Of a stretch of DNA of 64,000 nucleotides, positions 1-64,000 are shown one piece after another (positions within the stretch are counted from its first letter, which is position 1; each line of letters starts with the position of its first letter). Both the position numbers and the translations under genes were made by a program. The DNA comes from a bacterium (GTDB lineage: Bacteria > Patescibacteriota > Microgenomatia > UBA10105 > UBA927). The notes below the pieces were generated by a model that saw only the letters and a program-made list of their open reading frames with translations, had not been told where the DNA came from and searched no databases. The stretch spans positions 127-64,126 of the forward strand of contig JAKAFY010000007.1 in NCBI GenBank assembly GCA_021817785.1, given 5' to 3'.

Positions 1-53
1 CCTTTGATTTTGATCTGACATTCTGGAATTTTTTCTTATTTCTTCTCATCTAT

Positions 54-1163
54 ATGATATTCAGGAATCGTCATGCGTTCAAAAAAATACCCGTGTATAT
101 CAGCGATGTGTTCCTTATGTGCTTTGTCATATCATTGATTCCTTCAACATTATTCTCTCAGCATCCAAATCTATCCGTTTTGGGATTTATAGAAATAATA
201 TGCATGGTGCTCCTCTACTTGATTACTCGCGTTATTGGGTCTTATGTGGTCTGGAACATGATCTCTCTTATCGTATCGTTTCAGCTTATATTTGAAGGCT
301 TCCTAAGTCTCTCCCAATTTCTCATAAAAGGTCCGCTGGGACTGGCTATAGAAAGCGTGGGGGGCTTACTCTCACAATCAAATAACATTGAGTACGCTAT
401 CGAACAAGTAGGATTTTTCCGGTCCCGAGGAACGTTTGATAATTCAAACTCTCTCGGGACGTTTGCCGCCTGCTTGCTTCCATATATATCTATTCTGTTG
501 ATATATAAGCGCAATACAACGATAGAAAAAATCATATATTCACTGGGCGTACTGGCGGGCATAACCGCGGTTATTGTCAGTGGCAGCAGAACTTCTTTTT
601 TTGTCACCGCAGCATTTTTTACAGGAATATTTTATGTTCAGAGACGTGCGGCAGTATCATACCTACGAACGGGTGTTCTGACCAAAGTAGTAATAGTGAG
701 TTTATTTGTTGCCTCGCTACCGACAATTATTGTCCCGCGGGTAACGCAGCTTTATATTACGCTTCAGCCTGGCGGAGGTCTCACATTCCGCACGGACCTC
801 ATACGATACGCTATCCAGATGCTACGGGTAAACGTTATTGGTGTTGGGTTAGGAATGTTTCCCGTCGTGCTGTTCCGCTCTATCGGCACGTTTTTTTCTT
901 TTCCGACTGAGCCACATAATCTCTTCGCCCAGATCGCTGCGGAGGGTGGGTTTTGGGCTCTCGTGTTCTTTTGTCTCTTTCTGCTAACTGCGTTCATTCC
1001 ATATATAAAAAAGGCGTTGTGTACGTCTCGAGACAACAACCCGTATCAGACGGCTGCTGCGGCCTCTCTGTTTTCCATACTCATCGTGTCCAATGCTTAT
1101 CCATTTTTACTTCGCTCGAGCATCTTCCCATACTTTTGGGCGCTTCTGGCTGCGATAGTATAG
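54..1163 (+). CDS. Polytopic membrane protein with Wzy_C-like (O-antigen ligase/polymerase) features. Possibly 5'-partial, since the N-terminus already reads like mid-protein TM helices at the window edge.
   Basis: Many hydrophobic helices. A 'SGSRTSFF' motif resembles the Wzy_C SRxx signature. A long periplasmic loop follows. Confidence 0.4.
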   Translation: MIFRNRHAFKKIPVYISDVFLMCFVISLIPSTLFSQHPNLSVLGFIEIICMVLLYLITRVIGSYVVWNMISLIVSFQLIFEGFLSLSQFLIKGPLGLAIESVGGLLSQSNNIEYAIEQVGFFRSRGTFDNSNSLGTFAACLLPYISILLIYKRNTTIEKIIYSLGVLAGITAVIVSGSRTSFFVTAAFFTGIFYVQRRAAVSYLRTGVLTKVVIVSLFVASLPTIIVPRVTQLYITLQPGGGLTFRTDLIRYAIQMLRVNVIGVGLGMFPVVLFRSIGTFFSFPTEPHNLFAQIAAEGGFWALVFFCLFLLTAFIPYIKKALCTSRDNNPYQTAAAASLFSILIVSNAYPFLLRSSIFPYFWALLAAIV

Positions 1164-1184
1164 AAGCGTTATAATAAATCGATT

Positions 1185-2030
1185 ATGAATGCAGTGCTTC
1201 GACGTGCCAAAGTTTTACTAAAGAACATTACAGTCCTAGATCTTGTTGTCGGCGTAAGCATTGTCGCGGTCATACTTTTTTTCCTTATCTATTTTCCCAA
1301 AAAAAGTGCCTGGACGACTATAGAAATTAAATTACGATCCCCATACACGTCATTTAGTCCAAATGAGCAGCTGGCCGGGGCTCCATATTTTTGGCAGACC
1401 GCAACGATTAAGCCCGGAGATGCCCAGCTGGATTCAAGTGGCCAGCAGATTGCTGTAGTAGAGTCTGTCCATGGATGGGGTGACATCACAACAGAAACGT
1501 GGGTCACGATAAAAATACGGACGAACACTGATAAATCAAGTGTCCTTCAATTCAATTACCAGAACGTTTTTATAGGCTCTACTATAAAACTGCAAATCAG
1601 CAACTATACACTTGAGGGAATTGTGACACGTATCGGAGGCGTGGATAATAGACCGAAAGAGGAAAAAGTAATAAAAGCCCGACTCATCGATCCAAACAAC
1701 AAAAATTATGAAACATTTGGCGTGTCACCATGGGTTGCCGCAGCCCCACATGCTGGAGACAAGATGGTTGCGCCCGATGGCGACACCATTGCAGAAATAC
1801 AGTCCGTCGATGTCCAGGACGCCGATAGGACGGTCGTTACCTCAGATGGACGGGTCCTTGTCCAAAAAGATCCCTTAAGAAAAGACGTGTATCTTACGGT
1901 AAAGCTAGCAACGGCCAAAACAGATCATATTAACTATTTCCTAGATGACTATCCTGTGAAAATAGATGCCGAAATACCCCTATATTTCCCCACATATAAA
2001 ATAATCCCGAGAATTACGGATATTCTTTAA
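1185..2030 (+). CDS. Hypothetical protein with an N-terminal TM anchor, likely extracytoplasmic.
   Basis: Long ORF with an N-terminal hydrophobic helix (LVVGVSIVAVILFFLIYF). No recognisable catalytic motif. Confidence 0.3.
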   Translation: MNAVLRRAKVLLKNITVLDLVVGVSIVAVILFFLIYFPKKSAWTTIEIKLRSPYTSFSPNEQLAGAPYFWQTATIKPGDAQLDSSGQQIAVVESVHGWGDITTETWVTIKIRTNTDKSSVLQFNYQNVFIGSTIKLQISNYTLEGIVTRIGGVDNRPKEEKVIKARLIDPNNKNYETFGVSPWVAAAPHAGDKMVAPDGDTIAEIQSVDVQDADRTVVTSDGRVLVQKDPLRKDVYLTVKLATAKTDHINYFLDDYPVKIDAEIPLYFPTYKIIPRITDIL

Positions 2031-3124
2031 GAAAGTAGCGCGTCTATAAATTGTTTTTGCTTGGCAGAGTGAAAATGTTTCAGTACATATTCCTGAGCCT
2101 TTCGTCCCATCCGCGATGCTCTCTCGGGATTGTCTAATAATTGCCTTATTTTGCGTATCATTTCTCCTTGGCTGTTGGTCACATATCCCGTTTTTCCATC
2201 AATCACAACTTCTTGCGCTCCCGGAAAATTGTTTATCACGGACGGAACCCCGCACATAGCAGCTTCCAACACCACGTTTGGCATGCCTTCGATTTCTGAC
2301 GGCAACACCAATATTTTTGACCGCCTAAGATATTTCTCAACTGATAAGGAGAAGGGGAATACTATGACGTTTTTCGTTAATTTCATGCGTAGTATTTCCT
2401 GATGAATTGCGTCAGCAAGATCTCCTTCTCCAAGCAGTGCCATGCGCATGTTGACATTCGATTTCCGCATATAATTAACTAAGTTAAGAAGTGACTGAGT
2501 ATTTTTCTCTCGATCAAATCGTCCTACATAAATTAAATCATATAATGAAGCCTTCTTATGTTCGACAGGAAACAGGGTCCAATTCGAAATGACCGCAATC
2601 GTGTTTGGTGCTACATGGAAATGTTCAACCAAATCTTTTTTTACCGCTTCGCTTGGTGCAATAATCAGATCAGCTACTCTGTAGCATGTTCGTATCCAGA
2701 GGGCGAGCCACTGCCGACGCCTGATAATTAAAAAATTGGTAAGAAGTACTCCATCATTAAATACCAAATAATACTTAATCCAAAACATAAACTTTCTGAT
2801 GATCGCAAGTGCAATAGTAAGCGGGGGCAGGAATGTCAACACAACAGCCGGCTTCACCCTAGCCAATGTCCAGGCTATCCAAAAGAAAAATCCGAAAGGG
2901 GGGCGATACGTGAGATGGGCATGCGGATAGACCAATACGCGCACATTTTTGACTCCCTGTAATACCAAGCTGAATCCTTTCTTATCGTCAGAGCGCAACA
3001 ATATCAACACACGATGATTCGCCTTGGATTTCGATATATCTAACGCTATGTCGCGAATACGCTTTTGAATTCCGCCGATTCCCAAATTCCAAAATATAAT
3101 ACAAAGGGTAGTGTTCTCATTCAT
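2027..3124 (-). CDS. Glycosyltransferase, GT4 (GT-B fold) family.
   Basis: C-terminal 'EGMPNVVLEAAMCGVPSV' matches the E-x7-E nucleotide-sugar binding motif of GT4 enzymes. 'NLGIGGIQKRI' at the N-terminus. Confidence 0.8.
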   Translation of the reverse strand: MNENTTLCIIFWNLGIGGIQKRIRDIALDISKSKANHRVLILLRSDDKKGFSLVLQGVKNVRVLVYPHAHLTYRPPFGFFFWIAWTLARVKPAVVLTFLPPLTIALAIIRKFMFWIKYYLVFNDGVLLTNFLIIRRRQWLALWIRTCYRVADLIIAPSEAVKKDLVEHFHVAPNTIAVISNWTLFPVEHKKASLYDLIYVGRFDREKNTQSLLNLVNYMRKSNVNMRMALLGEGDLADAIHQEILRMKLTKNVIVFPFSLSVEKYLRRSKILVLPSEIEGMPNVVLEAAMCGVPSVINNFPGAQEVVIDGKTGYVTNSQGEMIRKIRQLLDNPERASRMGRKAQEYVLKHFHSAKQKQFIDALLS

Positions 3125-4275
3125 ACAAGTAGGGCGGTCGTATAGCGTTCGATGGCACTCCTTCCAAATAATTTGGTCACGTACGCATGCGCATTATTTC
3201 CAAGTTTATTTCTTACTGTGCGGTTTTTAAGTAATTTCAGTATATTTTGCTCCATGTCTACCATTGAATTGCAGATATATCCGGTTACTCCATGAATGAT
3301 AATTTCGGGTGCTCCGGGAAAATTAGTTACCACGCTTGGTAGATAATACGCCCCCGCCTCTATCAATGATACAGGCATCCCTTCATTTACCGTCGTCATT
3401 ATATATATTTTCGACTGCTGATAATATGGAGCTATCTCTGGATGGAATCCGTGAATAATGACGTGCTTTTCTAAATTATGTGCCCGTATAAATGACCGCA
3501 TCATCTGCTCGTCTTTTCCTTTCCCTATGAGACATAGTGTGATGGAGGGATATACGTATTTTAGACGATCAACAAGGTATAATAACGCTATCAAGTTTTT
3601 TTCTTTGGCAAATCTTCCCGCAAATAACAAATCATATCGTTTACGCTGAATCCGAACTTCTTTAATAAGCGTCCAATTGGGGACAACACAAAGAAGGCGT
3701 TTCGGAATATGATAGTGTTTGATAAGGTCTTTTTTACAAGCAACACTCGGGACAAGTATTCGATATGCAAGCCTATAACACAGCGCGATGCTCACGTTCC
3801 ATATCAACGGCGGCCTCTTGTTTAACTTTACATAATTTGATGTAAGAACGTTTTCACCCAGAACAAGCTTTGTTTTATATTGAAGCAATATAATTCGCAT
3901 GACCGCTATTATGATAGATAACTGATCCAGGAATGTTAGGCAAACATCAGGACGGATTCTTATAAATTGTGTGCCGAGCCAATAAATGAAATGAAAGGAT
4001 TTTATCAGACGGGTTTTACTTTGATACGGATGGTAGATGACGCGCGCCTGAGTATTTTGTTGAATCTCTTTTACCCATATACTTACATCCATATTTTTAA
4101 CAACTAAATATACTTCCCAGGATGGGCGCGTCCTCTGTATGTGGATAAGCATATCTCGAAGTAATTTTTGAATCCCTCCGATGTCCATGTTCCAAATAAC
4201 AATCATGAGTCGTTTTTTATTCATATAGTTATGTTGCGCCTTTGTAGCCATGCACCTAAAATAAGCATGTTCCAA
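3121..4275 (-). CDS. Glycosyltransferase, GT4 family (paralog of the upstream gene).
   Basis: 'EGMPVSLIEAGAYYLPSVV' GT4 motif. N-terminal 'NMDIGGIQKLL' parallels the neighbouring gene. Its stop overlaps the previous gene's start, suggesting an operon. Confidence 0.75.
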   Translation of the reverse strand: MEHAYFRCMATKAQHNYMNKKRLMIVIWNMDIGGIQKLLRDMLIHIQRTRPSWEVYLVVKNMDVSIWVKEIQQNTQARVIYHPYQSKTRLIKSFHFIYWLGTQFIRIRPDVCLTFLDQLSIIIAVMRIILLQYKTKLVLGENVLTSNYVKLNKRPPLIWNVSIALCYRLAYRILVPSVACKKDLIKHYHIPKRLLCVVPNWTLIKEVRIQRKRYDLLFAGRFAKEKNLIALLYLVDRLKYVYPSITLCLIGKGKDEQMMRSFIRAHNLEKHVIIHGFHPEIAPYYQQSKIYIMTTVNEGMPVSLIEAGAYYLPSVVTNFPGAPEIIIHGVTGYICNSMVDMEQNILKLLKNRTVRNKLGNNAHAYVTKLFGRSAIERYTTALLV

Positions 4276-6011
4276 ATTTTATCCGCATGATCCGCCCGAC
4301 GCGCAATATGATCGTCAACAATCGAGGCATAATACTTCGTATGTAATGCTGGCGCATATTCATTAATATATTCAACCGACATGCGAGCATACTCACTAAG
4401 TTCACCTGAGAGCCAGTCACGAAGCGGCACGGAAAATCCGTGTTTTGGTCTCCACACAAACCACCAGGGAAAATATTTGGAGGCAACCTGTTTCAATAGA
4501 TACTTTCCCTGCAACCACTTTACTTTCTGACTGTCCGACAAATTCAATGCAAAATTAATAATATCCGTATCCACATAGGGAGCACGGGATTCTAAATTGT
4601 ATGCCATCGTACTTTTATCCGCTTTCATAAATAGCTGCTCGCTCAGGTACCCGCGATAATCGGACAGTTGCATGCGAAGCAAAAAATCAGAAACACGGGG
4701 GAAATAGATTTGCCTATCATGAGCATCTTGACCCGTAAACAATTTTCTTCGTTCAGCCTGAGTCCATATGCGCTGGGTACAATACCGCTGTTCCAACGTT
4801 TGATACACTTGTTGAAACCGATGTGGAGCTGTTGCTCTCGCAAGCAAAAGTGCCGGGCCAAAAATGGTCATTCTGTTTCTTACATACTCTATGACCATTT
4901 GCCGCACATATCGGGTATAGCCCCCAAATAATTCATCGGCTCCTTCGCCGGTAAGCACCACCTTGACTGATTTTCGCGCCTCTTTAGAAAGAAGCAGCGT
5001 GGGAAGTATTGCAGGATCGGATACCGGTTCATCAATATAGGAACCTAAGTTATCAAGAAATGGGCGAATGGATTCTGCGGTACATAACACTTCCGTGTGG
5101 TGCGTGCCCAACATCTTTGCAGCATATCGGGCAAATAGAGATTCATCATTTCGTGCATACCCAGGAAACGATACGGAATAGGTACGCAAATTGGGAGAAT
5201 ATTGGGATGCAAAATATGCAATCAATGCAGAATCGATGCCCCCACTGATAAAACATCCAACGGGCACATCGGCCAACATTCTTGCGTGAACTGACCGTTC
5301 AAGTAAAACGCGCAGGTGCTGACGGTAGTTTGTTTTCTCTGATTTGGATACAACGAAGGGGGGATTCCAATATGTGTCACGCTTTGCCACACGATAACGC
5401 TTGTTATAGATAAGGTATTCTGACGCCAATACTTTTTTTATACGCTTTACAAGCGTTTCATGACCGTATATATACCCTTTTGACATATACTGGGCCAGAG
5501 AGTGCGGCCGGATTTTTGGGCGGTCTACAAAGGGAAGAAGCGCTTTCATTTCAGATGAAAACGCAAACACATCATCTGTTTGAATATAATAAAGCGGCTT
5601 TTCGCCGGACTTGTCCCTGGCCAATATTAATACCTGCCGTTTCGTGTCGTAAATACTTAATGCGAACATTCCCTCTAACATGGAAAATGCTGCCGCGCCA
5701 TACAGATCATAAAGAGGGAGTATGACATACGCATCAAGCCCGTCTGGCAATGCAATGTTTCTGCGCTTTAACGCGTTCCGAAGATCTAAATGATTATAGA
5801 TTTCCCCGTTATATAACAGAACATATTGTTTATACCTGACCGGATACAATCCGCGACGCATATCAACAATGGCCAACCTATTCATACCCATATGAGTCTG
5901 TTGATCTACGTATATCGCGCGCTCATCGCGCCCACGATGCTCTATGGCCTCGAGCATCTGCACGAGCAATTTTTTATTCTTTTTACCAAAAAATCCGACG
6001 ATACCACACAT
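4221..6011 (-). CDS. asnB: Asparagine synthase (glutamine-hydrolysing), class II amidotransferase.
   Basis: N-terminal 'MCGIVGFFG' has the Cys2 nucleophile. A PP-loop 'SGGIDSALIA' is present. Length ~600 aa. asnB paralogs are common in glycan clusters. Confidence 0.85.
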   Translation of the reverse strand: MCGIVGFFGKKNKKLLVQMLEAIEHRGRDERAIYVDQQTHMGMNRLAIVDMRRGLYPVRYKQYVLLYNGEIYNHLDLRNALKRRNIALPDGLDAYVILPLYDLYGAAAFSMLEGMFALSIYDTKRQVLILARDKSGEKPLYYIQTDDVFAFSSEMKALLPFVDRPKIRPHSLAQYMSKGYIYGHETLVKRIKKVLASEYLIYNKRYRVAKRDTYWNPPFVVSKSEKTNYRQHLRVLLERSVHARMLADVPVGCFISGGIDSALIAYFASQYSPNLRTYSVSFPGYARNDESLFARYAAKMLGTHHTEVLCTAESIRPFLDNLGSYIDEPVSDPAILPTLLLSKEARKSVKVVLTGEGADELFGGYTRYVRQMVIEYVRNRMTIFGPALLLARATAPHRFQQVYQTLEQRYCTQRIWTQAERRKLFTGQDAHDRQIYFPRVSDFLLRMQLSDYRGYLSEQLFMKADKSTMAYNLESRAPYVDTDIINFALNLSDSQKVKWLQGKYLLKQVASKYFPWWFVWRPKHGFSVPLRDWLSGELSEYARMSVEYINEYAPALHTKYYASIVDDHIARRADHADKIWNMLILGAWLQRRNITI

Positions 6012-6085
6012 ATATTTAATAGGCAGGCGTAATTATAAATAACCTAGCTATAGTATACTAACGGGATATTGTTGTGTAGTTCATT

Positions 6086-9000
6086 ATGAAAATGCGTATC
6101 GTTTTTTTGTTGATTTGTCTATGTGTCGTTAGTTGCGGTTTTATCGCGTTACGCGCTTTTTTAGTCTTTCAGGGGTCAGCAGGATGGATACAGTCATGGA
6201 AATCACCCATAGCAATCCACAAAAGTTTGCCGTTAGAATTCGGTGGTTTTACCCCCGCAGGAAACTCTTTATATCTAAGTCTCGAGAATGGAAATTTTTA
6301 TCGAGTAAGCCAGAAAGGAGACGCGCAGTGGTCCTTTAGCATGCAAGACTACACCATTTACCCGCCGGCATTTGATGGAAACGTTGTGTATATTTCAAGC
6401 TTTGATGGGAGACTGTATGCCCTTGACAGGCGCACGGGCAAAGAGCTGTGGCGGTTTACGACACCGGATTATCTCAAAGCAGATACAGAGCCGCGCATTT
6501 CCGAAGGCCTTGTATATTTCGGTAGCAGGAACGGGACATTCTATGCGCTAAACAAGAATACGGGAAAGGTTGTCTGGCAATTTATCACAACCCCCATAGA
6601 CCGTGCTCATTATACCCCCGGAGAAACGATCATTCACTTCGGCCGTTTTTCAGTTGATGATACTGCTGTGTATATAAACAGTGCGACAAATAATACTCTG
6701 TATGCACTCGATAAAACGACCGGAACTATTAAGTGGCGTTTGTCAGATTATGGGTTCGCATACCTACGGCCTCGTATATTCGCTAACAGCGTGTCTATCT
6801 GGAACGACAGGGGAGAATATATTCTTTTGGACAAACGGTCGGGGACACAACTTTTTAAAATACGGGCCTCACCAGATCATCTCGCAAGCGACACGCACTA
6901 TACCTATATCATATTGGGCACTTTGATAAGTGCCATAAACAATAACAATGGTCAACGGATATGGACACGTCAGGATCCTTATACACCACAAAGCGTTCAC
7001 GTCATACAAGATGGCAATGTCTCGTTCATAAGTGACCATAACGGAGCGACATATTTATCGATTCTAGACGGTTCGTCCGGTCGTGTACTCTGGCTTGTTC
7101 CCACCGGTGTGAGTGATATTAAAAACGTTATAAACAACAATGGTCTCATGTATGTGCTTGGAGGCGCCAAACAATGTGCTTGGTTTTCCAATACTGGAAA
7201 GGTGGCATGGTGTACCACCATCCCAAATAGTACCGGCGAGTCATATTTTCATCCGTCTGGTATATATGTCATTTCCAAAGACGGCCAGGTGCTCCGTATT
7301 ACTGATGTCGATACAAAATCCGGCAATATTCTCTGGCAATACGCCTCTGACATCATCCATCCGGATTATATTAGAGAATTGGGTGGCGACATCTACTTTT
7401 TGACCAGAGACCGTTTGCGTGTTGTAAAAATTAATCACGCGGCCGCTGGTGGACAGATCAGCACTCAACAATTACAAAAGCGCTTCCAGTTCCAATCGTA
7501 TATTTCATTTTTTGCCGGTCTATGGAAACGCGTGCAGACTCGGATTATCCCGATACCGACATTGGGGCGCCGCGCGTTTACAATAACAGAGCCTGAACAA
7601 ATCATAAAACAGAATCATGTGGCCGAGTTAACGTTTTCTCGGGATGACATCGACTATAAAAATGCGCAACATGACGTAAATATCAGGGTGACGTTTACCG
7701 GACCAAATGAGACTGTCTATACTGTCTCCGGCTTCTATTTTGATAAAAACACCTGGAAAGTTCGCTTTATTCCCGGATCCACTGGCGATTGGCAATGGAA
7801 GGCGACAATAAAAGATTCGTCATATACACAGACTGATCGGGGTAACTTTCACTCAATCAGTTCGACTGCAGACGGATTTCTTTCTATATCCTCGGTCAAT
7901 CCTCACCTGTTTACGATTGATTATAAAACCGAGTTTTATCCCATTGGGATGCAAGATTGCATCCGGGATGAAAATCAGGATGGCGACCCTCTCGAGCAAT
8001 GGTTTCCTGGCATAAAAAAGGCACCACCCGTCAACCCTGTGTCATTACCCGCATATTCGATGAATGATTATTTATCTCTCTATCGAGAGAGCGGAGTTAA
8101 TCTTTGGCGCTGGGGAGCAGGAAATTGTGCACAGACACTGTGGAAGGAGCTCTCACCAGACGGGAATAGATACGCACTCAATGAAGGATATTATACCGAT
8201 ATGTTATTCGAGAGTTTGAAACGCCATGGATATCATATTTGGATGAGTCTATTTAGCTTTACTATGCCGTTTAACCAACATAGTCAGCCGGGTCAGCGGG
8301 CGATACTTAAAGACTATCTTGATTATGTCGTGGCCCGCTATGGCGCCTATGTCGACGTTTGGGAATTAGCCAATGAAATAGACCTGACAGACGCAGAAAT
8401 ACGCTATATGTCCACATATATCCGCTCGATTGATCCATATCACCACCCCATTACCACAAGTTGGCAGCGCCCCAACAATACATATATAGACATCAACTCG
8501 CTTCATTGGTATGACACGGGGTGCAATATACATTGTGATATAAATATTGACTCACAGATTAATCCTTATAAAGAACTTGGTAAACCAACGGTATTTAGCG
8601 AAATAGGGAATCGTGATGCAAACTGGGATGCTACGTCTGCTGACAGATTACGAATACTCCTGTGGATTGGTTTCATGAAAAACATATCCATGATCTATTG
8701 GAACACTGCGACGAGCTATTATGTAAATCCGCAGGGCACGTCAAATATATATCTGGGCCCAACCGAAAGAGAGTATGTGTCTGTGTTTAGCCGTCTTATA
8801 AAGAGCGCCGGTATTCATGCTACACAACTAGACATATCTTCTTCAACAATGGGCGTAAATATATTCAGTCAATTAACTTCAAGTCATTTGCTTATCTATC
8901 TCTATCGAGGCACAACATCATCCTCTGCACAATCTGCCTCGTTTTATACAGTTCTCCCTTTCTCGGGAAACGGACAGTGGATCGATCCAAAAAGTGGGCG

Positions 9001-9097
9001 TGTAATCAAAAGCATTGATATCGTGTCTGGCAATCAAACGATTACCTCTCCGTCGTTTTCCTCAGATCTTGTATTTAAATTGTCCGCTACTCACTAG
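6086..9097 (+). CDS. Secreted 1003-aa protein. The N-terminal half is a PQQ-like beta-propeller; the C-terminal half is a GH5-like (TIM-barrel) glycoside hydrolase-like domain.
   Basis: Signal-like N-terminus. Repeated 'G.LYALD..TG...W' PQQ-repeat motifs (e.g. LYALDRRTGKELWRF, FYALNKNTGKVVWQF, LYALDKTTGTIKWRL). 'WELANEIDL' and 'VFSEIGN' resemble the GH5 acid/base NEP and nucleophile motifs. Confidence 0.5.
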   Translation: MKMRIVFLLICLCVVSCGFIALRAFLVFQGSAGWIQSWKSPIAIHKSLPLEFGGFTPAGNSLYLSLENGNFYRVSQKGDAQWSFSMQDYTIYPPAFDGNVVYISSFDGRLYALDRRTGKELWRFTTPDYLKADTEPRISEGLVYFGSRNGTFYALNKNTGKVVWQFITTPIDRAHYTPGETIIHFGRFSVDDTAVYINSATNNTLYALDKTTGTIKWRLSDYGFAYLRPRIFANSVSIWNDRGEYILLDKRSGTQLFKIRASPDHLASDTHYTYIILGTLISAINNNNGQRIWTRQDPYTPQSVHVIQDGNVSFISDHNGATYLSILDGSSGRVLWLVPTGVSDIKNVINNNGLMYVLGGAKQCAWFSNTGKVAWCTTIPNSTGESYFHPSGIYVISKDGQVLRITDVDTKSGNILWQYASDIIHPDYIRELGGDIYFLTRDRLRVVKINHAAAGGQISTQQLQKRFQFQSYISFFAGLWKRVQTRIIPIPTLGRRAFTITEPEQIIKQNHVAELTFSRDDIDYKNAQHDVNIRVTFTGPNETVYTVSGFYFDKNTWKVRFIPGSTGDWQWKATIKDSSYTQTDRGNFHSISSTADGFLSISSVNPHLFTIDYKTEFYPIGMQDCIRDENQDGDPLEQWFPGIKKAPPVNPVSLPAYSMNDYLSLYRESGVNLWRWGAGNCAQTLWKELSPDGNRYALNEGYYTDMLFESLKRHGYHIWMSLFSFTMPFNQHSQPGQRAILKDYLDYVVARYGAYVDVWELANEIDLTDAEIRYMSTYIRSIDPYHHPITTSWQRPNNTYIDINSLHWYDTGCNIHCDINIDSQINPYKELGKPTVFSEIGNRDANWDATSADRLRILLWIGFMKNISMIYWNTATSYYVNPQGTSNIYLGPTEREYVSVFSRLIKSAGIHATQLDISSSTMGVNIFSQLTSSHLLIYLYRGTTSSSAQSASFYTVLPFSGNGQWIDPKSGRVIKSIDIVSGNQTITSPSFSSDLVFKLSATH

Positions 9098-9114
9098 TCG
9101 AAATCGATATAAAT

Positions 9115-10524
9115 CTATTCAACGCTAACGTGCCATTTACACGTCTTTTCGTATAACAATCCTTGAGGCGAACACACATTTGTGGCCCCCGTGCTTTGGC
9201 TATTTCCTGTTATGGTGACATATTTTTGTACTGCATTTTTATTCTCTCTTATACATTGAGTGCCTCGACCATCTAATGTTGAGGAGCAAGAAAATTGAAG
9301 GCTTGTATTTCCAGTGAATTGGTTGTCGTTTAGTAAATATACGAGTGCTTCCTGATATTCCGATCGCCCATCAAGGTAATATCCGACATACGACTGCGCA
9401 TGTGACTGTAACCATGAAATTAGCGCGTCATCTCCAACATAATCCGCTTTCCAGTACTGCATTCGGCCCAATGTGGCACCAAACGAGAAGGGTGTTGTGC
9501 AGCAGACAAGAATTGCAAAAAATATCATACTTGTAAGTTTATTGCTTTCTGCAACATCGTTAAAAGACACAATAAGTAGACACATAGATACCAAAAAGGT
9601 GGGCAATAAATAGTATGCCTGTATATTTTGTATTGTGAATATCGGAATTAGTCCAAATAACAACAATAACGTAGGTACGAGGAACTCTCGGTGGTTTGCT
9701 AGCTTATTGCGAACGACATACACCACCAAAACAATCATACTCAACATGAATGGGACGAACTGACTTACGTATTGCCAAAAAATTTTTCCTATAACGAAAC
9801 CATGCGCCGGACTGACTACAAGAGACGACGGATAGGAACCGTGAGTAGACAACGCTAAAAAGAGGCGCGGGAACAACATACACGCGTATGTTATAAACAG
9901 AACCGATACTGCCAACAAATATCCTCGCTTATGATCGACCCATAGAGCATAAATGAACACCGGGAGATAATAAATAAATGTTTCCTTCGTAAGACACCCA
10001 AGTAGCAACGTTACAAAAAGAAAAAAATAATAACGGCGTATATACAACACCAGTGACAGCACCAAACATATCCCCAATATGGTTTCAGAAACACCAAGTC
10101 TCCAAAAGGAATCCACGGTAATCGGACTGATAAAATAGCAGGCCACAATTGGAAAAACGAGAAGCTTTCGCTTGGATAATGTGAGTGTAGTTAGGATTGT
10201 AAATCCCACCATGACCCCATAAACTTCAAAATAACATCGCCCGATGTACCCACACGCTCGCGACAAAGGAATGCGGACCAGGTAGTGTAATGGCCAAAAC
10301 CTATTGGGTTCAACGATATAACTTGATATATTTGCAAGTGAATTGCTCTTATAATTAACAGTTTCTGCAATATCCAACAAGCTTGGGTACGTGTGCGTTA
10401 ATTGCGGGGAGATAAAAGCTATGCCAAAAACAATGCTTAATACAATAACCAATAAATTTTCCCTCAACCGCAATATGTTTCGATTTGCTTTCATTGGTGT
10501 CTTCTTAATAGTTGCTGCAACCAT
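9115..10524 (-). CDS. Polytopic integral membrane protein, possibly a GT-C fold glycosyltransferase (ArnT/PMT-like). The true start is probably internal (MKANR...).
   Basis: About 10 or more predicted TM helices, then a C-terminal soluble domain. Its 5' end overlaps the divergent ORF at 10391, so the start is uncertain. Confidence 0.35.
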   Translation of the reverse strand: MVAATIKKTPMKANRNILRLRENLLVIVLSIVFGIAFISPQLTHTYPSLLDIAETVNYKSNSLANISSYIVEPNRFWPLHYLVRIPLSRACGYIGRCYFEVYGVMVGFTILTTLTLSKRKLLVFPIVACYFISPITVDSFWRLGVSETILGICLVLSLVLYIRRYYFFLFVTLLLGCLTKETFIYYLPVFIYALWVDHKRGYLLAVSVLFITYACMLFPRLFLALSTHGSYPSSLVVSPAHGFVIGKIFWQYVSQFVPFMLSMIVLVVYVVRNKLANHREFLVPTLLLLFGLIPIFTIQNIQAYYLLPTFLVSMCLLIVSFNDVAESNKLTSMIFFAILVCCTTPFSFGATLGRMQYWKADYVGDDALISWLQSHAQSYVGYYLDGRSEYQEALVYLLNDNQFTGNTSLQFSCSSTLDGRGTQCIRENKNAVQKYVTITGNSQSTGATNVCSPQGLLYEKTCKWHVSVE

Positions 10525-11749
10525 GCTCTATGCTCAAGCTTTCCGAGGCTCTTTTATACATCCTGACGAATTGGACACGCTGAGCAGAGCATCTACGTTC
10601 ACGACGGTTCCGCTAAATTTCGCTGATTCAAAATGGCGATCGATCACTGCAATTGATCAGCCTCTTTTATCTTATTATGTCTATGGAATAGCAAAAATAC
10701 TAGGGGAAACGATCCGTTTAGGTCGAAACCAAGAATGCACACCCAATCCAAATACACGGAATTATAAACCTTTATCCAAATATGTCATGCCATATCAATT
10801 CACAACTCCCAGTGAACTATCAAAGCCCATTCTTTGTATGATGACCCCGCTCTTCTCTATGAGACTAGTTGCCGTTCTCTTTAGCGTGATGACTCTCGGC
10901 ATCGTAATTATAATCGGTATGTTTATCGACAATGTCGTTACTGGTCTCCTCGCGGCTACACTATACTTGACCAACCCTGCATTCTTAACTTGTATGGTCC
11001 GGGCGATGGGGGACCCAATCCTTATCTTTTTTATGACGATCCACGTCTTCTTATCCATACTTATCGCAATGCGCTTTTTCAAACACACGTCAGTCGCTGT
11101 CCCAATTCTGGCCATTTTAAGTGGTATTGTGTCGGGGCTGGCGATGTCGACAAAATTAAATGGAGCATTATTGCTTATATCATTTTGGCTTGTTATTGCG
11201 GTTTTATATGAAAAACGGATAATAGCCGACGCTCTACAGGTTATTGTTGCTCTTGCAATTTCCCTTGTAACAACCTTCTGTATATTTTTCTTTCTTAATC
11301 CCTATTTATGGACCTCGCCGCTACAGAACTTCAATATCATGGTCGATTATCGCCTTAAAACGATAGCGTACCAATCAAAACTTTCCAGCAACCCTGCGCT
11401 ATCAACCATATCCGATCGTATTTCGCACGTCATTATAAATATCTTATTACCAAAGGGGGACTACACCACATTTCACAATAGCGCGCTTCCATTTGATATT
11501 GTATTTTTTTGCTTTGGTCTCTATATCCTTATCCGCATGGCAGTCAGATCCCGAGCGAGGGGGTCCATGGCGCTGCTGTTTCTTGTATGGGCATTCCCCA
11601 TAATTACAATCACAACCACCATGCTAGCTATCGATTGGGATCGATACTATCTTCCCATTATCCTTATCATAAAAATAATTCAGGCGGTCGGAATAACGCA
11701 CTTTTTTTCCTATATTTTTCGCTTACTAAAACCATGGAGACGCGTATGA
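10391..11749 (+). CDS. Polytopic integral membrane protein, GT-C-like. The start is probably downstream, near 10475 (MFRFAFIG...).
   Basis: Multiple TM helices and a long first extracytoplasmic loop. The annotated 5' end overlaps the divergent gene. Confidence 0.35.
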   Translation: MCVNCGEIKAMPKTMLNTITNKFSLNRNMFRFAFIGVFLIVAATMLYAQAFRGSFIHPDELDTLSRASTFTTVPLNFADSKWRSITAIDQPLLSYYVYGIAKILGETIRLGRNQECTPNPNTRNYKPLSKYVMPYQFTTPSELSKPILCMMTPLFSMRLVAVLFSVMTLGIVIIIGMFIDNVVTGLLAATLYLTNPAFLTCMVRAMGDPILIFFMTIHVFLSILIAMRFFKHTSVAVPILAILSGIVSGLAMSTKLNGALLLISFWLVIAVLYEKRIIADALQVIVALAISLVTTFCIFFFLNPYLWTSPLQNFNIMVDYRLKTIAYQSKLSSNPALSTISDRISHVIINILLPKGDYTTFHNSALPFDIVFFCFGLYILIRMAVRSRARGSMALLFLVWAFPIITITTTMLAIDWDRYYLPIILIIKIIQAVGITHFFSYIFRLLKPWRRV

Positions 11750-11769
11750 TATGATCCAAACACATTTAT

Positions 11770-12741
11770 ATGACTATTATCGTCACGGGGGCTGCGGGTT
11801 TTATCGGAAGCAATATCTGTAGCACCATGCTGCGTTCATCGGACAATTCGGTCATTATTGGCATAGATAATTATAATCCATATTATTCAAGTGCTATAAA
11901 AAAGCGCCGTATTACAGAGCTCTCCAAGCACAAACGATTTGTCTTTGTGCAATCGTCTTTTGACAATATAAGGACATTGGCGCGCATACGGTCAAAGTTT
12001 AAACCAACTATTCTTGTGCATACCGCCTCAGAGGTAGGGGTTCGTAACGGGGAGAATAACCCGCTGACCTATGTAAAAACGAACGTGATGGGGACGGCCA
12101 CGCTTTTAGAGACGATTGGGAACTATGTACACCATATCGTGCTATTAAGCTCGTCATCCGTTTATGGAAATTCCTCTCTGCCGTTTTCTGAAAATAATTC
12201 GCTCCATCCGACTTCCGTTTACGGCACAACGAAAGCGTGTATGGAATCGTATGCAGTGAATTACTACGCCCGATACGGCACTCCGACCACCATCATCCGC
12301 CCGTTTAGTGTATATGGGCCGGACGGGAGACCGGACATGCTACCGATGAAATTATTAATGGCAAGCGCGCTAGGGCGACCCATCATCGTGTCTGGCCGCG
12401 AGACGAAAAGAGACTGGACGTATATTGATGACGTCGCGTCAGCAATAGCGCTGGTTACAAACCAGCCAAATCATCTGCAACGCGTCAATATTGGTTTTGG
12501 CGAGCCGCTTTCTAACGCTCATGTCCTTCGCAAGGCAAGTGCGATCATAAAAACTTTTGGGTATCATCTCGAGTATTCGTTCTCAAAACAAAATCCAATC
12601 GAGGCGATCACTACATGGGCCGATACCACGAGGTTACGTGAGAAGTATGATGTAAAAATCATCACTCCTTTCGAGCTCGGTTTTCAACAGACCGCCCGAT
12701 TCTTTTTTTCACATCTGAATCTATATGCCAAAATCGATTAA
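11770..12741 (+). CDS. NAD-dependent epimerase/dehydratase (UDP-sugar 4-epimerase-like, short-chain dehydrogenase/reductase fold).
   Basis: N-terminal Rossmann 'IIVTGAAGFIGSN'. A catalytic 'YGTTK' (YxxxK) is present. Length ~320 aa. Confidence 0.8.
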   Translation: MTIIVTGAAGFIGSNICSTMLRSSDNSVIIGIDNYNPYYSSAIKKRRITELSKHKRFVFVQSSFDNIRTLARIRSKFKPTILVHTASEVGVRNGENNPLTYVKTNVMGTATLLETIGNYVHHIVLLSSSSVYGNSSLPFSENNSLHPTSVYGTTKACMESYAVNYYARYGTPTTIIRPFSVYGPDGRPDMLPMKLLMASALGRPIIVSGRETKRDWTYIDDVASAIALVTNQPNHLQRVNIGFGEPLSNAHVLRKASAIIKTFGYHLEYSFSKQNPIEAITTWADTTRLREKYDVKIITPFELGFQQTARFFFSHLNLYAKID

Positions 12742-13195
12742 TCCAATAAAACTATGTCTTATCTCGTCCCGGGGTGGACATCTGTACCAAATGTATTTAT
12801 TAAAAAAGTGGTGGGTAAAATATGAGCGATTCTGGATTTCTGGTCAGGGGGAGGACATAAATTACCTTCTGAAGAAGGAAATAATTTATCGCGGGTTTTT
12901 TCCTGAATCAAGAAATGCCATAAATGCAATTCGGAATTTTATGTACGGATTCATAATCTTGGCACGGGAAAAGCCGACACTGATTGCGAGTTTTGGTGCG
13001 GGCATCGCTCCACCAATTTTTTTGGCTGCCAAATTATTACGCATTCCTTTTGTGTTCGTCGACTCGATCAGCTTCGTGCAATACCCAAGTCTTTCCGCAC
13101 GAATCGCTGCGTTTTTTAGGGGCGTCGTCCTCGTCCAACACGAACATATGACGCGTGTGGTTAGCGGGGCACATTATTGGGGGAGTGTTATATGA
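12725..13195 (+). CDS. Alg14-like glycosyltransferase accessory subunit (Cps14F/EpsF-like).
   Basis: 'LISSRGGHLYQM' matches the Alg14 SGGH motif. Size ~155 aa. Its end overlaps the next gene. Confidence 0.6.
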   Translation: MPKSINPIKLCLISSRGGHLYQMYLLKKWWVKYERFWISGQGEDINYLLKKEIIYRGFFPESRNAINAIRNFMYGFIILAREKPTLIASFGAGIAPPIFLAAKLLRIPFVFVDSISFVQYPSLSARIAAFFRGVVLVQHEHMTRVVSGAHYWGSVI

Positions 13196-13695
13196 TTTTC
13201 TGTACAATAGGCACGACGGACTTCATTTTTCCGAGACTTATCCAGGCGCTTGATGCATCTCTTATAGGACAGACGGAATTATTAATACTGCAGGGAAACG
13301 CGGGGACATATCAATTACGATATACTCACGTGCGATCATTTCACGAGCTTCCATTTCATAAAATGATTTATTATATGTCGCGGGCACGGGCTATTGTGTC
13401 TCACGCCGGCGCGGGAACCTTGTTAATGGCTCTTCAATACACAAAAACCAAACCCTTTGTCGTCCCGCGTCTTGCAAAATTCCATGAACACGTAGACAAT
13501 CACCAATTATTCTTTTCGGAATACATGCATTCTCGGGGACTTGTTGTCGGAAATTTTACGGACAATCTTCTGGTTCATAACCTGCGTACATATCTTCGCA
13601 ATCCTCCGCAACAGAGGGGATATCGGCGGGGCGTTCACATTGAACCACTTATACATGGTCTTGATTCATTAATCCATAATCCCAAGCACGACTAA
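13177..13695 (+). CDS. Alg13-like glycosyltransferase catalytic subunit (GT28 C-terminal domain; Cps14G-like).
   Basis: 'MIFCTIGTTDF' resembles the Alg13 'VFVTVGTT.F' start. It is paired and translationally coupled with the Alg14-like gene. Confidence 0.6.
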   Translation: MGECYMIFCTIGTTDFIFPRLIQALDASLIGQTELLILQGNAGTYQLRYTHVRSFHELPFHKMIYYMSRARAIVSHAGAGTLLMALQYTKTKPFVVPRLAKFHEHVDNHQLFFSEYMHSRGLVVGNFTDNLLVHNLRTYLRNPPQQRGYRRGVHIEPLIHGLDSLIHNPKHD

Positions 13696-15722
13696 AGCGC
13701 AAAAGGGATACCTCGTATTTTTTCGGCAAGAGATCCGGCGGGTTTTAACCCTTGACGAAGCGCGGCAGAACAATCACTTCGCAAAGACTCCGCGCTCAAG
13801 CATTCCGTAAGAATGCTTTTTGAAACCTCCTTATTTGAAAGATCATAAAAATATAAGCTTGCAAGCTCGATACGAAAATAGCTCCATTGCGGGGCCATCT
13901 TCCACGCAAGTAGCCATAGTTCACGAGTTTTTTCCGGATTTGTCTGTACCACCGCCAAACCCAATAAATAATATATCTTTGCGAAGTATTCTCCCGGTTT
14001 TTCGGACCCGTTTATATACTGAAAGACGTTTTTTGTGAGAAATGGTTTCACTGATGGATCCAAAAGGATGGTGCTTTTGTCTGTAATACCGGCTAATGTG
14101 CGCGCGGTGACCTCGGTGTCCCCGCTCATTAGCAACGGAGAAATGTAGTCTATGACTAGTTTTATGTTTTGCGGGTCGTCGCTAACTGCTCGTTCAAACA
14201 TCACGCGAGACTGTTGCGGCGTGGTTTTTTGTGTCGCTTTTGCAAGCGCAAACAATATCTGCGGATTGTCTTTATGAAAATAGAGCGCCTCTAGTACCCG
14301 CCGCTTGGAAATGGGGCGTGTTGACGAATTTTCTATCATGGCAAGTGTGTATGTCGCGTCGAACGGAGCATAATCAAACGCCAAATTATTTTGTCGACCA
14401 ATCGTTATATAAAATGAACTAATAATCCATAACATATAAAATGTTCCCACAATAACCAGTGGTACAATCACCGAAATGTCGTTGTCTTGGGTTTCCGGGT
14501 TTGCTTTAGCATTTACTCCGGACAGCAATCCCAACCCGGCCCAAAACAAATACGAGGTGATTAAGAAATCAAATACAAATTCTATAGTTCCATACAAAAA
14601 TATCAGTGTCACACCCAACAACAAAGCTCGCTCAATGTGTTTATTCTTCCCGCCAACAACTCCCGATAAGTACATTGCTCGCGCCTGCGTCGACAGCAAC
14701 CATATATATATCGCAAGGCCAACAAGCCCGCTTTCTGCGCCTATTTCCAGCACTTGGCTATGCGCGAACCATGAAGACTTTCCCCAGCCGCGCTGCAACC
14801 GAGTCGACACTAATGAAAATGTTCCCGGCCCGTGACCAAATAGCGGCTTTTCTTGTATTGCTACTGCCGCTTGCCTCCAATATTCAATTCTGCTTTTGAT
14901 ATCCAGCGGGCGTAAAATAATAGAATTAATAGCTGTTGGCAGTAGATTCAGTTTTACAAACCAAAGGCCAATAAGAAGAATCGCCAGCAAAGAACTTGCA
15001 CCTAATGCTATGCTCCTGGATCTCGCCGTTCCTTTCAGCCGTGTATGCACTACTTCCCAAACCACGTACAAGATGACCAATATCCATGCGCCCCTAGCGC
15101 GCGTAAAGAAAAGAAGTAATAAAAACGGTATAAGAGTGCCCCATCGGAAAAATACGTTATTTTTGATTTTGACAATTGCGTAAAATACAATGGGCGTCAC
15201 AAATACAAGAAGGTCTGCAAAATGACTGTGTCCATAGTTTAAGGCTACAAGATTCATGGAGGGGATCATGTCGCGCAGCCAGGGAGTAAGTGGTATTGCG
15301 ACAAACACTACAGCTGCTAGTCCGACAAATATGCAGGTCATCGTGACAAATTGCCTCAATATATATTCCGTTGCGATTGCATAAAACAACCGATAAACCA
15401 GATATCCGCACAAAAATATAACCATCCATGATATAGAATATCCAACGCTGTCGGACATCATCGAAGACACTAGGGTTACTCCAAAATACGCCATCCATGG
15501 AAGCAATAACCAACGAGGTGGTTGTCTGTGTCTTTTTTGCTGAAACAGCTGTGTCAGCCACATAACTACCACTATAGAAACACCAAATATCGCAATAACG
15601 GCCTGCTTTCCGTCTCCCAAAAATAATCCAAGAAACAAAAGTGAAAAAAACAATACAACCAAACCGAATCCGCCTTGATTTTGCCGTTGCATGTGTATTC
15701 CGTTTTTCTCAGTTAATTCCAT
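13692..15722 (-). CDS. Large membrane protein with a Wzy_C-like (O-antigen ligase/polymerase) core and a C-terminal TPR-like soluble domain.
   Basis: About 10 or more TM helices. 'FFTRARGAWILV' matches the Wzy_C SRGAW-type motif. The C-terminal ~250 aa are helical-repeat (TPR-like) sequence. Confidence 0.5.
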   Translation of the reverse strand: MELTEKNGIHMQRQNQGGFGLVVLFFSLLFLGLFLGDGKQAVIAIFGVSIVVVMWLTQLFQQKRHRQPPRWLLLPWMAYFGVTLVSSMMSDSVGYSISWMVIFLCGYLVYRLFYAIATEYILRQFVTMTCIFVGLAAVVFVAIPLTPWLRDMIPSMNLVALNYGHSHFADLLVFVTPIVFYAIVKIKNNVFFRWGTLIPFLLLLFFTRARGAWILVILYVVWEVVHTRLKGTARSRSIALGASSLLAILLIGLWFVKLNLLPTAINSIILRPLDIKSRIEYWRQAAVAIQEKPLFGHGPGTFSLVSTRLQRGWGKSSWFAHSQVLEIGAESGLVGLAIYIWLLSTQARAMYLSGVVGGKNKHIERALLLGVTLIFLYGTIEFVFDFLITSYLFWAGLGLLSGVNAKANPETQDNDISVIVPLVIVGTFYMLWIISSFYITIGRQNNLAFDYAPFDATYTLAMIENSSTRPISKRRVLEALYFHKDNPQILFALAKATQKTTPQQSRVMFERAVSDDPQNIKLVIDYISPLLMSGDTEVTARTLAGITDKSTILLDPSVKPFLTKNVFQYINGSEKPGEYFAKIYYLLGLAVVQTNPEKTRELWLLAWKMAPQWSYFRIELASLYFYDLSNKEVSKSILTECLSAESLRSDCSAALRQGLKPAGSLAEKIRGIPFAL

Positions 15723-15740
15723 GGTGGTATACTGTCAAAA

Positions 15741-16757
15741 CTAAAACATAGCCGCCCAAATATTCATGGCTTTTGTCAGGCGTCTAAAATATTTGGTTTC
15801 GGGAAATGCGCCGGCGCTTGCAAGTTCCCTATAGCAACGGGTGGTTGCGTGTGTTGAAAACGATAGACTGGTGATAGTCTGCCATAGTTGTTCGTTTACG
15901 CCCATTGCGCGTTTTTCTTTTATCAAGTTTTTTTTGGGGTCGGATGCTTTTTTGTGCTCGACAAACGGAGACCCGTTAACGACTGCAACACCCAAATGAT
16001 CAAGGATTTTTTTGGCAAATATGCCGGCCCAAATGTCGTCATACCGGTCAAATCCCCACGCTCCCCCCTGGGGATCTTTGCCCATGAGGGGAAAATACAT
16101 AAGCGGGGTAATTTCGCGGGTAAATGCCAGATTCATCGAGCTCATCGGGAAATAATATCCGAACGGAATGTATTGGCGAAGCGGGGGGTAAGCGGCGACG
16201 TTTACGTTGCCTATCGCAAGCTGTGTTTTGGCATCCATATCCATCTTGTTTGACCACAATCCGTGGCTTATGCCCACCCGGTGAACATTGCGTGTGTCAT
16301 AAGGAAATCCGCGGGTGTACATATAGTCGGGGTGGGGGAACGTGGCAAACCAACTGCTCGGCGCTTTACTTGCTAAATTGTCGAGGTGTTTTTGAACAAA
16401 CCTTTTTTCTGCGGGAAAACAGTCGTCGTCCAGGGTAATAATGACGTCCGCTCCTTTTTGATAGGCTTTCCAAAATCCATATGAGCGTATTCCTGCGTTC
16501 TGGCGGGGGAAAATCCACTCGTTGGCGCCAAAATCGTTGCGGATGTCTTTCCAGGTGTAATGGTCGATGGATAAAAACCCCCTTGTCGGGGCTTGTATTT
16601 CTTTTTCCTTATGATCTTCCACAATGATAAGGTGGCAATCTTCAAATTCTCCGCGCCAGGCTTCTAAAAAATCGAGCGTTCTGATGGTGGGAATAACCAC
16701 ATAAATGTTCATGTCCATCACTATATCATAGAATTTCCCGCGCATCATGCTTGACAA
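15741..16757 (-). CDS. GT75 / reversibly-glycosylated-polypeptide (RGP, UDP-arabinopyranose mutase-like) family glycosyltransferase homolog.
   Basis: 'VVIPTIR' N-terminus and 'ITLDDDCFPA' (DDD/DxD motif) as in the RGP family. Soluble, ~338 aa. Confidence 0.4.
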   Translation of the reverse strand: MSSMMRGKFYDIVMDMNIYVVIPTIRTLDFLEAWRGEFEDCHLIIVEDHKEKEIQAPTRGFLSIDHYTWKDIRNDFGANEWIFPRQNAGIRSYGFWKAYQKGADVIITLDDDCFPAEKRFVQKHLDNLASKAPSSWFATFPHPDYMYTRGFPYDTRNVHRVGISHGLWSNKMDMDAKTQLAIGNVNVAAYPPLRQYIPFGYYFPMSSMNLAFTREITPLMYFPLMGKDPQGGAWGFDRYDDIWAGIFAKKILDHLGVAVVNGSPFVEHKKASDPKKNLIKEKRAMGVNEQLWQTITSLSFSTHATTRCYRELASAGAFPETKYFRRLTKAMNIWAAMF

Positions 16758-16778
16758 AATAGATGCCTATGATTACTA

Positions 16779-16796
16779 TGTGGAAAAGTTATCCAC
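16779..16796. promoter_or_regulatory. Inverted pair of DnaA-box-like 9-mers (TGTGGAAAA / TTATCCACA) upstream of dnaA.
   Basis: The sequence is atgTGTGGAAAAgTTATCCACAc. The second 9-mer is a perfect consensus DnaA box, at 16788-16796. It lies about 20 bp upstream of the dnaA start. Confidence 0.5.
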
Positions 16797-16816
16797 ACTT
16801 CTTCTGCCCCTAATTT

Positions 16817-18184
16817 ATGGATCTAACGCGGCTTTGGAAATCGGTGCTATCGGAAATCGAGTTGTCTGTTTCAAAGGCAACGTATCAGACGCATTTTGCG
16901 CATTCGTTACTGCTTTCGTTGGACGCCGACGTCGCTTCTATCGGTTTTCCGAGCCCCCTCATGCGGACGCTTGCAGAAACGCGGTATTACAGCCTCATAA
17001 AGAACATCCTGGATCACAAAACAGCTACAAACACGAGTCTGGTGTTTTCCGTGCTGCCAAAAAAAGAGCCGAGTGAGCGGGACGCCGGCCCGCTTTTTGC
17101 GCAAACGATAGATGCCGGCCCCAACACAACGGTGCTTGCCAAAAAATTGCATATCAACGCGGAGCTTACGTTTGACAACTTTGCCGTGTCGACGACAAAC
17201 CAACTTGCGTATGCGGCTGCCACTGCCATCGCTAAAGGTCCGGGTACATCCTATAATCCGCTTTTTTTGTACGGCGGTGTGGGCGTGGGAAAAACCCACC
17301 TTATGCACGCCGTTGCAAACGCGTTGCTTTCAAAAAAGACGTCGCTTCGGGTGGTCTACTGCATGGGAGAGGAGTTTTTAAATGAAATCATCGAGTCTAT
17401 CCAGATGCGCACAACCCGTCAGTTTAAACAAAAGTACAGAAGCGCGGAGCTTCTGATGGTAGACGACGTACAGTTTATTGCAGGCAAACAAACGGCGCAG
17501 GAAGAATTTTTTCACACGTTCAACGCCGTGCTTCGTGAAGGGGGACAGGTATTATTAACGTCTGACCGCCCGCCGCATGAAATTTCAAGGCTGGAAGACC
17601 GCCTGCGCAGCCGCTTTGAGGGCGGGCTTATTGTCGACATATCCCCTCCGGGCTTTGAACTCCGCGCGGCTATCGTCAACATCAAATCAAAAGCGCTTGG
17701 ACTTACTATTCCGTCGGACTGCGCACAGCTTATTGCTGCAAATGTTGTCGACGCCCGGGCCATCGAGGGGTTTCTCCGGCGGCTTACCAGCGAGCTGGCA
17801 ACAAAAACGCAACCCGTGACCCTGGAACTTATTTCAGGGCTCTTAAACATGAAGGCGGTTGTGGCAAACCACGCAGAGACAAGTAGGCGGGTGTCTCCCC
17901 AGGAGCTATTAGAGGCGGTTTCTTCCTATTTTGATATCAAAACCACACAAATGAAGGGACCCAAGCGCGACCGGCCCATTGCGCGGCCGCGACAGCTATA
18001 TATGTATCTGGCAAAAACAGAGCTCGGCCTGACGTATGATGACATTGGCGGCTCGCTCGGGGGAAGAGACCATACGACGATTATGCACGGCGTGGAGACA
18101 ATAACCCAGGAACTGTCCACAAATGAGTCGTTGCGGCAGGCGGTGGCGGGGATAAAACAAAAGCTATGGGCCGCCGCGTTGTAA
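16817..18184 (+). CDS. dnaA: Chromosomal replication initiator protein DnaA.
   Basis: Walker A 'GGVGVGKTHLMHAV'. AAA+ box 'LLMVDDVQF'. C-terminal DNA-binding helix 'GGRDHTTIMHG'. Confidence 0.95.
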   Translation: MDLTRLWKSVLSEIELSVSKATYQTHFAHSLLLSLDADVASIGFPSPLMRTLAETRYYSLIKNILDHKTATNTSLVFSVLPKKEPSERDAGPLFAQTIDAGPNTTVLAKKLHINAELTFDNFAVSTTNQLAYAAATAIAKGPGTSYNPLFLYGGVGVGKTHLMHAVANALLSKKTSLRVVYCMGEEFLNEIIESIQMRTTRQFKQKYRSAELLMVDDVQFIAGKQTAQEEFFHTFNAVLREGGQVLLTSDRPPHEISRLEDRLRSRFEGGLIVDISPPGFELRAAIVNIKSKALGLTIPSDCAQLIAANVVDARAIEGFLRRLTSELATKTQPVTLELISGLLNMKAVVANHAETSRRVSPQELLEAVSSYFDIKTTQMKGPKRDRPIARPRQLYMYLAKTELGLTYDDIGGSLGGRDHTTIMHGVETITQELSTNESLRQAVAGIKQKLWAAAL

Positions 18185-18361
18185 GCTTTTCCACTTATCC
18201 ACAACTCGCGTACTTTTATCCACAAATATATCCACCCGCTTTGCGTTGCTTTGTCTGGGTTATCCACAGCCCAAAACGGCCATTTATCCCGTCATTGACA
18301 CGCAGACACAAAAACCATACACTTTTCCACGCATAATTCTATCTACTACTGCTTTTGGTAT
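18185..18361. promoter_or_regulatory. Putative oriC: a DnaA-box cluster in the dnaA-dnaN intergenic region.
   Basis: Perfect TTATCCACA at 18195-18203, 18216-18224 and 18260-18268. Degenerate boxes (TTTTCCAC, ATATCCACC, TTTATCCC). An AT-rich tract (cataattctatctactactgcttttggtatatg) lies just before dnaN. Confidence 0.7.
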
Positions 18362-19471
18362 ATGAATATAAAATTACTTCAGGAGAATCTGTTACGGTCG
18401 TTAACAAAAGTGTCCAGAACCGTCCCTACACACCCACAACTTCCCATATTACAAAACGTTAAACTGGTCGCAAAAAAGGACGGGCTAGAAATAACCGCGA
18501 CAAACATGGAAACGACGGAAACCGTATGGGTTGGCGGCAAAGTGGAGAAAGAAGGGGAAGCATGCGTTGCTGCACGAACCCTGTTTGAATTTGTCGCGTC
18601 TCTTCCAGCGGAAACCGCCCAAATTATTTTAAAAGAAGAATCACTTTTTCTGTCCTGCGGAGGGTTTCAGGCAACACTTCCTACCGTTTCTTCGTCTGAA
18701 TTTCCTCCGACGCCGCTTTTAGACGAGAAGGCTGCCGGCTCTATAGATAAGGAGGTTCTAGAAAAAGCGCTTGCAAGCGTGCTTTTCTCTGCTGCGACAG
18801 ACGAGGGTCGACCGCTTCTTACCGGCGTTAAAATCATTGCAGATGGAGAGCACACACAACTTGTCGCCACAGATGGGTATCGGCTCTCGGTAAAAAAGGT
18901 AGCCATTACTATACAAAACCTTTCAGGAGTTATCGTTCCCGCACGCGCGCTTTCTGAGGTGGTTAAACTTGGAACGGAAGAAAAAGAAGAAAAAACGATA
19001 CATGTAGGAATAGCAGGAGAAAAACAAGCGGGATTTATCGTCGGAGAAACAACACTGCTTACCCGGCTCTTGGACGGGGAGTATCCCAACTTCGAGCGCA
19101 TTATCCCTAAAACGTTTACGACCCGGGCGCTTATCGAAAAAGAACCGTTTCTACGCGCGGTACGCTCTGCCGCGATATTTGCCAGAGACAATGCAAACAT
19201 TGTCCGATTGAACCTGGATAAGCAAAAAATTACCGTATCCGCAAATGCCCCACAGGTTGGAGAAAACAAAGTAGAACTCGAAGCAAAAATCGACGGGGAT
19301 GGGGGAGAGATCGCCTTTAACAGCAGATTCTTGATTGATTTTCTTACCAACTTTCCCGAGGAGGAATTCTTGTTTGAAATGACTGGCGCACTAAACTCCG
19401 GCGTGTTTAAGCCGGTGAAAGACGATGCATATCTTCATATCATCATGCCCGTACGCGTGACCGGCTCATAG
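18362..19471 (+). CDS. dnaN: DNA polymerase III beta sliding clamp.
   Basis: 'MNIKLLQENLLRSL' is a typical DnaN start. Three-domain length (~370 aa). Sits immediately after dnaA and oriC. Confidence 0.9.
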   Translation: MNIKLLQENLLRSLTKVSRTVPTHPQLPILQNVKLVAKKDGLEITATNMETTETVWVGGKVEKEGEACVAARTLFEFVASLPAETAQIILKEESLFLSCGGFQATLPTVSSSEFPPTPLLDEKAAGSIDKEVLEKALASVLFSAATDEGRPLLTGVKIIADGEHTQLVATDGYRLSVKKVAITIQNLSGVIVPARALSEVVKLGTEEKEEKTIHVGIAGEKQAGFIVGETTLLTRLLDGEYPNFERIIPKTFTTRALIEKEPFLRAVRSAAIFARDNANIVRLNLDKQKITVSANAPQVGENKVELEAKIDGDGGEIAFNSRFLIDFLTNFPEEEFLFEMTGALNSGVFKPVKDDAYLHIIMPVRVTGS

Positions 19472-19472
19472 T

Positions 19473-20474
19473 CTACGGGATAGCAGAAACGATAGTCGTC
19501 GTGTCAATGGGGCCGGGAATCTCCTGAACAGATGATGTCCCCCTGAAAACGTACACAGGAACAAGGCTTGGAAGCGCGGGGGAGTAAAAAAATCCCAAAG
19601 CAGCGGACCGGACCTGAACCGATTGTAATATCGCAGGATTGAGATATGCCACCGAATATTCTGTCGGCGTCGCACTGGAAAGCACCCCCTCGTTGTTTTG
19701 TAAACGACCAACCGCCTCATCATAAGAGATAACCGCAATATCCTCATTGCTCTTTCGAATCGTGGGGAAAACATACCCGCCGAGCTCAACGAGGCGGTTG
19801 GCTCCGTCAAAACGCGCTGAATATGCCGGGGAATCTGCGTCGCCGACATACACGCGGTATCCATCGAGGGAAACTCCATAATCTATTTGGGCCACCGTTG
19901 CGCCATTTGCGTTGCTTGTGGCGTTTGGATCAGTTCCTTGAGGATTCATGAATTGATATGTAGGGGAAGATAATACAAGCGGTTTCGGTAACACATCAAG
20001 CGTTTGCAATTTTGCCAACGTTGCCTGTTGGTAGTATATGGTGTTTTGTGAGATGCGAGCGCCAGACAACGTCGCCTCTTCGTAAGAAAAGTAAAGCGGG
20101 TTATCTGAAACAATAAGGGATTTTGGGCCGTCCGTCGTGCTTAGGTATGCCCCCCTAGACCCATGAATTGTTTCGTTTTGACCAGACACACCCAGTACAA
20201 AAGAAAACCGATTAAATACACTCTGGGTCGTGTTCGCTTGATTGATCGCATAATACGGTAATCGAGCGGGAAAAGACTCGTTGGTAACATTAACGCTGTA
20301 GGAGATTGCCCCCGTGTTTACCGGGCGAGACAGTTGGTTGACACTAATTGTCGGAACAACACGCAAGGGGGGCATCACCGCGGCTTTTTGGGTCGATTGA
20401 CTCGTATATCCAATCATTGCAAGCGCGAGGATAATTATGAAGATGAGTGCAGGCAGTATATATCGTTTATTCAT
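19473..20474 (-). CDS. Hypothetical extracytoplasmic protein with an N-terminal TM anchor. It is the last gene of the minus-strand T4SS-like operon.
   Basis: N-terminal 'ILPALIFIIILALAMIGY' helix. Ser/Thr/Asn-rich beta-type sequence. Co-directional and nearly abutting the M23 gene. Confidence 0.3.
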   Translation of the reverse strand: MNKRYILPALIFIIILALAMIGYTSQSTQKAAVMPPLRVVPTISVNQLSRPVNTGAISYSVNVTNESFPARLPYYAINQANTTQSVFNRFSFVLGVSGQNETIHGSRGAYLSTTDGPKSLIVSDNPLYFSYEEATLSGARISQNTIYYQQATLAKLQTLDVLPKPLVLSSPTYQFMNPQGTDPNATSNANGATVAQIDYGVSLDGYRVYVGDADSPAYSARFDGANRLVELGGYVFPTIRKSNEDIAVISYDEAVGRLQNNEGVLSSATPTEYSVAYLNPAILQSVQVRSAALGFFYSPALPSLVPVYVFRGTSSVQEIPGPIDTTTIVSAIP

Positions 20475-20477
20475 ACA

Positions 20478-22658
20478 TTATGGACAGCCCGGGGGGAGTG
20501 ACATTGGTACATTCTGATTTTCCCCCTGGTACCCAAAGTGTAAATGAGTTCCATATCCAAGACCACAGTTGTTTTTGATGCATCCATATGTATAGCCTGT
20601 CGTGTCAACCCATCCGATGACGTCGCCCGCTTTTATAACAATTGGTTGCCCCTTGGCAGCCACCACCTCGCTGGACACATCAAGCAAATGGGCATAGTTG
20701 GTACAAAACGTTTTTCCGCTCGTTGGGTTGGTGCCGATGAGTACAACATTGTTTCCATAACTTGCATATTTATATTGATTCGGCCCGTAGAAATTATCAT
20801 ATGAAACAACATACCCATCTTGAGCAGCCAAGACGGGGGTTTTTTGATCTGCCCCAAAGTCATACGCATTTAAGTTACGGTGCGACCCATTGGGATCGAA
20901 CGGGCGCTGGGTTATAGGCGCATGCACCGGGCACACACTTATTGTAGCAGGGGGCGGGGGAGGACCGTTCCATTCGCAGCTAAACGTAGTGGCGGCTATG
21001 TTTTCATTGATGACGTTAAATTCATTTACTGCCTTATCGTAAAGAGAGGTAAGCAGCGTTCCTACTTTTGAAGCATACCCCATTTGGGGCATATTAAACG
21101 ACGATGGAAAGATAAAAAGAATGGTAATCGTGGCGACAACGACGATCGCGATAAAAAGCGGCAAATCTTCAAATATTGACGTTGGTGCCAAAGACGAACG
21201 GCGCGACCGCTGCAGCTCGTTTGAAATGCGCGGACTCGTGAATATAAATGACGTTGCCCCATCAACCGCGCCTGAAAGCGCATCGCCCAAACGGTCACCG
21301 AAAAATCCGAGCGACGGGAAAGGGAGCCAAGGAATTCTAAAAGGCGCACCGCCCTTATTATATTGATCTATCCGCCGCCGGGCGAATATTTCCCATGGGG
21401 ACATATTAGCAGGAAGAAAGCCGTACCCTTTTGGGGCATTGGCGCTCGCACGCGCCAGCTCGAAATAGTCAAGTAATCGGTCTTTTGACGCGTCGAACAA
21501 CGAAGGATCCAACGGGCCGCGAAAAACGGTGGAAAAAACATCGCCAAAAACAGACCCCGCTCCCGCAGTCTGAGGTTTCTCGCTGAGAGACTTTGAAAGA
21601 CCCTGAGATATTTGGGTGAACAATGCAGAATGAACGAACGTCTCTCCGAGCCGGTCCGTCAGCTGTTGCGTGTTTGTCAAAAGCGTCCGCAGTGTACCGT
21701 TTACCTTTTCTTTGTACACCATCTCCCGTAATGGTTCGCCGACCAGCGACAATATGCCATCTGCCGCCTGCTGTAATCCTTTTGTGACCCCCTTGGCGTT
21801 GCCGGGGGAGAGGAACCCATTTGTCGAGTGGCCCGCCGCCCGCGGCTGTTCCAGCGACTCGGCAACCTGTGCAAGTTTTACGCCGCGGACAAGCGCTTCA
21901 GAGCGCTGATTTTCAGGAGCGTTGAGCACAATGTCTGCCAACACGTCAGGCCGCCCAAGATCGAGATGCTCATAAATAGACTCTGCTATGTCACGCTCTG
22001 TTTTAGTTGCCGCTGCAGCCGCCGAAAAATACTCGTCATGCCCCGCGATGGATTCCCGAATGATGGTTTTTAGTCGTACCCGCTGATCAGGCAAAAGCGA
22101 ATCTCCGCTTAGTTCTTCACTGGACGCCGCCATCATTTCTGCAAATCGTTCTTTGGTTTGTGCTGGTGTCCCTTCTTTCGCCGCTTGCATTAATGACTGG
22201 TCGACGACAGACGACACCTGTTTCTCGGAAACCGTCGGCGTGAACGCGCTGTATTTGGATACCAGATCGTGTATAAATGCGCGCCGCTTGTCTGTGTACG
22301 GCGCAAGCTTTGTCCGCGCATACTCCCGGGAACGTGAAAGCGCTGTGGTGCGCAGAAACGCGGTGTCTTTGATTTCTTTTTCTTTCAGCAGGGAGTCCGG
22401 CTCGCTCGCCTGAAAGCTCGGAAGATCACGCAATTTCATACGGGTTTCCGAAAATATATGCTTCAGCGCCCCGACAAGCTCTTCGTCGCCTTGTAGCGCC
22501 GCCTCAGATAATCGACCGCTTTGCGAAGAAAGCGACTCCCGAAGATATGCATACTGCTGACTTGCGGAAATTGCCTCCTGCGGCGTGATGGCGCCGCGCT
22601 CGATATCGGAAAGCAGATTGTCAGTAAATTCCAAAAGTGTCTGAGGAGAATTTGCCAT
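20478..22658 (-). CDS. Bitopic 726-aa protein. It has an N-terminal ~500-aa alpha-helical cytoplasmic domain, a central TM helix, and a C-terminal M23 (LytM-type) metallopeptidase domain.
   Basis: TM 'LPLFIAIVVVATITILFIF'. M23 motifs 'HRNLNAYDFGA' (HxxxD) and 'GTHLHFGYQ' (HxH) near the C-terminus. Immediately downstream of virB4. Confidence 0.6.
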   Translation of the reverse strand: MANSPQTLLEFTDNLLSDIERGAITPQEAISASQQYAYLRESLSSQSGRLSEAALQGDEELVGALKHIFSETRMKLRDLPSFQASEPDSLLKEKEIKDTAFLRTTALSRSREYARTKLAPYTDKRRAFIHDLVSKYSAFTPTVSEKQVSSVVDQSLMQAAKEGTPAQTKERFAEMMAASSEELSGDSLLPDQRVRLKTIIRESIAGHDEYFSAAAAATKTERDIAESIYEHLDLGRPDVLADIVLNAPENQRSEALVRGVKLAQVAESLEQPRAAGHSTNGFLSPGNAKGVTKGLQQAADGILSLVGEPLREMVYKEKVNGTLRTLLTNTQQLTDRLGETFVHSALFTQISQGLSKSLSEKPQTAGAGSVFGDVFSTVFRGPLDPSLFDASKDRLLDYFELARASANAPKGYGFLPANMSPWEIFARRRIDQYNKGGAPFRIPWLPFPSLGFFGDRLGDALSGAVDGATSFIFTSPRISNELQRSRRSSLAPTSIFEDLPLFIAIVVVATITILFIFPSSFNMPQMGYASKVGTLLTSLYDKAVNEFNVINENIAATTFSCEWNGPPPPPATISVCPVHAPITQRPFDPNGSHRNLNAYDFGADQKTPVLAAQDGYVVSYDNFYGPNQYKYASYGNNVVLIGTNPTSGKTFCTNYAHLLDVSSEVVAAKGQPIVIKAGDVIGWVDTTGYTYGCIKNNCGLGYGTHLHFGYQGENQNVPMSLPPGCP

Positions 22659-22663
22659 ACGCG

Positions 22664-24625
22664 TTATGTACTACTTTTTGTATTACCAACTGCTTCTACC
22701 GTAAACATCGGACGATTTGATCTTGGGAGGGTGGGTGGAGCCGTCAGCTCGGGAGCCGAAGACAGAGATGGCGGCTTTTTTGACGGCAGTTCCTGCATTG
22801 TCGGCACGGAAGACTGTTGTACGGCGGGGGTAGTCGGTTTCACCGTTTCCTGTGGACGCGTCGTGGCAAGCGCATGTTCTTCAGGGCTTGATACAACGCG
22901 CATTGCCGCGTGTGCGGGGCCTGCAAAAAACAACCCCTCTCCGATATCGGCCGCAAGCAGCAAATGTTTTTCCCCTTCAGATAAATAAAATACGTCGGCG
23001 ATTTTATCTATAGCCGCCGAAGATTGCTTAAGGAGAATCTGCATACTGCTGTTTTGGATAATCGCCTTTCCCATCTCCGTAGCCATAAAATCTTCCACGT
23101 CCTGGGTAATGGTGGTAAGTCCGAGATAATATTTTCTGGCCCGCTTGGCAATGCTATAGAGAAATTGCGCGGAATCCGGATATTTCATGAGATACCACGC
23201 CTCATCGACAATGAGGAGTCTTTTGCGCTTGTCATTTCTGATTTTGTTCCAGATAAAGTCCAGGATAAGATACATGGCAATGGGTCGGAGTTCATCTTCC
23301 AGATCCCGGATGGAAAAAACGGTCAGTTGATTTCGGATAGCTACGTTGGTTTGTTGGTCAAATATGCCGACTAAACTGCCCCGGACAAACTTTTCTATGC
23401 GGTCCGCCAACCCCTTGGCGAGGGGTTCTTCCATGCCGACAAGCGTTTTATACAGATCTTCCATAAGGGGAGGTTCTTTTGCGTGTGTAGTAGGATCCGG
23501 GGTGATGCCTTTCTGTTTGTATGTGAGGATAAGCGCGCGATCCAGTAATGCGTCCTCCGTCGGGGTAAGTTTGCCCATGACGACGCGGAAAAACCCATGG
23601 AGCGATAATATTTTTTGGCTGAGCTCGCTTTCTTCTCCGGCGGCATTACCAAGAAGGGCTAAGTCAAAGGGGTTTAGTTTCGTAACGGATCCGAAGCGAA
23701 ACCGGATATATTCGCCTCCCAGTGCATGAGTGACAGATTCATATTCATTCTCAGGGTCGATGATAATAACTTCCGTATCGAACATGAGAGAACGCATAAC
23801 CTCGAGTTTTACCATGTAGCTTTTACCGCCACCGGATTTTCCGAACACAACGGAGTTGGCATTTTCCAGCGTAAAACGGTCAAAGATAATTAAGCTGTCA
23901 TTGTGTTCATTCATGCCATATAAGATGCCCTCGTTTGCCGTAAGTTCGCTGGTGGTGAATGGGAAGGTGGTCGCAAGCGACGTGGTATCCATGTTTCTGG
24001 TGACGAGCAGCCGGTCTCTTCCCATGGGAAGCGTGGTTTTTAGCCCTTCCTCCATTTGTAAAATGGCTTTTTTGGTGACGATAAGCAGAGAGCCGAGTGT
24101 CGCCTCCACTTGCTTTGTCGCTTTGTCCAGGTCCTCTTTTGTTTTTGCGGGGATCGTAACATAGAGGCCAAACTGGAAAAATCGTTCCGACCCTTTTGCT
24201 AATTCCTGCTGCAGGGCAAGGGCGTCTTCTAGTGCCACCTGGATAGACGGCTCGATAACGCGGCCGCGTTTCAGGTCAGATTGTATGGTGGCCTCCATTT
24301 CCCCGACCTTGCGTTTCAGGTTTTCCAGTATTTCTTCGCTCCGCGTAGGGTAGATGTACATGGAAATATCCAACGTATGGTTAAACGACACAAGGGGTTC
24401 TAGCCAGTTGGCGGAGACGAATCTTGGATACCCCGCGACAAACAACGTCCGGTAATACCAGTCACCGACCTTTAGTAAATCAAAGTCCACTTCGATAGCA
24501 GGAGGCGCAATGATGTCCGTGACGACTAGCGGGCCGTCAATCGGCTTGGTCCGTGGGGACGGCCCCTCTGGCATGGGATTGATAAATTTTTTGAAAAGCG
24601 CCGCAATATCCGTATTATTTGCCAT
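22664..24625 (-). CDS. virB4: VirB4/TrbE/CagE-family type IV secretion ATPase.
   Basis: Walker A 'FGKSGGGKSYMVK'. Walker B 'RKRLLIVDEAWYLM'. ~650 aa with a VirB4-like C-terminal ATPase region. Confidence 0.85.
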   Translation of the reverse strand: MANNTDIAALFKKFINPMPEGPSPRTKPIDGPLVVTDIIAPPAIEVDFDLLKVGDWYYRTLFVAGYPRFVSANWLEPLVSFNHTLDISMYIYPTRSEEILENLKRKVGEMEATIQSDLKRGRVIEPSIQVALEDALALQQELAKGSERFFQFGLYVTIPAKTKEDLDKATKQVEATLGSLLIVTKKAILQMEEGLKTTLPMGRDRLLVTRNMDTTSLATTFPFTTSELTANEGILYGMNEHNDSLIIFDRFTLENANSVVFGKSGGGKSYMVKLEVMRSLMFDTEVIIIDPENEYESVTHALGGEYIRFRFGSVTKLNPFDLALLGNAAGEESELSQKILSLHGFFRVVMGKLTPTEDALLDRALILTYKQKGITPDPTTHAKEPPLMEDLYKTLVGMEEPLAKGLADRIEKFVRGSLVGIFDQQTNVAIRNQLTVFSIRDLEDELRPIAMYLILDFIWNKIRNDKRKRLLIVDEAWYLMKYPDSAQFLYSIAKRARKYYLGLTTITQDVEDFMATEMGKAIIQNSSMQILLKQSSAAIDKIADVFYLSEGEKHLLLAADIGEGLFFAGPAHAAMRVVSSPEEHALATTRPQETVKPTTPAVQQSSVPTMQELPSKKPPSLSSAPELTAPPTLPRSNRPMFTVEAVGNTKSST

Positions 24626-25325
24626 GAGATTCCTTTCCGAATTCCAGAGCGCTCATGTCCGGAGCGGTTGCCCCCGGGTTATATAAACTGAACAGAAATT
24701 TCACGAGCTGTTCTGTCGTAAGTTGCGTAGCATGGAGGCCCACGCGCGCCAGCAAACGGACGATATGATCCCGTTTTGGGAGCAGGCCCATCTGCGCGCG
24801 CTCGTAGATATATGATTTTTCATACGGAAGGCCCGTTTTTTTGGTCCCCAACAGCATGGAGGGGGAGGCGCCCAGTTCAAGGTTGGAGAAGGGAATGACG
24901 ATGTAAAACTTTTTGTCTAACACGTCCTTTTCCTTCACCATGGATGCCACAAACGCTCGGTATCCGTGGATGCTTTTGGTAAGCTGCGGATTTTTTTGCC
25001 GCGCCTCCTGATCTTCGAGAAGTTTTAAATATGCGGAGATATCTTTATGCTTGGTCTGGATGATGATTTGTATGGGAAACGATAGAGAATTAAGCAGCCC
25101 TGCATACGAGTAAATGATGGCGTCCTGTTCTTTTTCGGAAAGCAGGCCGAAATTAACGGCCGTTGTAGCAATGACGAGGGAAACGGATCCGTCCGCAAAC
25201 AATATCATGTCGTGGTCGATATCGGAAATTTCAGTAAACGATTGTGTAGACGCTCTGATGGGCACGATAGGTTGTGTCATAGGCTGTGTGTTACATGGTA
25301 TTTTTCCCGAAAATTTCCTGCGCAA
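24615..25325 (-). CDS. Hypothetical soluble protein in the T4SS-like operon, between the Pro-rich membrane protein and virB4.
   Basis: Its stop overlaps the virB4 start. No TM segments and no recognisable motif. Confidence 0.3.
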   Translation of the reverse strand: MRRKFSGKIPCNTQPMTQPIVPIRASTQSFTEISDIDHDMILFADGSVSLVIATTAVNFGLLSEKEQDAIIYSYAGLLNSLSFPIQIIIQTKHKDISAYLKLLEDQEARQKNPQLTKSIHGYRAFVASMVKEKDVLDKKFYIVIPFSNLELGASPSMLLGTKKTGLPYEKSYIYERAQMGLLPKRDHIVRLLARVGLHATQLTTEQLVKFLFSLYNPGATAPDMSALEFGKESHGK

Positions 25326-26682
25326 GCTTTTCCCGGGTGAGCTGTTTTTGACTCTTCGCGATAATTTCCAGGGCGGGGACGACCGCGCCGTTTAATGTGA
25401 TTTGTACCCGGGAAAAGGTGAATCTGCCCCGCGGGTCCTCAATTTCGACAAAATATGTGCCTGACCCCAGCGGGGTGGATGCGGCAAATTGCCCCAACTT
25501 GTTTGTTTTAAGTGCACGCATGGGTATGCCCTCTGCATTGGTGACCGTGACCAGGATGCCGGGGAGCTGATTGCCTGCATCGTCTTTTGCAAGGCCGGTA
25601 ATGACGTTGGCCACGTTCGTCAATCGCGGAAGCCCGACTTTGGTCGCCGCATCTTGGGTGTTTATCACTCGAACGGTAGATTTTTCCTGTTTCTCCTGCG
25701 GGGGAGCCGTTCCGGTTTTTGGTGCCGACCCATCTTCTGGCACGGCCGTTGCCGCACTACCCGGTTGCCCGCGGGAAAGCAGCTGCCGTTTAAGGTTGAC
25801 CAACTCATCCTCCATGGCGGAACGCTGTTGCAATACGTCAGTCAGCTGCTGCTGCAGTTCAAGTACCCGGTCAGCAGTTACATTTTTTGTCGAAAGTTGT
25901 TCTTGCAGTGTCTTAAGCGATGATTCGAGGTCTGCCATCTTCTGTTGTGTGGCGGCAGCATCGGAAATTTGTTGTTGCTGCGGCTTTGGCATTGTGGGAA
26001 CGGATGGCGTCGGTTTTATACCGGTAACACTTGGGATTGGTGCTTGAGGAATCATGCGCGCCGCTGTCTGTTGATGGACTGGTGCCGGGCGCTGTGATGG
26101 CCCCCAAAGCTCCGCAAGCCATGCCCACGGAGATGACGAAGAGCGCGTGGTAGACGTGAGTGCCTGCGCTTTTTGTGGTGAAGATGCTGGCGTCTGAAAA
26201 ATTCCGGAAAGCACTGTTTTTGTAGCGTCAGACTTAGTCGCTGCCACCCCCGGAACAGCCGGTCTCGGAATGGGGGTAGGCTGGTGCTGGGGTGGAGCGG
26301 GAGTCGCCTGTGGGCGCGCTGCGACAGGCTCCGCTTTTGGCACTTCTTTTATCCAAATATATTGGGTCGGGTTATAGATGCTTTTGAAAAACGAAAATAC
26401 CCATACGTCCATTGGACGCTCTTCGACGGGAATAAACGCAAACCCAACTCCCAGGAACGCAAATGCAAACGCAAGCGGCCACGTGAGGATAAACGGCAAA
26501 GGCAGGCGGTAGGCCAAAAAGGCCAGGATCGCTCCGGCGCACAAGTACCCGAATTGTTTAAGGGTCATGTCGCCGATTAAGCGGAATTGAAACGTGGTGA
26601 CGTTTTGTGGCACGGGGTGCTGTTCCATACTATATATGATTGTAAAGGGAAAAAAATACATGTTCAATAGCACAAAGCGCAT
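25291..26682 (-). CDS. Bitopic/polytopic membrane protein. It has 2-3 N-terminal TM helices, a Pro/Gln-rich linker, a coiled coil and a C-terminal globular domain. Its architecture resembles VirB10/TcpC.
   Basis: N-terminal helices (LCAGAILAFLAYRL; LAFAFAFLGVGFAFI). 'PQATPAPPQHQPTPIPRPAVPG...' proline-rich tract. A coiled-coil segment (LESSLKTLQEQLSTK...). It is the first gene of the minus-strand operon. Confidence 0.3.
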   Translation of the reverse strand: MRFVLLNMYFFPFTIIYSMEQHPVPQNVTTFQFRLIGDMTLKQFGYLCAGAILAFLAYRLPLPFILTWPLAFAFAFLGVGFAFIPVEERPMDVWVFSFFKSIYNPTQYIWIKEVPKAEPVAARPQATPAPPQHQPTPIPRPAVPGVAATKSDATKTVLSGIFQTPASSPQKAQALTSTTRSSSSPWAWLAELWGPSQRPAPVHQQTAARMIPQAPIPSVTGIKPTPSVPTMPKPQQQQISDAAATQQKMADLESSLKTLQEQLSTKNVTADRVLELQQQLTDVLQQRSAMEDELVNLKRQLLSRGQPGSAATAVPEDGSAPKTGTAPPQEKQEKSTVRVINTQDAATKVGLPRLTNVANVITGLAKDDAGNQLPGILVTVTNAEGIPMRALKTNKLGQFAASTPLGSGTYFVEIEDPRGRFTFSRVQITLNGAVVPALEIIAKSQKQLTREKLAQEIFGKNTM

Positions 26683-26688
26683 CAGGAC

Positions 26689-26718
26689 CGTGAAAACTCT
26701 ACTTTTATAGTTTTCACG
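26689..26718. promoter_or_regulatory. Perfect 10-bp inverted repeat (CGTGAAAACT-N10-AGTTTTCACG) in the divergent intergenic region between the two T4SS-like operons. Putative operator.
   Basis: Read directly from the sequence: 26689-26698 is the reverse complement of 26709-26718. It lies between the divergently transcribed 25291..26682(-) and 26772..28949(+). Confidence 0.3.
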
Positions 26719-26771
26719 AAACCCCGGAAGCTCTCAGGGTTGCCCACAGAAATTGTGATAAGATAGAAGCC

Positions 26772-28949
26772 ATGAATGCATCTCCGCTGGAGTGCCTGGA
26801 GGTTGTCGGGAATAGATTAAGTGAGGAAACGCCGCTTGCGATGGAACAGGTGTTTGCCGCATTTGCCAATGTACGACGGGAGGCACTGTGGCGCAGGATT
26901 TTTTGGCCGGGGAGGGTACAATACGCAAGTTTCGAAATAGCGGTGATGAACGGGCAGATCCATTTTTTTATCGTTATCCCGGCTCATCTCCGGAATTTTA
27001 TCGAAGGGCAGCTGACGGCGCAATATCCTCGAGTGGTTATTACGCCGATTGTTGATTATCTTCCGTCATTTTTTAGTCGGCCACATGCGATAGCAAGACT
27101 TCGGATGTGGAGCAGTTTTTATTACCCGCTTAAAACCTACGAGGACGTTAAAGACGTTGACTTATTGTCGGCGGTGTTGGGGCAGCTGGCAAAGTTGCCA
27201 GCTAATCAGGCCGTATCCATACAATTTCGGGTAACTCCGGCCGGGCGAGGGTGGCAGGCGCAGGCTGCGCACGTCATCGCACAGGGCGTTCCTGACCCGA
27301 ATTCTCAGTACGGCCGTACGCGTCAGCACCCCGATAGCAGAATTATCGAAACAAAACTAAGCGCCAGCGGATTACGGACAGGTATTCGCATAGTGGCAGC
27401 CGCATCAAGTGAATCTGAGGCATTTGACGTGCTAACGCGCGTTTCAGGATCATTCGGTGTGTATACGTTGGGAGGGGGGAATAGTTTGTTTCAGCCGCGC
27501 ACGTTTGTGTGGCAGAGAGATAGGCTTACCCGATCCATACTTAAACGTGGTATTTATCTTACGCCCCGAACGCACGTACTAAACACCAAAGAGCTTGCAT
27601 CATTGTGGCATCCTCCCGGCATGTCTCTTGCAACCGTAAAAAACATCCAGTGGGGGCGGGGCCTTTTGGGAGAGCCGCCGCAAAACCTGCCGGTGGCTAC
27701 CGACAATGAGGAGGAGCGGAAAACGATCAACTTTTTCGCAAAATGCGAATGGCGCAACCAACAGGTGACATTTGGGATCAAGCAGGCAGACAGGAGGAAG
27801 CACCTTTATATTATCGGAAAAACCGGCACCGGAAAATCCACGACGATTGCCAACATGGCTATAAATGATATGAAAAACGGCTCAGGCATGGCCATAATCG
27901 ATCCGCACGGGGATTTGTCAGAAATACTGCTGCAGTACATTCCCTCCAACCGCATTAATGATGTGGCCTATCTGGATCCGTCGGACAGTGAACATCCGTT
28001 TCACTTAAATCCCCTGGAAGTGAAAAACCCGACCTATCGAGAATTAGTGGCAAGCGGCATCGTATCGATATTTTACAAGCTGTATCACATGAGTTGGGGA
28101 CCCAGGTTGGAATATATATTGCGAAACACAATTCTCACGCTCACCCTGGTGCCGCAATCCACGTTCCTGGATATCCCGGAGCTGCTTACCAACGAACTGT
28201 TCCGACAGAAAATTGTGGATCGGTTGGAAGACCGGGTGCTCAAAAATTTTTGGGTGAACGAATTTAATAAATTTACCCCCCGGCTTCATAGTGAGTCAAC
28301 ATCCCCGATACTCAACAAAGTCGGACAATTTTTATCGTCACAGACCATCCGAAATATCGTGGGACATCCCACGTCAACGATCGATTTGGAAACCATGATG
28401 AACGAAGGTAAAATCGTTATCATGAACCTGTCCCAGGGAAAGCTGGGGGAGGATAATAGCGCATTGTTAGGCGCCATGATGATTACCAAGATGCAGTTGG
28501 CCGCGATGAACCGCGTATATCTTGCCGAAGATGAGCGGCGGGATTTTTATCTGTACGTCGACGAATTCCAAAACTTTGCGACGCAGTCATTTATCAAAAT
28601 TCTGTCGGAAGCGCGAAAATACCGCCTCAACCTCATTTTAGCCAACCAGTATATCGGCCAGATTGACGAGGACGTACAAAAGGCAATTTTCGGCAACGCC
28701 GGCTCGCTTGTGTCGTTTGGTGTCGGTGCGGCAGACGCGCGGCTTTTGACGCATGAGTTCGGCAGCAAATATGAGGAGCAGGAATTAGTGGGACTTGGCA
28801 ACTACCAGATCATATTGAAACTTGCGATCGATAATCAGACGTCTCTTCCGTTTTCCGCCATGACGCTTCCGTTGCCCAGGTCCCGTAACGAACACCGGGA
28901 CACCGTTATCCGCGTTTCTCGCGAACGGTATACAAAAAAGGTACAATAA
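26772..28949 (+). CDS. virD4: VirD4/TraG/TraD-like coupling ATPase (FtsK/HerA superfamily) lacking an obvious N-terminal TM domain.
   Basis: Walker A 'IIGKTGTGKSTT'. Walker B 'FYLYVDEFQNF'. ~725 aa. Divergent from the virB4 operon. Confidence 0.65.
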   Translation: MNASPLECLEVVGNRLSEETPLAMEQVFAAFANVRREALWRRIFWPGRVQYASFEIAVMNGQIHFFIVIPAHLRNFIEGQLTAQYPRVVITPIVDYLPSFFSRPHAIARLRMWSSFYYPLKTYEDVKDVDLLSAVLGQLAKLPANQAVSIQFRVTPAGRGWQAQAAHVIAQGVPDPNSQYGRTRQHPDSRIIETKLSASGLRTGIRIVAAASSESEAFDVLTRVSGSFGVYTLGGGNSLFQPRTFVWQRDRLTRSILKRGIYLTPRTHVLNTKELASLWHPPGMSLATVKNIQWGRGLLGEPPQNLPVATDNEEERKTINFFAKCEWRNQQVTFGIKQADRRKHLYIIGKTGTGKSTTIANMAINDMKNGSGMAIIDPHGDLSEILLQYIPSNRINDVAYLDPSDSEHPFHLNPLEVKNPTYRELVASGIVSIFYKLYHMSWGPRLEYILRNTILTLTLVPQSTFLDIPELLTNELFRQKIVDRLEDRVLKNFWVNEFNKFTPRLHSESTSPILNKVGQFLSSQTIRNIVGHPTSTIDLETMMNEGKIVIMNLSQGKLGEDNSALLGAMMITKMQLAAMNRVYLAEDERRDFYLYVDEFQNFATQSFIKILSEARKYRLNLILANQYIGQIDEDVQKAIFGNAGSLVSFGVGAADARLLTHEFGSKYEEQELVGLGNYQIILKLAIDNQTSLPFSAMTLPLPRSRNEHRDTVIRVSRERYTKKVQ

Positions 28950-29509
28950 TGCCCATGAACGTCGGCTTGCTTGGCGGAGCGTTTAACCCGCCACATAACG
29001 GGCACTTACTTATTGCGCAACAGGTTCTGGATTTTGCCGGCATGGATGAGGTGTGGTTTTTGCCCAATTATGGTCAAATTCCCCCCAAGCCGGTAGCGCC
29101 GGTAGCTGACCGTCTCGCCATGGTGAATCTCTTGCAATTGCCGCGGACACGGATTTCTACGATTGAAATAGACCAAAAGCTTGATGGTGATACGATCAAT
29201 CTGCTTCCGTTCCTTCCGAAAGAACATCAATTTCATTTCATTATCGGTTCCGATCAGCTTCCCACGTTTCATCTGTGGGGAGAATGGAAAAAATTGCTGC
29301 AACAGATGCCCTTTTTGATTTTCCCCCGGTACGGGTTTCCTAACGAGCCCCTGTACGGAAATATGCGCGTTGTCACAAGCGATATATTGGTGGGAAGTAA
29401 TCTGTCCTCAACAAAGATACGGAAAAGAGTCCAAAAAGGACTGCCGATAGATCACTTTGTTCCCCGGAAAATCGCTTCCTATATCAGCAGCCACGCTCTT
29501 TATCGGTAA
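28949..29509 (+). CDS. nadD: Nicotinate-nucleotide adenylyltransferase.
   Basis: 'GGAFNPPHNGHL' matches the (H/T)xGH nucleotidyltransferase motif. ~186 aa. Confidence 0.8.
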   Translation: MPMNVGLLGGAFNPPHNGHLLIAQQVLDFAGMDEVWFLPNYGQIPPKPVAPVADRLAMVNLLQLPRTRISTIEIDQKLDGDTINLLPFLPKEHQFHFIIGSDQLPTFHLWGEWKKLLQQMPFLIFPRYGFPNEPLYGNMRVVTSDILVGSNLSSTKIRKRVQKGLPIDHFVPRKIASYISSHALYR

Positions 29510-29578
29510 CTCCCTTGTTGTTGTCTTTCGGACACGATAGAATAATACCAGACGCGCAACAAAGCGCGTCCGTATGCT

Positions 29579-32500
29579 ATGGCCAATGAAGAACTATTTA
29601 AACGGTTAAGCGAAGCTGCAAAAAAAGCTGCCGCACCAAACAGTGAGCAGGCTCATCCGCAGCAGTCCACGGAAGCTACCAAGGCGGACCTTCCGAAGGA
29701 AAGCGCAACAGCTCCAGACACCTCCGGGGTCATAGACGTGGCAAAAGAAAAATTGGCGGAATTTGCCCAAAAACTCCGAGGATCCGTTCCCGAGGCAGCA
29801 AAGAGAATTGTCGGAAGCGACGAATCGGATTTGCCAAAAGATGCCCGCGTGTTTAGCATCGTAGAATCGCTTCTGGCTGTTGATGAGTCCCAGCTATCTG
29901 ATCCTGTTTTTATGCGCGGCGTGGGAGAAAAGCTGGTGGGACTTATCCAGGAAACGGGGTATACCAGCGCAACCGGTCGCGAAGCGGAAAAATACCTGCG
30001 GCGCATCGTTGCAGAAAATCCAAGTCTTGCGGATTTGCGTCTCCGGGCCATGCCGGAAATATCCGGTGGATCAGGTCTTTCTGAAGACAGAGAAGACGAA
30101 CCCGCAAAACAGTCTCGAGATCCCGAGCTTAGCCAAGAGGTTGAGCATCTTTATAATGCGGAACAAGACGTGGATATCAAAGACACGCCTCTTGCACAGG
30201 ATCTGCAGGACTTACAGTATCGGTTCCGAGTCGATCCGGGAGCCGCATACGACACCCGGCTTACCGATGAGGCGGTGCGCCGTATGGTGGAAAAAGGGCG
30301 CAAAGAAGGCATGGACCCTACTACGGTACAAAAGGCTGTAGAACGGGTGCGCTATTTTGAACGGTTTACGGATCTTCGGATGCAAAAACACCAAGAAAAA
30401 CTTCGTGGAGGTCGAGTGGTAGCGTGGAGTGAAATTAAGGGATCGTCCCCTAATCCCGAACTGCATCATGATGATGACGTTTTTCCGGACTTCCGGTATA
30501 TTCCGGCGGCTGAAGTGGAAACGATTATTAAAGGAGATGGTGGAGAGGCGGAGTGGTATTTTAATTTTATTGATCAAATTTACTCGCTTGGCCGTGAAGA
30601 AACACGTCCGACGCTTACGCAGGATCAGCGGTTTCAGGAGTTTAAAGATTTTCTTACATGGAAATATGGGAGCGAGTATCACCTTGCGGTGCAGCTGTAT
30701 CAAAAACATTGGGACAGCCGCGGGCAATTTGAGTATGCGGTCAAAGGACTCATGTATAACCCGGGAGACGTCAAGGACCGACTGAAGGCGATGTCACTAT
30801 TACAAGGGGCTGACCTTGACCACCTCTATAAAAATTTTGACCACTCGAACGAAGCATATAGTCTGTACGAGCATGTCATGTTTGAGCTCATGGCAGAAAA
30901 GCGCGGGAAATATGGAGAGGCGCTGAAATACCTTCGGGAAGACATCAACTGGAACGGAAAACAGATGAAGCGTGAAGACGTACTCAAAGAGCTGAAAGCA
31001 AAGCAGCGCGAAGAAGGGTATGATCCGGAAAAAGGAAAAACGGAGACGTCACTTTCGGTCGCGGATCAACGGCTCATGCATGAAATTCAGCAACAAATGG
31101 ATCTGGCTTCCGAGGGTGTTATGTTGTGGGATGACGACGTCCAAAGCTTTACCGAACTTCATATTACACTTTCCAAACTCCGGAATGCCAGAGAGGATTT
31201 ATTAAAGAAAAAAGGTGAGGGAGCGGTACTTTCCGAGAGTGAACAGGATCAACTGCATGAGGTGGATCGTTTATACCAAATATATTCGCACCGCGAAGAG
31301 ATGCTCAACGAAAATTTTACACAGGAGCTTATTCAGACCCGCGGATTATCACCGGTGGACATTGAAGTACGTAAACGCCTGGTAGAGTATATGAAGTCAC
31401 AAACCGGCAAAGAGCCGGCGGAGTATGAGGTGCGCATGGCACTGTGGGCTGCGCGCACCGCCATGATAGGAAGCGGCCGCATGGCCATGATTGGCTCGAT
31501 GATGTCGATCCCGCCATCTCAGGAATATCACGCGGCAAGCGGCAAAGATGTCATGCGCGCCCCCGCCTTTGAAGACTTGCAACGCATATTTAATCCGGAG
31601 ACATTCGCTTCCCGGTTTAATATTGGCGGAGAGATGGGGGTTACGGCCAGAGGAATACTGCGGCAAAACCTGTTACGGACCAAAGGCATTACGATGAAAG
31701 ATCCCGGCTGGTTTAAGAAAACAAGCGGATGGATAGGCGAGAAATTTAAGTTAACCAAAACACCGGAATGGAAAAACGCCCATGCGCATTCTCACGACAA
31801 ACAACAACAGGCGGCCATGGAAGCATGGGAGTTTGCAGAGGATGCGACCGGCATATCGTTTAGCGAATTGCTCGGACCCAGCTTTATGGCCTCTGGAGGA
31901 TTTTACGATGGCACCGCGTGGCGGTTGGAGAAAGGGATTGCTGATGAACTACGAAATAAGATGCTAGATATGAGAAAATTGCCGGAAAACGCAGCGCTAT
32001 TGGATAATCAGGCATTATCCATACAGCTTCTCACTGCGGGGAATGCAGCCGAGCGCCGGCCGATTCTCGATCGCATGCTCCGAAGAAACCCCTCGAAATT
32101 CCTTGAACTTCTTGAAGAGGACACAGAAAAGATCCTCATTAAACATAATGTAACGCATGAAGAGTGGAAGAAGTTTAAAGAAGCTCTTTCGTTGGCCGAG
32201 CTTAAGATGGCCCACGAGAAAGAATGGCAATTTGCCCGTGTCGATCTGGGGGAGAAAAAAGACTTTGATGCGTTGGTAGCCCCGTATCTTAAAATGCTCG
32301 ATGTTGAACCCGGAAGAACCGAAAGTTTCCGCGCGGTGCTCACTGATTTGCAGGCAGAAGTGTATCGGAGCCGCAAGGTGGAGGCAGCAAGCGGCGTATT
32401 CCGGAACAAAATGGATGCCATAGCCCAGCTTAAGATGCCTCTTACCATGAGTCTTACCGACATGGACTGGAAGGAATCAAACTTTTATCAGTTAGGAACT

Positions 32501-33199
32501 GTTGCAATGCATCGCCGTATTCGTGATGTGGGGAGCCAGATGCGCGCACGCGATGCCATGCTTGAATTTATGTCCAACTCCGAAATGTTGCTTTCCCCCA
32601 ATGATCCGACGGAGTCATTGAAGAAACTCATGGAAATCCGTACGGCGATTATCGACTACTCCGGACCGGAAGCTGCGGAAAATACCGTAAAAGAAATGGC
32701 ACGCGTGCTTATCGAAATGAATAGACATCGGAATTTATGGACGATCGGCATGGTTCCCGGCTTAACCACCGCAGGAAAGATGTTCGCGGAGGTGGATTTC
32801 CGGCCGCTAAAGGATAGTTGGGCCACGGCCCCACTACGACTTATTATGGGGGGAGATCGTTGGCGCAAATTGATAGACGAAAAGATAGCGCACTTGCCGC
32901 ACTCTGTAGCAGAGAAGATTTCGTATTCTCTGCGGTATACAGGAGCACACGGAAATGCATGGGACGAACGGAAAATCGAAGAAGTGTTAGTTACCATGCA
33001 TGATATGGGCATGTTTATTCACCATCCTGAATACGTTCAAGACCTGAGGAGAGAATTTCATGCGAAATTGGGAGATCGGTGGCTGGCAATGGCGAGAACG
33101 TACTGGTGGGTTATTGTGCTGGCAACAGTAGCAATTGCCGCAGAACAGTCTATAGAAGAACAGAAATCTGGCGGTGGTGGCGGAGGCGCGCACCATTAA
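29579..33199 (+). CDS. Giant (1206 aa), highly charged, alpha-helical protein. It has a single C-terminal hydrophobic anchor and a Gly-rich tail. No signal peptide and no recognisable domain.
   Basis: Uninterrupted ORF. Lys/Glu/Asp-rich throughout. The C-terminus reads 'WWVIVLATVAIAAEQSIEEQKSGGGGGGAHH'. Co-oriented with virD4 and nadD, and convergent on the VirB6-like gene. Confidence 0.5.
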   Translation: MANEELFKRLSEAAKKAAAPNSEQAHPQQSTEATKADLPKESATAPDTSGVIDVAKEKLAEFAQKLRGSVPEAAKRIVGSDESDLPKDARVFSIVESLLAVDESQLSDPVFMRGVGEKLVGLIQETGYTSATGREAEKYLRRIVAENPSLADLRLRAMPEISGGSGLSEDREDEPAKQSRDPELSQEVEHLYNAEQDVDIKDTPLAQDLQDLQYRFRVDPGAAYDTRLTDEAVRRMVEKGRKEGMDPTTVQKAVERVRYFERFTDLRMQKHQEKLRGGRVVAWSEIKGSSPNPELHHDDDVFPDFRYIPAAEVETIIKGDGGEAEWYFNFIDQIYSLGREETRPTLTQDQRFQEFKDFLTWKYGSEYHLAVQLYQKHWDSRGQFEYAVKGLMYNPGDVKDRLKAMSLLQGADLDHLYKNFDHSNEAYSLYEHVMFELMAEKRGKYGEALKYLREDINWNGKQMKREDVLKELKAKQREEGYDPEKGKTETSLSVADQRLMHEIQQQMDLASEGVMLWDDDVQSFTELHITLSKLRNAREDLLKKKGEGAVLSESEQDQLHEVDRLYQIYSHREEMLNENFTQELIQTRGLSPVDIEVRKRLVEYMKSQTGKEPAEYEVRMALWAARTAMIGSGRMAMIGSMMSIPPSQEYHAASGKDVMRAPAFEDLQRIFNPETFASRFNIGGEMGVTARGILRQNLLRTKGITMKDPGWFKKTSGWIGEKFKLTKTPEWKNAHAHSHDKQQQAAMEAWEFAEDATGISFSELLGPSFMASGGFYDGTAWRLEKGIADELRNKMLDMRKLPENAALLDNQALSIQLLTAGNAAERRPILDRMLRRNPSKFLELLEEDTEKILIKHNVTHEEWKKFKEALSLAELKMAHEKEWQFARVDLGEKKDFDALVAPYLKMLDVEPGRTESFRAVLTDLQAEVYRSRKVEAASGVFRNKMDAIAQLKMPLTMSLTDMDWKESNFYQLGTVAMHRRIRDVGSQMRARDAMLEFMSNSEMLLSPNDPTESLKKLMEIRTAIIDYSGPEAAENTVKEMARVLIEMNRHRNLWTIGMVPGLTTAGKMFAEVDFRPLKDSWATAPLRLIMGGDRWRKLIDEKIAHLPHSVAEKISYSLRYTGAHGNAWDERKIEEVLVTMHDMGMFIHHPEYVQDLRREFHAKLGDRWLAMARTYWWVIVLATVAIAAEQSIEEQKSGGGGGGAHH

Positions 33200-33200
33200 G

Positions 33201-34823
33201 CTAATGCCCGCCCTCTCCTCCTCCGGTGAGGCCACCAAACCCCTTTTGTGAGCCTTCGCGTATCGTTTGCATCGGAGATCGCGCATCCGGCTTGTGCCGA
33301 ATTGAGCTTGCGATAAATGAACCCTGATACCATAGTTGTGTAAGTTGACCAACGCCAGACCCCAGAGGTCCGATAACCGCCCCGACCCCTCCAGGGATAA
33401 ATGGTTCCGCCTTCAGCGCCTTTTTGATGCTGCCAACAATATTCGGGATGACGAGAAGCATCCCAAGTCCGATAAATCCGGCCATGCCCGTAACCCCTCC
33501 GCCGCTTGATAAAAGTGGCGGAGCCCATATTTTTTCCGCGTTGGTTTGCGAAGTAAGAAATCCCGCCACCAGAAGAAGTACTGCGGTGAGGGGAAACACG
33601 ATAATATTTGCGGTCAGCCATCGAAACCAGCTACTGAATGAATTGGTGCCCGGGATGGCCTCCAGCATGAGCTGGAATGGTGAAAATAACAGAGAAATAA
33701 TAATATTGATATATGCGTCCACAAGCATAAAAATCAGACGGATAATTCCAAAGATTAAAACGATAAGAACGATAAGAAGAAGCAGGACCGGACCGTTTGT
33801 AAGTCCGACGGCTATGGCGGAAGCCTTTCCACCGCCTCCGATTAAGTAGGTGAGGACCCCCTGTACGACCATTGCAGTTCCAACCTGACCTGGAGTGAGA
33901 TTGCCTATCAAAAGTCTGCCAATATCATCAAGCGCCTGGAATCCGCTTGCGAAAAAGAATCGGAGCGTTCCCCATATGCCGCCATTCAATAATGTATTAA
34001 CGACCTGCGGAGTAGAGGTAGACGTGGTTGTAAACGACGGAAGCCACGTGGCCGGGCTTAATAAATTTGGATTCCACAGCCAGCTTGCCCCGGCGTTCAC
34101 GAGGGATCCAAGCGATCCATCGGGTGTGGCTCCGATGATGAGCCCGGCGGCGAGAACAATGATAAGGTACATAAGGTCAATCATAAGTCCCACGATTGCA
34201 TATGAAAATGTGACGAGAAGAAGTGCGATGACCACCCTGGGGATAGCATTTTGCACGGTTACAACTGTTTTGGGATCGATTTTTTTTCTAAACATGACCA
34301 TAAAACCGATAATGATGAGAATAACGGCAAGAAGTGCATAAGCGACGTTACGAAACGCTTTCCAAATGGGGAGCAGTACGCTAAGTCCGGAAAAACCGAT
34401 GCCCTGCGCATACGTTTGTTTGGGCATAAATCCGAGTGTCTCTCCAAGATCGCGGATGGCGAACGCAGTTGTCGCAGGGGGAGTGGTATAAAGCGCAAGC
34501 GTAACACTTGAAAGCCCGGCAAGCGCACTGTGACTATATGCGGCTTTTGCAGGACATCCTCCGACGAAATAGGCTCCGGCTATGCTAATAGTGTCCTGAA
34601 ACATGTAATTGTTATTGGACGAAGCCTGTGGCGTTGTTCCCTCGGCACACGCACCCATGATGCTGTAAATAATGCCCACCATGGAATTATTTTGTGTCGC
34701 AATATTTCCTCCCTCAAGACCAAGAGGAGTGGGATCTTCTGCGCGGACGGAGGTGGGAAATGCAAAAAAAACGGTTACGCCAATGAGAAGAGGAAGAATC
34801 AACAATAGGACAGCACGTTTCAT
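33201..34823 (-). CDS. VirB6/TrbL-like polytopic inner-membrane channel protein.
   Basis: Signal peptide (MKRAVLLLILPLLIGVTVFFAFPTSVRA). A ~130-aa extracytoplasmic region, then 5 or more TM helices, and a Gly-rich C-terminal tail. Located directly downstream of the pilin array. Confidence 0.45.
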   Translation of the reverse strand: MKRAVLLLILPLLIGVTVFFAFPTSVRAEDPTPLGLEGGNIATQNNSMVGIIYSIMGACAEGTTPQASSNNNYMFQDTISIAGAYFVGGCPAKAAYSHSALAGLSSVTLALYTTPPATTAFAIRDLGETLGFMPKQTYAQGIGFSGLSVLLPIWKAFRNVAYALLAVILIIIGFMVMFRKKIDPKTVVTVQNAIPRVVIALLLVTFSYAIVGLMIDLMYLIIVLAAGLIIGATPDGSLGSLVNAGASWLWNPNLLSPATWLPSFTTTSTSTPQVVNTLLNGGIWGTLRFFFASGFQALDDIGRLLIGNLTPGQVGTAMVVQGVLTYLIGGGGKASAIAVGLTNGPVLLLLIVLIVLIFGIIRLIFMLVDAYINIIISLLFSPFQLMLEAIPGTNSFSSWFRWLTANIIVFPLTAVLLLVAGFLTSQTNAEKIWAPPLLSSGGGVTGMAGFIGLGMLLVIPNIVGSIKKALKAEPFIPGGVGAVIGPLGSGVGQLTQLWYQGSFIASSIRHKPDARSPMQTIREGSQKGFGGLTGGGEGGH

Positions 34824-34877
34824 ATAGTCATTATCCAGAATTACATAGCGAGAGTCAATTCGGGGATAATTTGGAAT

Positions 34878-35174
34878 TTAATTTACCGGTATGGAAAACG
34901 TTGTAACATTGACGCCCGTAAATTGTTGAATGGTAAGTATTATAAGGTACGCAATAGACATAATGGCGAGACCGATGATGGCTTGGGTAATCGTGCCTCG
35001 CGCCGTTTCCAGTTTCTTGGGGTCACCTCCGGAAAACAGAAAATTATATCCGCCCACCAAAAGCATGATAAACAATGCTACCGCCCCTAAGCCGATAACT
35101 GCCCGAACGATTCCTTCAAAAAGGGGGACAAGACATTGAATAGTTGCGGCCCCGTCAATTGCGCAATTGTTCAT
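34878..35174 (-). CDS. VirB2/TrbC-like pilin paralog 1.
   Basis: Two hydrophobic helices flank a conserved core 'GGYNFLFSGGDPKKLETARGTITQAIIGLAIM'. Confidence 0.55.
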   Translation of the reverse strand: MNNCAIDGAATIQCLVPLFEGIVRAVIGLGAVALFIMLLVGGYNFLFSGGDPKKLETARGTITQAIIGLAIMSIAYLIILTIQQFTGVNVTTFSIPVN

Positions 35175-35225
35175 ATGACATCATTATCTCGTATTTCTTC
35201 AGAAGGGACAAGCAATCGATAATGA

Positions 35226-35564
35226 TTAGTATGGTTTCGGGAAGTTTATAGACCCGCCGATGATCTGTACGCCCAGGAAGTTCTGGACGAGCGTCATGAT
35301 GGCCCATGCGGATCCTACGATGATGAGTCCGACAATAGCGTGGGTAATTTTGTTGCGGGCTTCTTCCATGCCGGCTTTATCTCCGCCGGAGGTGATCCAT
35401 TTAATGCCGCCTAAGACAAGGTAGAGAAATGCCAAAAGAGCGGCAATAATCAGTGTTGTGCCGACCAATGCACTAATCAGTTGGCCAAGATCCGTGATCT
35501 TAATCGTGTCCGGCTGTTTCAGATTTAATGATGCCTGTGCGTAAACTGTTTCTATAAGTGCCAT
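35226..35564 (-). CDS. VirB2/TrbC-like pilin paralog 2.
   Basis: Core 'GGIKWITSGGDKAGMEEARNKITHAIVGLIIVGSAWAIMTLV'. N-terminal 'YAQAS'. Confidence 0.55.
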   Translation of the reverse strand: MALIETVYAQASLNLKQPDTIKITDLGQLISALVGTTLIIAALLAFLYLVLGGIKWITSGGDKAGMEEARNKITHAIVGLIIVGSAWAIMTLVQNFLGVQIIGGSINFPKPY

Positions 35565-35676
35565 AGGTTTCCTCCGTCAAATCAATCTTTATTATATCCT
35601 ATACCCCATTCTTGCGCAAATTTGTCGGCCTTGTCAACACCGAGCTTTATCAAGCAGCGACACGGGAAACAAATCG

Positions 35677-36024
35677 CTATTGGCCCATGGTCGGCAGATG
35701 CAAGTTCGGGAAATCGATACCCAAAAATCCGCCCACAAGCGTCATGATTGCCCATATGGCTCCCACGATAATAAGCCCGATAATGGCATTGGTAATCTCA
35801 TCCCGTGCGGCCTGGAGCTTCGCCTTGTCTCCGCCCGAGGTAATCCAGTTAAATCCGCCGAGCAACAGATACATAAATGCGACGACGAACGAAAAAATGA
35901 CAAACGCGCCGATAAAGTTCGAAATAAGGGATCCGATGGCAGATGAGCCGTCCGCGTTGCCGCCGCCACCCAATGAGCTCGGAAGTACCGGGTTGGTTAT
36001 TTGTGCGAGCGCGTGCGTTATCAT
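35677..36024 (-). CDS. VirB2/TrbC-like pilin paralog 3.
   Basis: Core 'GGFNWITSGGDKAKLQAARDEITNAIIGLIIVGAIWAIMTLV'. N-terminal 'HALAQI'. Confidence 0.55.
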   Translation of the reverse strand: MITHALAQITNPVLPSSLGGGGNADGSSAIGSLISNFIGAFVIFSFVVAFMYLLLGGFNWITSGGDKAKLQAARDEITNAIIGLIIVGAIWAIMTLVGGFLGIDFPNLHLPTMGQ

Positions 36025-36029
36025 ATCGG

Positions 36030-36404
36030 TTATTGATTCGGACTAAGCCGGTTAATCAGATCTCCAGGACTGGAAATAGTAAAGTCAACGCCAAAAAATG
36101 TCCCGGCAAGCGCTAATATAGCCCACGCGGCAACCACAACAATAAGCCCGATAAATGCGTTGGTCAGTTTATCGCGGGCGGTTTGCAGCTTTGCCTTATC
36201 GCCGCCGGCGGAAATCCAGCTGAATCCGCCAATCAAAAACTGGATAAGAAACCAAATCCCTGCGGCGATCGTCATGAGGCCAACGACTGAGGAGATTATT
36301 TTTGTTATCCCCATGAGCCCGGAGGTTCCGTCGCTGCTGTTGGCGAATGGCCCGAGGCCTGCGCCACCGATTTGACCGAGCGGTACTTGTGCTAAAGGTT
36401 TCAT
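36030..36404 (-). CDS. VirB2/TrbC-like pilin paralog 4.
   Basis: Core 'GGFSWISAGGDKAKLQTARDKLTNAFIGLIVVVAAWAILALA'. N-terminal 'MKPLAQV'. Confidence 0.55.
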   Translation of the reverse strand: MKPLAQVPLGQIGGAGLGPFANSSDGTSGLMGITKIISSVVGLMTIAAGIWFLIQFLIGGFSWISAGGDKAKLQTARDKLTNAFIGLIVVVAAWAILALAGTFFGVDFTISSPGDLINRLSPNQ

Positions 36405-36405
36405 A

Positions 36406-36759
36406 CTATTGCGGGCCGTAGATTACCGGATTTAGGATCGAGAATCCCGGTCCGAAAATGAGATAGCCAAACAGTGACGCGATGGCAAACGATGCCACCA
36501 TGATGACCAGCCCCATAAGTGACTGCCATATGCGGGACCACGCCTTTTCCAGTTTTTTGCTGTCGCCTCCCGCATTGATGTATTCAAATCCGGCGATGAG
36601 AAAGTTAAATAATGCGTATATGCCAGCCACAACAAACAACAAACGGATAATGTTGGTGATAAACAGCCCAACTCCGCCCAGATTGCCATAGCTGGTGCCC
36701 ATGAGCGGACTCTGAACCGTTCCGAAAATCGGTGCGACGTCTACAGCAAGTACTTTCAT
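36406..36759 (-). CDS. VirB2/TrbC-like pilin paralog 5 (the most divergent).
   Basis: Core 'AGFEYINAGGDSKKLEKAWSRIWQSLMGLVIMVASFAIASLFG'. Confidence 0.5.
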   Translation of the reverse strand: MKVLAVDVAPIFGTVQSPLMGTSYGNLGGVGLFITNIIRLLFVVAGIYALFNFLIAGFEYINAGGDSKKLEKAWSRIWQSLMGLVIMVASFAIASLFGYLIFGPGFSILNPVIYGPQ

Positions 36760-36765
36760 AAAACG

Positions 36766-37074
36766 TTAAAATCCCAGTAATTTTTGACCGGTGATGACAC
36801 TGATAATTTGTACGATCCAAAATGACCCGAATACTACAAGCAATCCGATAACCGCGCCCGTTATCGCGGCTTTGCCCTGTTCCGCTTTTTTGGCGTCGCC
36901 TGCGGCTACTATAACTTGAAAACCGCCGAAAATCAATAAAAAGAAGCTTATAAGACTGGCAAAAACAAACGCATTCCGGACGATTGCGGTGACCAACGGG
37001 CCAAAGGACGTGAGTCCCGGGTTCGGGGCGAGATTTGCAATATCTATAGAGTCCGCAAGCACTTTTTCGATCAT
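36766..37074 (-). CDS. VirB2/TrbC-like pilin paralog 6. The start is placed at the internal Met (MIEKVL...) of the longer 36766..37224 ORF.
   Basis: Core 'GGFQVIVAAGDAKKAEQGKAAITGAVIGLLVVFGSFWIVQII'. The longer ORF would run into the divergent sigma-factor promoter region. Confidence 0.45.
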   Translation of the reverse strand: MIEKVLADSIDIANLAPNPGLTSFGPLVTAIVRNAFVFASLISFFLLIFGGFQVIVAAGDAKKAEQGKAAITGAVIGLLVVFGSFWIVQIISVITGQKLLGF

Positions 37075-37092
37075 GTAGCCAGTGTAGGGAAT

Positions 37093-37674
37093 TTGAGGCG
37101 GGCAGTCAATTATGCTATAGTCATACGTTGTCTCATGGATGATACAACGCTTATCAAACGATTGTTTGCCCACGACCGGAAATCCGTCTCCGCGTTTTAT
37201 CACGAATACGCCCCGCAATTGCACCGATTTATCCTGGGACGCGTTGCATTTTCCCAGGATGCAGAAGAGATTTTACAGGATACCCTGTTTGCATTTTTGG
37301 AAGGCCTTCGGGATTTTCAGGGGAAAAGCAGTATCCGGACATATCTGTTTTCCATTTGTCAGCACAAAATAATCGACTACTATCGCCGGAAGAAAATAAA
37401 GCATCTGGTGTTTTCCCAGGTTCCGCAGCTTGAAATGCTGGTATCTCCGCTGATGGGGCCCGAGGCATCACTCGATGAAAAGCTGGTAAAAGAGAAAATC
37501 CAGAAAGTACTTTCCCGGATTGCCCCTGTATACCGCCAGGTGCTGGTACTCAAATATCTGGAGCAGGTGCCGGTTGAGGAAATTGCCCAAAAACTTTCCA
37601 TATCGTTTAAAAGTGCGGAGTCACGGCTTTTCCGTGCCCGAAAAAATTTCGTGGAGCTGTTTTTGTCTATCTAA
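37093..37674 (+). CDS. RNA polymerase sigma-70 factor, ECF subfamily.
   Basis: Region 2 'LQDTLFAFLEGLRDF...YLFSICQHKIIDYYRRK'. Region 4 'YRQVLVLKYLEQVPVEEIAQKLSISFKSAESRLFRARKNF'. ~190 aa. Confidence 0.85.
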   Translation: MRRAVNYAIVIRCLMDDTTLIKRLFAHDRKSVSAFYHEYAPQLHRFILGRVAFSQDAEEILQDTLFAFLEGLRDFQGKSSIRTYLFSICQHKIIDYYRRKKIKHLVFSQVPQLEMLVSPLMGPEASLDEKLVKEKIQKVLSRIAPVYRQVLVLKYLEQVPVEEIAQKLSISFKSAESRLFRARKNFVELFLSI

Positions 37675-37677
37675 CCT

Positions 37678-37908
37678 ATGAGCAGCATTGCCTATCAGCG
37701 GTTTATGAAACGATGGGAAGAAGTGACGGATTTGCCTCCTCAGTCCCTGGGGCCGCTGACCGGCGTATACAAATGGTGCACGAAACGGTTTAAAGTCATG
37801 CCGTGGCCGTGGTTTATCGGCGTCAGCATCGTCATTGCGATAGGGATATATATCATATTGGGATCCGCCATTTCGTATCTTGTCACGTTGCTCCAGAGGG
37901 GGTTTTAG
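37678..37908 (+). CDS. Small single-TM protein directly downstream of the ECF sigma. Candidate anti-sigma factor.
   Basis: 76 aa with a C-terminal TM 'WPWFIGVSIVIAIGIYIILGSAI'. Four bp downstream of the sigma stop. Its position is the only functional evidence. Confidence 0.3.
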   Translation: MSSIAYQRFMKRWEEVTDLPPQSLGPLTGVYKWCTKRFKVMPWPWFIGVSIVIAIGIYIILGSAISYLVTLLQRGF

Positions 37909-37961
37909 CACTCGCCACCCCGTTCGCGCAGGTTTTATCCACCAATTACGACTACCTAAGT

Positions 37962-38585
37962 ATGGACGTTCTAACGGCGCTCGTCGTGGGGGGGATTGGT
38001 TTCGGCAGGACCGCTATCGGGCTGGTCACGCGGCCCTATGAAACCTATCGCCGGATAGTCAGCTATAGCAGGATTAGTGAGTTGGTGTTTGTCGGGCTTT
38101 TCGCGGGCATCTATTTTGCGTTTGCAAGCATGGTGAAGGGGGCCGCCTTCCGTCCGTTTCTTTTTACGCGCCAATTTATCGTTTTGTATGCGGCGGCTGC
38201 GGGGGGCTACGGTATCGCCATTGGCTCTCTGTGGTTGGCAGGTGTAGTGCTACGGGCCACGTTTCATCTGCGTGCGCTGTTTCTTGCGTGGGGATATACA
38301 TTACTGCCGACGGTTGCATGGTTTTTGGCAACCTCGCTTCTGTATGTGATCCTTCCTCCTCCGCGGACCACCAGCACGCTGGGTATCGCTTTCAGCATAT
38401 TGTTTTTGATATTTAGCGCGACGCTGTTTTGGTGGAAAATGATGCTGTCCTACCTTACGCTCCGTTTTGTGTTTAAATTTGATTTATCCCGCATCGGGAT
38501 GGCAAGTATGATCGTACTTCCGATTATGGCTGCCTATAGCGTACTCATGTACTACTGGGGCATATTTAAAATTCCGTTTTTATGA
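37962..38585 (+). CDS. Hypothetical polytopic membrane protein. The start is taken at the internal Met of ORF 37803..38585.
   Basis: Five or more hydrophobic helices. Its stop overlaps the HMG-CoA reductase start. Confidence 0.3.
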   Translation: MDVLTALVVGGIGFGRTAIGLVTRPYETYRRIVSYSRISELVFVGLFAGIYFAFASMVKGAAFRPFLFTRQFIVLYAAAAGGYGIAIGSLWLAGVVLRATFHLRALFLAWGYTLLPTVAWFLATSLLYVILPPPRTTSTLGIAFSILFLIFSATLFWWKMMLSYLTLRFVFKFDLSRIGMASMIVLPIMAAYSVLMYYWGIFKIPFL

Positions 38586-39748
38586 ACATACGCCAATATA
38601 CAAGTATTGCCGATCGCAGAAACGCGTTAGAAAAAATGACGGGGACATCGTTTTCCCACATCGGATCATATTCGCTGGATGAAAAAACAGCCTCATCCAG
38701 GCATTGTGAAAATATGATTGGGGTGACCCAGGTGCCGATGGGAGTTGCGGGCCCGCTTTATATAACTCATGTATCGGGGAATACCGGTCATGAATATTAT
38801 ATCCCGCTGTCTACGACAGAAGGGGCGTTAGTTGCGTCCGTCAATCGCGGCTGTAAAGCAATTACCGAATGCGGTGGCGCGGTTACAGACAGTCACGCCG
38901 TGGGAGCGACACGGGGACCGGTGTTTAGAGTAAAAAACCTTCAAGAAAGCCGCCGTCTGTATGAATATGTAAAGACGCATAAACGTGCGCTTGAAGAGGT
39001 GGCATCAAAAACGTCGCATCATTTAACGCTCCATAATATATTGACGCGCGGAGTAGGTCGATATCGATATATCCGGTTTGTGTTTGATACGCAGGATGCC
39101 ATGGGAATGAACATGGTCACGATAGCCTCTGAGGCAATCGCTGCATACATAGAGCGAGAAACCGGCATAGCGTGCCTTGCCGTCGCGGGCAATTTTGATA
39201 TTGATAAAAAACCGGCGTGGTTAAACTTTATTGAAAATCGGGGAACAAAAGCATGGGCAGAAGTTACCATCCCGAAGCATATCCTGAAGAACGTGCTTAA
39301 AACGACGGCACGGGACATATATGACGTGTGGCTTGCCAAATGCATGATTGGAAGTGCTATGAGCGGATCCATGGGATTTAATGCGCAGTACGCCAACATC
39401 GTGGCCGCCATGTTTTTGGCAACCGGCCAGGACCTGGGGCATATTGGCGAGGGAAGCATGGGAATAACAACTGCGGAGGTGGTCGATAATCATGATCTGT
39501 ATATCAGCGTGTATCTGCCGGATCTCATGGTGGGCACCGTGGGCGGGGGGACTGCGCTTGCAACACAAGAAGAGGCGCTACGCCTCTTGGGAATTGCCGG
39601 CGGCAAAGACGGGAGTCATGCGGCTGTATTTGCCGAAATTATCGGAGCCGCTGTGTTGGCCGGGGAAATCTCACTGCTCGCGTCCCTTTCTCAGGGGACA
39701 TTGGCAAAAGCCCATGAAGTTTTGGCCCGAGGAGGGAAACGCCCATGA
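38582..39748 (+). CDS. Hydroxymethylglutaryl-CoA reductase (class I-like, archaeal/eukaryotic-type catalytic domain).
   Basis: 'DAMGMNMVT' HMGR signature, plus 'GTVGGGT'. ~388 aa. Confidence 0.85.
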   Translation: MNIRQYTSIADRRNALEKMTGTSFSHIGSYSLDEKTASSRHCENMIGVTQVPMGVAGPLYITHVSGNTGHEYYIPLSTTEGALVASVNRGCKAITECGGAVTDSHAVGATRGPVFRVKNLQESRRLYEYVKTHKRALEEVASKTSHHLTLHNILTRGVGRYRYIRFVFDTQDAMGMNMVTIASEAIAAYIERETGIACLAVAGNFDIDKKPAWLNFIENRGTKAWAEVTIPKHILKNVLKTTARDIYDVWLAKCMIGSAMSGSMGFNAQYANIVAAMFLATGQDLGHIGEGSMGITTAEVVDNHDLYISVYLPDLMVGTVGGGTALATQEEALRLLGIAGGKDGSHAAVFAEIIGAAVLAGEISLLASLSQGTLAKAHEVLARGGKRP

Positions 39749-40788
39749 TCGGTATCGTTTCCTACGGAACATATATCCCGTGGTATCGGCTAAAACTAGC
39801 TGACGTTGCGGCGGTGTGGAAAAAAGATCATCGCGAAATTATCCCGTCACTGGGGGTCGAAGAAAAAGCGGTTCCCGCGTCGGATGAAGACGCCGTAACA
39901 ATTGCCCTAGAAGCGGCACGGCAGAGCCTTACTGATTTTCCCGGGGCGTCGACGGATATCGATGTGTTGTTTGTAGGAAGCGAAAGCCATCCGTATGCGG
40001 TAAACCCCACCTCAACGATTGTGGGCGAGCTGCTTGGCATGGGCCACCATTATTTGGCTGCCGACATGGAATTTGCGTGTAAAGCGGGAACCGCCGGCAT
40101 GGTCGCCATAGCCGGTATGGTTGCTGCAGGACACGCACGGTATGGATTGGCAATTGGTGCCGATACGGCGCAAAGCAAGCCGCATGACGCGCTGGAATAT
40201 ACCTCGGCGGCAGCTGGCGCTGCATATCTTTTGGGAAGCGAACATATCGCCGTGCGGCTCCTTGGAGATACGTCGTATTCTTCTGACACTCCCGATTTTT
40301 GGCGTCGTGACGGAATACGGTATCCCTCACATGCAGGCAGATTTACCGGGGAACCTGCATATTTTACCCACGTGATGGGTGCGGCGACCCGCATGCTGGA
40401 AATGACCAATATGAAACCGTCTGACTTCGATTGGTGCGTATTCCACATGCCAAACGGTAAATTTCCCCGGGCCGCAGCAAAACGGTTAGGGTTCACCGCT
40501 TCCCAGCTTGCGCCGTCGCTTACGGTGGATTCCATAGGGAATCCGTACTCTGCCTCTGCAATGTTGGGGCTAGCTGCGGTGCTTGATGTAGCCAAGCCGG
40601 GCCAGAAGATTTTTATGGTGTCGTATGGGTCCGGTGCCGGAAGCGATGCGTTTGTGTGGGAGACGACGGAAGAGTTAGTCAAACGTCAAAAGGTAAAAGT
40701 AAAAAATAACGCATTGGTACGGCAACAAATCGAGAATAAAACATATATCAGTTATGTTCAATATTTAAAACAGACACACAAAATTTAA
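39745..40788 (+). CDS. Hydroxymethylglutaryl-CoA synthase, archaeal type.
   Basis: 'MIGIVSYGTYIPWYRL' is the typical archaeal-type HMGS N-terminus. Thiolase-fold length ~347 aa. Confidence 0.85.
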   Translation: MIGIVSYGTYIPWYRLKLADVAAVWKKDHREIIPSLGVEEKAVPASDEDAVTIALEAARQSLTDFPGASTDIDVLFVGSESHPYAVNPTSTIVGELLGMGHHYLAADMEFACKAGTAGMVAIAGMVAAGHARYGLAIGADTAQSKPHDALEYTSAAAGAAYLLGSEHIAVRLLGDTSYSSDTPDFWRRDGIRYPSHAGRFTGEPAYFTHVMGAATRMLEMTNMKPSDFDWCVFHMPNGKFPRAAAKRLGFTASQLAPSLTVDSIGNPYSASAMLGLAAVLDVAKPGQKIFMVSYGSGAGSDAFVWETTEELVKRQKVKVKNNALVRQQIENKTYISYVQYLKQTHKI

Positions 40789-40823
40789 AGAATGCAGGGT
40801 GAGAGATGGGGGCTCGTACAGCG

Positions 40824-40862
40824 CTCTAAACTCTAAACTCTAAACTCTAAACTCTAAACTCT
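40824..40862. repeat. Heptanucleotide tandem repeat (CTCTAAA)x5.6 immediately abutting the thiolase start codon.
   Basis: Read directly from the sequence: gcgCTCTAAACTCTAAACTCTAAACTCTAAACTCTAAACTCTatg. Confidence 0.9.
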
Positions 40863-42002
40863 ATGCATATTTATGTAACCGGTGCCGCGACAACAAAATT
40901 TGGAGAGCTATGGAGCGCATCTCCTCGGGGGCTTGCTCGGCAAGCGGTGTTCGGTGCGTTAAAGGATGCCGGGCTTGAAGCGAAACGCGTACAGGCACTT
41001 TTCGTCGGCAACATGCTTTCCGGGATGCTTGGCGGGCAGGAGCACCTGGGAGCATTTTTTGCCGAAGAGCTGGGACTTACGGTTCCTGCTTTTAAAATAG
41101 AAGGCGCGTGTGCGTCCGGCGGGTTGGCCGTACATAATGCGGTTAACAGCCTCTTAAGCGGTCAGTATGAGACGGTCGTCGTGCTCGGCATAGAAAAAAT
41201 GACAGATCATAAACCTGAGGACGTCGCAACGGCGTTAATGGGTGCAGGAAGCGAAGATGAGCGGTTGGCCGGCGCTACGTTTCCCGGACTCTATGCCATG
41301 ATAGCGAGGGCACATATGCAACAGTTTGGCACGACAGAAGAAGACATGGCAGCAGTTGCGGTTAAAAATCATTATCATGCGACGCTTAACCCCAACGCAC
41401 AGTTCCATGCCGAAATAACCGTCGAAGCGGTTATGAAAAGCAGTAAAATTGCGGACCCCTTAAAATTATTGGACTGTTCGCCTATTTCGGACGGGGCCGC
41501 AGCTATTGTGCTGAGTACAAAACGATCTCCCCACAGCGTCGAGGTCGCAGCATCCGTGGTTGCAACTGATACATTGGGACTTGCACAGAGAAAAAGCCTT
41601 ACGCAACTTGCCGCAACGAAGCAAGCTGCGCAAAAAGCCTATACATTGGCCGGGATACTCCCCGAAGACGTCGACGCCTCCGAAGTTCATGATTGTTTTA
41701 CTATTGCAGAAATACTAGCCGCGGAAGACCTGGGTTTTTTTGCAAAAGGGAACGCGGCAGCGGCGATTAGGAAAGGGAAAACAACACTGGGTACATCAAC
41801 GGGTGTTGTCTTAAATCCCTCCGGAGGACTCAAGGGGTGCGGACATCCCGTGGGGGCCACAGGAGTGAAGCAAATCGCCGAATTGGTAGAACAACTGCGC
41901 GGAAACGCCGGGAAACGACAAGTACACGATGCCCGGGTGGGATTGGCACACAATGTCGGCGGTAGCGGAGCGACAGCGGTTATACATATTTTAAAAACAT
42001 AA
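40863..42002 (+). CDS. Acetyl-CoA acetyltransferase (thiolase), archaeal-type. Partner of HMGS/DUF35.
   Basis: 'MHIYVTGAATTKFGE' N-terminus. Catalytic-Cys context 'EGACASGG'. C-terminal 'GHPVGATG'. Confidence 0.85.
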   Translation: MHIYVTGAATTKFGELWSASPRGLARQAVFGALKDAGLEAKRVQALFVGNMLSGMLGGQEHLGAFFAEELGLTVPAFKIEGACASGGLAVHNAVNSLLSGQYETVVVLGIEKMTDHKPEDVATALMGAGSEDERLAGATFPGLYAMIARAHMQQFGTTEEDMAAVAVKNHYHATLNPNAQFHAEITVEAVMKSSKIADPLKLLDCSPISDGAAAIVLSTKRSPHSVEVAASVVATDTLGLAQRKSLTQLAATKQAAQKAYTLAGILPEDVDASEVHDCFTIAEILAAEDLGFFAKGNAAAAIRKGKTTLGTSTGVVLNPSGGLKGCGHPVGATGVKQIAELVEQLRGNAGKRQVHDARVGLAHNVGGSGATAVIHILKT

Positions 42003-42120
42003 TATGCCAGGTAGTAGAGTTTCGACACGCTATTTTCATTGCGCATCGAATAGATTACCTGAACATATAGAATAGGTATGAAAAGAAAGGAGATCGAAAT
42101 TTTCACCGCGTAAAAACGCA

Positions 42121-42444
42121 ATGGTCGAAATTTCACTACCTGGTATGCAAAGTCCGGTCAAAATTTGGCGGAATCAGAAGAATATTGCGCAACTTCTCGG
42201 GAAAACCGGAACAATCGTTTCGTGGACGCTCATCCGCGTGCCGCCCGGCGACTTTATGGACCAGGCACCGTACCCTGTGGTATTAGCGGAGTTAGAAGAC
42301 GGAAAACGCATAGAGGCGCAATTGGTGGATTGGAAAGACACACATCTTGCATTCGGTACAAAGGTAAAAACAGTTATCCGCTGCGTCATGCGTCCGGATG
42401 CTGATGGAGTGATACCCTATGGCATAAAAGTGAAACCCATTTAG
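42121..42444 (+). CDS. DUF35 OB-fold protein (scaffold of the thiolase/HMG-CoA synthase complex).
   Basis: 107-aa OB-fold-type sequence directly downstream of the thiolase, as in archaeal operons. 'VSWTLIRVPPG...VVLAELEDGKRIEAQL'. Confidence 0.55.
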   Translation: MVEISLPGMQSPVKIWRNQKNIAQLLGKTGTIVSWTLIRVPPGDFMDQAPYPVVLAELEDGKRIEAQLVDWKDTHLAFGTKVKTVIRCVMRPDADGVIPYGIKVKPI

Positions 42445-42479
42445 GGTTTCATCCCGAGTTTATCGCAGGATCTTACTTT

Positions 42480-43421
42480 ATGAAAAAAGTTACCGTTTCC
42501 GTTCCGGGAAAAATCCATCTCATGGGCGAACATGCCGTCGTGTATGGCAAGCCGGCATTGTTATCTGCTATAGATTTGCGGCTTTCTGTATCCATAGAGC
42601 CTTCCGAAACCTTTGAAATTATTTCCAGTGAGCCAACGGATCATGCGAAGTATGCCGTAGATTTTTTGTTAGACCACATGAAAGTAAAAAAGGATCCATT
42701 GGTGAAAATTACGATCGAATCGGAAATTCCCGCAGGGTTTCACCTCGGCTCCTCCGCGGCGGTCGCCGTAGGGTTATCCGGAGCGATGACATATTTTTTC
42801 AAAAACTTATGGAACCCCATACGGATCAATGAATTGGCGTATCAAATCGAAAAAAAGCAGCACGGCAACCCATCCGGCGGTGATAACACGACCATAACCA
42901 TGGGCGGATTTATCTGGTTCCGGAAGGAATTGGAATTTTTGAAAAGCATCTGGCAGCTTCCATTTAAACCCCACCCGTCGCTTAACCATTTTTTCCTTAT
43001 CAAAACCAAACGCCCATCCGAAACGACCGGAGAAATGGTGGCGCTCGTACGTGCGCGATACACAAAAGAACAAAAGAAAATGGAAGCGCTTTTCAATCGT
43101 AATGAAACTCAGGTGAAGCGGGTGGCTGTTGCCCTGAAAGAGGGAAATGAAAAGGAACTCCTCGACGCGATTCAGGTAGGCGAGTCAACCCTGGAGGGTA
43201 TGGGGGTGGTAAGCCAAATAGTGCAGTCGCTTATTCGTGAAATTGAAAAGAGCGGGGGTGCGGCAAAAATATTAGGAGGCGGGGGAGTGAAAGACGGAGT
43301 AGGGTTTTTATTGTGCTACCATCATGAACCAAAGCGCATCGCTGCATTGTGTAAAGCGCATGAATACACAACGCAATCAATTATTCTTGGCGAAGAAGGG
43401 ATTCGTCTGGAACAACGATGA
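42480..43421 (+). CDS. Mevalonate kinase (GHMP kinase).
   Basis: 'PGKIHLMGEHAVVYGKPAL' plus the GHMP ATP motif 'GFHLGSSAAVAVG'. Confidence 0.75.
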   Translation: MKKVTVSVPGKIHLMGEHAVVYGKPALLSAIDLRLSVSIEPSETFEIISSEPTDHAKYAVDFLLDHMKVKKDPLVKITIESEIPAGFHLGSSAAVAVGLSGAMTYFFKNLWNPIRINELAYQIEKKQHGNPSGGDNTTITMGGFIWFRKELEFLKSIWQLPFKPHPSLNHFFLIKTKRPSETTGEMVALVRARYTKEQKKMEALFNRNETQVKRVAVALKEGNEKELLDAIQVGESTLEGMGVVSQIVQSLIREIEKSGGAAKILGGGGVKDGVGFLLCYHHEPKRIAALCKAHEYTTQSIILGEEGIRLEQR

Positions 43422-44887
43422 ACATTACCGTCTCAGCTCCGGGAAAACTTATGATATTTGGCGAGCACGCCGTCGTGTATGACCGGCCGTGTCTGGTGAC
43501 CGCGGTTGATCAGCGCATGCGGGCCACGGTCGAACTTACAGATGATAACGCATTTCATCTCGATGCTCCCGAGGTCAATGTCTCGGGGTATAAGCGGCCG
43601 ATGACAGAGTTAGGAACAGGGGATATACCCAAAGGCGCAAAATTTGTGGAAATCGCAGTCAAAAATTTTATTGAAAAATATCCTTTTTCCTCCGGAATAC
43701 AGATCGTCACCGCTTCAGATTTTTCTTCCCTATTCGGATTCGGGTCGTCGTCTGCTTCAACAGTGTGTGTGCTGAAAGCACTCTCGGAGCTTACCGGAAA
43801 AATACTGGACAACAAGGCGTTATTTGACCTCGCCTACAAAACCGTGTTGGATGTGCAGGGAAAAGGATCCGGATTTGATGTGGCAGCGGCAATCTACGGC
43901 GGGACACTCTATTTTGTAACGGGAGGAAACATCATAGAGCCCTTGCAGGTTGACACGATGCCGCTCGTAATCGGATACACCGGGGTAAAAGCAGACACGG
44001 TAACGCTCATGACGGCTGTTGCAGAAAAAATGAAGGCGCAGCCGGAACGGGTGGGCAGGATTTATGACGCGATTGCCAAACTTACGGAAGAGGCAAAAAC
44101 AAAACTATTGGAAGGAGACTGGGAACGGGTAGGAAGACTTATGGACTTTAACCAGGATTATCTTCGTGATGTGGGAGTCAGCTCGGAAATCTTAGAAGCA
44201 CTTATATCGGCAGCAAAGTCGGCCGGAGCGTTTGGCGCGAAATTGTCAGGAGCAGGGGGAGGGGATTGTATGATTTCCGTAACGCCGGACCACAGCAGGC
44301 CGAACGTGGAAGCGGCGATTGAAGCGGCTGGTGGACAAGTTATCCACATAGCAGCAAATGCCCCCGGCGTGCGCGTTGAGACCGATGACCAAAACGAACT
44401 ATTTGTCGTTGTCGACGAAAACGATCATGTCGTGGGACATAAAACGCGTCAGGAATGCAATCATAATCCGGCCCTGATTCACCGGGCGGTTGAATTACTG
44501 ATTTTTGATTCACACGGACGGGTCTTGTTGCAGAAACGCAGCATGACCAAAGATACGCGGCCGGGCTTTTGGTCAACGTCTGTTGGTGGACACGTCGGAA
44601 AAGATGAATCATATGAAACGGCGATGCGGCGGGAACTTCAGGAAGAATTGGGAATACAGATTCCTATTGTCTACGTCAGTAAACAAATCGTGCATTTTAC
44701 AGAGGAAACTGAGATGGAAGCATTATTTACGGCCACATACGACGGACCATTCCACACCAATCCGCAGGAAATGGATGAGGTAAAATTTTTTGATAAACGG
44801 GAAATTGTATTCGGACTCGCAACAAATAAACTCCAGCTGACAGAAGCGGCACTGCAAAATCTGAAAACGATGGGAGTATTGTCATGA
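43418..44887 (+). CDS. Fusion protein: N-terminal GHMP kinase (phosphomevalonate-kinase-like) fused to a C-terminal type-1 (Nudix) isopentenyl-diphosphate isomerase.
   Basis: N-terminus 'PGKLMIFGEHAVVYDRPCL' and 'GFGSSSASTV' (GHMP). C-terminus 'HRAVELLIFDSHGRVLLQKRS...WSTSVGGHVGKDESYETAMRRELQEELGI' (Nudix/IDI-1 box). Confidence 0.7.
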   Translation: MNITVSAPGKLMIFGEHAVVYDRPCLVTAVDQRMRATVELTDDNAFHLDAPEVNVSGYKRPMTELGTGDIPKGAKFVEIAVKNFIEKYPFSSGIQIVTASDFSSLFGFGSSSASTVCVLKALSELTGKILDNKALFDLAYKTVLDVQGKGSGFDVAAAIYGGTLYFVTGGNIIEPLQVDTMPLVIGYTGVKADTVTLMTAVAEKMKAQPERVGRIYDAIAKLTEEAKTKLLEGDWERVGRLMDFNQDYLRDVGVSSEILEALISAAKSAGAFGAKLSGAGGGDCMISVTPDHSRPNVEAAIEAAGGQVIHIAANAPGVRVETDDQNELFVVVDENDHVVGHKTRQECNHNPALIHRAVELLIFDSHGRVLLQKRSMTKDTRPGFWSTSVGGHVGKDESYETAMRRELQEELGIQIPIVYVSKQIVHFTEETEMEALFTATYDGPFHTNPQEMDEVKFFDKREIVFGLATNKLQLTEAALQNLKTMGVLS

Positions 44888-45864
44888 AAGCAACGGCTGT
44901 GGCTCCCGCAAACATAGCATTTATTAAATATTGGGGCAGGACCGATGCGGCGCTACGTTTGCCGGCAAACGCGTCTATATCCATGAACCTGTCCGCATCT
45001 ATTACTACGACGACGGTGGAATTTTCTGATGCATTGTCCCAAGACACTATCGAATTATTAGAGCCGGGAGGGTTTAGTGAGAAAGAAATACGGCGCGTTG
45101 TACGTCAGTTAGATGTTGTACGAAACAAAGCGCGTACTCGGGTATTTGCCCGTGTGGCGACCAAAAATACATTTCCGAAATCAACGGGTGCCGCATCTTC
45201 GGCATCCGGATTTGCAGCGCTTACGGTTGCTGCCGCGTCTGCCCTAGGATTATCCCTATCGGAAAAAGAGTTGACCATTCTTGCGCGCGTGGGGAGCGGG
45301 TCTGCCTGCAGGAGTATTCCGGATGGATTTGTAAAATGGGAGGGGGGAGATAGTGCGTCATCATTCGCCCACTCCCTGTATCCTGCTTCATACTGGGATA
45401 TTCGTGATGTTTTGGCGATTGTCGGCAGTACCGGAAAAGATGTTTCTTCAACTGCCGGTCACGATTCTGTGCGTACCAGCCCATATTTTTTACGCAGATT
45501 AGACGCAGTAGCCGGAAGAATCACGCGTATAGAACAGGCACTGAAGGATAAAAATTTTCAGATGCTCGGAACGGTTATTGAAGAAGATTGTCTGGATATG
45601 CATCACGTGATGCAGACCCAGGTGCCGCCGCTTCTCTATTGGAGTGACGCCACACGCATGCTTATGGACGCGGTCCGGAATTGGCGCACAAACGGAATTC
45701 CCGTATACTTTACCATTGATGCCGGTCCGAATGTGCACCTTATTTGCGAAGGGAAGGATGAGGACAGGGTTCTTGACGCTATAAAAGCCGTAAGCGGGGT
45801 AGAAAATGTGATTTTAAACAAGCCAGCGGGGGGCGCAAGAATTAGTACCAAACACCTATTTTAG
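44884..45864 (+). CDS. Diphosphomevalonate decarboxylase.
   Basis: 'APANIAFIKYWGR' MVD N-terminal signature. 'GSGSACRS'. ~326 aa. Confidence 0.85.
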   Translation: MKATAVAPANIAFIKYWGRTDAALRLPANASISMNLSASITTTTVEFSDALSQDTIELLEPGGFSEKEIRRVVRQLDVVRNKARTRVFARVATKNTFPKSTGAASSASGFAALTVAAASALGLSLSEKELTILARVGSGSACRSIPDGFVKWEGGDSASSFAHSLYPASYWDIRDVLAIVGSTGKDVSSTAGHDSVRTSPYFLRRLDAVAGRITRIEQALKDKNFQMLGTVIEEDCLDMHHVMQTQVPPLLYWSDATRMLMDAVRNWRTNGIPVYFTIDAGPNVHLICEGKDEDRVLDAIKAVSGVENVILNKPAGGARISTKHLF

Positions 45865-45898
45865 GTGATCTAGGATACCTAGGTTACCTAAGTGACCT

Positions 45899-46582
45899 AT
45901 GAAAAAGATAAACATACCTCAGCATATAGCCATCATCATGGATGGAAACCGTCGCTGGGCCAAAGAACACGGTTTATCCGTGCTCGCGGGGCATCAGAAG
46001 GTCGCAGATGAGGTGTTGGAGCCATTAGTGGAGCATGCGGCCGTCCGCGGGGTTCACTATCTAACGTTTTGGGCATTTTCTACGGAAAACTGGAAGCGGA
46101 ATGCCGCAGAAGTCGAAGGTATCATGCGGATTTTCCGCCACGTCATCCGTAAGCGGTGGGCAAGGTTGCATGAAAAAGGCGTGCGGGTGCGGGTCATCGG
46201 GGACGTATCAAAATTCGCTCCCGATATACAGGAATCTCTCCGAAAAGTAACAGAACAAACAAAAGATAACAAAAAAATTACAGCGGTATTCGCGTTAAAT
46301 TACGGAGGGCGAAATGAAATTCTCCGTGCCATACAACAGATCGCACATCCGGAAGCACTTACGGAAGAAGATTTTTCCGGACTTCTCGATACGTCCGGCA
46401 TACCGGATCCGGATTTGATTATCAGAACGAGCGGGGAACAGCGATTATCCGGATTTTTGCCCTGGCAGGGGGTGTATAGCGAATTATATTTTCCGCCGTT
46501 TCATATGCCGGATTTCACACCGGAACGGTTAGATGAAGCGATACTGGAATACCAACAGCGGCAGCGCCGGTTTGGAAAATAG
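45899..46582 (+). CDS. uppS: Undecaprenyl diphosphate synthase (cis-prenyltransferase).
   Basis: 'HIAIIMDGNRRWAKE' and 'YLTFWAFSTENWKR' cis-IPPS motifs. Confidence 0.9.
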   Translation: MKKINIPQHIAIIMDGNRRWAKEHGLSVLAGHQKVADEVLEPLVEHAAVRGVHYLTFWAFSTENWKRNAAEVEGIMRIFRHVIRKRWARLHEKGVRVRVIGDVSKFAPDIQESLRKVTEQTKDNKKITAVFALNYGGRNEILRAIQQIAHPEALTEEDFSGLLDTSGIPDPDLIIRTSGEQRLSGFLPWQGVYSELYFPPFHMPDFTPERLDEAILEYQQRQRRFGK

Positions 46583-46918
46583 TTATTGGCCGAAGATCGC
46601 GCCAATGCTGCTTTGCCAGCCGAAGATTATCCCTGCAATCTGCACGATCCAGAACGCGGCGAATATGATAAGGAATCCAATGATCGCATTGGTCAGAGTA
46701 GCCTTTCCCTTTTCCATTTTTTTTGGGTCCCCGGCTGAGGTCATAAGCGTAAATCCGCTTGCGATAATCATCAGAAGGAGTCCTATCCCGGCAAATCCGA
46801 AGATGTATGAAAGCGACTGGCCGATGATGGTTCCGATAGTGGCATTTGCAAACGCAAAATTTTGTGGTCCCTGGATAGTATAATCACCAATAGAAAAAGA
46901 TTGCGCGAGTAATTTCAT
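46583..46918 (-). CDS. VirB2/TrbC-like pilin paralog 7 (remote copy).
   Basis: Core 'SGFTLMTSAGDPKKMEKGKATLTNAIIGFLIIFAAFWIVQIAG'. N-terminal 'MKLLAQS'. Confidence 0.5.
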   Translation of the reverse strand: MKLLAQSFSIGDYTIQGPQNFAFANATIGTIIGQSLSYIFGFAGIGLLLMIIASGFTLMTSAGDPKKMEKGKATLTNAIIGFLIIFAAFWIVQIAGIIFGWQSSIGAIFGQ

Positions 46919-47418
46919 AGCCCAGATTTCCCCCCGCCAAATCCCGGCAGAGTTAATATGTCAACTCCGATGAGTTTGAGGAGAAATACCGAAAAAATGA
47001 TAAGAAGCAATCCGGAAATTGCAGCAGTCATAAGTTCTTTGGCGGCGTGCAGCTTTTCCGGATTGCCGGTACTGGTAATTGTCTGAAATCCTGAAAATAA
47101 AATAAGCAAAAACGCAACACCGCCCCCTATGCTCGTACCAATTTGGATAAACGACTGAAGAAAGTCGTTGAGTGATGAACCCGTGCCGCCGCCTCTACCA
47201 AGACAGCCCACCGCGGTCCACGCGCCGCCCGAGTTAAAACAGCCAGTGCAATCGCTTTGAGCGGATCCAGAGAGAGATTTACACGTATTTTGGCCCACCG
47301 AGGTTGGAGCGTCCGCCAAAACATTTAAAGCAGTAAATGTCTCATGCATGGCAGGCAAGCCCAAAAAAAGGCCCAAGCTGAAAAAAAATAAATATAGCGA
47401 CAGAACAGCCCGTTTCAT
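46915..47418 (-). CDS. Pilin-like protein with a signal peptide and a Cys-rich N-terminal extension (paralog 8; possible minor/tip pilin). The start is taken at the internal Met (MKRAVL...) of ORF 46915..47496.
   Basis: Signal peptide 'MKRAVLSLYLFFFSLGLFLGLPAM'. Four Cys in 'CKSLSGSAQSDCTGCFNSGGAWTAVGC'. C-terminal core 'SGFQTITSTGNPEKLHAAKELMTAAISGLLLIIF'. Confidence 0.45.
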   Translation of the reverse strand: MKRAVLSLYLFFFSLGLFLGLPAMHETFTALNVLADAPTSVGQNTCKSLSGSAQSDCTGCFNSGGAWTAVGCLGRGGGTGSSLNDFLQSFIQIGTSIGGGVAFLLILFSGFQTITSTGNPEKLHAAKELMTAAISGLLLIIFSVFLLKLIGVDILTLPGFGGGKSGL

Positions 47419-47507
47419 GTGCTTTAAGTGTAGCAAATTTGACAGGATAAGAAAAGAAGCCCGAGGACCCTCAGGTGATTGTTTGGTCTGGTACAATGGA
47501 ATGACTC

Positions 47508-49250
47508 ATGAAGTATTTCCGCCTGTTTAGTATTGGTATATTCCTCCTGTTCGTTGCGTTTACCGGCGCATCATACGTTCACGCACAAGAATGCGATCCG
47601 TCATGTGGCGATCCTGGTGAATGTACTCAAAAAATGGCTGTTTGCCAAAAGTCATTGGACATGATGAGCAATGCAGTTGCACCACACATAGAAGCACTTA
47701 AGAAAATGGAAGCTGATTTAGCATCGTTTCAGCTAAAATTACAGAGTATCCAGGCCGATTTGGCCCGAGAAGCAATAGCCATCGCATTAGGAGAGAAGGA
47801 AATGAGTCAATTGTTAGAGTTAGCATATAGACGAGTTGGTGTTCTATATAGAAGAACAGTGACGTATAATCCACTACTTCCATTTTTGACATCAACAAAC
47901 GTAGGTTCAGTTCTCCGGGCATTCACCTACCAACAAGCCGTTATTAATGATGATAAAAAAGCAATTGTTCAAACGGCTCTTTCTCTAAAAGATTTAGGTG
48001 ATCGTAAAACTAAACTTGAGCAGCAGCAAACCACCTTTATCGCATTAAAAGCAGACACCGATGCGCGCGCCGCAAAGGTTCGAAAATTGGTTGCAGATGC
48101 AACCGCATATGAAAATAAGCTTTCAGGCATTATCGCAACTTTGTCTGCAAAGCAACAATCCTTCTTGGCTCAAAAACTTGCGGGATTAGGCATCCCGCTG
48201 TTTGCCATAAGCGGCGGGGGGTGTTCGAGTGATCTGACCAATGGGAAAAACCCCGGGTTCTCCGGCGGATTCGGATTTTTCAGCTACGGCGTGCCCAACC
48301 GCGTAGGACTTAACCAATACGGAGCCTGGGGTAGGGCAAAAGCAGGACAGGATTATGAAACGATTCTGCGCGCGTACTATAACTTTGATTCGATAGACGG
48401 CGTGGATACGGGCACCCAAATAAAAGTGGACGGCTATGGGAATTATTCGCTTGAGGATTATGTAAAGCGCGTGTACGAGGTGCCGGACTCCTGGGCGGAT
48501 AATAATCTTGCCGCGCTCAAAGCACAAGCTATAGCCGTCAGAAGCTATGTTCTGGCATACACCAACAACGGACAGGGATCGATCTGCACGACCCAGCAAT
48601 GCCAGGTGTTTCAGCCCAACCCAAAAGGAGGCAACTGGGATGCGGCCGTCAATGCCACGGCGGGGAAAGTCATGCGGCAGGGTGGGCAGCCCATCAAGGC
48701 ATATTTTTCTTCAACACACGGCGGATATATTTATAGCACCGGAGATTTGCAGGGGTGGTCGTCAACGCCGTATACCAAGCGCGGAATTGATGCGAGCGGG
48801 CCAATAAACAGCTTTGCGGACTTGCAAAGCAAAGCATATGACCGGGATAGTCCATGGTTCTATTGTGATTGGGGAGGGAGAAGCCAGTATGGCGGTACCG
48901 CGTGGTTAAAACCCGACGAAGTCGCAGACATCGTCAATGTACTGCTTTTAGCCAAGCAGGATAGCTCCGCACAAAACCACCTTACCCAGACGGATAAACC
49001 CAATCCCGACGGAACGGACACATGGGATGCATCCACAGTGCGAGCTAAATTGGGAAGCCTTGCCTATACTTCCATATCAAGTATTTCCGTGAGTGCGGAT
49101 TTCAGCACCGGAAGAACCACCTCTGTATCCGTGTCCGGGGACGGGAAAAGCAACACCTTTGACGGCAACGACTTTAAAACATATTTCAACCTGCGGGCGC
49201 CTGCCAATATTCAGATCGTCGGTCCACTCTATAACGTTGAAAGAAAATAG
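47508..49250 (+). CDS. SpoIID/LytB-family protein (peptidoglycan lytic transglycosylase/amidase enhancer-like) with an N-terminal coiled-coil region.
   Basis: 'LKAQAIAVRSYVLAYT' and 'AYFSSTHGGY' SpoIID motifs. N-terminal signal/TM and coiled coil. Confidence 0.65.
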   Translation: MKYFRLFSIGIFLLFVAFTGASYVHAQECDPSCGDPGECTQKMAVCQKSLDMMSNAVAPHIEALKKMEADLASFQLKLQSIQADLAREAIAIALGEKEMSQLLELAYRRVGVLYRRTVTYNPLLPFLTSTNVGSVLRAFTYQQAVINDDKKAIVQTALSLKDLGDRKTKLEQQQTTFIALKADTDARAAKVRKLVADATAYENKLSGIIATLSAKQQSFLAQKLAGLGIPLFAISGGGCSSDLTNGKNPGFSGGFGFFSYGVPNRVGLNQYGAWGRAKAGQDYETILRAYYNFDSIDGVDTGTQIKVDGYGNYSLEDYVKRVYEVPDSWADNNLAALKAQAIAVRSYVLAYTNNGQGSICTTQQCQVFQPNPKGGNWDAAVNATAGKVMRQGGQPIKAYFSSTHGGYIYSTGDLQGWSSTPYTKRGIDASGPINSFADLQSKAYDRDSPWFYCDWGGRSQYGGTAWLKPDEVADIVNVLLLAKQDSSAQNHLTQTDKPNPDGTDTWDASTVRAKLGSLAYTSISSISVSADFSTGRTTSVSVSGDGKSNTFDGNDFKTYFNLRAPANIQIVGPLYNVERK

Positions 49251-49270
49251 ACGGTGGCGTACAATACGTT

Positions 49271-49912
49271 TTGATGCCTACGATTTTTCGGCAAATCGAA
49301 GAAACGCCCACCCCCACGCGGAGTCTGCCGACGTCCCCGATAAAACGAAAAACGATCATGACACCGCTGACGTGTTATGCGGTAAGCCCAGAAGGTGTAC
49401 GCTTTGAAACGCAGGAACAGGAAGAAAATGTCATTCTGTTTTTGCGGCAACACATTATCGTACTTATTCCCGGGGTGTTGCTCGTGACGGCGCTTCTGGT
49501 GACGCCATTGTTTGTCGTGCCGTTTCTGTTGCGATTTCTGACGCTTCCCGTCGCAGTTCCCACCCGGTATTTTGTCGTGGGGACGGCATTTTGGTATGTG
49601 ATGACGTTTGGCGTGGCGATCATGACCTTTTTGCGCTGGTATTACAACATATATATCGTGACAAACAAACGGATCGTGGATATCGATTTTCTGCACCTTT
49701 TATACAAGGAATTTTCTGAAGCACGGCTCGACAAAGTACAGGACCTGAGTTTTAAAAGCGGCGGGATTTTTGCTGCATTTTTCGATTACGGAGATGTCAA
49801 TGTTGAGACTGCCGGAGAAACACCGAACATAGAATTTGATGCAGTACCCAAACCAGCGAAAGTGGTGGAAACCATCAGCGAATTATTGGAACACGCAAAC
49901 GAGAAAGGGTAA
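49271..49912 (+). CDS. Membrane protein with a bacterial PH (bPH_2, YdbS/YdbT-like) domain.
   Basis: Two TM helices, then 'YYNIYIVTNKRIVDIDF...', typical of membrane-flanked bPH domains. Confidence 0.45.
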   Translation: MMPTIFRQIEETPTPTRSLPTSPIKRKTIMTPLTCYAVSPEGVRFETQEQEENVILFLRQHIIVLIPGVLLVTALLVTPLFVVPFLLRFLTLPVAVPTRYFVVGTAFWYVMTFGVAIMTFLRWYYNIYIVTNKRIVDIDFLHLLYKEFSEARLDKVQDLSFKSGGIFAAFFDYGDVNVETAGETPNIEFDAVPKPAKVVETISELLEHANEKG

Positions 49913-49915
49913 TAT

Positions 49916-50134
49916 ATGACCGGAGATATTACGAGTTTGTTATTTTTAGTAGTAAAAGGGCTTGTCATATTTGGATTGGGACTATACATCATCTTTGCCT
50001 TTGTGATCTTGCGACAGGAACAGCTCATGTCGCACGTTCTGGAGGAGTCGTTTGAGCCGGTGCTCCGGCTGGTGTCCGTTTTCCACTTTATCGCATCCAT
50101 CGCCGTATTTCTTATGGCGATCATTCTCCTCTAA
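49916..50134 (+). CDS. Small two-TM membrane protein.
   Basis: 72 aa with two hydrophobic helices, tightly linked to the upstream gene. Confidence 0.25.
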   Translation: MTGDITSLLFLVVKGLVIFGLGLYIIFAFVILRQEQLMSHVLEESFEPVLRLVSVFHFIASIAVFLMAIILL

Positions 50135-50167
50135 CCTTCATTTTAGTGATACGATAATGAAAGCTCT

Positions 50168-52018
50168 ATGATTGTGCACCCTATCGTCGCGTCTGTGGTG
50201 GGTCAGGTAACCGATACCCGGTGGGGTCAGGTATTGCAAACCCCGCACGCCTATGGGGTAGTGGAGATGTATACTCCAAACGGCTATGCCCGGGAGCGGG
50301 GAATTGCGGTGCTCACGGAATTAACAAACGCCTTTGCCTCCCCTCCGGTGTCTTTGGGCGGACTGACGGAAATTGCAGACCGGGTGATGCGGGACGACAT
50401 CGTAAGCCTCGTGCTCTTGGTCCCCGTCGGCTCGACGCTCTACATGGTATCGCGGGGGAACGGTAAAGTGTACCTCAAACGGGGAGAACAGCTTGCAATA
50501 CTGCTTACGCAGTCACAGTCGCTTTCCGGCGATGCACGCGTGGGAGACGTGCTGATTGTTGCGACCGCAGGATTTGTTCAGACGCTTTCTTCGGACGAGA
50601 TTATTAGCGTATTTGACCATCTGACGCCTTCTGAGGTGGCGGAAAAATTAACAATGCGCCTGCACGAAAAAGAAGGCGGTGAAGGGGGAGCGGCGCTTAT
50701 TTTCCAGGTGGGAGAGGTTGCCCCGGACGAAGAACTGGAAGAGGAAAAGAAACTCGACGAAGTCATGGTCCGTCCATCCCCGACTGCGCCGCCGATGTTG
50801 CTGCATCGGGCAAAGGCGGTTGGACGGCGCGTAACGACGCTGAAACAGCGGATACTACTCCGAAAAATAGCTGCAATGATCAGAAAACATCCCGCGTTTT
50901 CCGTACAGCGGGTGGTTACGATTATTGTGGTTTCGTTATTTCTTCTCAGCGTCGTACTGGGCATACGGCATCAACAGCTTGCGGGCACCCGCAGTGCCCT
51001 TACGGAAACACTGACAGAAGCACAACATGCGTTTGATGAGGGGATGGCGCTTCTGGACCTTAATCCGGTGAAAGGAAGGGATCGTTTGAATCAGGCCAAG
51101 GATTTGCTTGCCCCGGTCGTGTCCAAAAAACTCCAATCTGCTGACGGGCAAAAAGCAAATAAACTCTATGCGGAGGTGGTCGATAATCTTACCAGGTCGA
51201 TGCACATCACCAAAGTGACACCGTCGGTGTTTTACGATGTGTCGCTTTTGAAACAGGGGGCGGCGGCCACCGAGCTATCCTTATTTGAAGACACGATGGG
51301 TGTGTTGGATATGAATGGCAAGACCGTGTTTGCGGTAGGCGCATCGTCAAAAAGCGGCAGCGTAGTAGGCGGCGGGGATACGCTTACCAAAGTATCACAT
51401 ATCGCCGTATATGGAGATAAAGTATACGTATGGACGCAGAACGGCATTTCTATGATCCGCCTGTCTGATCAGAAGACTGTCCCCAACGTCATCCCGGCAT
51501 CTTCCGAGTGGGGAACGATTTCCCAAATGGTTGCATTTGGCGGGAACTTGTATCTTCTGGATACCCAAAAAAGCCGGATTTGGAAATATGTCGCCACCGA
51601 CAAAGGCCTGCCTGCCGGCAGGCAGGGATTCAGCGAACTGTTTGAGTATCTAAACCCCGATACGCTGCCCGACCTTTCCAAAACCACCAATATGGCCATA
51701 GACGGTTCCGTATGGCTGGGGACGACCACCGGAACTATCATGCGGTTTACGTCCGGCAAGGAAAACCCGTATGTCATGCAGGGCGCCGATACGCCGCTCG
51801 GCGCCAATCTGGAAGTTTCGACGGATGACAGCACAAAAATGGTATATGTCTTGGATGCTGATCATCACCGGGTCGTCGTCTTTGACAAAGACGGGTTGTA
51901 CATGTCCCAGTATGTGTGGGAAAATACGCTCCGCGTCACCGAGATTGCTGCGTCAGAAAGCCTTCATACGTTATTTTTGCTGGCGGACGGCAAGCTGTAC
52001 AGTGTGACGCTGCAATAA
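50168..52018 (+). CDS. Hypothetical bitopic protein (616 aa) with an N-terminal cytoplasmic domain, a TM helix and a large extracytoplasmic beta-rich domain.
   Basis: Long ORF. TM 'VVTIIVVSLFLLSVVLGI' near residue 270. No recognised motif. Confidence 0.3.
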   Translation: MIVHPIVASVVGQVTDTRWGQVLQTPHAYGVVEMYTPNGYARERGIAVLTELTNAFASPPVSLGGLTEIADRVMRDDIVSLVLLVPVGSTLYMVSRGNGKVYLKRGEQLAILLTQSQSLSGDARVGDVLIVATAGFVQTLSSDEIISVFDHLTPSEVAEKLTMRLHEKEGGEGGAALIFQVGEVAPDEELEEEKKLDEVMVRPSPTAPPMLLHRAKAVGRRVTTLKQRILLRKIAAMIRKHPAFSVQRVVTIIVVSLFLLSVVLGIRHQQLAGTRSALTETLTEAQHAFDEGMALLDLNPVKGRDRLNQAKDLLAPVVSKKLQSADGQKANKLYAEVVDNLTRSMHITKVTPSVFYDVSLLKQGAAATELSLFEDTMGVLDMNGKTVFAVGASSKSGSVVGGGDTLTKVSHIAVYGDKVYVWTQNGISMIRLSDQKTVPNVIPASSEWGTISQMVAFGGNLYLLDTQKSRIWKYVATDKGLPAGRQGFSELFEYLNPDTLPDLSKTTNMAIDGSVWLGTTTGTIMRFTSGKENPYVMQGADTPLGANLEVSTDDSTKMVYVLDADHHRVVVFDKDGLYMSQYVWENTLRVTEIAASESLHTLFLLADGKLYSVTLQ

Positions 52019-52021
52019 CTT

Positions 52022-52465
52022 ATGAAGATTATCAACAGGAAAGCCACATTTGATTATGACATCACCGACCGTTTTGAAGCGGGTATCATCCTGACCGGTC
52101 CGGAGGTGAAATCCCTGCGAGGTGGACACGGGAAGCTCGAGGGAGCATTCGTCCGTCTGATCGGGGGCGAGGCGTATTTAGTTAACGCAGAGATATTTCC
52201 CTACGAGTTTGCCCGGTTGGAAAAATATGACGCCAGGCGAACCCGGAAGCTCCTGCTGCATAAAAAAGAGCTCATAAGTTTGAAGTCCAAAATGGACGGC
52301 GGGCATTTGACCCTGATCCCGCTTTCCTGGTATACTACAGGACGCCAATTGAAGCTGGAAGTAGGCTTGGCACGGGGAAAGAAACAATACGAAAAACGGG
52401 AGAAAAAGCGGAAAGAAGAGCAAAAAAAAGAGTTGGAACGGGAATTTCGGGGAAAGGTAAGATAA
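52022..52465 (+). CDS. smpB: SsrA-binding protein.
   Basis: 'ATFDYDITDRFEAGIILTGPEVKSLR' SmpB signature. Basic C-terminal tail. Confidence 0.9.
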   Translation: MKIINRKATFDYDITDRFEAGIILTGPEVKSLRGGHGKLEGAFVRLIGGEAYLVNAEIFPYEFARLEKYDARRTRKLLLHKKELISLKSKMDGGHLTLIPLSWYTTGRQLKLEVGLARGKKQYEKREKKRKEEQKKELEREFRGKVR

Positions 52466-52594
52466 GAAGGCCCGCCACATCTTACTTTGCGACTATTCAG
52501 TATTGTTCGTACACGTCGCAAAGAGCGATGGTTGGCGGACGTAAGAAACAGTAGCGCGTTCCGGTAGGAATCGGAACGGACAACTGTTTCTAAC

Positions 52595-53026
52595 GGGGAT
52601 GCATGATTCGACGGGAGACGCACGTTAACAGACCGCAAGCCGGCGATGACAAAAGAGCCGTAAAAATTTTGTTAAAATTATAGATGCTAAACCATCTAAA
52701 TTAGCACTCCGAAGGATGTTAGATAAAGCATACGCTGAACTAGCAGCTCTTCAGGGCGCTTTTGCTCGACCAGCAGAACTTGCATACGCAGGCTACGCAA
52801 ACTAAGAGCCATTGTGTGAGAATTATTTCTCGCGAGTTTCACACAGTGTAAACATAGCGGGGACGTCAGAGACATGATGATCGGCGTGTCTTGGAGCAAT
52901 TTTTCGATCAACCCTATAGAAAAGTATTTGTCCATTCTGTCTTTTCTATAGAACGAAATGGACTACGCTTGTAGACGTTTGTGACCTGTTCTTTCGGACC
53001 CGGGCTCATTACCCGGCATCTCCACA
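52595..53026 (+). ncRNA. ssrA: tmRNA (ssrA); the boundaries are approximate.
   Basis: The 5' end 'GGGGATGCATGATTCGACGGG' matches the conserved tmRNA 5' end 'GGGGCUGAUUCUGGAUUCGACGGG'. The 3' tRNA-like end 'GGACCCGGGCTCATTACCCGGCATCTCCA' has a T-arm and an acceptor complementary to the 5' end. An internal Ala-rich ORF ends 'GCAAACTAA GAGCC', similar to the E. coli 'TAA..CTTAGAGCC'. It lies directly downstream of smpB. Confidence 0.6.
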
Positions 53027-53147
53027 CTCCGCCCCGATAAAAATATCGGGGCTTCGCGTGGCAAGCCACATTAGACATCTGGGTGACCTTGTTTTTTGTG
53101 CGGAGTGTGTCCCGCGTAGTCCCATATTGAAGGGACGTAGTGGGACA

Positions 53148-53384
53148 ATGTATTACGTATATATTCTTCGAATATCTGATGCGTCTCTATATATTGGATA
53201 TTCTTCAGACTTAAAAAAACGGATACTGGCACATACATATAAGCAAGTTTCTTCAACGAAATATGCAAGGTCAGTAAAGTTGATTTGGTATGCAGCGTTT
53301 TATCTTCAATCTAATGCTATCGCATTTGAAAAATACTTGAAATCAAGTTCCGGTTTTGCCTTTCGAAATAAATATCTCATATGA
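53148..53384 (+). CDS. GIY-YIG nuclease domain protein (small, ~78 aa).
   Basis: 'MYYVYILRISDASLYIGYSSDLKKRILAH' matches the GIY-YIG motif. The longer ORF 53058..53384 overlaps the tmRNA 3' region. Confidence 0.6.
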   Translation: MYYVYILRISDASLYIGYSSDLKKRILAHTYKQVSSTKYARSVKLIWYAAFYLQSNAIAFEKYLKSSSGFAFRNKYLI

Positions 53385-54049
53385 ACCTTCTCGATATTCT
53401 TTTTCCAAAACGTTGTGTCGGCTGCGGCAGGATAGGGACGTATTTCTGTGAAAAGTGTCGCGGCAGGATCCGGTATATTGCCGCAAACGAGGCCATCTGC
53501 CCCATGTGTGGGCACTCCGCAATTGACGGAGCCACACACCCCGGATGCCGCACCAGGTATGGGCTAGACGGACTTACCAGTTTTTTCCGGTATGACGGCC
53601 CGATCAGAAAAGCCGTTCAATCGGTGAAATACCGGTTGATTACCGATCTCGTGACGGAATTTGTATCACTGGTCCCGCAATCATCGGTAGTAGACACTTC
53701 CGCAGCCGATTATTTCCTACCTATGCCGCTCCATGCCTCCCGCTTGAAATCCCGCGGGTTTAACCAGGCAGAGGTATTGGGGACGGCTTTTGCGGCACGA
53801 TTGCATATTCCGGTAGCTCTTGATATCCTCCGGCGAGTGAGGGCAACAGCGCCTCAGGTAGCGATGAAAACGAGAGAAGACCGGCTGAACAACATGAAAC
53901 ATGTATTTCAGGCCGCCAGGACAATCCAAAATGATCATATACTGCTTTTTGATGACGTCTTTACGACCGGAGCGACCATGAGAGCTGCCGCAAACGCGTT
54001 GAAACGAGCAGGAGCAAAATACATTTGGGCCGTCACGATGGCCCGATAA
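53381..54049 (+). CDS. comFC: ComF-family protein (ComFC-like phosphoribosyltransferase with an N-terminal zinc ribbon).
   Basis: 'CVGCGR...CEKCRGR...CPMCGH' Cys clusters. PRTase motif 'ILLFDDVFTTGATM'. Confidence 0.75.
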   Translation: MNLLDILFPKRCVGCGRIGTYFCEKCRGRIRYIAANEAICPMCGHSAIDGATHPGCRTRYGLDGLTSFFRYDGPIRKAVQSVKYRLITDLVTEFVSLVPQSSVVDTSAADYFLPMPLHASRLKSRGFNQAEVLGTAFAARLHIPVALDILRRVRATAPQVAMKTREDRLNNMKHVFQAARTIQNDHILLFDDVFTTGATMRAAANALKRAGAKYIWAVTMAR

Positions 54050-54052
54050 CCT

Positions 54053-54712
54053 ATGAATAAAAAAGTACATACCATTGCGATCATTGCCGGCGGCACGCCG
54101 CCGGACCGGTTTCTCCGTGATATACGGCATGCCGATCTGATCATAGGCGCAGATCGGGGAGCGCTTTGGCTTACTAAGCATGATATTCACCCAGATATTG
54201 CGATAGGAGATTTTGATTCGGTGACAATGCGGGAAAAATCGCAGATTGCAACATACGCAAAACGCATGCTGGTATATCCGCCCGAAAAAGATGCAACGGA
54301 TTTGGAACTGGCGATAGACGAGTCCGTAAAGCTGGCTCCGAAGACAGTGGTGATCTACGGAGCATTCGGGAGCAGGTTTGATCATTCATTGGCAGCGCTG
54401 CACATGCTTTTGAAGCTAGAGTCGCACAATATTTCAGGACAAATTGTGGATAACTTTAATAAAATATCCATTGTGCGACGTCAAATACGGATAAAACGAG
54501 ACGCAAAGTTCCAATACGTTTCTATCCTACCGATACAGTCCTCAGCGACCGTCTCATTGCGTGGGTTTTATTACAACCTTACTTGTGTACGTATAGAATC
54601 GGCTTCAACACGTGGAATCAGTAATGAAATCATTGCCGCGGACGCGTCGATACTAGTTCATAATGGCAAGATCGTTGTCATTCAGTCTGCAGATACTCCC
54701 ATGATTGGTTGA
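54053..54712 (+). CDS. Thiamine pyrophosphokinase.
   Basis: 'IAGGTPPD...IGADRGALWL...IGDFDSV' TPK motifs. ~219 aa. Confidence 0.7.
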   Translation: MNKKVHTIAIIAGGTPPDRFLRDIRHADLIIGADRGALWLTKHDIHPDIAIGDFDSVTMREKSQIATYAKRMLVYPPEKDATDLELAIDESVKLAPKTVVIYGAFGSRFDHSLAALHMLLKLESHNISGQIVDNFNKISIVRRQIRIKRDAKFQYVSILPIQSSATVSLRGFYYNLTCVRIESASTRGISNEIIAADASILVHNGKIVVIQSADTPMIG

Positions 54713-54745
54713 TAAGAAGGGTTTTGAAGCATATAATGAAGCTAT

Positions 54746-54831
54746 GGAGAGTGGGCCGGACGGTAAGGCACAGGTTTGCTAAACCTGCACCGCAGCAATG
54801 CGGTGAGTGGGTTCAACTCCCACACTCTCCG
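54746..54831 (+). tRNA. tRNA-Ser (anticodon GCU), class II. CCA not encoded.
   Basis: Hand fold: acceptor GGAGAGT/ACTCTCC; anticodon stem CAGGT/ACCTG with loop TTGCTAA; long variable arm; T-arm GTGGG-TTCAACT-CCCAC. Confidence 0.7.
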
Positions 54832-54832
54832 C

Positions 54833-55465
54833 ATGAAACGATATCTTTCCACGGAAATTGCACATATCAAGGATCAGCGGGAAAAATATAAATATTCATT
54901 TTCCTACCTGTCCCGTCTCTATAATATTCCTTCCTCTACCATCAGAAACTGGTGTGGTGACGGGTCTCTCTCCAAAGCAGAGGTGCTGCGCGCGTTCCAT
55001 GCCAGAAAACGGGAAGAGATAAAGTTGTCTGAAATTCCAATATCTACGGTGACGCGAATTTCATCAGATACCGCAAAACTTTATTCGGCACTTTTGTATT
55101 GGTGCGAGGGTTCAAAATATCCAGGATCAAATGCCATGAGCATGGCAAACAGCGATCCTGTGCTGCTTCGTACATTTGTGACGTTGCTCCGCAAAGGGTT
55201 TATTTTGGATGAACATAAATTTAGGATCCACTTGCAGATACATAGCAACCAAGATTATGAATACCTGAAGAAGTATTGGAGCGACCAACTCAAGGTGTCG
55301 GCAACCCAATTTATTCGGCCAACCATTACCGCTCCGGAAGGAAAAAAACATCACCCGGCGTATTATGGTACCTGCACGCTCAAATATCAGGATTACGCAC
55401 TTCAACTCAAACTCATTGGCATCTATGAAGATTTTGCGCGAAAGAATGGGTTATTTCATGGCTAG
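54833..55465 (+). CDS. Hypothetical protein with a putative HTH and weak LAGLIDADG-like features. It starts immediately after tRNA-Ser(GCU).
   Basis: 'YNIPSSTIRNWC' has HTH character. 'LLYWCEGSKYPGSNAMSMANSD...LLRTFVTLLRKGF' is weakly LAGLIDADG-like. The longer ORF 54776 start overlaps the tRNA. Confidence 0.3.
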   Translation: MKRYLSTEIAHIKDQREKYKYSFSYLSRLYNIPSSTIRNWCGDGSLSKAEVLRAFHARKREEIKLSEIPISTVTRISSDTAKLYSALLYWCEGSKYPGSNAMSMANSDPVLLRTFVTLLRKGFILDEHKFRIHLQIHSNQDYEYLKKYWSDQLKVSATQFIRPTITAPEGKKHHPAYYGTCTLKYQDYALQLKLIGIYEDFARKNGLFHG

Positions 55466-55486
55466 AATGATATAATGTGCTCATCT

Positions 55487-55571
55487 GGAGGGTGGGCAGG
55501 ACGGTAATGCGCGAGTCTTGAAAACTCGTGGGAGCAATCCCTAACAGGTTCGACCCCTGTATCCTCCGCCA
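55487..55571 (+). tRNA. tRNA-Ser (anticodon UGA), class II, with encoded CCA.
   Basis: Acceptor GGAGGGT/ATCCTCC followed by G-CCA. Anticodon stem CGAGT/ACTCG with loop CTTGAAA. Long variable arm. T-arm ACAGG-TTCGACC-CCTGT. Confidence 0.75.
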
Positions 55572-55637
55572 ATACAGGAAAACCTCTTGACAGATTAGCA
55601 CTCTGTGTATTAGACTGCTAATTGTAACAGAAGGGAG

Positions 55638-56075
55638 GTGATAGAGATGACGTTAGAAATTACCCCAAGGCCATTTTGGATGCTGCCATCTATGCCGTTT
55701 TCCGATTTTTGGAAAGATGCCGATGAATGGATGAGTACCCCGTGGACACAGAATGGTTTATCCGTCTACGAAGACCCGAAGCAAAAACAGGTACGCTTCG
55801 AAGCGGCCGTACCGGGAGTCGACCCCAAAGACATCGAGGTGACGTATGCAGATGGGAGCCTGTTCATCCGCGGCGAATCCAAGGAGGAACAAAAAAATGA
55901 CAAGACCACCATGTCACAGCACCGGTCATACTTCTATAAAGTGGCAGTGCCGGATACGGTCGACCAATCAGTCGAACCGGAGGCGACGTATAAACACGGT
56001 GTCATGACCGTCGCGTTTACGACATCTTCAAAGCCGCAACCAAAACAAATCCAGGTAAAGAGTATTGAGAAATAA
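55638..56075 (+). CDS. Hsp20/alpha-crystallin family small heat-shock protein.
   Basis: 'VRFEAAVPGVDPKDIEVTYADGSLFIRGE' alpha-crystallin domain. 145 aa. Confidence 0.85.
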   Translation: MIEMTLEITPRPFWMLPSMPFSDFWKDADEWMSTPWTQNGLSVYEDPKQKQVRFEAAVPGVDPKDIEVTYADGSLFIRGESKEEQKNDKTTMSQHRSYFYKVAVPDTVDQSVEPEATYKHGVMTVAFTTSSKPQPKQIQVKSIEK

Positions 56076-56094
56076 CGAAACAAGAGATGTATAT

Positions 56095-56127
56095 GGCATC
56101 CCCACTCCATTTGAGAGCGGGGGTGCC
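56095..56127 (+). terminator. GC-rich hairpin downstream of hsp20. Possible terminator, but the U-tract is weak.
   Basis: GGCATCCCC-N15-GGGGGTGCC is a 9-bp stem with one G-U pair. It starts 20 nt after the hsp20 stop and is followed by ATATCT. Confidence 0.3.
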
Positions 56128-56158
56128 ATATCTGGTAGAATACGGGGGTCGTGTCTTT

Positions 56159-56243
56159 GGAGGCGTCGCATAGCGGCTATTGCAACGGTTTACTAAACCG
56201 TCGACCGAAAGGTCTCGTGGGTTCGAGTCCCTCCGCCTCCGCC
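56159..56243 (+). tRNA. Class II tRNA-like gene. A hand fold gives anticodon ACU (Ser-type body), which is unusual. It may be an atypical tRNA or a pseudo-tRNA.
   Basis: Acceptor GGAGGCG/CGCCTCC followed by G-CC. D-stem GCA/TGC. Anticodon stem ACGGT/ACCGT with loop TTACTAA. 15-nt variable arm. T-arm GTGGG-TTCGAGT-CCCTC has one U-U mismatch. Confidence 0.4.
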
Positions 56244-56348
56244 TTCGCTTCGCCGTAGCTCGTAAGAGCGAAGGCGAGCAACTTCGAAGCTTCGGCGAGA
56301 CGCTGTCCGCTAGTAGCCCAACGAAGTCTTGGCGAAGTCGACTAGGTT

Positions 56349-56603
56349 ATGAATTATGTCTACATTATAAAATGTTCAGACGATCGAACCTACATTGGTT
56401 GCACCGACGATCTAAAGAATAGAATTGATCGTCATCAAAAAGGCAATGTTCCAGCAACAAAAGCAAGATTACCAATTAAACTTATTTCCTATTTCGCGTT
56501 TTCCAACAAATATATTGCATTTAACTTTGAAAGATATCTTAAATCTGGTTCCGGAAGAGCATTTTTAAAGAAGCATGATATTATTAAAAAGGAGGATTTA
56601 TGA
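56349..56603 (+). CDS. GIY-YIG nuclease domain protein.
   Basis: 'MNYVYIIKCSDDRTYIGCTDDLKNRIDRHQKGN' matches the GIY-YIG motif. 84 aa. Confidence 0.65.
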   Translation: MNYVYIIKCSDDRTYIGCTDDLKNRIDRHQKGNVPATKARLPIKLISYFAFSNKYIAFNFERYLKSGSGRAFLKKHDIIKKEDL

Positions 56604-56806
56604 AAAATGAGAATCTGTCAGTTTTGTTATCAAAAAGCTGGCATTTAATCCTATTAGCAGGATTAGTCGGTTACGTTATTGGTACCAGAGTTTTTCATAT
56701 AGGCGATGCGTCTTTAGTTGGGCTTGTAATTGGATTGTTTGCGATCGGAGTAATTTGGACCGGTTTAGTGGTCGGATTTCAAACCTCTCGAAACACAAAG
56801 AGATAA
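56600..56806 (+). CDS. Small two-TM membrane protein.
   Basis: 68 aa with two hydrophobic helices, overlapping the GIY-YIG stop. Confidence 0.25.
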   Translation: MKNENLSVLLSKSWHLILLAGLVGYVIGTRVFHIGDASLVGLVIGLFAIGVIWTGLVVGFQTSRNTKR

Positions 56807-56818
56807 GTTGTCTATCAA

Positions 56819-57316
56819 TTGGTCATAGATTTTAACACTGTTAATGATCCTTCGCATATGAAACCAGGTGTCGACTATATCGGGATATCGGTAGGCGCAC
56901 TCATCGTTAATGAGAAGGGCGAGATATTTTTGACGAAACGGGGAGAACGCGCAACCAACGAGCGGGGCACATGGGAAATCCCGGGAGGAAAAGTGCAGTT
57001 TGGCGAAACACTGCAGGATGCGGCGCGGCGGGAAATGAAAGAGGAGTATGGCGTCGATCTGATCCTTACGTATCAGTTTCCTGCTCAGGATCATCTGATC
57101 CCTGCGGAACAGCAGCACTGGGTACCCACAAGTTTCATCGCCCGAATAACGCAAGGGCAGACGCCAACGATTTTGGAACCCGATAAATGCAGCGCGATCG
57201 GCTGGTTTCGCCTTGATGCCCTCCCCGACCCTCTTTCGATCATCACGAAGCTTGATATCGAGATGTACCGGAAATTTCTTTCCGGCGCTGATCTATTTTC
57301 CATCAAAGCAAATTAG
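56819..57316 (+). CDS. NUDIX hydrolase.
   Basis: Nudix box 'GGKVQFGETLQDAARREMKEEYGV'. Confidence 0.8.
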   Translation: MVIDFNTVNDPSHMKPGVDYIGISVGALIVNEKGEIFLTKRGERATNERGTWEIPGGKVQFGETLQDAARREMKEEYGVDLILTYQFPAQDHLIPAEQQHWVPTSFIARITQGQTPTILEPDKCSAIGWFRLDALPDPLSIITKLDIEMYRKFLSGADLFSIKAN

Positions 57317-57330
57317 TCTATACTGATGGC

Positions 57331-57849
57331 ATGGAGACCGAAGGCAAAAAACGCAGTTCCGGAAATGAGGAAGTCTACGCGGAATGGTCCGCCCCATCAC
57401 GGTTATTTAAAAAGCGGGATCGGGAATATTTTGTCAATATTGCAGCCATCGTATTTCTTCTCTGCGTCATATTGGTATTTGCCCGGGAATTCGTGCTTAT
57501 TGCGACCGTGCTTTCCATCGTATTTTTGATTTACGTATTATCCACGGTGCCGCCGGAAGACGTAAAGCATCGGGTGACGAGTCTCGGGATAGAGAGCGCC
57601 GGGCATTTTTACCGCTGGGAAGAATTTGCGGACTTTTGGTTTGAAGAGCAGTGGGGGCAGGTCATGATGGTCGTGCGCCCGTATCTGTCTCCTCGGCTTA
57701 TTATTCTTCTGGGCGGAGAATCCAAGGCGCGCATACGTGAATTCGTCGCAAAACATATCCCGTTTCGCGAAGAGCCGGATCGTACATGGGTCGATAATGC
57801 CGCCCGCTGGATGAGTGAAAAAATTCCGCTGGAGAAGCCTCAAACCTAG
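57331..57849 (+). CDS. Hypothetical two-TM membrane protein.
   Basis: 172 aa with two adjacent TM helices (IAAIVFLLCVILVF / LIATVLSIVFLIYV). Confidence 0.3.
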   Translation: METEGKKRSSGNEEVYAEWSAPSRLFKKRDREYFVNIAAIVFLLCVILVFAREFVLIATVLSIVFLIYVLSTVPPEDVKHRVTSLGIESAGHFYRWEEFADFWFEEQWGQVMMVVRPYLSPRLIILLGGESKARIREFVAKHIPFREEPDRTWVDNAARWMSEKIPLEKPQT

Positions 57850-57887
57850 CCATACGCGGCAATCCATAGTACAATGACGTCTTGAAA

Positions 57888-57962
57888 GCTCCTGTAGTTC
57901 AATGGATAGAATAGGGGATTGCGGATCCTCTGATCGCAGTTCAACTCTGCGCGGGAGCGCCA
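57888..57962 (+). tRNA. tRNA-Arg-like (hand-folded anticodon GCG), with encoded CCA.
   Basis: Acceptor GCTCCTG/CGGGAGC followed by G-CCA. Anticodon stem GGGGA/TCCTC (one G-U pair) with loop TTGCGGA. T-arm CGCAG-TTCAACT-CTGCG. Its backbone is nearly identical to the tRNA at 61184. Confidence 0.55.
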
Positions 57963-58382
57963 ATGATTATGACCATAGCCGTCTGTGGAAGCCTCACGTT
58001 TTATAAAGAAATCCGGGAAGCCCAGAAAAAGCTGGAGGCATTAGGACACCGCGCGTTGGTACCCAAAAGTATCCGTCTCATAGAGGAGGAGGGATATATA
58101 AAGCCGAAAACGGTATCCGAGCGGTTGGCCGCGGAAGCGAAATATCACTTTATCAGCGAGCATTTTGCGAAAGTAGAACAGTCCGATGCCATACTAGTGG
58201 TGAATCCGGAAAATCACGGGATCCCCGGCTATATCGGCGGTAACACATTTCTGGAAATCGGAGTCGCATTTTATCTAAAAAAGAAGATCTATTTTCTCTA
58301 TGTCATACCGCATATGGCATATGAACTGGAATTGGCCTCTATGTATCCTACCGTTTTAGACGGTGACCTTTCCGCGATATAA
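57963..58382 (+). CDS. Nucleoside 2-deoxyribosyltransferase-like (NDT-superfamily, flavodoxin-like) small protein, paralog A.
   Basis: 'GIPGYIGGNTFLEIGVAFYLKKKIY' resembles the NDT catalytic-Glu region 'D.GT.FE.G.A'. N-terminal 'IAVCGS' Rossmann-like start. 139 aa. Confidence 0.4.
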   Translation: MIMTIAVCGSLTFYKEIREAQKKLEALGHRALVPKSIRLIEEEGYIKPKTVSERLAAEAKYHFISEHFAKVEQSDAILVVNPENHGIPGYIGGNTFLEIGVAFYLKKKIYFLYVIPHMAYELELASMYPTVLDGDLSAI

Positions 58383-58443
58383 TGTTCGCCTTACGGACGT
58401 ATTGCAGTATAATTGTTGGGCTTACCTGCCAGACGGCAGTCGG

Positions 58444-58535
58444 GGAAAGGTGCCGGAGCGGCTAAACGGCCAGGTCTCGAAAACCTTGGGGGCCAGGAAT
58501 GGCCCACGGGAGTTCAAATCTCCCCCTTTCCGCCA
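58444..58535 (+). tRNA. tRNA-Ser (anticodon CGA), class II, with encoded CCA.
   Basis: Acceptor GGAAAGG/CCTTTCC followed by G-CCA. 3-bp D-stem with a large loop. Anticodon loop CTCGAAA. Long variable arm. T-arm GGGAG-TTCAAAT-CTCCC. Confidence 0.75.
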
Positions 58536-58558
58536 TGGATGACGAAAAAAGGAAACGT

Positions 58559-58975
58559 ATGATCATAACAATTTGCGGCAGCATGCAGTTTCATAAGGAG
58601 ATGGGAGACGTCCGTGACACGCTGAAAGCGCGCGGATTTACCGTGTTTGTGCCGGGAGAGCTTACTGACCTGGATCACAATGAATACTATCAGCACTCGG
58701 ACGAAGAACGGATTACCGTAAAGATAGAATACGATTTTATAAGGGAACATTTCCGAAGGATTGAACAGGCGGAAGCGATTCTCATACTAAATTATGAGAA
58801 AAAGGGAGTCCCGGGCTATATCGGCGGAAATACCTTTTTGGAGATGGGCTACGCATTCGGGCTCGGCAAGAAAATTTATCTTCTGAATCCCATACCGGAT
58901 ATGGATTACAAAACAGAAATGCATGCGATCCAGCCCGTGATCCTCAATGGCGACCTTTCGAAAATTAATTCTTAA
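58559..58975 (+). CDS. Nucleoside 2-deoxyribosyltransferase-like small protein, paralog B. The start is taken at the internal Met matching paralog A.
   Basis: 'GVPGYIGGNTFLEMGYAFGLGKKIY'. Same architecture as 57963..58382. The longer ORF 58499 start overlaps the tRNA. Confidence 0.4.
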   Translation: MIITICGSMQFHKEMGDVRDTLKARGFTVFVPGELTDLDHNEYYQHSDEERITVKIEYDFIREHFRRIEQAEAILILNYEKKGVPGYIGGNTFLEMGYAFGLGKKIYLLNPIPDMDYKTEMHAIQPVILNGDLSKINS

Positions 58976-61044
58976 GGCTGTGTGTTCCGGCCGTCCTGTT
59001 TCTCTAGAAGGATAAGCGTTCGTTGCACCCTCCCCTTATCGTCGGTTATCACCAGTGACCCGCCGTTTATTCCTTTGAGGATAGTGTTTTTGGCCCGTTC
59101 CGCTCCTGACGTACCGTCATAGGTCGTCGTACTATACAGTCTTGAACAGCACTCAAAATAGTGAGTATTGGTGACCGCTCCCACGTCGACGACTCCGCTT
59201 CCGTAATTGACGCGGCCGTATGCGGGAGTCAACGTTACCCCGGAAAACGAGGTAAGCAGCTGTTTTTGCACTGTGTTCATCGGTGTTGGGGGAACGCCGA
59301 TCGGTACCGGCTGATCGGTCAGCGCATTTCCATGGATGCGCTGATGGAGATGGACGACGTTTATAGTGTGTTGAAATAATCCGGAAATATATGTGAGCAA
59401 TTCTGTTTCGCGGGACACGGTGATGCGCTGCGGCGTAATCCATATCATGTCGCCGGCGACATCTTCAGCGATCGGCTTTTTATCGCTGGCCAACAGTGAT
59501 CCGCGCCGCGCAGGATCAATCGTTGTTTTTAATTGACGGCCGACTCCGAACCCTGTAAATAAGAAAGACCAGTCCCAGGGAATTCTCCATCGCCCATCCT
59601 CCTTTAGTATGGGAATGTTGTGTGTTTCGGAAAACTGCCCCAGATTCCGCGTGGAATACGTTACGACGACCCGCATCGTTTGCGGTGAGACGAACCGATG
59701 CCAGGTCATGGGTTGTAGGCGGATATCGATAGATTCGATCTCCGCGTCGTTAAACGCCATAAGCGCAAACCGGTTAAATGCTACGATGCTCCATCGGGAT
59801 TTGCTGCCTGTCGTTATGTCCTGGTACATATCCTGAAAGAACATATGTTCCCAGTTGTACATAATTTGATGAGCTGTCGCCTCCGGCGTGGGAAACAGAA
59901 TCGGAACAGACGCCGTGATATTGACACAAATCAGAACACCGATCATCACAAGCGCCCAGCGCCTGGGAATGTGTGAGAGCGAATAGACGGCAAGAAGATA
60001 CAGGAGCGGAAGCAGCAAAACAAGATACCGCGTCCAAAACGGAATCACCTGGTATAAAAGCAGCGTATACCCTGCTATACATGCGATAATGATCCATTGG
60101 AAACTCCGTTGTTTGCCGCGTGCAATACGATATAATCCCATAAGGGCCGCGACGGATATGACTGTCCACGCCGGACTCCATTCCGGAGAATGTACCCAGG
60201 ATCGGTCGTAAATATTCTGATAGAAACCCGTCAAGAGATTGATGAATGCACTCCCCCAAGTTGGCACGAGATTGCTGTGCGTATAAAATGAAATAATCCA
60301 CTTTTGAGTTCGTATCCAATCGACCAATGTATGGCCGCCGATAAAATACGGTATATATGGGATAAGATACCCGACCGGAATACTTATACAATAGAGTATG
60401 GCAAGACGGATGTTTCGATATGTTTTCCAGATAGTAATGAAGCCGATGAGTATAAGTATCGGTGTTAGAATCGGAAATTTTATTCCAGAGAAACCACCGA
60501 GTACGAGTCCGGCAATTGCGGGAAGCCATCGTTTCCTTTTTCGTGCAGTAAGAAGGAGAAGAATAAACATTAAAAGAAAAAATGCCTGTAAGCTGTCGAG
60601 CATGGTACGAGGGAATTGACTGGTGATGAGCGGATCAGTGATAAAAAGCGTTGTTGCCGCGAGGGAGAGAAGTCTATTTTGTATCAGTAGCTGGCACAAC
60701 AGAAAAAACATGACAACTACAAGGCTCGTCGTAATAAATCCGTAAATATACCCGTTTCCGGTGGTAAGAATGCTTGCTCCGATAAGATATTTCCCGAGAG
60801 GGGGGACTTCTGCATTGTATCGTGTGGGGTCGTCGCCATGAATAAGTCGATACCCTTCATACAAATACAAACCGTCATCGCCGATTGTGCGAACAGAAAG
60901 AGGAAGAGCCCACTGTGAGTGTTCAAACTTATCTTTCCAATATGATGCATCAAATGAAGAAAAAAATAATGCCCGATTGCAAAACACAACCAGTGCAAGA
61001 TAGGAAAGACATACGGCAATAAATCCGCGGGTAATCCACCGCAT
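58972..61044 (-). CDS. Large polytopic membrane protein, GT-C fold (GT39/ArnT/PMT-like) glycosyltransferase candidate, with a C-terminal soluble domain.
   Basis: Ten or more TM helices in the first ~400 aa. An acidic 'GDDGLYLYEGYRL' motif in the first extracytoplasmic loop. A ~250-aa C-terminal beta-rich domain. Confidence 0.4.
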   Translation of the reverse strand: MRWITRGFIAVCLSYLALVVFCNRALFFSSFDASYWKDKFEHSQWALPLSVRTIGDDGLYLYEGYRLIHGDDPTRYNAEVPPLGKYLIGASILTTGNGYIYGFITTSLVVVMFFLLCQLLIQNRLLSLAATTLFITDPLITSQFPRTMLDSLQAFFLLMFILLLLTARKRKRWLPAIAGLVLGGFSGIKFPILTPILILIGFITIWKTYRNIRLAILYCISIPVGYLIPYIPYFIGGHTLVDWIRTQKWIISFYTHSNLVPTWGSAFINLLTGFYQNIYDRSWVHSPEWSPAWTVISVAALMGLYRIARGKQRSFQWIIIACIAGYTLLLYQVIPFWTRYLVLLLPLLYLLAVYSLSHIPRRWALVMIGVLICVNITASVPILFPTPEATAHQIMYNWEHMFFQDMYQDITTGSKSRWSIVAFNRFALMAFNDAEIESIDIRLQPMTWHRFVSPQTMRVVVTYSTRNLGQFSETHNIPILKEDGRWRIPWDWSFLFTGFGVGRQLKTTIDPARRGSLLASDKKPIAEDVAGDMIWITPQRITVSRETELLTYISGLFQHTINVVHLHQRIHGNALTDQPVPIGVPPTPMNTVQKQLLTSFSGVTLTPAYGRVNYGSGVVDVGAVTNTHYFECCSRLYSTTTYDGTSGAERAKNTILKGINGGSLVITDDKGRVQRTLILLEKQDGRNTQP

Positions 61045-61183
61045 ACGTACGTTATTGTAGCAGGAAGCTCCTGTGGGCGGTATAATACGTGCTACGCATC
61101 GGTAGTTTCGGCTGAAGGCCGATCAGCCCTTGGCTGACGGTGGTAGTGCATGTCGGCAGAGCATAGACGACTATGCGTTTTAA

Positions 61184-61255
61184 GCACCAGTAGTTCAATG
61201 GATAGAATGCGGCCCTCCGAAGGCTGTGATGACAGTTCAACTCTGTCCTGGTGCA
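61184..61255 (+). tRNA. tRNA-Arg (anticodon CCG). CCA not encoded.
   Basis: Acceptor GCACCAG/CTGGTGC followed by A. Anticodon stem CGGCC/GGCTG with loop CTCCGAA. T-arm GACAG-TTCAACT-CTGTC. Confidence 0.7.
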
Positions 61256-61265
61256 CAGTGTGGTA

Positions 61266-61910
61266 TTATTTTTTTTCTTTATGATGTGCCACTCCCTCCG
61301 GGGTGACAACTTGTGAGTCGATAACTTTTCCTTCAGTGTTGACCGACAGGATAAGCGCCTCGCCTTTTTCAATCGAAGATTCCACACCCGGAGTTCCCTG
61401 GTCGCCAGTTTTGAGGTAATGAAGGATCATGCCAATCACCTCATCGTGAGTTACGATGGCAATAGAGCCTGATTTATGTGATTCGAGAACGCGTTTGTAT
61501 TCTGATATAACGCGTTCATATGCGTGGGCAAGGGTTTCTCCATGTATATCCGGCGTCATCGGATTATCTGCAAAAAAATTTCCTTTTACCAAACCGAGTT
61601 CGGTAGCCGGTCTGTGGTCCCATTGCGGGGTACGTGCGCCGTTAAATTGCGCATCCGGTATGACCGGCGGATGACCCGGAAATTTTTCATGGAGAAGATT
61701 GGCGGTCTGGTACGCGCGTTCATATTGGCTGGAAAAAATAAGATCCGGGTGTATGCCCTGGTTCGCAAGATTTTCTGCCAGGCGGATACTCTGGTGCATA
61801 CCATGGGTGCTGAGGGGCTCATGCGGTCCGTAGATGCAGGGAACTCCGTGTCCTACGGCTAACGAATCCACACTTCCGTGGCGGATGAGAAGCACGGTCC
61901 TTCCCTCCAT
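61266..61910 (-). CDS. Histidine phosphatase superfamily protein (phosphoglycerate mutase/SixA-like).
   Basis: 'VLLIRHGSVD' RHG catalytic motif and 'THDEVIG'. 214 aa. Confidence 0.7.
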   Translation of the reverse strand: MEGRTVLLIRHGSVDSLAVGHGVPCIYGPHEPLSTHGMHQSIRLAENLANQGIHPDLIFSSQYERAYQTANLLHEKFPGHPPVIPDAQFNGARTPQWDHRPATELGLVKGNFFADNPMTPDIHGETLAHAYERVISEYKRVLESHKSGSIAIVTHDEVIGMILHYLKTGDQGTPGVESSIEKGEALILSVNTEGKVIDSQVVTPEGVAHHKEKK

Positions 61911-61960
61911 AATGGCTATATTATATCAAAACATATCAAGTTTTCTGGTATAATAGCCGT

Positions 61961-62554
61961 ATGGATAAAAGACAGCGGACCAACCTCATCTATGAAGCGG
62001 CAAATGTAAAGCGGATGCTCCGGACCGGGTGGCAACGATTGGGAGACAACGAAGAAGGCGTCGGGGAACATTCGTTTATGACAGCAGTCATTGCGTATCT
62101 TATAGCCCGCGAAATCAACGGCGAACAAAATGCCACACGGCACGTTTCCATGGAAAAAATTATGCTCATGAGCGTGTTCCATGATTTTCATGAGGGCCGA
62201 ACCGGAGAACTGGACAAAGTGGCCAAGCTGTATCTTACCAGATACGAGGAAAAGGCAAATCACGACATATTTAAAGGCGTGGATGATGAACTGCTGGCAC
62301 TTCTTACGGAATACGAATCCCGCCAAACGTTAGAAGCACAGGTGGTGTATGAGGCAAATGTCATCGCCTTTGGTGTGGAGTGCAAAATCCTCATGGAAAA
62401 AGGGAATACCCATGCCAAAGAATGGATGGATGCCAACTCGAAGCGCGTGCGGCTTCCGGAATCCGTGGGACTTATGGATTCCCTGGCAATCACCGATTCG
62501 CAGGATTGGTGGAAAGATATCCGAGAAGCGATCCACGAAGAGTTTGCAAAATGA
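61961..62554 (+). CDS. HD-domain phosphohydrolase (YfbR-like 5'-deoxynucleotidase).
   Basis: 'EHSFMTAVIAY...FHDFHEGRTGELD' is an H...HD...D metal-binding pattern. 197 aa. Confidence 0.65.
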   Translation: MDKRQRTNLIYEAANVKRMLRTGWQRLGDNEEGVGEHSFMTAVIAYLIAREINGEQNATRHVSMEKIMLMSVFHDFHEGRTGELDKVAKLYLTRYEEKANHDIFKGVDDELLALLTEYESRQTLEAQVVYEANVIAFGVECKILMEKGNTHAKEWMDANSKRVRLPESVGLMDSLAITDSQDWWKDIREAIHEEFAK

Positions 62555-63526
62555 TTACTCCCCCTGGCTAAAGAGAATAGCCGAGAGTTTTTTGGTAATC
62601 TGTCCGCTGGTTGCGATGATGACCCCGATGACGACCAAGGCGCTTCCCAATATATAGTTGACCGTAAACGCCTCTCCCAAGACCACACCATTGATGCCGA
62701 CGCCCACGACAAGTTGAAGATATTCTTTGAGAGATGCCGTAGAGGCGGATACGTGCTGTATCGCCCATTGAAACAGAAAGAACGTAATGACGGTAATGCC
62801 GATTGCCGCATAGATCATGGTGCCCAAATAGGTGGGTGTACGGAAGGCCGGAACCAAAAATGATTGATGGGTAACCAGGGCCGCGATCGCGGATCCGACG
62901 GTGCACGTAAACAAATTGATAGACGTCGAAACAATCGGTGAAAACGTCCCTTTGGAAAGGATATGCCGCGAATAGATGATATACATGGTCCAGCTCAACA
63001 GACTTCCTACCTCCAGGAGGTTGCCGGCAAGCGTCCCCCCGATGGCTTGCCCATGTACAATGATAGGCAAAAGGACAATATATAAAACACCGATAAGTCC
63101 CAGGACAATGCCAATAAGTTTTTGTCTTGACGGCGACTCATGAATCAGAAGGTACGAACACGCCGTTACGGTGATCGGTACCGCGGTGCCCAAGATAACC
63201 ATGGTGTTTGCGGTGGTGAGGGCAGCTCCCGTGTAATAAAACAAGACGTTTCCGGTGTTAAATAGCCCGAGAGGCAATAATTGCAGTAAATATCCTTTTG
63301 GTTTTTTGGCCATTACGAATAACGGGAGAAGGATAACTGACGCAATGCCAAACCGGTAAAAGGTAACCACAAATGGGTTGGTCTGCGCGACCAAAACTTT
63401 GGCAACCGAACTGGCACTTGCCCAGAGGCATGCCGCGATAATGATGGCAAGAAGCGCTTTTGTTTTTATCGTCATCGGGCTCATTATAGCATCCTGACCC
63501 GCCGAAAAGATGATATAATCACACAT
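62555..63526 (-). CDS. EamA/DMT-family transporter (10-TM drug/metabolite exporter).
   Basis: Two 5-TM EamA-like halves with Gly-rich helices (GLIGVLYIVLLPII; GINGVVLGEAF). Confidence 0.7.
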   Translation of the reverse strand: MCDYIIFSAGQDAIMSPMTIKTKALLAIIIAACLWASASSVAKVLVAQTNPFVVTFYRFGIASVILLPLFVMAKKPKGYLLQLLPLGLFNTGNVLFYYTGAALTTANTMVILGTAVPITVTACSYLLIHESPSRQKLIGIVLGLIGVLYIVLLPIIVHGQAIGGTLAGNLLEVGSLLSWTMYIIYSRHILSKGTFSPIVSTSINLFTCTVGSAIAALVTHQSFLVPAFRTPTYLGTMIYAAIGITVITFFLFQWAIQHVSASTASLKEYLQLVVGVGINGVVLGEAFTVNYILGSALVVIGVIIATSGQITKKLSAILFSQGE

Positions 63527-63791
63527 GTGTATGTGGTACGTGTATGTGATGCGGAGTCTACGGGATAAAAAGCTCTATATTGGGAAGACGTCAGATTTGA
63601 AAACACGTTTTAAGGTGCACAACGCAGGCGGTTCGTTAGCAACCAGATCGAGAAGACCGTTTGAGTTGGTTTATTACGAAGCGTTTGGTGATAAAACTGA
63701 CTACGGGAGGGAAGAGATATTTTTAAAGTCCGGTATTGGCAGAGAATCGTTGCATCACAGACTAGGACATACGTTACATAACGGTTTCTAA
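63525..63791 (+). CDS. GIY-YIG nuclease domain protein.
   Basis: 'WYVYVMRSLRDKKLYIGKTSDLKTRFKVHN' matches the GIY-YIG motif. 88 aa. Confidence 0.65.
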   Translation: MCMWYVYVMRSLRDKKLYIGKTSDLKTRFKVHNAGGSLATRSRRPFELVYYEAFGDKTDYGREEIFLKSGIGRESLHHRLGHTLHNGF

Positions 63792-63865
63792 TAGTTGGTC
63801 GCCTCTGACGGCGACCCACCCTATCGGTGGGTCGAATCGAATATGGCGACCCGCCTTTAGAGGCG

Positions 63866-63950
63866 GGAGGAGTGGCCCAGCGGCTACGGCATACGCTTGG
63901 AAAGCGTACGGGAGTAATCCCTCGCAGGTTCGAGTCCTGTCTCCTCCGCA
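63866..63950 (+). tRNA. tRNA-Ser (anticodon GGA), class II. CCA partly encoded.
   Basis: Acceptor GGAGGAG/CTCCTCC followed by G-CA. Anticodon stem TACGC/GCGTA with loop TTGGAAA. Long variable arm. T-arm CAGG-TTCGAGT-CCTG. Confidence 0.7.
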
Positions 63951-64000
63951 CTTCGACAAGCTCAGTACCTCTCGTGGGTACTATATGAACTGGTATACCT

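Follow-up and report, generated by a model that had tools for sequence, protein, structure and literature searches.

The 64,000-nt stretch of DNA analysed here (the window) comes, as a sequence-only reading of it had supposed, from a bacterium, a member of Candidatus Gottesmanbacteria (Microgenomates, Patescibacteria/CPR), and in all likelihood it carries an isoprenoid-precursor operon typical of the Microgenomates. The operon is typical of its lineage, but the supposed isomerase domain and the scaffold protein are non-textbook versions. Going by homology at every enzymatic step, a thiolase and an archaeal-type HMG-CoA synthase (HMGS) would turn three acetyl-CoA into HMG-CoA, probably as a complex joined by a small DUF35 OB-fold protein as in Methanothermococcus, minus the zinc ribbon, and a class I reductase (HMGR) would convert HMG-CoA to mevalonate. 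A first GHMP kinase (mevalonate kinase, MVK) would then make mevalonate 5-phosphate, a second, MVK-derived kinase would most likely add the second phosphate, an MDD-family enzyme would decarboxylate the product to IPP, and UppS would use IPP for the C55 lipid carrier of cell-wall synthesis. The pathway is weakest at the Nudix domain that the second kinase carries as a fusion; this domain is related to IPP isomerase (IDI) without having its catalytic residues.

The headline is already known. PMC4736985 calls the mevalonate pathway rare in bacteria outside the CPR, and the set of genes, their affinity to archaea and the uppS linkage were published in 2018 (Hoshino & Gaucher, Mol Biol Evol; PMC6107057), where the majority of the host's group is reported to carry a mevalonate gene cluster. 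That cluster has archaeal AACT, HMGS, HMGR-I, MVK, a second kinase called PMVK, DPMD and an IDI-I-like protein, with the archaeal affinity lying in the early enzymes and with synteny to cis-IPPS (uppS), all as in the window. The window differs in its DUF35 protein without a zinc ribbon, in having no IPK in the operon, and in an "IDI-I" that forms one polypeptide with the second kinase and is missing the catalytic residues of IDI; the words "DUF35" and "fusion" have 0 occurrences each in that paper. The operons of Gram-positive cocci (mvaS, mvaA/mvaE, mvaK1, mvaD, mvaK2, fni) likewise lead from acetyl-CoA to IPP with GHMP kinases and an MDD-family decarboxylase, but they use bacterial mvaS (TIGR01835, whose cut-off is not reached in the window), class II HMGR, thiolase II and type 2 IDI, and have neither DUF35 nor a uppS linkage. 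The features of the operon and its upstream neighbours, with families assigned by profile scans against curated model cut-offs, are:

37093..37674, + strand: ECF-type sigma factor with Sigma70_r2 and r4_2 domains, conserved next to the cassette slot on its upstream side
37678..37908, + strand: conserved 76-aa ORF, lying after the sigma gene and before the gene for the membrane protein
37962..38585, + strand: Yip1-like membrane protein, 207 aa (weak Yip1 match, 18 bits, below cut-off)
38582..39748, + strand: class I HMG-CoA reductase (PF00368, 392 bits; DAMGMNM motif)
39745..40788, + strand: archaeal-type HMG-CoA synthase (TIGR00748 422, cut-off 353; NF003274 471, cut-off 244)
40863..42002, + strand: archaeal-type acetoacetyl-CoA thiolase (NF004720 468, cut-off 420)
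42145..42444, + strand: DUF35 scaffold-like protein, 99 aa (PF01796 OB domain only; N-terminal helix and OB fold)
42480..43421, + strand: mevalonate kinase (TIGR00549 172, cut-off 163; motif HGNPSGGDN)
43418..44380, + strand: second GHMP kinase domain, MVK-derived (TIGR00549 196, above the MVK cut-off)
44372..44887, + strand: C-terminal IDI-like Nudix domain in the same polypeptide as the second kinase, not a canonical type 1 IDI
44884..45864, + strand: MDD-family decarboxylase (TIGR01240 260, cut-off 171)
45899..46582, + strand: undecaprenyl-diphosphate (cis-prenyl) synthase UppS (PF01255 250 bits; TIGR00055 233, cut-off 110)

The eight contiguous genes at 38582–46582 are all present as first read, and tightly packed. 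Overlaps of 4 nt join HMGR to HMGS (39745–39748), MVK to the second kinase (43418–43421) and the second kinase to the decarboxylase (44884–44887), and the other intergenic gaps are 34–142 nt; these overlaps and the close spacing indicate an operon. Gene content, gene order and family membership are observed, as is the conservation of the operon, which was found again with its flanks in 13 related Gottesmanbacteria loci (HMGS identity 64–84%). The claim that uppS is co-operonic holds in every related locus extending far enough to include it. The neighbouring envelope-glycan machinery that had been linked to it is not adjacent: the glycan cluster lies at 54–16757, about 22 kb from the operon, with dnaA/dnaN, type-IV-secretion-like genes and pilin genes between. 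Among the roughly 58 ORFs scanned in the window there are no MEP genes, and the window holds no canonical IDI, trans-prenyl (FPP) synthase or IPK, so that the pathway, first described as complete, is only putatively so.

The early enzymes resemble those of archaea. The reductase had been called class I-like from its DAMGMNM motif, and both its PF00368 match and its best solved relative, an archaeal class I enzyme (6hr7; 352 bits, versus 245–250 for plant and human enzymes), agree. Its score on TIGR00533 (411) is slightly under the cut-off of 442, and the catalytic-region motifs TTEGALVAS, DKKPA and TGQD and the C-terminal AKAH can all be aligned. HMGS scores just 122 on the bacterial mvaS model TIGR01835 (cut-off 360) and keeps the motifs GSESHPY, EFACKAGT and CVFHMPNG, while the thiolase has ACASG, EVHDCF (HDxF) and CGH. 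The proposed archaeal-type trio is borne out in that the thiolase, HMGS and DUF35 proteins each best match a different chain of the Methanothermococcus thermolithotrophicus complex (PDB IDs: 6ESQ/6ET9; Vogeli et al. 2018, as cited in PMC6996347), with the catalytic motifs kept, and the order HMGS-thiolase-DUF35 is that of about 60 archaeal loci. Bacterial HMGS/ACAT/DUF35 complexes with Friedel-Crafts activity do exist, descended from the archaeal complex (PMC12960953), and the trio might be such a PhlABC/MucABC-type acyltransferase repurposed for secondary metabolism and not the mevalonate entry. This we regard as extremely improbable, given that HMGS matches the archaeal enzyme (6esq_I) with 351 bits against 202–205 for PhlA and 76 for bacterial mvaS (1x9e), that the thiolase matches 6esq_A, its best solved relative, with 317 bits against 79–86 for PhlC and keeps the HDxF motif missing in PhlC and MucB (PMC12960953), and that the trio is flanked by HMGR on one side and the mevalonate kinases on the other.

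The longest ORF of the DUF35 gene starts at 42121, but homologues align from its residue 9, and the real start is probably 42145, giving 99 aa. The best solved relative is 6esq_E (44 bits; residues 16–99 align to 47–128), whose VRSWRHMK is resembled by the N-terminal VKIWRNQK. The scaffold claim stands as to the PF01796 OB fold, but the start is probably shifted and the zinc ribbon is missing: no CxxC motif is found in any of the 13 Gottesmanbacteria loci or 120 database relatives, whereas nearly all archaeal and Chloroflexi DUF35 loci with the gene recovered intact have two. The M. thermolithotrophicus protein, by comparison, has 130 aa and a rubredoxin-like zinc ribbon. Since the protein has just one of the two domains, a complex is a less secure prediction here than for archaea.

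Ancient shared ancestry or horizontal acquisition had both been offered for the archaeal affinity. A recent transfer from an archaeon would fit the identical gene order and the fact that the next-best HMGS relatives after Gottesmanbacteria are archaeal (50–54%; Methanomassiliicoccales, Methanonatronarchaeales, Micrarchaeota and Bathyarchaeota), but it is very unlikely. Identity falls in a single step, from 64–84% within the lineage to an even 50–54% to all sampled archaea, which points to no specific donor. In neighbour-joining trees Gottesmanbacteria are monophyletic for both HMGS (14/14) and thiolase (13/13), with no archaeon nested inside and another unclassified bacterial MAG as sister. 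Additionally, the late genes (second kinase and MDD) and the uppS linkage are non-archaeal features (PMC6107057), the GC content of the operon matches that of neighbouring genes, and the zinc-ribbon loss is lineage-specific and common to all members. The trees and the even identity thus argue against recent transfer, and ancient transfer and shared ancestry would fit alike.

For the first kinase the leading PDB matches are all mevalonate kinases, and its gene occurs in every MVA-type locus that extends to it (11 complete copies, with another truncated at a contig end). The second is probably a phosphomevalonate kinase (PMK), judging from its profile scores. Mevalonate kinases are nearest to both proteins in profile searches and neither reaches the cut-off of any PMK model, but the second scores 30–47 bits higher than the first on these models (TIGR01220 93.8/52.1; NF040957 81.6/34.4), and it alone matches the ERG8 model TIGR01219, over residues 108–179. 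Its GSGFDVAAA motif hardly varies across 104 homologues. One locus has neither the second kinase nor the decarboxylase, a joint absence that fits their working as a pair.

The diphosphomevalonate decarboxylase claim survives as to the MDD family, but the substrate signature, YWGR and STAGH, is a mixed diphospho-/phosphomevalonate one. The discriminating residues are Lys in DMD and His in PMD (PMC11052028), and the best solved relative is the Anaerolinea thermophila PMD (6n0x, 268 bits; PMC9254496), versus 212 for the best true MDD. Since the window enzyme is nearest this characterised PMD and shares its His (in STAGH, where MDDs have Met), a route by MVK, PMD and IPK is possible, as in Chloroflexi and haloarchaea: the decarboxylase would yield isopentenyl phosphate, and its conversion to IPP would fall to a kinase, perhaps an IPK encoded at another place in the genome, perhaps the second GHMP kinase of the operon. 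The PMD variant 6n0z departs from the wild type precisely at these two discriminating sites (N to K, H to M), IPK genes occupy the same slot in related genomes, and were the second kinase an isopentenyl phosphate kinase, the IDI-like fusion would join consecutive steps. Chloroflexi (Anaerolinea/Roseiflexus, PMD and IPK) also carry the HMGS-thiolase-DUF35 trio (two loci), although their DUF35 retains the zinc ribbon. Nonetheless we consider this route unlikely. At the first discriminating position stands Arg, which shares its basic character with the Lys of DMD, in place of Asn; the enzyme passes TIGR01240 and is far under the cut-off of the haloarchaeal PMD model NF040704 (161 versus 475); in contrast to Chloroflexi there is a second GHMP kinase in the window, one with an ERG8-like motif region, and IPK was found neither in the window nor in any MVA-type locus. 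Met is present in 6/9 related Gottesmanbacteria decarboxylases, and in 5/9 it is combined with Lys, which makes the DMD type the apparent ancestral state of the group.

The reported GHMP-kinase/IDI fusion does join a GHMP kinase to a Nudix domain, but the IDI identity does not hold, as the domain scores below both cut-offs (88.6 versus 127; 71 versus 105.8) and has none of the catalytic residues Cys, Tyr and Trp. The step from IPP to DMAPP is thus unaccounted for within the window, and the role of the domain may be that of either an atypical isomerase or a phosphatase of C5 diphosphates. It is a member of the same fold subgroup as E. coli Idi and YfcD (TM-score 0.76–0.84). That it is a hydrolase of IPP, DMAPP or a related prenyl diphosphate, with the true isomerase, if any, elsewhere, is a serious possibility, though one we stop short of favouring. 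The hydrolase box GX5EX7REUXEEXGU, which is missing from IDIs (PMC5389931), is matched exactly and resembles that of YfcD, a putative hydrolase and the best solved relative by sequence and fold. The R-E-x-x-E-E core is invariant in 104/104 fused relatives, and in the 120 free-standing ones E-x-x-E-E is always kept and Arg in 118. Across the 104 fused and 120 free-standing relatives, 224 in total, the position of Cys67 holds Ala, Gly, Ser or Thr and never Cys, and equivalents of Tyr104 and Trp161 are not conserved in the free-standing relatives or the window's domain. In an MEP-type locus, the domain is found alongside both a canonical IDI (139.9 versus cut-off 127) and IPK. However, the domain retains every one of the five metal ligands of IDI (at positions equivalent to H25, H32, H69, E114 and E116), a His and Glu metal site that distinguishes it from YfcD, and also the diphosphate-binding Arg and Lys of Idi. 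In MVA-type operons the domain alternates with canonical IDI, the locus lacking the second kinase having IDI and not this domain. In one minimal IPK cassette it is the sole IDI-like protein, and IPK together with an IPP hydrolase would there be futile. Hoshino & Gaucher describe the CPR as having just IDI-I, with IDI-II sparse and IPK/IDI-I synteny frequent (PMC6107057).

A wider picture emerges from the position of the operon. UppS is the last gene of the cassette, whatever its type, in each related locus reaching that far, and one related Gottesmanbacterium has an MEP cassette in exactly the same slot in place of the MVA genes, which suggests that the MVA and MEP pathways are alternatives there. 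The upstream flank is shared as well. The ECF-type sigma gene is syntenic in the 13 related loci (53–80% identity) and present in MEP-type and IPK-type loci. The Yip1-like gene, whose last 4 nt are shared with the start of HMGR, lies upstream of every cassette type and so belongs to the slot and not to the MVA pathway; its homologue in two other loci carries PF04893 and is 54% identical. The 76-aa ORF gave no match in the family scan and is also called as a gene in three identical contigs and in loci L092–L097.

In related genomes the slot upstream of uppS holds an MEP cassette or a minimal IPK cassette, together with a catalytically dead mevalonate-kinase relic. The relic represents the first of the two GHMP kinase paralogues, and its presence beside these cassettes suggests that the MVA cassette is ancestral in the slot and was replaced more than once.

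The eight open reading frames at 38582–46582 lie on the + strand with operon-like spacing, and encode in order HMG-CoA reductase (HMGR), HMG-CoA synthase (HMGS), a thiolase, a DUF35 protein, a first kinase, a second kinase fused to a Nudix domain, a decarboxylase and UppS. Neighbouring genes share 4 nt at three junctions (HMGR/HMGS, first/second kinase and second kinase/decarboxylase), and the remaining intergenic gaps are 34–142 nt. Gene families were assigned by Pfam and NCBIfam scans with the cut-offs of the models, and by these scans the sequence-only reading of an eight-gene mevalonate (MVA) operon was essentially right, with four details corrected below. The gene content is that of the CPR-type MVA cluster, with archaeal AACT and HMGS, class I HMGR, three GHMP-family genes and a cis-IPPS in a CPR genome; UppS itself scores 233 on TIGR00055 (cut-off 110). 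Family scans of the window ORFs found neither an FPP synthase nor an IPK. Scanning 36700–47600 for promoters and terminators was not informative, with 15 promoter-like sites where 14.5 are expected, and a majority of the terminator-like sites intragenic or on the wrong strand.

The MAG GCA_027424485.1 has an identical HMGS, as do several metagenome contigs, and the neighbouring genes are likewise the same. The 13 nearest genomic relatives by HMGS (64–84% identity) are Candidatus Gottesmanbacteria, members of the Microgenomates group of Patescibacteria, or Patescibacteria MAGs, and the next tier is archaeal, at 50–54% identity. The operon is flanked by PF18895 T4SS-pilin gene arrays, an ECF sigma factor gene and SpoIID, which we regard as characteristic of CPR genomes, and the neighbourhood from sigma factor to SpoIID is kept throughout the Gottesmanbacteria loci (L006–L018). 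Immediately upstream are the sigma factor, a 76-aa ORF and a Yip1-like membrane protein, whose stop overlaps the HMGR start; a 260-aa reading of this membrane ORF was rejected in favour of the conserved 207-aa form, since the longer one would run into the conserved 76-aa gene. On the downstream side come pilins, SpoIID, a bPH_2 protein, SmpB and tmRNA. Some record titles are misleading, the CPR contigs L008, L014–L016 and L018 being titled "uncultured Gammaproteobacteria", and eight further loci (L037, L039, L055, L058, L059, L061, L066 and L068) carrying Methanomassiliicoccales-like HMGS-thiolase-DUF35 genes under the names of gut bacteria (Dialister, Prevotella, Bacteroides and others).

The headline observation, together with the question of ancestry or transfer, was already published in 2016–2018, and the operon is an ordinary new example of the published CPR MVA cluster. 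Anantharaman et al. (2016) reported a near-complete mevalonate pathway in Peribacteria and its rarity among non-CPR bacteria (PMC4736985). Hoshino & Gaucher placed CPR MVA enzymes near archaeal sequences in a clade of their own, found the genes syntenic with the cis-prenyl synthase gene in CPR, unlike other bacteria, and found the MEP pathway to be sparse among CPR (PMC6107057); a later paper (PMC11052028) contests the LUCA interpretation, arguing instead for transfer. A Microgenomates mevalonate pathway with archaeal-looking early enzymes, tied to the lipid-carrier synthase, was known already, so that the original interpretation was right in outline but not new, and off in its details on DUF35, the isomerase, the decarboxylase and glycan adjacency. 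In neighbour-joining trees of HMGS and thiolase, of limited sampling (best 80 loci only), the Gottesmanbacteria are monophyletic with no nested archaeon, their sister is an unclassified bacterial MAG with an MVA cluster of its own (L071), and their distances to all sampled archaea are even. A recent archaeal transfer of the operon was rejected given the monophyletic clade, the lack of a nested archaeon and the even distances; the tree data speak against recent transfer and against nothing else. The only leads worth following are an atypical Nudix domain, a DUF35 protein lacking its zinc ribbon and the exchange of cassettes at the locus.

The claim of an archaeal-type thiolase/HMGS/DUF35 trio was borne out, both by gene order and by matches to solved structures. 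The best solved relatives of the three proteins are three different chains of one entry, 6ESQ/6ET9 (351, 317 and 44 bits), the thiolase/HMGCS/DUF35 complex of Methanothermococcus thermolithotrophicus, and the order HMGS-thiolase-DUF35 is that of the approximately 60 archaeal loci fetched with HMGS. HMGS belongs to the archaeal clade, scoring 422 on the archaeal equivalog TIGR00748 (cut-off 353) compared to 122 on the bacterial mvaS model (cut-off 360), with 351 bits to 6esq_I and 76 to bacterial mvaS among solved structures; conservation of the motifs with the catalytic Glu, Cys and His is seen in the alignment. A PhlABC-type acyltransferase was considered and rejected, as HMGS gives only about 205 bits to PhlA. 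The thiolase, of PRK06064 type, is archaeal SCP-x-like, passing NF004720 (468, cut-off 420), matching 6esq_A with 317 bits and carrying the CxS, HDxF (as EVHDCF) and GH motifs. HMGR matches PF00368 (392 bits) and is of class I, scoring 411 on TIGR00533, slightly below its cut-off of 442, versus 58 on the class II model; its closest solved structure is archaeal 6hr7 (352 bits, compared to about 245–250 for the plant and human enzymes), and its catalytic-region motifs, including the catalytic Glu, Lys, Asp and His, align with 6hr7 and the plant enzyme. By analogy to the solved complex, the window trio would form a complex that channels acetoacetyl-CoA and may have a common CoA-binding site.

DUF35 is where the trio departs from the archaeal form. 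The gene probably starts at 42145 and encodes 99 aa; a 107-aa start was rejected, since homologues begin to align at residue 9 of the long ORF. DUF35 subunits consist of an N-terminal helix, a rubredoxin-like zinc ribbon and an OB fold (PMC6996347). Pfam and NCBIfam find only the DUF35 OB domain in the small protein, which keeps the N-terminal helix (VKIWRNQK, compared to VRSWRHMK) and the OB fold of its best match, 6esq_E, but lacks the ribbon of about 30 residues and has no Cys pair. No CxxC motif occurs in DUF35 at any of the 13 Gottesmanbacteria loci or in any of 120 database relatives of 97–117 aa, whereas nearly all those of archaeal and two Chloroflexi loci have two. The ribbon's absence from all of these loci and relatives is a lineage trait and not an assembly error, and such a ribbon-less DUF35 is a natural test of which scaffold region is required by the thiolase/HMGS complex.

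Assigning the two kinases is less direct. Both exceed the cut-off of the mevalonate kinase (MVK) model TIGR00549 (163), the first with 172 and the second with 196, so the HMM by itself cannot say which is the mevalonate kinase. Profile searches of solved structures put mevalonate kinases at the top for both and do not separate MVK from phosphomevalonate kinase (PMK), the second kinase being closer overall than the first to archaeal mevalonate kinases (207 bits to 6mde), and public annotation names both "mevalonate kinase". The first kinase has the motif HGNPSGGDN, and no MVA-type locus long enough to cover its position lacks its gene. The second, which carries the C-terminal NUDIX domain, stays below the cut-offs of all three PMK models (93.8 on TIGR01220, cut-off 165.7; 34.8 on TIGR01219, cut-off 377; 81.6 on NF040957, cut-off 500), and scores 30–47 bits above the first kinase on TIGR01220 and NF040957. 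The ERG8 model, at those same 34.8 bits, matches the second kinase alone, over residues 108–179, which span the P-loop and GSGFDVAAA region; GSGFDVAAA is conserved among second-kinase homologues and, we take it, resembles the yeast ERG8 motif. In L017, an MVA-type Gottesmanbacteria locus, the second kinase and decarboxylase are both missing. From the higher PMK-model scores, the ERG8 match and this joint loss we infer that the second kinase is probably a phosphomevalonate kinase, though no PMK model reaches its cut-off; Hoshino & Gaucher read it in the same way. One predicted protein, P0081 (812 aa), contains second kinase, Nudix domain and decarboxylase together, and may be a triple fusion or the product of genes merged during gene calling.

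The decarboxylase was taken for a diphosphomevalonate decarboxylase (DMD, or MDD), and its family membership stands: it scores 260 on TIGR01240 (cut-off 171) and conserves YFTIDAGPNVH with the catalytic Asp. The residues specific to DMD are mixed. Its best solved relative is 6n0x (268 bits, compared to 212 for the best true MDD), the phosphomevalonate decarboxylase (PMD) of Anaerolinea thermophila (PMC9254496). DMD and PMD are discriminated by Lys/Met versus Asn/His (PMC11052028), and with determinants taken from that paper and from the sequence of the engineered 6n0z variant, the window enzyme has Arg and His at these positions (the YWGK Lys and the S-x-x-G-M Met). Related Gottesmanbacteria decarboxylases show K/M, K/H, R/H, R/M and R/Q pairs. 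The basic first determinant and the co-occurring second kinase speak for the classical diphosphomevalonate route, with dual or phospho-specific activity as the alternative. In one relative (L018, 14900–15877) Asn replaces the catalytic Asp (YFTVNTGQDIH, compared to YFTIDAGPNVH) and Gln lies at the Met/His determinant.

The C-terminal 170 residues of the second-kinase fusion had been labelled an IPP isomerase (IDI), a label that the comparisons do not support. The domain reaches neither IDI cut-off (88.6 on NF002995, cut-off 127; 71 on TIGR02150, cut-off 105.8), while canonical IDIs of related loci do pass NF002995 (139.9 in L093, 145.1 in L017). We take Cys67, Tyr104 and Trp161 (E. coli numbering) to be the catalytic residues of type 1 IPP isomerase. 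Aligned with the Salmonella and human IDIs, the window domain has Gly at the Cys67 position, and none of 224 relatives (104 fused, 120 free-standing) has Cys there, the residue being Ala, Gly, Ser or Thr; at the Tyr104 and Trp161 positions the window has Val and Ala, and the free-standing relatives are variable. Equivalents of the IDI metal ligands (H25, H32, H69, E114, E116) are invariant or nearly so, the window domain having Asn at the H25 position and His one position on. Additionally, the Nudix hydrolase box GX5EX7REUXEEXGU, as defined in PMC5389931, is matched exactly in the window domain (GHVGKDESYETAMRRELQEELGI). R-E-x-x-E-E is found in all 104 fused relatives; the 120 free-standing relatives all have the three box Glu, and 118 of them the Arg. 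E. coli YfcD, a putative hydrolase, is the closest solved structure in both sequence and predicted fold. The AlphaFold model of the domain (pLDDT 95.3) gives TM-scores of 0.76–0.84 to YfcD, human IDI1/2, DR0079 and E. coli IDI alike, values so nearly equal that the fold cannot distinguish isomerase from hydrolase.

At least 104 protein clusters have the Cys-less Nudix joined to the second kinase; elsewhere it is free-standing beside uppS. Its company differs between loci and, as evidence on its function, points both ways. L017 has a canonical IDI and lacks the Cys-less Nudix; L093, an MEP-type locus, has canonical IDI, IPK (192, cut-off 120) and Cys-less Nudix together; the minimal locus L096 has IPK and Cys-less Nudix without a canonical IDI. 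We put an atypical isomerase at a little short of an even chance, see a C5-diphosphate hydrolase as a substantial minority possibility, and leave the small remainder to some other function. If the family is indeed distinct, it may isomerise IPP without the Cys, Tyr and Trp of canonical IDIs, or it may be a C5-prenyl-diphosphate phosphatase, forming a kinase/phosphatase control module with the GHMP or IPK kinases. Annotations name the second kinase "mevalonate kinase" and the Nudix "IPP isomerase" or plain "NUDIX", which makes automated pathway calls for the final steps unreliable in CPR genomes. The other Nudix gene in the window (56819–57316) was rejected as an IDI, being MutT-like. In Woesebacteria (L090/L091, P0169) the Cys-less Nudix has a gene of its own, which overlaps an MDD-like gene at the latter's start; guanylate kinase and another Nudix come next, with no further MVA genes nearby.

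Through the free-standing Nudix relatives we found other Gottesmanbacteria that have the window's flanks (identity 54% for sigma, 54% for the Yip1-like protein, 58% for UppS, 53% for SpoIID and 70% for SmpB) with other genes between the Yip1-like gene and uppS; they are listed here together with variants of the MVA-type loci L011, L012 and L017:

Cassettes and genes at related Gottesmanbacteria loci
L092/L093, 1468–11274 (GCA_001003305.1, LCOS01000004.1), compared with window 37962–46582: MEP cassette upstream of uppS
L094, 1719–8187: trans-prenyl synthase, sigma, 76 aa, membrane protein, one or two others, IPK, putatively dead MVK-like protein, Cys-less Nudix, UppS
L096, 2236–8265: the same arrangement as L094
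L093, 9250–9996: putatively dead MVK-like protein
L094, 6254–6997: putatively dead MVK-like protein
L096, 6123–7004: putatively dead MVK-like protein
L011, 13502–14305: first and second kinase genes separated by an inserted gene for a class I SAM-dependent methyltransferase
L012, 13426–14238: the same insertion as L011, in a second lineage
L017, 12238–14823 (Gottesmanbacteria RBG_16_52_11): MVA-type, free-standing canonical IDI between DUF35 and MVK, second kinase and decarboxylase absent

The L092/L093 cassette comprises IspH, YjbQ, IspD, IspF, IspE, IspG, Dxr, canonical IDI, IPK, a 248-aa protein and the Cys-less Nudix; Dxs was not found in the 20 kb of this locus seen. The cassettes of L094 and L096 hold only IPK, a 247–293-aa protein, the Nudix and one or two others (at least one Nudix-like), with no MVA or MEP genes found at either locus, and may be an isopentenyl-phosphate salvage set. 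The 247–293-aa proteins are homologues of the window mevalonate kinase (E 1e-19 to 1e-22) with intact ORFs, in which the PGK...GEH, GSSAA, HGNPSGGD and GGGG motifs are lost and for which the family scan gave no GHMP model match; those of L093 and L094 are 64.5% identical. They would be relics or pseudoenzymes that mark former MVA cassettes. The occurrence of such MVK homologues in slots of the other types points to an MVA cassette as ancestral at the site, later replaced by MEP genes or cut down to the IPK set. Among loci of the MVA type, the kinase-Nudix fusion is split in L008, L009, L012, L013 and L014. Taken jointly, that the Cys-less Nudix is a distinct enzyme family and that the slot is exchangeable, its ancestral MVA genes swapped for MEP or reduced to the IPK set with the MVK relic marking the direction, is a proposal we make tentatively and consider somewhat improbable as a whole. 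If borne out, the alternation of MVA, MEP and IPK cassettes within a single conserved neighbourhood would be a dated, directional example of pathway replacement, which the debate on bacterial MVA pathways (ancestral versus acquired) has so far been without.

The glycan machinery had been described as adjacent to the operon, which is inaccurate. These genes (two Wzy_C proteins, GT4 transferases, an AsnB-like protein, an epimerase, a split Alg14/Alg13 pair and an RGP-family protein) lie at 54–16757, parted from the operon by dnaA/dnaN (16817–19471), VirB4-, PrgI- and VirD4-like genes, a 1206-aa ORF and pilin arrays. The RGP-family gene (15741–16757, − strand) matches Pfam "Reversibly glycosylated polypeptide" (PF03214, E 1e-50). 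GC is 0.41–0.45 over 1–16 kb, the glycan genes, and then steps to 0.48–0.52, with the minimum of cumulative GC skew at about 14–18 kb, beside dnaA/dnaN; there is probably a replication origin near dnaA/dnaN with a lower-GC glycan island alongside. A T4SS-like set (M23 peptidase, VirB4/TraG-like ATPase, PrgI-like protein and VirD4-like coupling protein) and pilins occupy 19473–28949, 34878–37224 and 46583–47496, and eight small pilin-type genes bracket the operon, seven with a PF18895 match and one judged by eye. Further downstream, smpB (52022–53027 region) is directly followed by the tmRNA gene (52595–53027, 104 bits) and then a GIY-YIG gene, an order shared with related loci. Seven tRNA genes lie within 9 kb at 54746–63949, five of them tRNA-Ser; for the one at 56159–56243 ARAGORN gives the anticodon ACT, which appears odd for a tRNA-Ser.

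Follow-up and report, generated by a model that had tools for sequence, protein, structure and literature searches.

What does one gene encode that joins a GHMP kinase to a Nudix domain in the middle of a bacterial mevalonate operon, and which steps of the pathway could its two halves serve? The gene lies in the window, the whole 64-kb stretch of DNA that was analysed, within a translationally coupled operon of the order HMGR-HMGS-thiolase-DUF35-GHMP1-fusion-MDD-UPPS. Its start overlaps the stop of GHMP1 in an ATGA at 43418-43421, and its stop overlaps the start of the decarboxylase in a second ATGA at 44884-44887. The membrane protein that precedes the pathway genes is syntenic in all related loci and belongs to the Yip1 family in relatives; a Pfam search returned no match for the window's own copy. 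The genes of this region are:

37803..38585, + strand: membrane protein, its stop overlapping the HMG-CoA reductase start (ORF list, synteny)
38582-39748, + strand: HMG-CoA reductase (ORF list, Pfam)
39745-40788, + strand: HMG-CoA synthase (ORF list, Pfam)
40863-42002, + strand: archaeal-type thiolase (ORF list, Pfam)
42121-42444, + strand: DUF35/OB protein (ORF list, Pfam), closing the upper pathway block at 38582..42444
42480..43421, + strand: GHMP1, the upstream paralog, 313 aa, probably mevalonate kinase (Pfam, NCBIfam, motifs)
43418..44887, + strand: fusion ORF, GHMP kinase plus Nudix, 489 aa (ORF list, Pfam, identical public protein)
44884..45864, + strand: diphosphomevalonate decarboxylase (TIGR01240, 260 bits against a cut-off of 171; Pfam)
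45899..46582, + strand: undecaprenyl-diphosphate synthase, a cis-prenyltransferase and consumer of the pathway product (Pfam)

The fusion is a single unbroken frame of 489 aa from the ATG at 43418 to the stop at 44887. Pfam places GHMP_kinases_N at aa 77-162 (E 5.6e-15) and GHMP_kinases_C at aa 229-303 (E 3.1e-15), both far over the gathering score, followed by NUDIX (PF00293) at aa 355-464 (E 1.1e-19, 71.1 bits against a gathering score of 21.1). The intact ORF and these matches bear out the first-pass annotation, which described one 489-aa polypeptide in which an N-terminal GHMP kinase precedes a second domain. The polypeptide is laid out as follows:

43418..44380, + strand: GHMP kinase domain, here GHMP2, aa 1-321, probably phosphomevalonate kinase (Pfam, NCBIfam, PDB, signatures, neighbour-joining (NJ) tree)
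44366..44416, + strand: domain junction GVRVE-TDDQNELFVVVD (sequence; split genes in loci L013, L018/L019 and L025)
44381..44884, + strand: Nudix domain, here type A, aa 322-489, IDI/YfcD-like, without the catalytic Cys and with the hydrolase box intact

Across the junction the sequence holds neither a stop nor a change of frame, and the C terminus of the kinase passes directly into M-TDDQNELF..., the N terminus of the stand-alone Nudix gene of relatives. That an assembly or sequencing error has merged two genes is almost inconceivable: although the operon neighbours overlap by ATGA, so that a small indel might merge frames, and an 812-aa triple fusion (P0081) occurs on one contig only, the identical protein is present on five contigs (NCBI, ENA, Logan), about 99 distinct fusions (NCBI, JGI, ENA, Logan; some on contigs of >1 Mb) conserve the junction, and an AlphaFold2 model of the whole chain (pLDDT 94.1, pTM 0.81) is confident there. 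A junction artefact is effectively excluded by the junction common to these independent sequences, together with split-gene relatives that explain its origin. The fusion is a real, intact gene.

A survey of relatives for the same fusion, which had been suggested at the outset, yielded these ~99 further proteins with the same junction as non-identical clusters from independent assemblies, mostly of Gottesmanbacteria. Among 15 genome loci that share one operon order, the halves are fused in seven and split in one (L013), while six have no Nudix part; in close relatives it has been cleanly deleted. Split kinase and Nudix genes are found in L013, L018/L019 and L025. We propose that the fusion would have arisen by loss of the stop codon that once separated a GHMP kinase gene from a small Nudix gene next to it in the operon, because Roizmanbacteria and a probable Daviesbacteria (CPR) locus keep the halves as separate adjacent genes, spaced in Roizmanbacteria and the other CPR locus by a 7-nt gap or a 4-nt overlap. 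A Gottesmanbacteria-like (CPR/Patescibacteria) bacterium thus carries the fusion in its mevalonate operon as a genuine, lineage-specific gene, and within that lineage it is common rather than a rarity.

Its architecture had initially been called non-standard. This holds in so far as the kinase-Nudix combination was not found in the literature searched, but the combination is common in Gottesmanbacteria, and fusions of kinases with IDI-family proteins have arisen several times. Other natural examples are an MVK-type kinase with canonical IDI-1 (P0337), IDI-1 with a PMK-like kinase (P0339), HMGR-MVK-IDI-1 (P0365) and Nudix-Nudix-PMK, which includes a type A domain (P0341). P0334 and P0340 carry a canonical, Cys-containing IDI-1 in tandem with a type A domain inside mevalonate operons. 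P0234 is a GHMP2-decarboxylase fusion without a Nudix domain, and P0081 is also a GHMP2-decarboxylase fusion. The IDI-1 of P0337, P0339 and P0365 contains the Cys, whereas the protein in the window has only the Cys-less type A domain.

The kinase half belongs to the GHMP kinase superfamily by both Pfam domains, the P-loop of motif II and the catalytic Asp, and it is indeed a paralog of the upstream GHMP gene, as first reported, with 23% identity. The motifs that bear on its substrate are:

43439..43480, + strand: motif I PGKLMIFGEHAVVY, with MVK-like His/Tyr against the PMK form GEYAVVE
43736..43759, + strand: motif II, the ATP-binding P-loop GFGSSSAS, invariant in the family
43856..43903, + strand: catalytic-Asp motif QGKGSGFDVAAAIYGG (Asp154), PMK-type, D154 invariant in 102 fusions
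44246..44269, + strand: motif III SGAGGGDC, invariant in the family, Asp283 as in PMKs

The public annotation of this half is mevalonate kinase. With 196.1 bits it passes the MVK model TIGR00549 (cut-off 163.05), and it falls under the cut-offs of the PMK models TIGR01220, NF040957 and TIGR01219 (93.8/165.7, 81.6/500 and 34.8/377). GHMP1 also passes TIGR00549, with 172 bits, and scores 52 and 34 bits on PMK models with no ERG8-type match. Comparison of the paralogs by HMM and PDB searches is not decisive, because both resemble MVKs and GHMP2 outscores GHMP1 against every model. The best PDB match of GHMP2 is the MVK of M. mazei (135 bits, TM 0.89), and Foldseek with the whole-chain model returned kinases only. 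The ligand contacts of that MVK (Lys, His, Ser, Asp) cannot separate MVK from PMK, since both paralogs have them.

The active-site signatures distinguish the paralogs. Seven reference MVKs define a signature set: a Glu ahead of [HQ]G, then D[NTA]xx[ST] after the Asp, and GGGGC in motif III. GHMP2 departs from it: it lacks the Glu (VLDVQG), and it has D-V-A-A-A after the Asp and GGGDC in motif III. GHMP1 agrees with the MVKs in the first two of these, with an MVK-type E..HGNPSGGDNTTIT and the pattern E..HGxPSGxD[NT] that it shares with the seven real MVKs, and a 2-residue insertion in motif III. The real PMKs of E. faecalis and Streptomyces share with GHMP2 D[VIL]AA[AS], GGGDC and the lack of the MVK Glu, and the catalytic-Asp motif of the E. 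faecalis enzyme, VQGNGSCGDIAASCYGG, is comparable to that of the fusion. The signatures QGxGSxxD[IVL]AA..YGG and SGAGGGDC are those of GHMP-type PMKs (E. faecalis, Streptomyces, S. pneumoniae 1K47/3GON, Listeria 3K17); GHMP2 has both, but it differs from these enzymes in its MVK-like motif I (GEHAVVY), its scores under the PMK cut-offs and an overall similarity nearer to archaeal MVKs. In a small NJ distance tree with two PMK references, GHMP2 groups with the PMKs at a bootstrap support of only 70% (GHMP1 with PMK, 27%; GHMP2 with archaeal MVK, 6%), and like PMKs GHMP2 is placed before the decarboxylase in the operon.

Because of the active-site signatures held in common with real PMKs and the NJ grouping, we consider it likely that the kinase half is the pathway's phosphomevalonate kinase, an early-branching and MVK-like one, and that the upstream GHMP1 is the mevalonate kinase. 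The first-pass annotation had guessed as much; the guess is plausible on the catalytic-Asp motif, motif III and the bootstrap value, and it departs from the public annotation and TIGR00549. Global similarity, motif I and the TIGR00549 cut-off all say MVK.

The converse assignment, which follows the annotation of the fused kinase as mevalonate kinase and makes the divergent GHMP1 the phosphomevalonate kinase, appears rather unlikely. It agrees with the TIGR00549 score, with the MVK form of motif I and with the best PDB and fold matches, which are Methanosarcinales MVKs: those of M. mazei and Methanococcoides burtonii (6MDE, 8TEB) align at 31-33% full-length identity with a TM of 0.89, a profile score of 207 bits and a near-identical motif III region. 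GHMP1 is also the more divergent paralog, with its motif III insertion and no Pfam GHMP_C match. These archaeal MVKs, however, carry GGGGC, D-T-Y-V-S-T and the upstream Glu, whereas the fusion shows GGGDC and D-V-A-A-A-I and is without the Glu. GHMP1, for its part, passes TIGR00549 too and has the MVK Glu and HGNPSGxDN, the PMK models give GHMP2 94, 82 and 35 bits against 52 and 34 for GHMP1, the tree joins GHMP2 rather than GHMP1 to the PMKs, and in other clusters GHMP2 is joined straight to the decarboxylase.

Turning from this probable phosphomevalonate kinase to the second domain, the residues that decide between a hydrolase and an isomerase are:

44447..44485, + strand: RQECNHNPALIHR, with Arg344, Asn348 and His355 as the equivalents of IDI Lys21, His25 and His32
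44585..44587, + strand: Gly390 at the position of the IDI-1 catalytic Cys67 (STSVGGH against E. coli NSVCGHP)
44588..44656, + strand: canonical Nudix box GX5EX7REUXEEXGU, GHVGKDESYETAMRRELQEELGI, aa 391-413, with His392 as IDI His69
44705..44719, + strand: ETEME, with Glu430 and Glu432 as the IDI metal/catalytic Glu114 and Glu116

The domain is a member of the Nudix superfamily (PF00293) by Pfam score, fold and complete box; modelled alone with AlphaFold2 (pLDDT 96.8), it finds Nudix proteins as its top Foldseek matches. The first-pass annotation had gone further and read it as a type-1 IPP isomerase. The motif on which this reading relied is present at aa 391-413, but it is the canonical Nudix hydrolase box and not an IDI-1 signature, since a true IDI-1 has RR/KR at the start of the box and a catalytic Cys, which in E. 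coli is Cys67 within the motif NxxC[GS]HP. Residues G391-I413 match the Nudix consensus (defined in PMC5389931) exactly, with E406, E409 and E410 invariant and R405 at least 90% conserved. At the Cys67 column the 103 fusions have A (68), G (24), S (10) or T (1) and the 109 stand-alone relatives G (71), S (28), A (6) or T (4), but never Cys. The columns of Tyr104 and Trp161, residues that in IDI-1 aid protonation and stabilise the carbocation, hold Val and Ala here and vary across the family (212 relatives). The isolated domain stays under the IDI cut-offs (NF002995, 92.1 against 127; TIGR02150, 74.6 against 105.8), as does the whole protein (88.6 and 71), and the closest structure is that of YfcD. 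Judged by its residues, model scores and closest structure, the Nudix half is therefore not a canonical type-1 IDI (EC 5.3.3.2), and the earlier identification is not supported.

Much of the IDI site is nonetheless kept. The equivalents of K21 (as Arg), R51, K55, H32, H69, E114 and E116 are conserved at 98-100%, the metal-site residues H355, H392, E430 and E432 among them; at the His25 column this protein has Asn348, where 92% of the fusions have His. Type-1 IDIs (E. coli Idi, human IDI1/IDI2) have the same Nudix subfold (TM 0.78-0.85), the same N-terminal beta-hairpin extension and the same pathway context, together with these diphosphate binders and metal ligands, but in their box RR..(Y/A/E)E stands where type A has RE..EE. 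E. coli YfcD (PDB 2FKB), a putative Nudix hydrolase, is the best PDB sequence match (E 1.7e-15) and the best structural match (TM 0.84-0.87, rmsd 1.7-2.2 Å, 30% identity), and it shares with type A the canonical Nudix box and a GPF motif. YfcD lacks, however, the IDI-type metal ligands H25, H69, E114 and E116 that the type A family keeps, it is not linked to a mevalonate operon, and its model NF011922 gives 83 bits, below the cut-off of 152. Type A is a distinct family between YfcD-type hydrolases and IDI-1, and no characterised member was found in the literature searched.

On balance, we favour an isoprenoid-diphosphate hydrolase over an isomerase as the probable function of the Nudix half. 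Because the IDI-1 diphosphate binders and a family-wide His/Glu metal site are retained, the domain would be expected to bind a C5 diphosphate like IPP or DMAPP. From the missing Cys67 acid/base, Tyr104 and Trp161, together with the retention of every catalytic residue of the Nudix box, the most likely outcome would be Mg2+/Mn2+-dependent hydrolysis of IPP or DMAPP to IP or DMAP and Pi. Such a hydrolase may act as a relief valve linked to the pathway or as a supply of monophosphates. There is precedent for Nudix enzymes that convert IPP and DMAPP to the monophosphates: a plant IPK/Nudix IP-IPP cycle exists, and MM_2582 of Methanosarcina mazei is reportedly an IPP/DMAPP-preferring Nudix hydrolase, as described by Ishibashi and colleagues in 2022. 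The NCBIfam model 'Nud_hyd_Meth' (NF041653), which we take to represent MM_2582, matches only the N-terminal half of the Nudix domain, with 65 bits against a cut-off of 300. No IPK or UbiX was seen near the operon. Hard-wiring the destruction of a pathway product is odd for a reduced genome.

Could the domain instead be the pathway's IPP:DMAPP isomerase, working without the canonical Cys? In such an enzyme the metal-activated equivalent of Glu116, with water or another residue, could carry out both proton transfers. The IDI-specific H32, H69, E114 and E116 and the diphosphate binders are conserved, and the His/Glu site, absent in YfcD, would be unexpected in a plain hydrolase. Across Microgenomates operons the domain has a fixed place between kinase and decarboxylase, and other lineages join a canonical IDI-1 to such kinases. 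We searched the window and all fetched loci by tblastn with E. faecalis IDI-2, Natrinema IPK, E. coli Idi and two type B proteins; neither the 64-kb window nor, in Gottesmanbacteria loci, the sequence up to 10 kb from the operon yielded an IDI-2, a canonical IDI-1, a type B gene or an IPK, and Pfam detected no isomerase or IPK in 20 other ORFs of the window. The domain could thus be the isomerase, as no other candidate was found while the prenyltransferase at the end of the operon needs a DMAPP-derived allylic primer. In CPR, according to Hoshino & Gaucher (PMC6107057), 'IDI-I' is universal and IDI-II sparse. Against this stand the loss or variability of Cys67, Tyr104 and Trp161 in all 212 sequences and the strict conservation of a complete hydrolase box that true IDI-1s have lost. 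That type A is found in tandem with a canonical IDI-1 points to a function not redundant with that enzyme, close relatives do without the domain, and some family members lie outside isoprenoid contexts. We therefore regard a Cys-free isomerase as a minority reading. The stronger statement, that these Gottesmanbacteria have no IPP:DMAPP isomerase other than the type A domain, and that type A proteins and probably the equally Cys-less 'type B' IDI-like proteins of Daviesbacteria would isomerise by a mechanism independent of the canonical Cys/Tyr/Trp machinery, is doubtful. In both L013 and L025, type A is accompanied by another IDI-like gene.

It is distinctly improbable that the domain is a diphosphatase for general house-cleaning or for nucleotides, or else a ligand sensor without catalytic activity, that lacks a specific isoprenoid substrate and entered the operon by chance or to regulate the kinase. 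The closest structures do include YfcD and DR0079, a Deinococcus Nudix hydrolase, relatives of type A also occur beside thioredoxin/thioredoxin reductase genes or in unrelated neighbourhoods, and close relatives dispense with the domain. Yet fusion or synteny with mevalonate kinases and IDI-1 has come about repeatedly and independently, in several domain orders, the IDI-type substrate and metal ligands are conserved, and the invariance of the catalytic residues speaks against a purely regulatory role.

If the isoprenoid-diphosphate hydrolase that we favour is fused to the phosphomevalonate kinase, what would the fusion serve? Channelling of the last pathway steps, as originally put forward, is contradicted by pathway order, since the decarboxylase step separates an isomerase from both kinases. 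A direct hand-over of substrate from one step to the next was accordingly rejected: whichever kinase this is, its product is not the substrate of an isomerase. The fusion probably serves a fixed stoichiometry and the co-assembly of lower-pathway enzymes, with no shared intermediate channelled. Taken together, a lineage-specific fusion of a phosphomevalonate kinase with a type A isoprenoid-diphosphate hydrolase would be the best overall explanation, and we give it about an even chance of being right in all its parts.

CPR bacteria with a mevalonate pathway have been scored as having it complete, 'IDI-I' included, from BLAST-level homology (PMC6107057), and this 'complete' route has been used in arguments on the ancestry of isoprenoid synthesis. 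In Microgenomates, the 'IDI-I' encoded in the operon is without the isomerase catalytic residues and keeps a hydrolase motif, and the fused kinase labelled mevalonate kinase in databases is probably, by its signatures, a phosphomevalonate kinase. Either these bacteria isomerise IPP in a novel way, or the operon encodes a dedicated isoprenoid-diphosphate hydrolase and the isomerase step lies elsewhere or is lacking; either outcome would correct the annotation of hundreds of sequences. Should type A prove to be the isomerase, it would represent a catalytic strategy new to the Nudix/IDI-1 fold and tied by fusion to the phosphomevalonate kinase.

The GHMP kinase and Nudix domains that the first-pass annotation placed in one polypeptide do share a single uninterrupted 489-aa ORF at 43418-44887 (+), in which Pfam recognizes GHMP_kinases_N (aa 77-162), GHMP_kinases_C (aa 229-303) and NUDIX (aa 355-464) with E-values of 1e-15 to 1e-19. 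The junction (44366-44416, ...GVRVE-TDDQNELFVVVD...) contains neither a stop nor a frame change. The gene sits inside a tight mevalonate operon and is flanked on both sides by ATGA start/stop overlaps. The other members of the operon are:

37803-38585 (+), membrane protein preceding HMG-CoA reductase
38582-39748, HMG-CoA reductase (HMGR)
39745-40788, HMG-CoA synthase
40863-42002, archaeal-type thiolase
42121-42444, DUF35/OB protein
42480-43421, GHMP1, the first GHMP kinase, adjoining the fusion
44884-45864, diphosphomevalonate decarboxylase (TIGR01240, 260 bits vs a cut-off of 171)
45899-46582, undecaprenyl-diphosphate synthase (UPPS), at the operon end

The first of these genes, whose product is a multi-pass membrane protein of 260 aa, shares sequence with the start codon of HMGR and keeps its place in 15/15 related loci; relatives of the protein match the Yip1 family, and the window copy has no Pfam match. 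Immediately downstream of UPPS lies a pair of T4SS-pilin-family genes whose synteny is kept in relatives. The window's type IV secretion-like genes (22664-24625 (-), 26772-28949 (+) and 46583-47496 (-)) comprise ATPases, TraG P-loop/VirB4-like and coupling-protein-like, plus these two small pilin-family genes. Elsewhere, the gene at 15741-16757 (-) matches PF03214, 'reversibly glycosylated polypeptide', over nearly its full length (E 1e-50), a family known mainly from plants; it borders a glycosyltransferase/O-antigen-ligase region (1-16 kb) with a GC content of about 0.42 vs about 0.50 elsewhere. Cumulative GC skew is lowest at about 14-18 kb and increases beyond, so the replication origin probably lies just upstream of dnaA (16817-18184 (+)), which is followed by dnaN (18362-19471 (+)).

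Sequence comparison provides strong evidence that the fusion is real. The identical 489-aa protein is present on five contigs (NCBI, ENA, Logan), fusion-length proteins make up 103 of the best 120 database clusters (47-76% identity), and motif classification counts 99 kinase-Nudix fusions of this type among 377 collected proteins. A scan of species-representative genomes yielded 15 loci with the same operon order throughout; where informative, their labels read Candidatus Gottesmanbacteria or 'Patescibacteria group', and eight MAGs are labelled 'uncultured Gammaproteobacteria'. Seven of the 15 have both halves in one gene, L013 has them as neighbouring, overlapping genes, and six close relatives (kinase 77% identical) have only the kinase, with the decarboxylase gene straight after it. 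Closed or nearly closed Gottesmanbacteria genomes with the fusion include OY970230.1, JAHFKK010000001.1 and CAWBPL010000002.1, and GCA_023245355.1 and DJJA01 are among the Nudix-less relatives. One Nudix-less Gottesmanbacteria locus carries a gene for a 270-aa SAM-dependent methyltransferase between the operon's two kinases (L007:9175-9987 = L021:9181-9993), at a place occupied in L008 by a 93-aa ORF. Kinase and Nudix genes (the latter 164-165 aa) are likewise unfused in Roizmanbacteria (L018/L019) and on the candidate-phyla (CPR) contig L025, set apart by a 7-nt gap or joined by an ATGA overlap, and there the stand-alone Nudix protein begins M(PK/T)D(N/D)Q(D/N)ELFVVVD. From these separate adjacent genes we conclude that the fusion arose by stop-codon loss between operon neighbours, essentially without a linker. 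An AlphaFold2 model of the full chain (102-sequence alignment; pLDDT 94.1, pTM 0.81) is confident across the junction, which suggests that the two domains are held in a fixed arrangement.

The kinase half is named 'mevalonate kinase' (MVK) in public databases, an annotation contradicted by our assignment of it as probably a phosphomevalonate kinase (PMK). MVK and PMK references are told apart by three active-site signatures. All seven reference MVKs (drawn from E. faecalis, with its classical mvk-mvaD-pmk-fni operon, Streptomyces and Natrinema, and through PDB alignments from M. mazei, M. burtonii, L. major and M. jannaschii) share a Glu that lies four to five residues ahead of [HQ]G in the catalytic-Asp motif, the pattern D[NTA]xx[ST] following the catalytic Asp, and a motif III of GGGGC type; both reference PMKs (E. 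faecalis and Streptomyces) are without that Glu and have GSxxD[IL]AAS..(Y/W)GG and SGAGGGDC. In the fused kinase these motifs read VLDVQGKGSGFDVAAAIYGG and SGAGGGDC, with Asp154 and Asp283 unchanged across 102 fusions, and its isolated Asp motif matches a single PDB chain, the Listeria PMK homolog 3K17. The corresponding motif of GHMP1, the MVK-type paralog, is EKKQHGNPSGGDNTTIT. In a neighbour-joining tree with 200 bootstraps, which like the signatures rests on a small reference set (two PMKs), the fused-kinase family joins the PMKs in 70% of replicates, compared with 27% for GHMP1 with PMK and 6% for the fused kinase with archaeal MVK. The same kinase is fused directly to the decarboxylase in other clusters (P0234, 646 aa; P0081, a single contig), which fits consecutive pathway steps, and a basal 'PMVK' reported in CPR also accords with the assignment (Hoshino & Gaucher, PMC6107057).

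The earlier presumption that this domain is a PMK is thus plausible, although part of the evidence points the other way. Motif I (GEHAVVY) is MVK-like, and TIGR00549 (cut-off 163 bits) is passed by the fused kinase at 196 bits, as it is by GHMP1 at 172 bits. Curated PMK models stay below cut-off for both proteins (94, 82 and 35 bits for the fused kinase; 52, 34 and none for GHMP1), which are only 23% identical to each other. Globally, the fused kinase is nearest to MVKs of Methanosarcinales (135 bits, 31-33% identity, Foldseek TM 0.89; 207 bits with the family profile); the more divergent GHMP1 reaches 77 bits with its best single sequence and 139 bits by profile. GHMP1 also has no Pfam GHMP_kinases_C match, and its motif III (43272-43307) carries a two-residue insertion, reading GGGGVKDGVGF where GAGGGGC is expected; the paralog is nevertheless kept in all related loci.

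The C-terminal half (aa 322-489), earlier read as a type-1 IPP isomerase (IDI-1), does not pass the tests that define that enzyme. We aligned 103 fusions and 109 stand-alone homologs, here called type A, with E. coli Idi and YfcD (MG1655 record). The diphosphate binders equivalent to Idi Lys21 (as Arg), Arg51 and Lys55 are 92-100% conserved. Equivalents of the metal ligands His32, His69, Glu114 and Glu116 are 98-100% conserved in fusions; in stand-alone homologs the figures are about 100% for the two His and 85-88% for the two Glu. His25 is His in 92% of fusions and Asn348 in the window protein. The Cys67 column never holds Cys (fusions: A 68, G 24, S 10, T 1; stand-alone: G 71, S 28, A 6, T 4), and Tyr104 and Trp161 are unconserved in both sets. 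Every aligned sequence has the canonical Nudix box GX5EX7REUXEEXGU; bona fide IDI-1 has RR or KR at the first two box positions (RRCRYE in E. coli; KRLSEE, RRLTEE and RRLKEE among the collected proteins), whereas type A has RE. Neither the curated IDI models (92 vs 127; 75 vs 105.8) nor the model for YfcD (83 vs 152) reach their cut-offs. YfcD is the best PDB sequence match (E 1.7e-15) and the structure nearest to a domain-only AF2 model (pLDDT 96.8; TM 0.84-0.87), followed by human IDI1/2, DR0079 and E. coli Idi. Type A thus keeps the ligand-binding and metal apparatus of IDI-1 but has lost its acid/base and carbocation-stabilising residues, and it differs from YfcD in conserving the IDI-specific metal site. 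By these residues, we place type A as a distinct family between YfcD-like hydrolases and IDI-1, which may still act on the same substrates as IDI-1.

Lower-pathway kinases and IDI-family domains have fused repeatedly, in several orders. Representatives at 50% identity were searched exhaustively and then examined with Pfam and by sequence inspection, which brought out MVK-type kinase with Cys-containing IDI-1 (P0337), IDI-1 with PMK-like kinase (P0339), HMGR-MVK-IDI-1 (P0365, 952 aa), Nudix-Nudix-PMK (P0341, 697 aa), type A with type A (P0367), and type A with type B, a second IDI-like family (P0373). A further multi-enzyme fusion is GNAT-kinase (P0237). Two tandem proteins, P0334 (L030:928-2022) and P0340 (L029:74-1141), carry a canonical IDI-1 (CCSHP, TPW) ahead of a type A domain and are encoded inside mevalonate operons, adjoining DUF35 or GHMP kinase genes, and L013 and L025 combine an operon type A gene with a nearby type B gene. 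These tandems and this coexistence indicate that type A is tied to the pathway and not redundant with IDI-1. Type A genes of more distant kinship have unrelated neighbourhoods or, in Woesebacteria (L020:8001-8573 and the JGI contig of P0168), lie between thioredoxin and thioredoxin reductase genes, after a CsoR-like repressor; this conserved context, which is not an isoprenoid one, might reflect a different or broader substrate.

Type B (L013:12446-12967 (-); L025:11691-12203 (+); P0378-P0497), abundant in Candidatus Daviesbacteria, has an IDI-type degenerate box and equivalents of Tyr104, Trp161, Glu114 and Glu116; inspected members carry a Cys directly ahead of Glu114 (CENE[YH]C). Among the 120 matches listed, its Cys67 motif is GATHP in 83, STHP in 10, ISHP in 4 and the canonical CSHP in only 13. 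Since Cys67 is never found in type A and is replaced in most type B proteins, both CPR 'IDI-I' types are without the canonical Cys.

We favour a role for the Nudix half as a diphosphohydrolase, which would act on an IPP/DMAPP-like substrate, because the hydrolase box is invariant, isomerase residues are missing, the domain is not redundant with IDI-1 and close relatives have lost it cleanly. M. mazei reportedly has a Nudix hydrolase that prefers IPP/DMAPP, and plants a Nudix/IPK cycle. A Cys-independent IPP:DMAPP isomerase is rather unlikely but stays a live alternative, given the need for DMAPP, the conserved metal site and the lack of another isomerase nearby. Cis-prenyltransferases use an allylic primer ultimately derived from DMAPP, and the operon ends in one; neither the 64-kb window nor the flanking 10 kb at the Gottesmanbacteria loci yielded an IDI-2, canonical IDI-1, type B or IPK gene, and no other IDI-like gene was found on large Gottesmanbacteria contigs among the best 120 of 813 matches. 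For CPR, Hoshino & Gaucher also describe 'IDI-I' as universal and IDI-II as sparse, from an analysis that trimmed fused proteins and did not include catalytic residues (PMC6107057).

Whichever activity the Nudix half has, the suggestion that the fusion channels the last steps of the pathway does not hold: the decarboxylase acts between either kinase and the isomerase, so that neither kinase's product is the isomerase's substrate and the fused domains are not successive in the pathway. The benefit would more likely lie in a fixed stoichiometry and in co-assembly. A lower-pathway complex is hinted at by the confident model of the inter-domain arrangement and by occasional further fusion to the decarboxylase or to HMGR. 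We found no description or characterisation of this architecture in the literature searched, and to that extent it is non-standard as first proposed, although it is widespread within one CPR class and already represented in public databases. The main interest of these data lies in the isomerase step of CPR mevalonate pathways.

Follow-up and report, generated by a model that had tools for sequence, protein, structure and literature searches.

The array and its genes

The stretch analysed here (the window; 64,000 nucleotides) is from Candidatus Gottesmanbacteria (CPR/Microgenomates), ultra-small bacteria found in groundwater, and carries an array of tRNA and tmRNA genes. ARAGORN and Rfam recognized seven co-oriented tRNA genes, all on the + strand, with Rfam scores of 42.6-63.4 bits, namely five of the Ser type (GCU, UGA, ACU, CGA and GGA) and two tRNA-Arg (GCG and CCG). 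For tRNA-Ser(CGA), the best Rfam match is the clan-mate tRNA-Sec model, below that model's cutoff. An earlier reading of the DNA (the sequence-only reading) had called only real tRNAs, including both tRNA-Arg, but counted four Ser-type genes, not five. The features are listed below.

52022-52465, +, smpB, anchoring the array on its left (SmpB by Pfam in L001, which has the identical gene; seen in about 30 related loci)
52595-53027, +, tmRNA, downstream of smpB (Rfam RF00023, 104.4 bits, E 1e-39)
53028-53147, +, structured GIY1 leader, with long-range stem ACACTCCGC/GCGGAGTGT (inverted repeat) and GC-rich hairpins
53148-53384, +, GIY1, 78 aa comprising just the catalytic domain, in the tmRNA-comF slot (Pfam PF01541, E 1e-12)
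53381-54712, +, comF-like and thiamine pyrophosphokinase (TPK) genes, backbone (Pfam on L001; kept in relatives)
54746-54832, +, tRNA-Ser(GCU) (ARAGORN, Rfam)
54833-55465, +, ORF210, N-terminal HTH and an alpha-beta-beta-alpha-beta-beta-alpha domain with an invariant CEG-K motif
55487-55571, +, tRNA-Ser(UGA) (ARAGORN, Rfam), 3' end bounding a hypervariable cargo slot
55587-56075, +, hsp20, at the Ser(UGA)-side slot (Pfam HSP20, E 9e-14)
56159-56243, +, tRNA-Ser type, anticodon ACU (A34) (ARAGORN; Rfam, 48.7 bits)
56244-56348, +, structured GIY2 leader (MFE fold), beginning at the tRNA-Ser(ACU) 3' end
56349-56603, +, GIY2, 84 aa GIY-YIG nuclease (Pfam PF01541, E 9e-13)
56600-56806, +, TM68, 68 aa hydrophobic ORF, start overlapping the GIY2 stop
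56858-57849, +, NUDIX (subset of loci) and DUF172 (backbone)
57888-57962, +, tRNA-Arg(GCG) (ARAGORN, Rfam)
57963-58382, +, NDT-like paralogue A (weak Pfam Nuc_deoxyrib_tr match)
58444-58535, +, tRNA-Ser(CGA) (ARAGORN; Rfam clan match)
58559-58975, +, NDT-like paralogue B, backbone
61184-61256, +, tRNA-Arg(CCG) (ARAGORN, Rfam)
63506-63519, +, -10-like element GATGATATAAT of the tRNA-Ser(GGA) promoter region (conserved in the window, L005, L017, L008, L009 and L010)
63525-63865, +, GIY3 cassette, an 86-88 aa ORF (63525 or 63531 to 63791) and 3' hairpins (Pfam PF01541, E 2e-15)
63866-63949, +, tRNA-Ser(GGA) (ARAGORN, Rfam)
63950-64000, +, relic of a fourth GIY cassette, leader ACTTCGACAAGCTCAGT... 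and first codons (ATG at 63985, MNWYT...)

The long ORF forms said to overlap tRNA 3' ends are artefacts of extension to upstream TTG or GTG codons; orthologue alignments place the true starts at 53148 (GIY1), 54833 (ORF210), about 57969 (NDT-like A) and about 58559 (NDT-like B).

Conserved backbone and variable slots

The array was compared with about 100 Microgenomates loci, and synteny and patchiness were drawn from 80 metagenome loci and L005. DUF172 was the anchor for the relatives, and the whole sample is centred on one array. Among relatives, the order smpB-tmRNA ... Ser(GCU)-Ser(UGA)-[variable slot]-DUF172-Arg(GCG)-Ser(CGA)-...-Arg(CCG)-...-Ser(GGA) is kept, and the conserved backbone comprises this tRNA order with smpB, comF, TPK, DUF172, NDT-like B, HD and EamA. 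The GIY-YIG genes and ORF210 form a patchy layer that is gained and lost among the loci. One of the closest relatives, L006 (DUF172 86 % identical to that of the window), has a compact GCU-UGA-ACU-NUDIX arrangement and therefore lacks ORF210, hsp20 and GIY2 with TM68, and the close relatives L097 and L099 have ORF210 without hsp20 or GIY2.

The genes hsp20, NUDIX and the two NDT-like paralogues (45 % identical to each other) are as the sequence-only reading described them. However, several pairs in its recurring pattern of a tRNA followed by a small ORF involve ordinary genes. NDT-like B and DUF172 are widespread, NDT-like A and NUDIX are found in a subset of the loci, and all of these are ordinary genes. 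The hsp20 gene has a promoter-like site and a CIRCE-like inverted repeat, or operator (55595-55621), and is not a nuclease gene. Neither hsp20 nor TM68 is in any of the about 100 relatives' loci; they are lineage-specific cargo of the window genome, where they occupy the hypervariable slot that follows Ser(UGA) and Ser(ACU).

The best sigma-70-like promoter match of the region is upstream of tRNA-Ser(GCU) (54709-54737). In an alignment of tRNA-Ser(ACU) from 12 loci, 96.9 % of cells are paired, 11 pairs have changed on both sides and the loop UUACUAA is invariant. Judged from this alignment, tRNA-Ser(ACU) with its A34 is conserved and covaries, and such a tRNA is unusual in its own right; no natural bacterial tRNA-Ser(ACU) family was found in the literature searched.

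GIY-YIG cassettes

The three GIY-YIG genes recognized earlier stand, with matches to Pfam PF01541 at E 1e-12 to 2e-15, and the remaining 53 kb of the window contains no further GIY-YIG ORF. Pairwise, the proteins are 35-49 % identical, and the GIY, YIG, Arg and Glu motifs are kept in the GIY-YIG proteins of the array. In each cassette, of about 350 bp, a 78-88-codon ORF of the UPF0213 type is joined to a structured leader rich in GC (or to trailing hairpins); the ORF encodes the catalytic domain only, with no DNA-binding domain.

The GIY1 leader has a hairpin with a GUA/GUA 3x3 internal loop immediately upstream of the ATG, and the GIY1 stop overlaps the comF start. Leaders between tmRNA and GIY show compensatory changes (alignment, n=6). 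The GIY2 leader forms two hairpins, GCUUCGCC / GUA / GCUC-GUAA-GAGC / GAA / GGCGAGC and GCGAGAC-GCU-GUCCGC; it is conserved in DNA alignments of copies behind five different tRNA-Ser genes and matches no Rfam family at E<=1. A promoter scan gave no promoter-like site between the RNA gene and GIY1 or GIY2. The nearest solved structure to GIY2 is UPF0213 BH0048 (1zg2, E 1e-8), and those of its 671 homologues that are named are from Gottesmanbacteria, Shapirobacteria or the 'Patescibacteria group'. With dN/dS about 0.1 and a median dS of about 2.5, at which synonymous divergence is saturated, GIY2 is under strong purifying selection, and the protein has therefore been long maintained.

At the 5' side of tRNA-Ser(GGA), the GIY3 cassette separates the tRNA from its promoter. 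In relatives where this site is empty (L008-L010), the GATGATATAAT element is 8-12 nt from tRNA-Ser(GGA), and L005 has an orthologous insertion (68 % aa identity). The ORF of the fourth cassette ends after about 11 conserved codons in the window genome, and an intact homologue is found behind Ser(GGA) in L102.

Placement relative to RNA genes

Of the 31 GIY-YIG ORFs in non-redundant related loci (677 kb), 26 have a tRNA or tmRNA gene no more than 250 bp away, compared with 11.9 expected, and the link to tRNA and tmRNA genes noted in the sequence-only reading is thus beyond chance. None of 200,000 random placements attained 26, under a null that spans all DNA, though insertions are tolerated only in intergenic DNA. 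The orientation is that of the RNA gene in 35/35, and each of them has a tRNA-Ser or the tmRNA as its closest RNA gene. The tmRNA-comF slot holds a GIY gene in 10/29 non-redundant loci (it is empty in, for example, L005 and L008-L010), and no tRNA-Arg is adjoined by one, downstream (0/91) or upstream (0/110).

The idea that these are spurious small ORFs next to tRNAs, arising by chance or annotation, has some basis in the long forms, which do come from ORF extension. It is refuted by the significant Pfam matches, the hundreds of conserved homologues, the purifying selection and the significantly non-random placement, leaving it practically no probability.

The GIY2 clade (65-89 % aa identity) is found behind Ser(ACU), UGA, GCU, CGA or GGA, depending on the genome. 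Thirteen of 17 copies are directly behind an intact tRNA-Ser and three are behind a degenerate tRNA-Ser 3' fragment. DNA homology runs from the exact tRNA 3' end to the GIY stop codon.

ORF210

ORF210 occupies the entire Ser(GCU)-Ser(UGA) spacer, and its start abuts the tRNA. It is missing in most loci, where GCU and UGA adjoin. L097 and L099 carry orthologues in this spacer; in L019, L031, L043 and L101, homologues occupy other tRNA-flanking slots. ORF210 itself has no above-threshold Pfam or NCBIfam match; its homologues match HTH families, with weak matches to LAGLIDADG_3 in 3/9, and the AlphaFold2 model has a pLDDT of 91.7. Of the HTH/LAGLIDADG-like description given earlier, the HTH domain was borne out, but the LAGLIDADG similarity is sub-threshold. 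ORF210 is a putative LAGLIDADG_3-like endonuclease, the family assignment being sub-threshold.

Mobility, host function or passive cargo

Mobile insertion, as suggested in the sequence-only reading, fits the three GIY-YIG genes and ORF210, which are present or absent at tRNA-flanking slots with known empty sites. The relatives do not show conserved synteny of every small ORF without flanking repeats, the pattern that had been named as arguing against insertion. Exact or near-exact duplications of tRNA fragments bracket cassettes in L059 (14 nt, 3' end), L045, L017, L054, L071 and L074, those on the 5' side being 11-14 nt. There is a frameshifted GIY cassette upstream of NDT-like B in L045 and a solo GIY2-type leader at this position in L012 and L048. 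In the window itself, the flanks of the insertions show no target-site duplication and no repeats except those due to tRNA paralogy. No phage copies, as possible vectors, were found.

On balance, the sequence data make it probable that small, homing-like selfish GIY-YIG cassettes have colonized the ends of tRNA-Ser and tmRNA genes. The cassettes are placed directly behind the RNA gene 3' end (GIY1, tmRNA; GIY2, Ser(ACU); the decayed fourth copy, Ser(GGA)) or between promoter and 5' end (GIY3). The strong promoters of the tRNA and tmRNA genes may drive transcription of the cassettes by read-through, and processing of the RNase P or Z type may then part the tRNA from the mRNA. Where a tRNA-Ser or tmRNA gene end has no cassette, the nuclease would break the DNA there or close by, and break repair would copy the cassette in, the conserved T-arm and acceptor (...GGTTCGAnTCC...CTCCGC) providing the homology arm. 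The element could thereby move from one isoacceptor gene or genome to another and go through rounds of invasion, decay and loss like those of homing. The Ser(GCU)-Ser(UGA) spacer probably holds a second such passenger, ORF210 with its HTH and LAGLIDADG-like domain. Both the homing activity of the cassettes and nuclease-driven mobility are inferred.

The strong purifying selection and saturated dS of GIY2 would also fit a function that benefits the host. To our knowledge, every characterized GIY-YIG homing endonuclease has a DNA-binding domain, which the 78-88 aa proteins of the array lack, and because of this and the dN/dS of about 0.1 a host function tied to tRNA or tmRNA, akin to the alternative in the sequence-only reading (tRNA or stress metabolism), keeps some probability. 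The proteins might act in class II pre-tRNA or tmRNA processing or quality control, or as a co-regulated stress or repair nuclease, sharing the transcription units of the RNA genes for co-expression, and the patchiness would then be paralogue turnover. The co-orientation of all 35 copies, near enough to be co-transcribed, the covarying leader hairpins, as a functional RNA element would have, the wide distribution of the family in Microgenomates and its stand-alone UPF0213 type, chromosomal in ordinary bacteria, are all consistent with this. However, GIY-YIG domains are DNA nucleases, one clade is found at five different tRNA-Ser genes, ectopic GIY sites in relatives carry tRNA fragments dragged along, cassettes are bracketed by tRNA-fragment duplications, frameshifted, truncated and leader-only remnants occur, and many relatives have the array without any GIY copy. 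We regard a role as host factors as rather unlikely.

The GIY-YIG genes could instead be passive small cargo of other machinery, with tRNA 3' ends acting as generic hotspots of recombination or integration. In the Ser(UGA)-to-DUF172 spacer, wholly different cargo is found behind an identical tRNA, with the junction always at the tRNA 3' end; in L094, two copies of tRNA-Ser(UGA) enclose 1.6 kb of cargo, and in L086 there is a serine recombinase gene 3 kb away. However, the island in the window encodes no integrase or recombinase, the cassettes have tight boundaries, each GIY clade has its own conserved leader, and GIY genes are heavily over-represented in the cargo and confined to tRNA-Ser and tmRNA despite the tRNA-Arg genes in the same array. 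This makes passive carriage quite improbable. A cassette that occupies differing tRNA-Ser or tmRNA genes among relatives suggests a previously undescribed minimal mobile element.

Comparison with known systems

The ACU anticodon falls in a split codon box (AGY Ser / AGR Arg), in which inosine would misread AGA. tRNA-Ser(ACU) resembles Mycoplasma tRNA-Thr(AGU), a natural tRNA with unmodified A34 that is cited in PMC11066159, in having A at the wobble position of a bacterial tRNA other than tRNA-Arg(ACG), but differs from it in belonging to a split box. An engineered ACU tRNA read AGU almost exclusively (PMC11066159).

Like the proteins of the UPF0213 / COG2827 group (B. halodurans BH0048, PDB 1zg2; E. 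coli YhbQ), which are of about 80-100 aa, the GIY-YIG proteins have a single domain. We know of no multicopy, tRNA-linked or mobile member of this group in ordinary bacteria, whereas the array has at least four copies or relics within 11 kb that are patchy among relatives.

Integrase-mediated islands also target the 3' ends of tRNA and tmRNA genes, and an element carrying a copy of the tRNA end leaves the gene intact and a partial repeat behind, as in L059 and L045. However, the cassettes have no integrase and are about 350 bp rather than kilobases, and relatives of the array also have 5'-side insertions that duplicate tRNA nucleotides 1-14.

The insertion sequences of CPR rRNA genes, from the same organism group, likewise tie nuclease genes to structural RNA genes. 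They encode LAGLIDADG, rarely GIY-YIG, homing endonucleases, with evidence for homing and ectopic transposition, and their LAGLIDADG_3 proteins with N-terminal extensions resemble ORF210 (PMC11270868). Those elements interrupt the rRNA genes, being introns or intervening sequences, whereas the array cassettes flank uninterrupted tRNA-Ser and tmRNA genes and GIY-YIG is the dominant passenger.

Phage T4 SegB and the other Seg proteins are encoded by free-standing GIY-YIG homing endonuclease genes, thought to spread by double-strand break and repair, which can co-convert flanking tRNA sequence (PMC2988022; PMC13096335). The array shares with them a free-standing gene (no intron) amid a tRNA cluster and a patchy distribution among relatives. 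Seg proteins are of about 200 aa or more with a DNA-binding domain, whereas those of the array, at 78-88 aa, have just the catalytic domain. Unlike Seg genes, the array cassettes, known here from sequence alone, are on a bacterial chromosome, are placed exactly at tRNA-Ser or tmRNA ends and never at tRNA-Arg, and have a conserved structured leader and tRNA-fragment duplications.

The conserved tRNA array

Seven tRNA genes were identified by ARAGORN in the 64-kb window, all on the + strand and within 54746-63949, and these score 42.6-63.4 bits in Rfam. For Ser(CGA), the best Rfam score is with the clan-mate tRNA-Sec model. The tmRNA gene is immediately 3' of smpB (Rfam RF00023, 104.4 bits, cutoff 47). 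All of the tRNAs called in the sequence-only reading were recovered by ARAGORN and Rfam, and the gene with the ACU anticodon is a Ser-type tRNA. The hsp20, NUDIX and two NDT-like genes (NDT-like A and B, 45 % identical) are also as described there. However, the long forms of small ORFs said to overlap tRNA 3' ends are ORF-extension artefacts.

Features of the array (tRNA genes in the order found by ARAGORN; coordinates are those of the window)
52595-53027, tmRNA
53028-53147, leader of GIY1
53148-53384, GIY1 (Pfam GIY-YIG), after the tmRNA
+ strand, tRNA-Ser(GCU)
54833-55465, ORF210, an HTH ORF filling the Ser(GCU)-Ser(UGA) spacer
+ strand, tRNA-Ser(UGA)
55587-55621, promoter and inverted repeat 5' of hsp20
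56159-56243, + strand, tRNA-Ser(ACU)
56244-56348, leader of GIY2
56349-56603, GIY2 (Pfam GIY-YIG), after Ser(ACU)
56600-56806, TM68, a 68-aa hydrophobic ORF
57331-57849, DUF172, a 172-aa backbone protein
57888-57962, + strand, tRNA-Arg(GCG)
+ strand, tRNA-Ser(CGA)
+ strand, tRNA-Arg(CCG)
63525/63531-63791, GIY3 (Pfam GIY-YIG), before Ser(GGA)
+ strand, tRNA-Ser(GGA)
63950-64000, final 51 bases of the window, leader and first codons of a fourth GIY ORF

The same locus, identical, is present in the MAG GCA_027424465.1 and in other assemblies. From neighbouring genes (T4SS pilin, DUF5657) and the names of homologues, we assign the array to Candidatus Gottesmanbacteria (CPR/Microgenomates). Related loci (L numbers) were mapped with ARAGORN, BLASTP and nhmmer. 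Eighty metagenome loci were fetched with the highly conserved DUF172 as anchor, and a scan of the genome collection with the 690-aa protein yielded one relative only (L005), so the synteny rests mainly on metagenome loci. The backbone p616-smpB-tmRNA-comF-TPK-Ser(GCU)-Ser(UGA)-[variable]-(NUDIX)-DUF172-Arg(GCG)-(NDT-A)-Ser(CGA)-NDT-B-(p690)-Arg(CCG)-HD-EamA-Ser(GGA) is kept among relatives, and this conservation of order marks the "tRNA island" as an array both old and stable. Two of its members, NDT-like B and DUF172, are ordinary genes that relatives conserve; NDT-like A and NUDIX are in a subset of loci only. The free-standing nuclease-like genes had been likened to mobile insertions at tRNA loci. 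Comparison with relatives supports a mobile-element reading of the nuclease genes and of ORF210; hsp20 and the NDT-like genes receive no such support.

Arg(GCG), with G34, was also found in 66 related loci, and in L034 its slot is occupied by Arg(UCG). Most bacteria have a TadA-dependent tRNA-Arg(ACG) where this array has tRNA-Arg(GCG). Two related CPR contigs include tRNA-Ile(UAU), an anticodon uncommon in bacteria (L105, 182-256; L107, 243-318). Positions 1-16000 of the window have a lower GC content (0.41-0.45 vs ~0.49 elsewhere) and constitute a cell-surface polysaccharide cluster, with two Wzy-like proteins, two GT4 glycosyltransferases, asparagine synthase, a PMT-like protein and an epimerase.

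GIY-YIG genes at the ends of tRNA-Ser and tmRNA genes

The three GIY-YIG genes recognized earlier all match Pfam PF01541 above the curated threshold (48.6, 48.8 and 57.3 bits, cutoff 22.6; E 1e-12 to 2e-15). They share 35-49 % pairwise identity and the Y, Y-I-G, R, H and E columns of the catalytic motifs are invariant in the three-way alignment; the catalytic residues are largely kept in the full-length copies of a 31-sequence GIY alignment. An HMM built from the family found no further GIY copies in the other 53 kb of the window.

Among 31 GIY-YIG ORFs in 677 kb of non-redundant related loci, 26 are within 250 bp of a tRNA or tmRNA gene vs 11.9 expected from random placement, and none of 200,000 simulations reached 26. 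The neighbouring RNA gene is tRNA-Ser or tmRNA in every copy, and all 35 copies (redundant loci counted) are co-oriented with it. No GIY gene was found beside tRNA-Arg in the same arrays (0/91 downstream sides, 0/110 upstream sides). A GIY gene follows 10 of 29 tmRNA genes, and the occupancy of each GIY slot varies among relatives. A D-arm tRNA body type, "GTCGCATAG", considered as a feature tracking GIY presence, was dropped, as in many genomes every Ser isoacceptor has it.

Clustering of the GIY cores defined a GIY2 clade (65-89 % amino acid identity), the members of which are directly 3' of different tRNA-Ser genes in different genomes.

Location of GIY2-clade genes
After Ser(ACU): window
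After Ser(UGA): L055, L053, L070, L094, L095, L105
After Ser(GCU): L005
After Ser(CGA): L045, L088
After Ser(GGA): L025, L048, L087

An intact tRNA-Ser is directly upstream in 13 of 17 independent copies. The three ectopic copies (L017, L086, L103) have a degenerate tRNA-Ser T-arm and acceptor fragment, ATAGGTTATAACnnTGTAAAnnGTTCTCCGC, just upstream, and one copy (L102) has a leader remnant only. DNA homology within the clade starts exactly at the tRNA 3' end and ends at the GIY stop codon, hence the mobile unit would be the leader plus ORF, approximately 350 bp, which we refer to as the cassette. It appears sometimes to include a piece of the tRNA 3' end; in L045 the order is intact Ser(CGA), a second partial T-arm/acceptor fragment, leader and frameshifted GIY gene. 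No phage-borne relative of GIY2 was found in IMG/VR. Directly 3' of the ectopic cassette in L086 is a gene for a 169-aa protein with a cytidine/adenosine-deaminase fold (4249-4758), for which the best NCBIfam match, TadA, is weak (47.8 bits, far under the cutoff of 150).

Filled, empty and decayed sites

Several GIY3-like copies are upstream of tRNA-Ser, before Ser(GGA) in L017, L071 and L074 and before Ser(UGA) in L054. Each of these four is preceded by an 11-14-nt copy of the 5' end of that same tRNA, and the 3' end of the GIY ORF overlaps the intact tRNA. In L059, the cassette is directly followed by 14 nt identical to the 3' end of Ser(GGA). Empty GIY3 sites in L008, L009 and L010 consist of a conserved ATTATAGCA...GATGRTATAAT element, 8-12 nt and then the tRNA; in the window and L005, the GIY3 ORF and its 3' hairpins (63525-63865 in the window) are exactly between the -10-like box and the tRNA. 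Direct repeats of tRNA ends are found around cassettes in L059, L045, L017, L054, L071 and L074. No target-site duplications were found in the window, where a search for direct and inverted repeats gave tRNA paralogy only.

Short solo GIY2-type leaders without a GIY gene are located directly between tRNA-Ser(CGA) and NDT-like B in L012 (7700-7777) and L048 (5723-5799), and in both the ribosome-binding region GCGAAGGAGAG can pair with the 5' CCUUCGC of the leader. Directly after Ser(GGA), at the end of the window, are a leader, ACTTCGACAAGCTCAGT..., and the first codons of a further GIY ORF, the fourth (MNWYT...). In L001, the locus from the same genome, this relic continues (12571-12665) and the ORF is truncated after ~11 conserved codons; L102 contains an intact homologue of this fourth cassette after Ser(GGA). 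Invasion, decay and loss make up the expected life cycle of homing endonuclease genes. On this cycle, see also PMC11270868.

Structured leaders

The outer stem of the GIY2 leader, GCUUCGCC/GGCGAGC, shows compensatory changes (U-A to C-G, C-G to U-A) and encloses a 3x3 symmetric internal loop, G(A/U)A over G(A/U)A. Eight versions of the inner hairpin were found, wholly different in sequence and always perfectly paired. The leader also has a near-invariant second hairpin, GCG(A)GAC-NNN-GUCCGC. Covariation in hairpin 1 was read by eye from the sequences and is not a statistic. RNAalifold on a MAFFT alignment recovered the second hairpin only, as neither the length nor the sequence of the inner hairpin is constant. 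The GIY1 leader has a covarying long-range stem, ACACTCCGC/GCGGAGTGT, and, just 5' of the ATG, a hairpin of the same "stem - GNA/GNA loop - hairpin" design. The common design (53110-53147 for GIY1, 56252-56283 for GIY2) comprises the outer stem, the G(A/U)A-over-G(A/U)A 3x3 loop and a variable inner hairpin, and could be a shared protein-binding or processing motif. Neither leader matched an Rfam family at E<=1. A promoter scan detected no promoter-like site between the RNA genes and GIY1 or GIY2, making expression by read-through plausible.

ORF210 and the variable slot behind Ser(UGA)

ORF210 was originally described as HTH/LAGLIDADG-like. The N-terminus is an HTH domain, but the LAGLIDADG part is seen only below threshold, with LAGLIDADG_3 matching three of nine homologues at E 0.06-0.14; ORF210 itself has no family match above threshold, including Pfam LAGLIDADG_1, _2 and _3. 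In the AlphaFold2 model (pLDDT 91.7), the C-terminal domain is alpha-beta-beta-alpha-beta-beta-alpha, and its first helix ends in an invariant CEG-K motif. Matches in BFVD were weak, none in PDB was significant, and hhalign against an I-CreI sequence was negative. Eighty homologues were found and all of the named ones are from CPR (Woesebacteria, Berkelbacteria, Ryanbacteria). The distribution is patchy, with ORF210 missing where Ser(GCU) and Ser(UGA) are adjacent. Orthologues occupy the same slot in L097 and L099, and distant homologues precede Arg(GCG) in three loci (L019, L031, L043) and Ser(GCU) in the Woesebacteria locus L101.

The 3' flank of Ser(UGA) contains wholly different cargo in genomes with an identical tRNA, for example acetyltransferase, hydrolase, membrane ORFs, GIY or nothing, the tRNA 3' end being the junction in every case. 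We interpret this flank as a gene-gain hotspot. Loci with identical tRNA-Ser(UGA) and different cargo or none are L024, L049, L055, L063, L069, L075 and L050. In the window, the slot holds hsp20, Ser(ACU), GIY2 and TM68. A sigma-70-like promoter (TTGACA-18-TAGACT) 5' of hsp20 overlaps a CIRCE-like inverted repeat, TTAGCACTC-N9-GACTGCTAA, which suggests HrcA-type heat-shock control. The start of TM68 overlaps the GIY2 stop codon (ATGA); TM68 belongs to no family and, among the related loci, was seen in this genome only. In L094, a Shapirobacteria contig, two tRNA-Ser(UGA) genes (3-92 and 1752-1840) bracket ~1.6 kb of cargo (HTH, NTPase, NDT-like and an 80-aa ORF), and a leader and GIY gene then follow.

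tRNA-Ser(ACU)

The ACU gene scores 48.7 bits in Rfam (cutoff 29), and its covarying cloverleaf, long variable arm and G73 bear out a class II serine tRNA. It is present in 12 loci, about a fifth of those related, usually right after Ser(UGA) (window, L006, L008-L010, L016, L062, L070, L079, L083, L097 and L099). In 11 aligned sequences, 96.9 % of cells are paired, 11 pairs have changed on both sides vs <=1 in slid controls, and the anticodon loop UUACUAA is invariant. In codon alignments with orthologues, AGU corresponds to Ser/Asn/Thr and AGA to Arg/Lys; hence, the genetic code is standard. Recoding of AGA to Ser via an inosine-modified ICU anticodon was rejected, as AGA aligns with Arg/Lys 79 % of the time. 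A motif scan found no tadA in the window. Given a standard code, tRNA-Ser(ACU) is probably a dedicated AGU-only reader with an unmodified A34 in a split AGN box; A34 would have to stay undeaminated because AGA would otherwise be misread. According to PMC11066159, an unmodified A34 is very seldom found in natural tRNAs, and an engineered tRNA with the ACU anticodon decodes AGU and hardly any other codon. No report of a natural tRNA-Ser(ACU) was found in the literature, and this conserved gene would provide a natural system for unmodified A34 decoding in a split codon box.

Homing or host function

The nearest solved structure to the GIY proteins is the UPF0213 protein BH0048 (1zg2_A, E 1.2e-8), with 1ywl_A at E 0.2. 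As in the UPF0213 type, where one catalytic domain makes up a protein of ~80-100 aa, they are of 78-88 aa with a single catalytic domain and similarity to BH0048/EF2693; GIY1-3 and the aligned copies have no second Pfam domain and stop 5-15 residues past the catalytic core. The UPF0213/YhbQ family is widespread, and the site specificity of a protein with only a catalytic domain is a long-standing puzzle. GIY2 orthologues have a dN/dS of ~0.1 with dS saturated, so the GIY family is old and functionally constrained. This constraint fits repeated homing, and fits a host function equally well.

The mechanism by which the cassettes would move, namely cutting of the allele that lacks a cassette and then gene conversion, is one that we infer. 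It is conceivable, though we consider it improbable, that the ~350-bp units of leader plus 80-aa GIY-YIG protein form a new class of minimal tRNA-end-targeting mobile element. The choice of target (tRNA-Ser and tmRNA ends, never tRNA-Arg) would then come from the conserved leader RNA/DNA structure or the tRNA-like end, and not from a DNA-binding domain of the protein, and the recombination provoked between tRNA-Ser genes would be the force behind the turnover of isoacceptors in these reduced genomes and behind the origin and spread of the otherwise unreported tRNA-Ser(ACU). If autonomous, the cassettes would rank with the smallest known mobile elements based on a nuclease and would show a route to site specificity for a catalytic-domain-only GIY-YIG protein. 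In these genomes of ~1 Mb, the array is otherwise rigid and its plasticity is located at the ends of tRNA-Ser genes, and the filled, empty and decayed sites provide a testable collection.

Comparison with known systems

Homing endonucleases are known inside CPR rRNA genes (PMC11270868) and free-standing GIY-YIG genes are known in the T4 tRNA cluster (PMC2988022, PMC13096335). A literature search gave no account of GIY-YIG cassettes in CPR at the ends of tRNA-Ser or tmRNA genes, and the sites described here would extend the invasion known for CPR rRNA genes to tRNA and tmRNA genes. Integrase-type islands that target tRNA genes encode an integrase or recombinase, whereas none is among the called genes of the island in the window. 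The free-standing homing endonucleases of the T4 Seg type have a separate DNA-binding domain that gives specificity for a long target; the GIY proteins of the window have none, and for a classical homing model this is the chief obstacle. However, like the T4 Seg-type genes, the GIY genes are sporadic among relatives and their empty sites can be identified.
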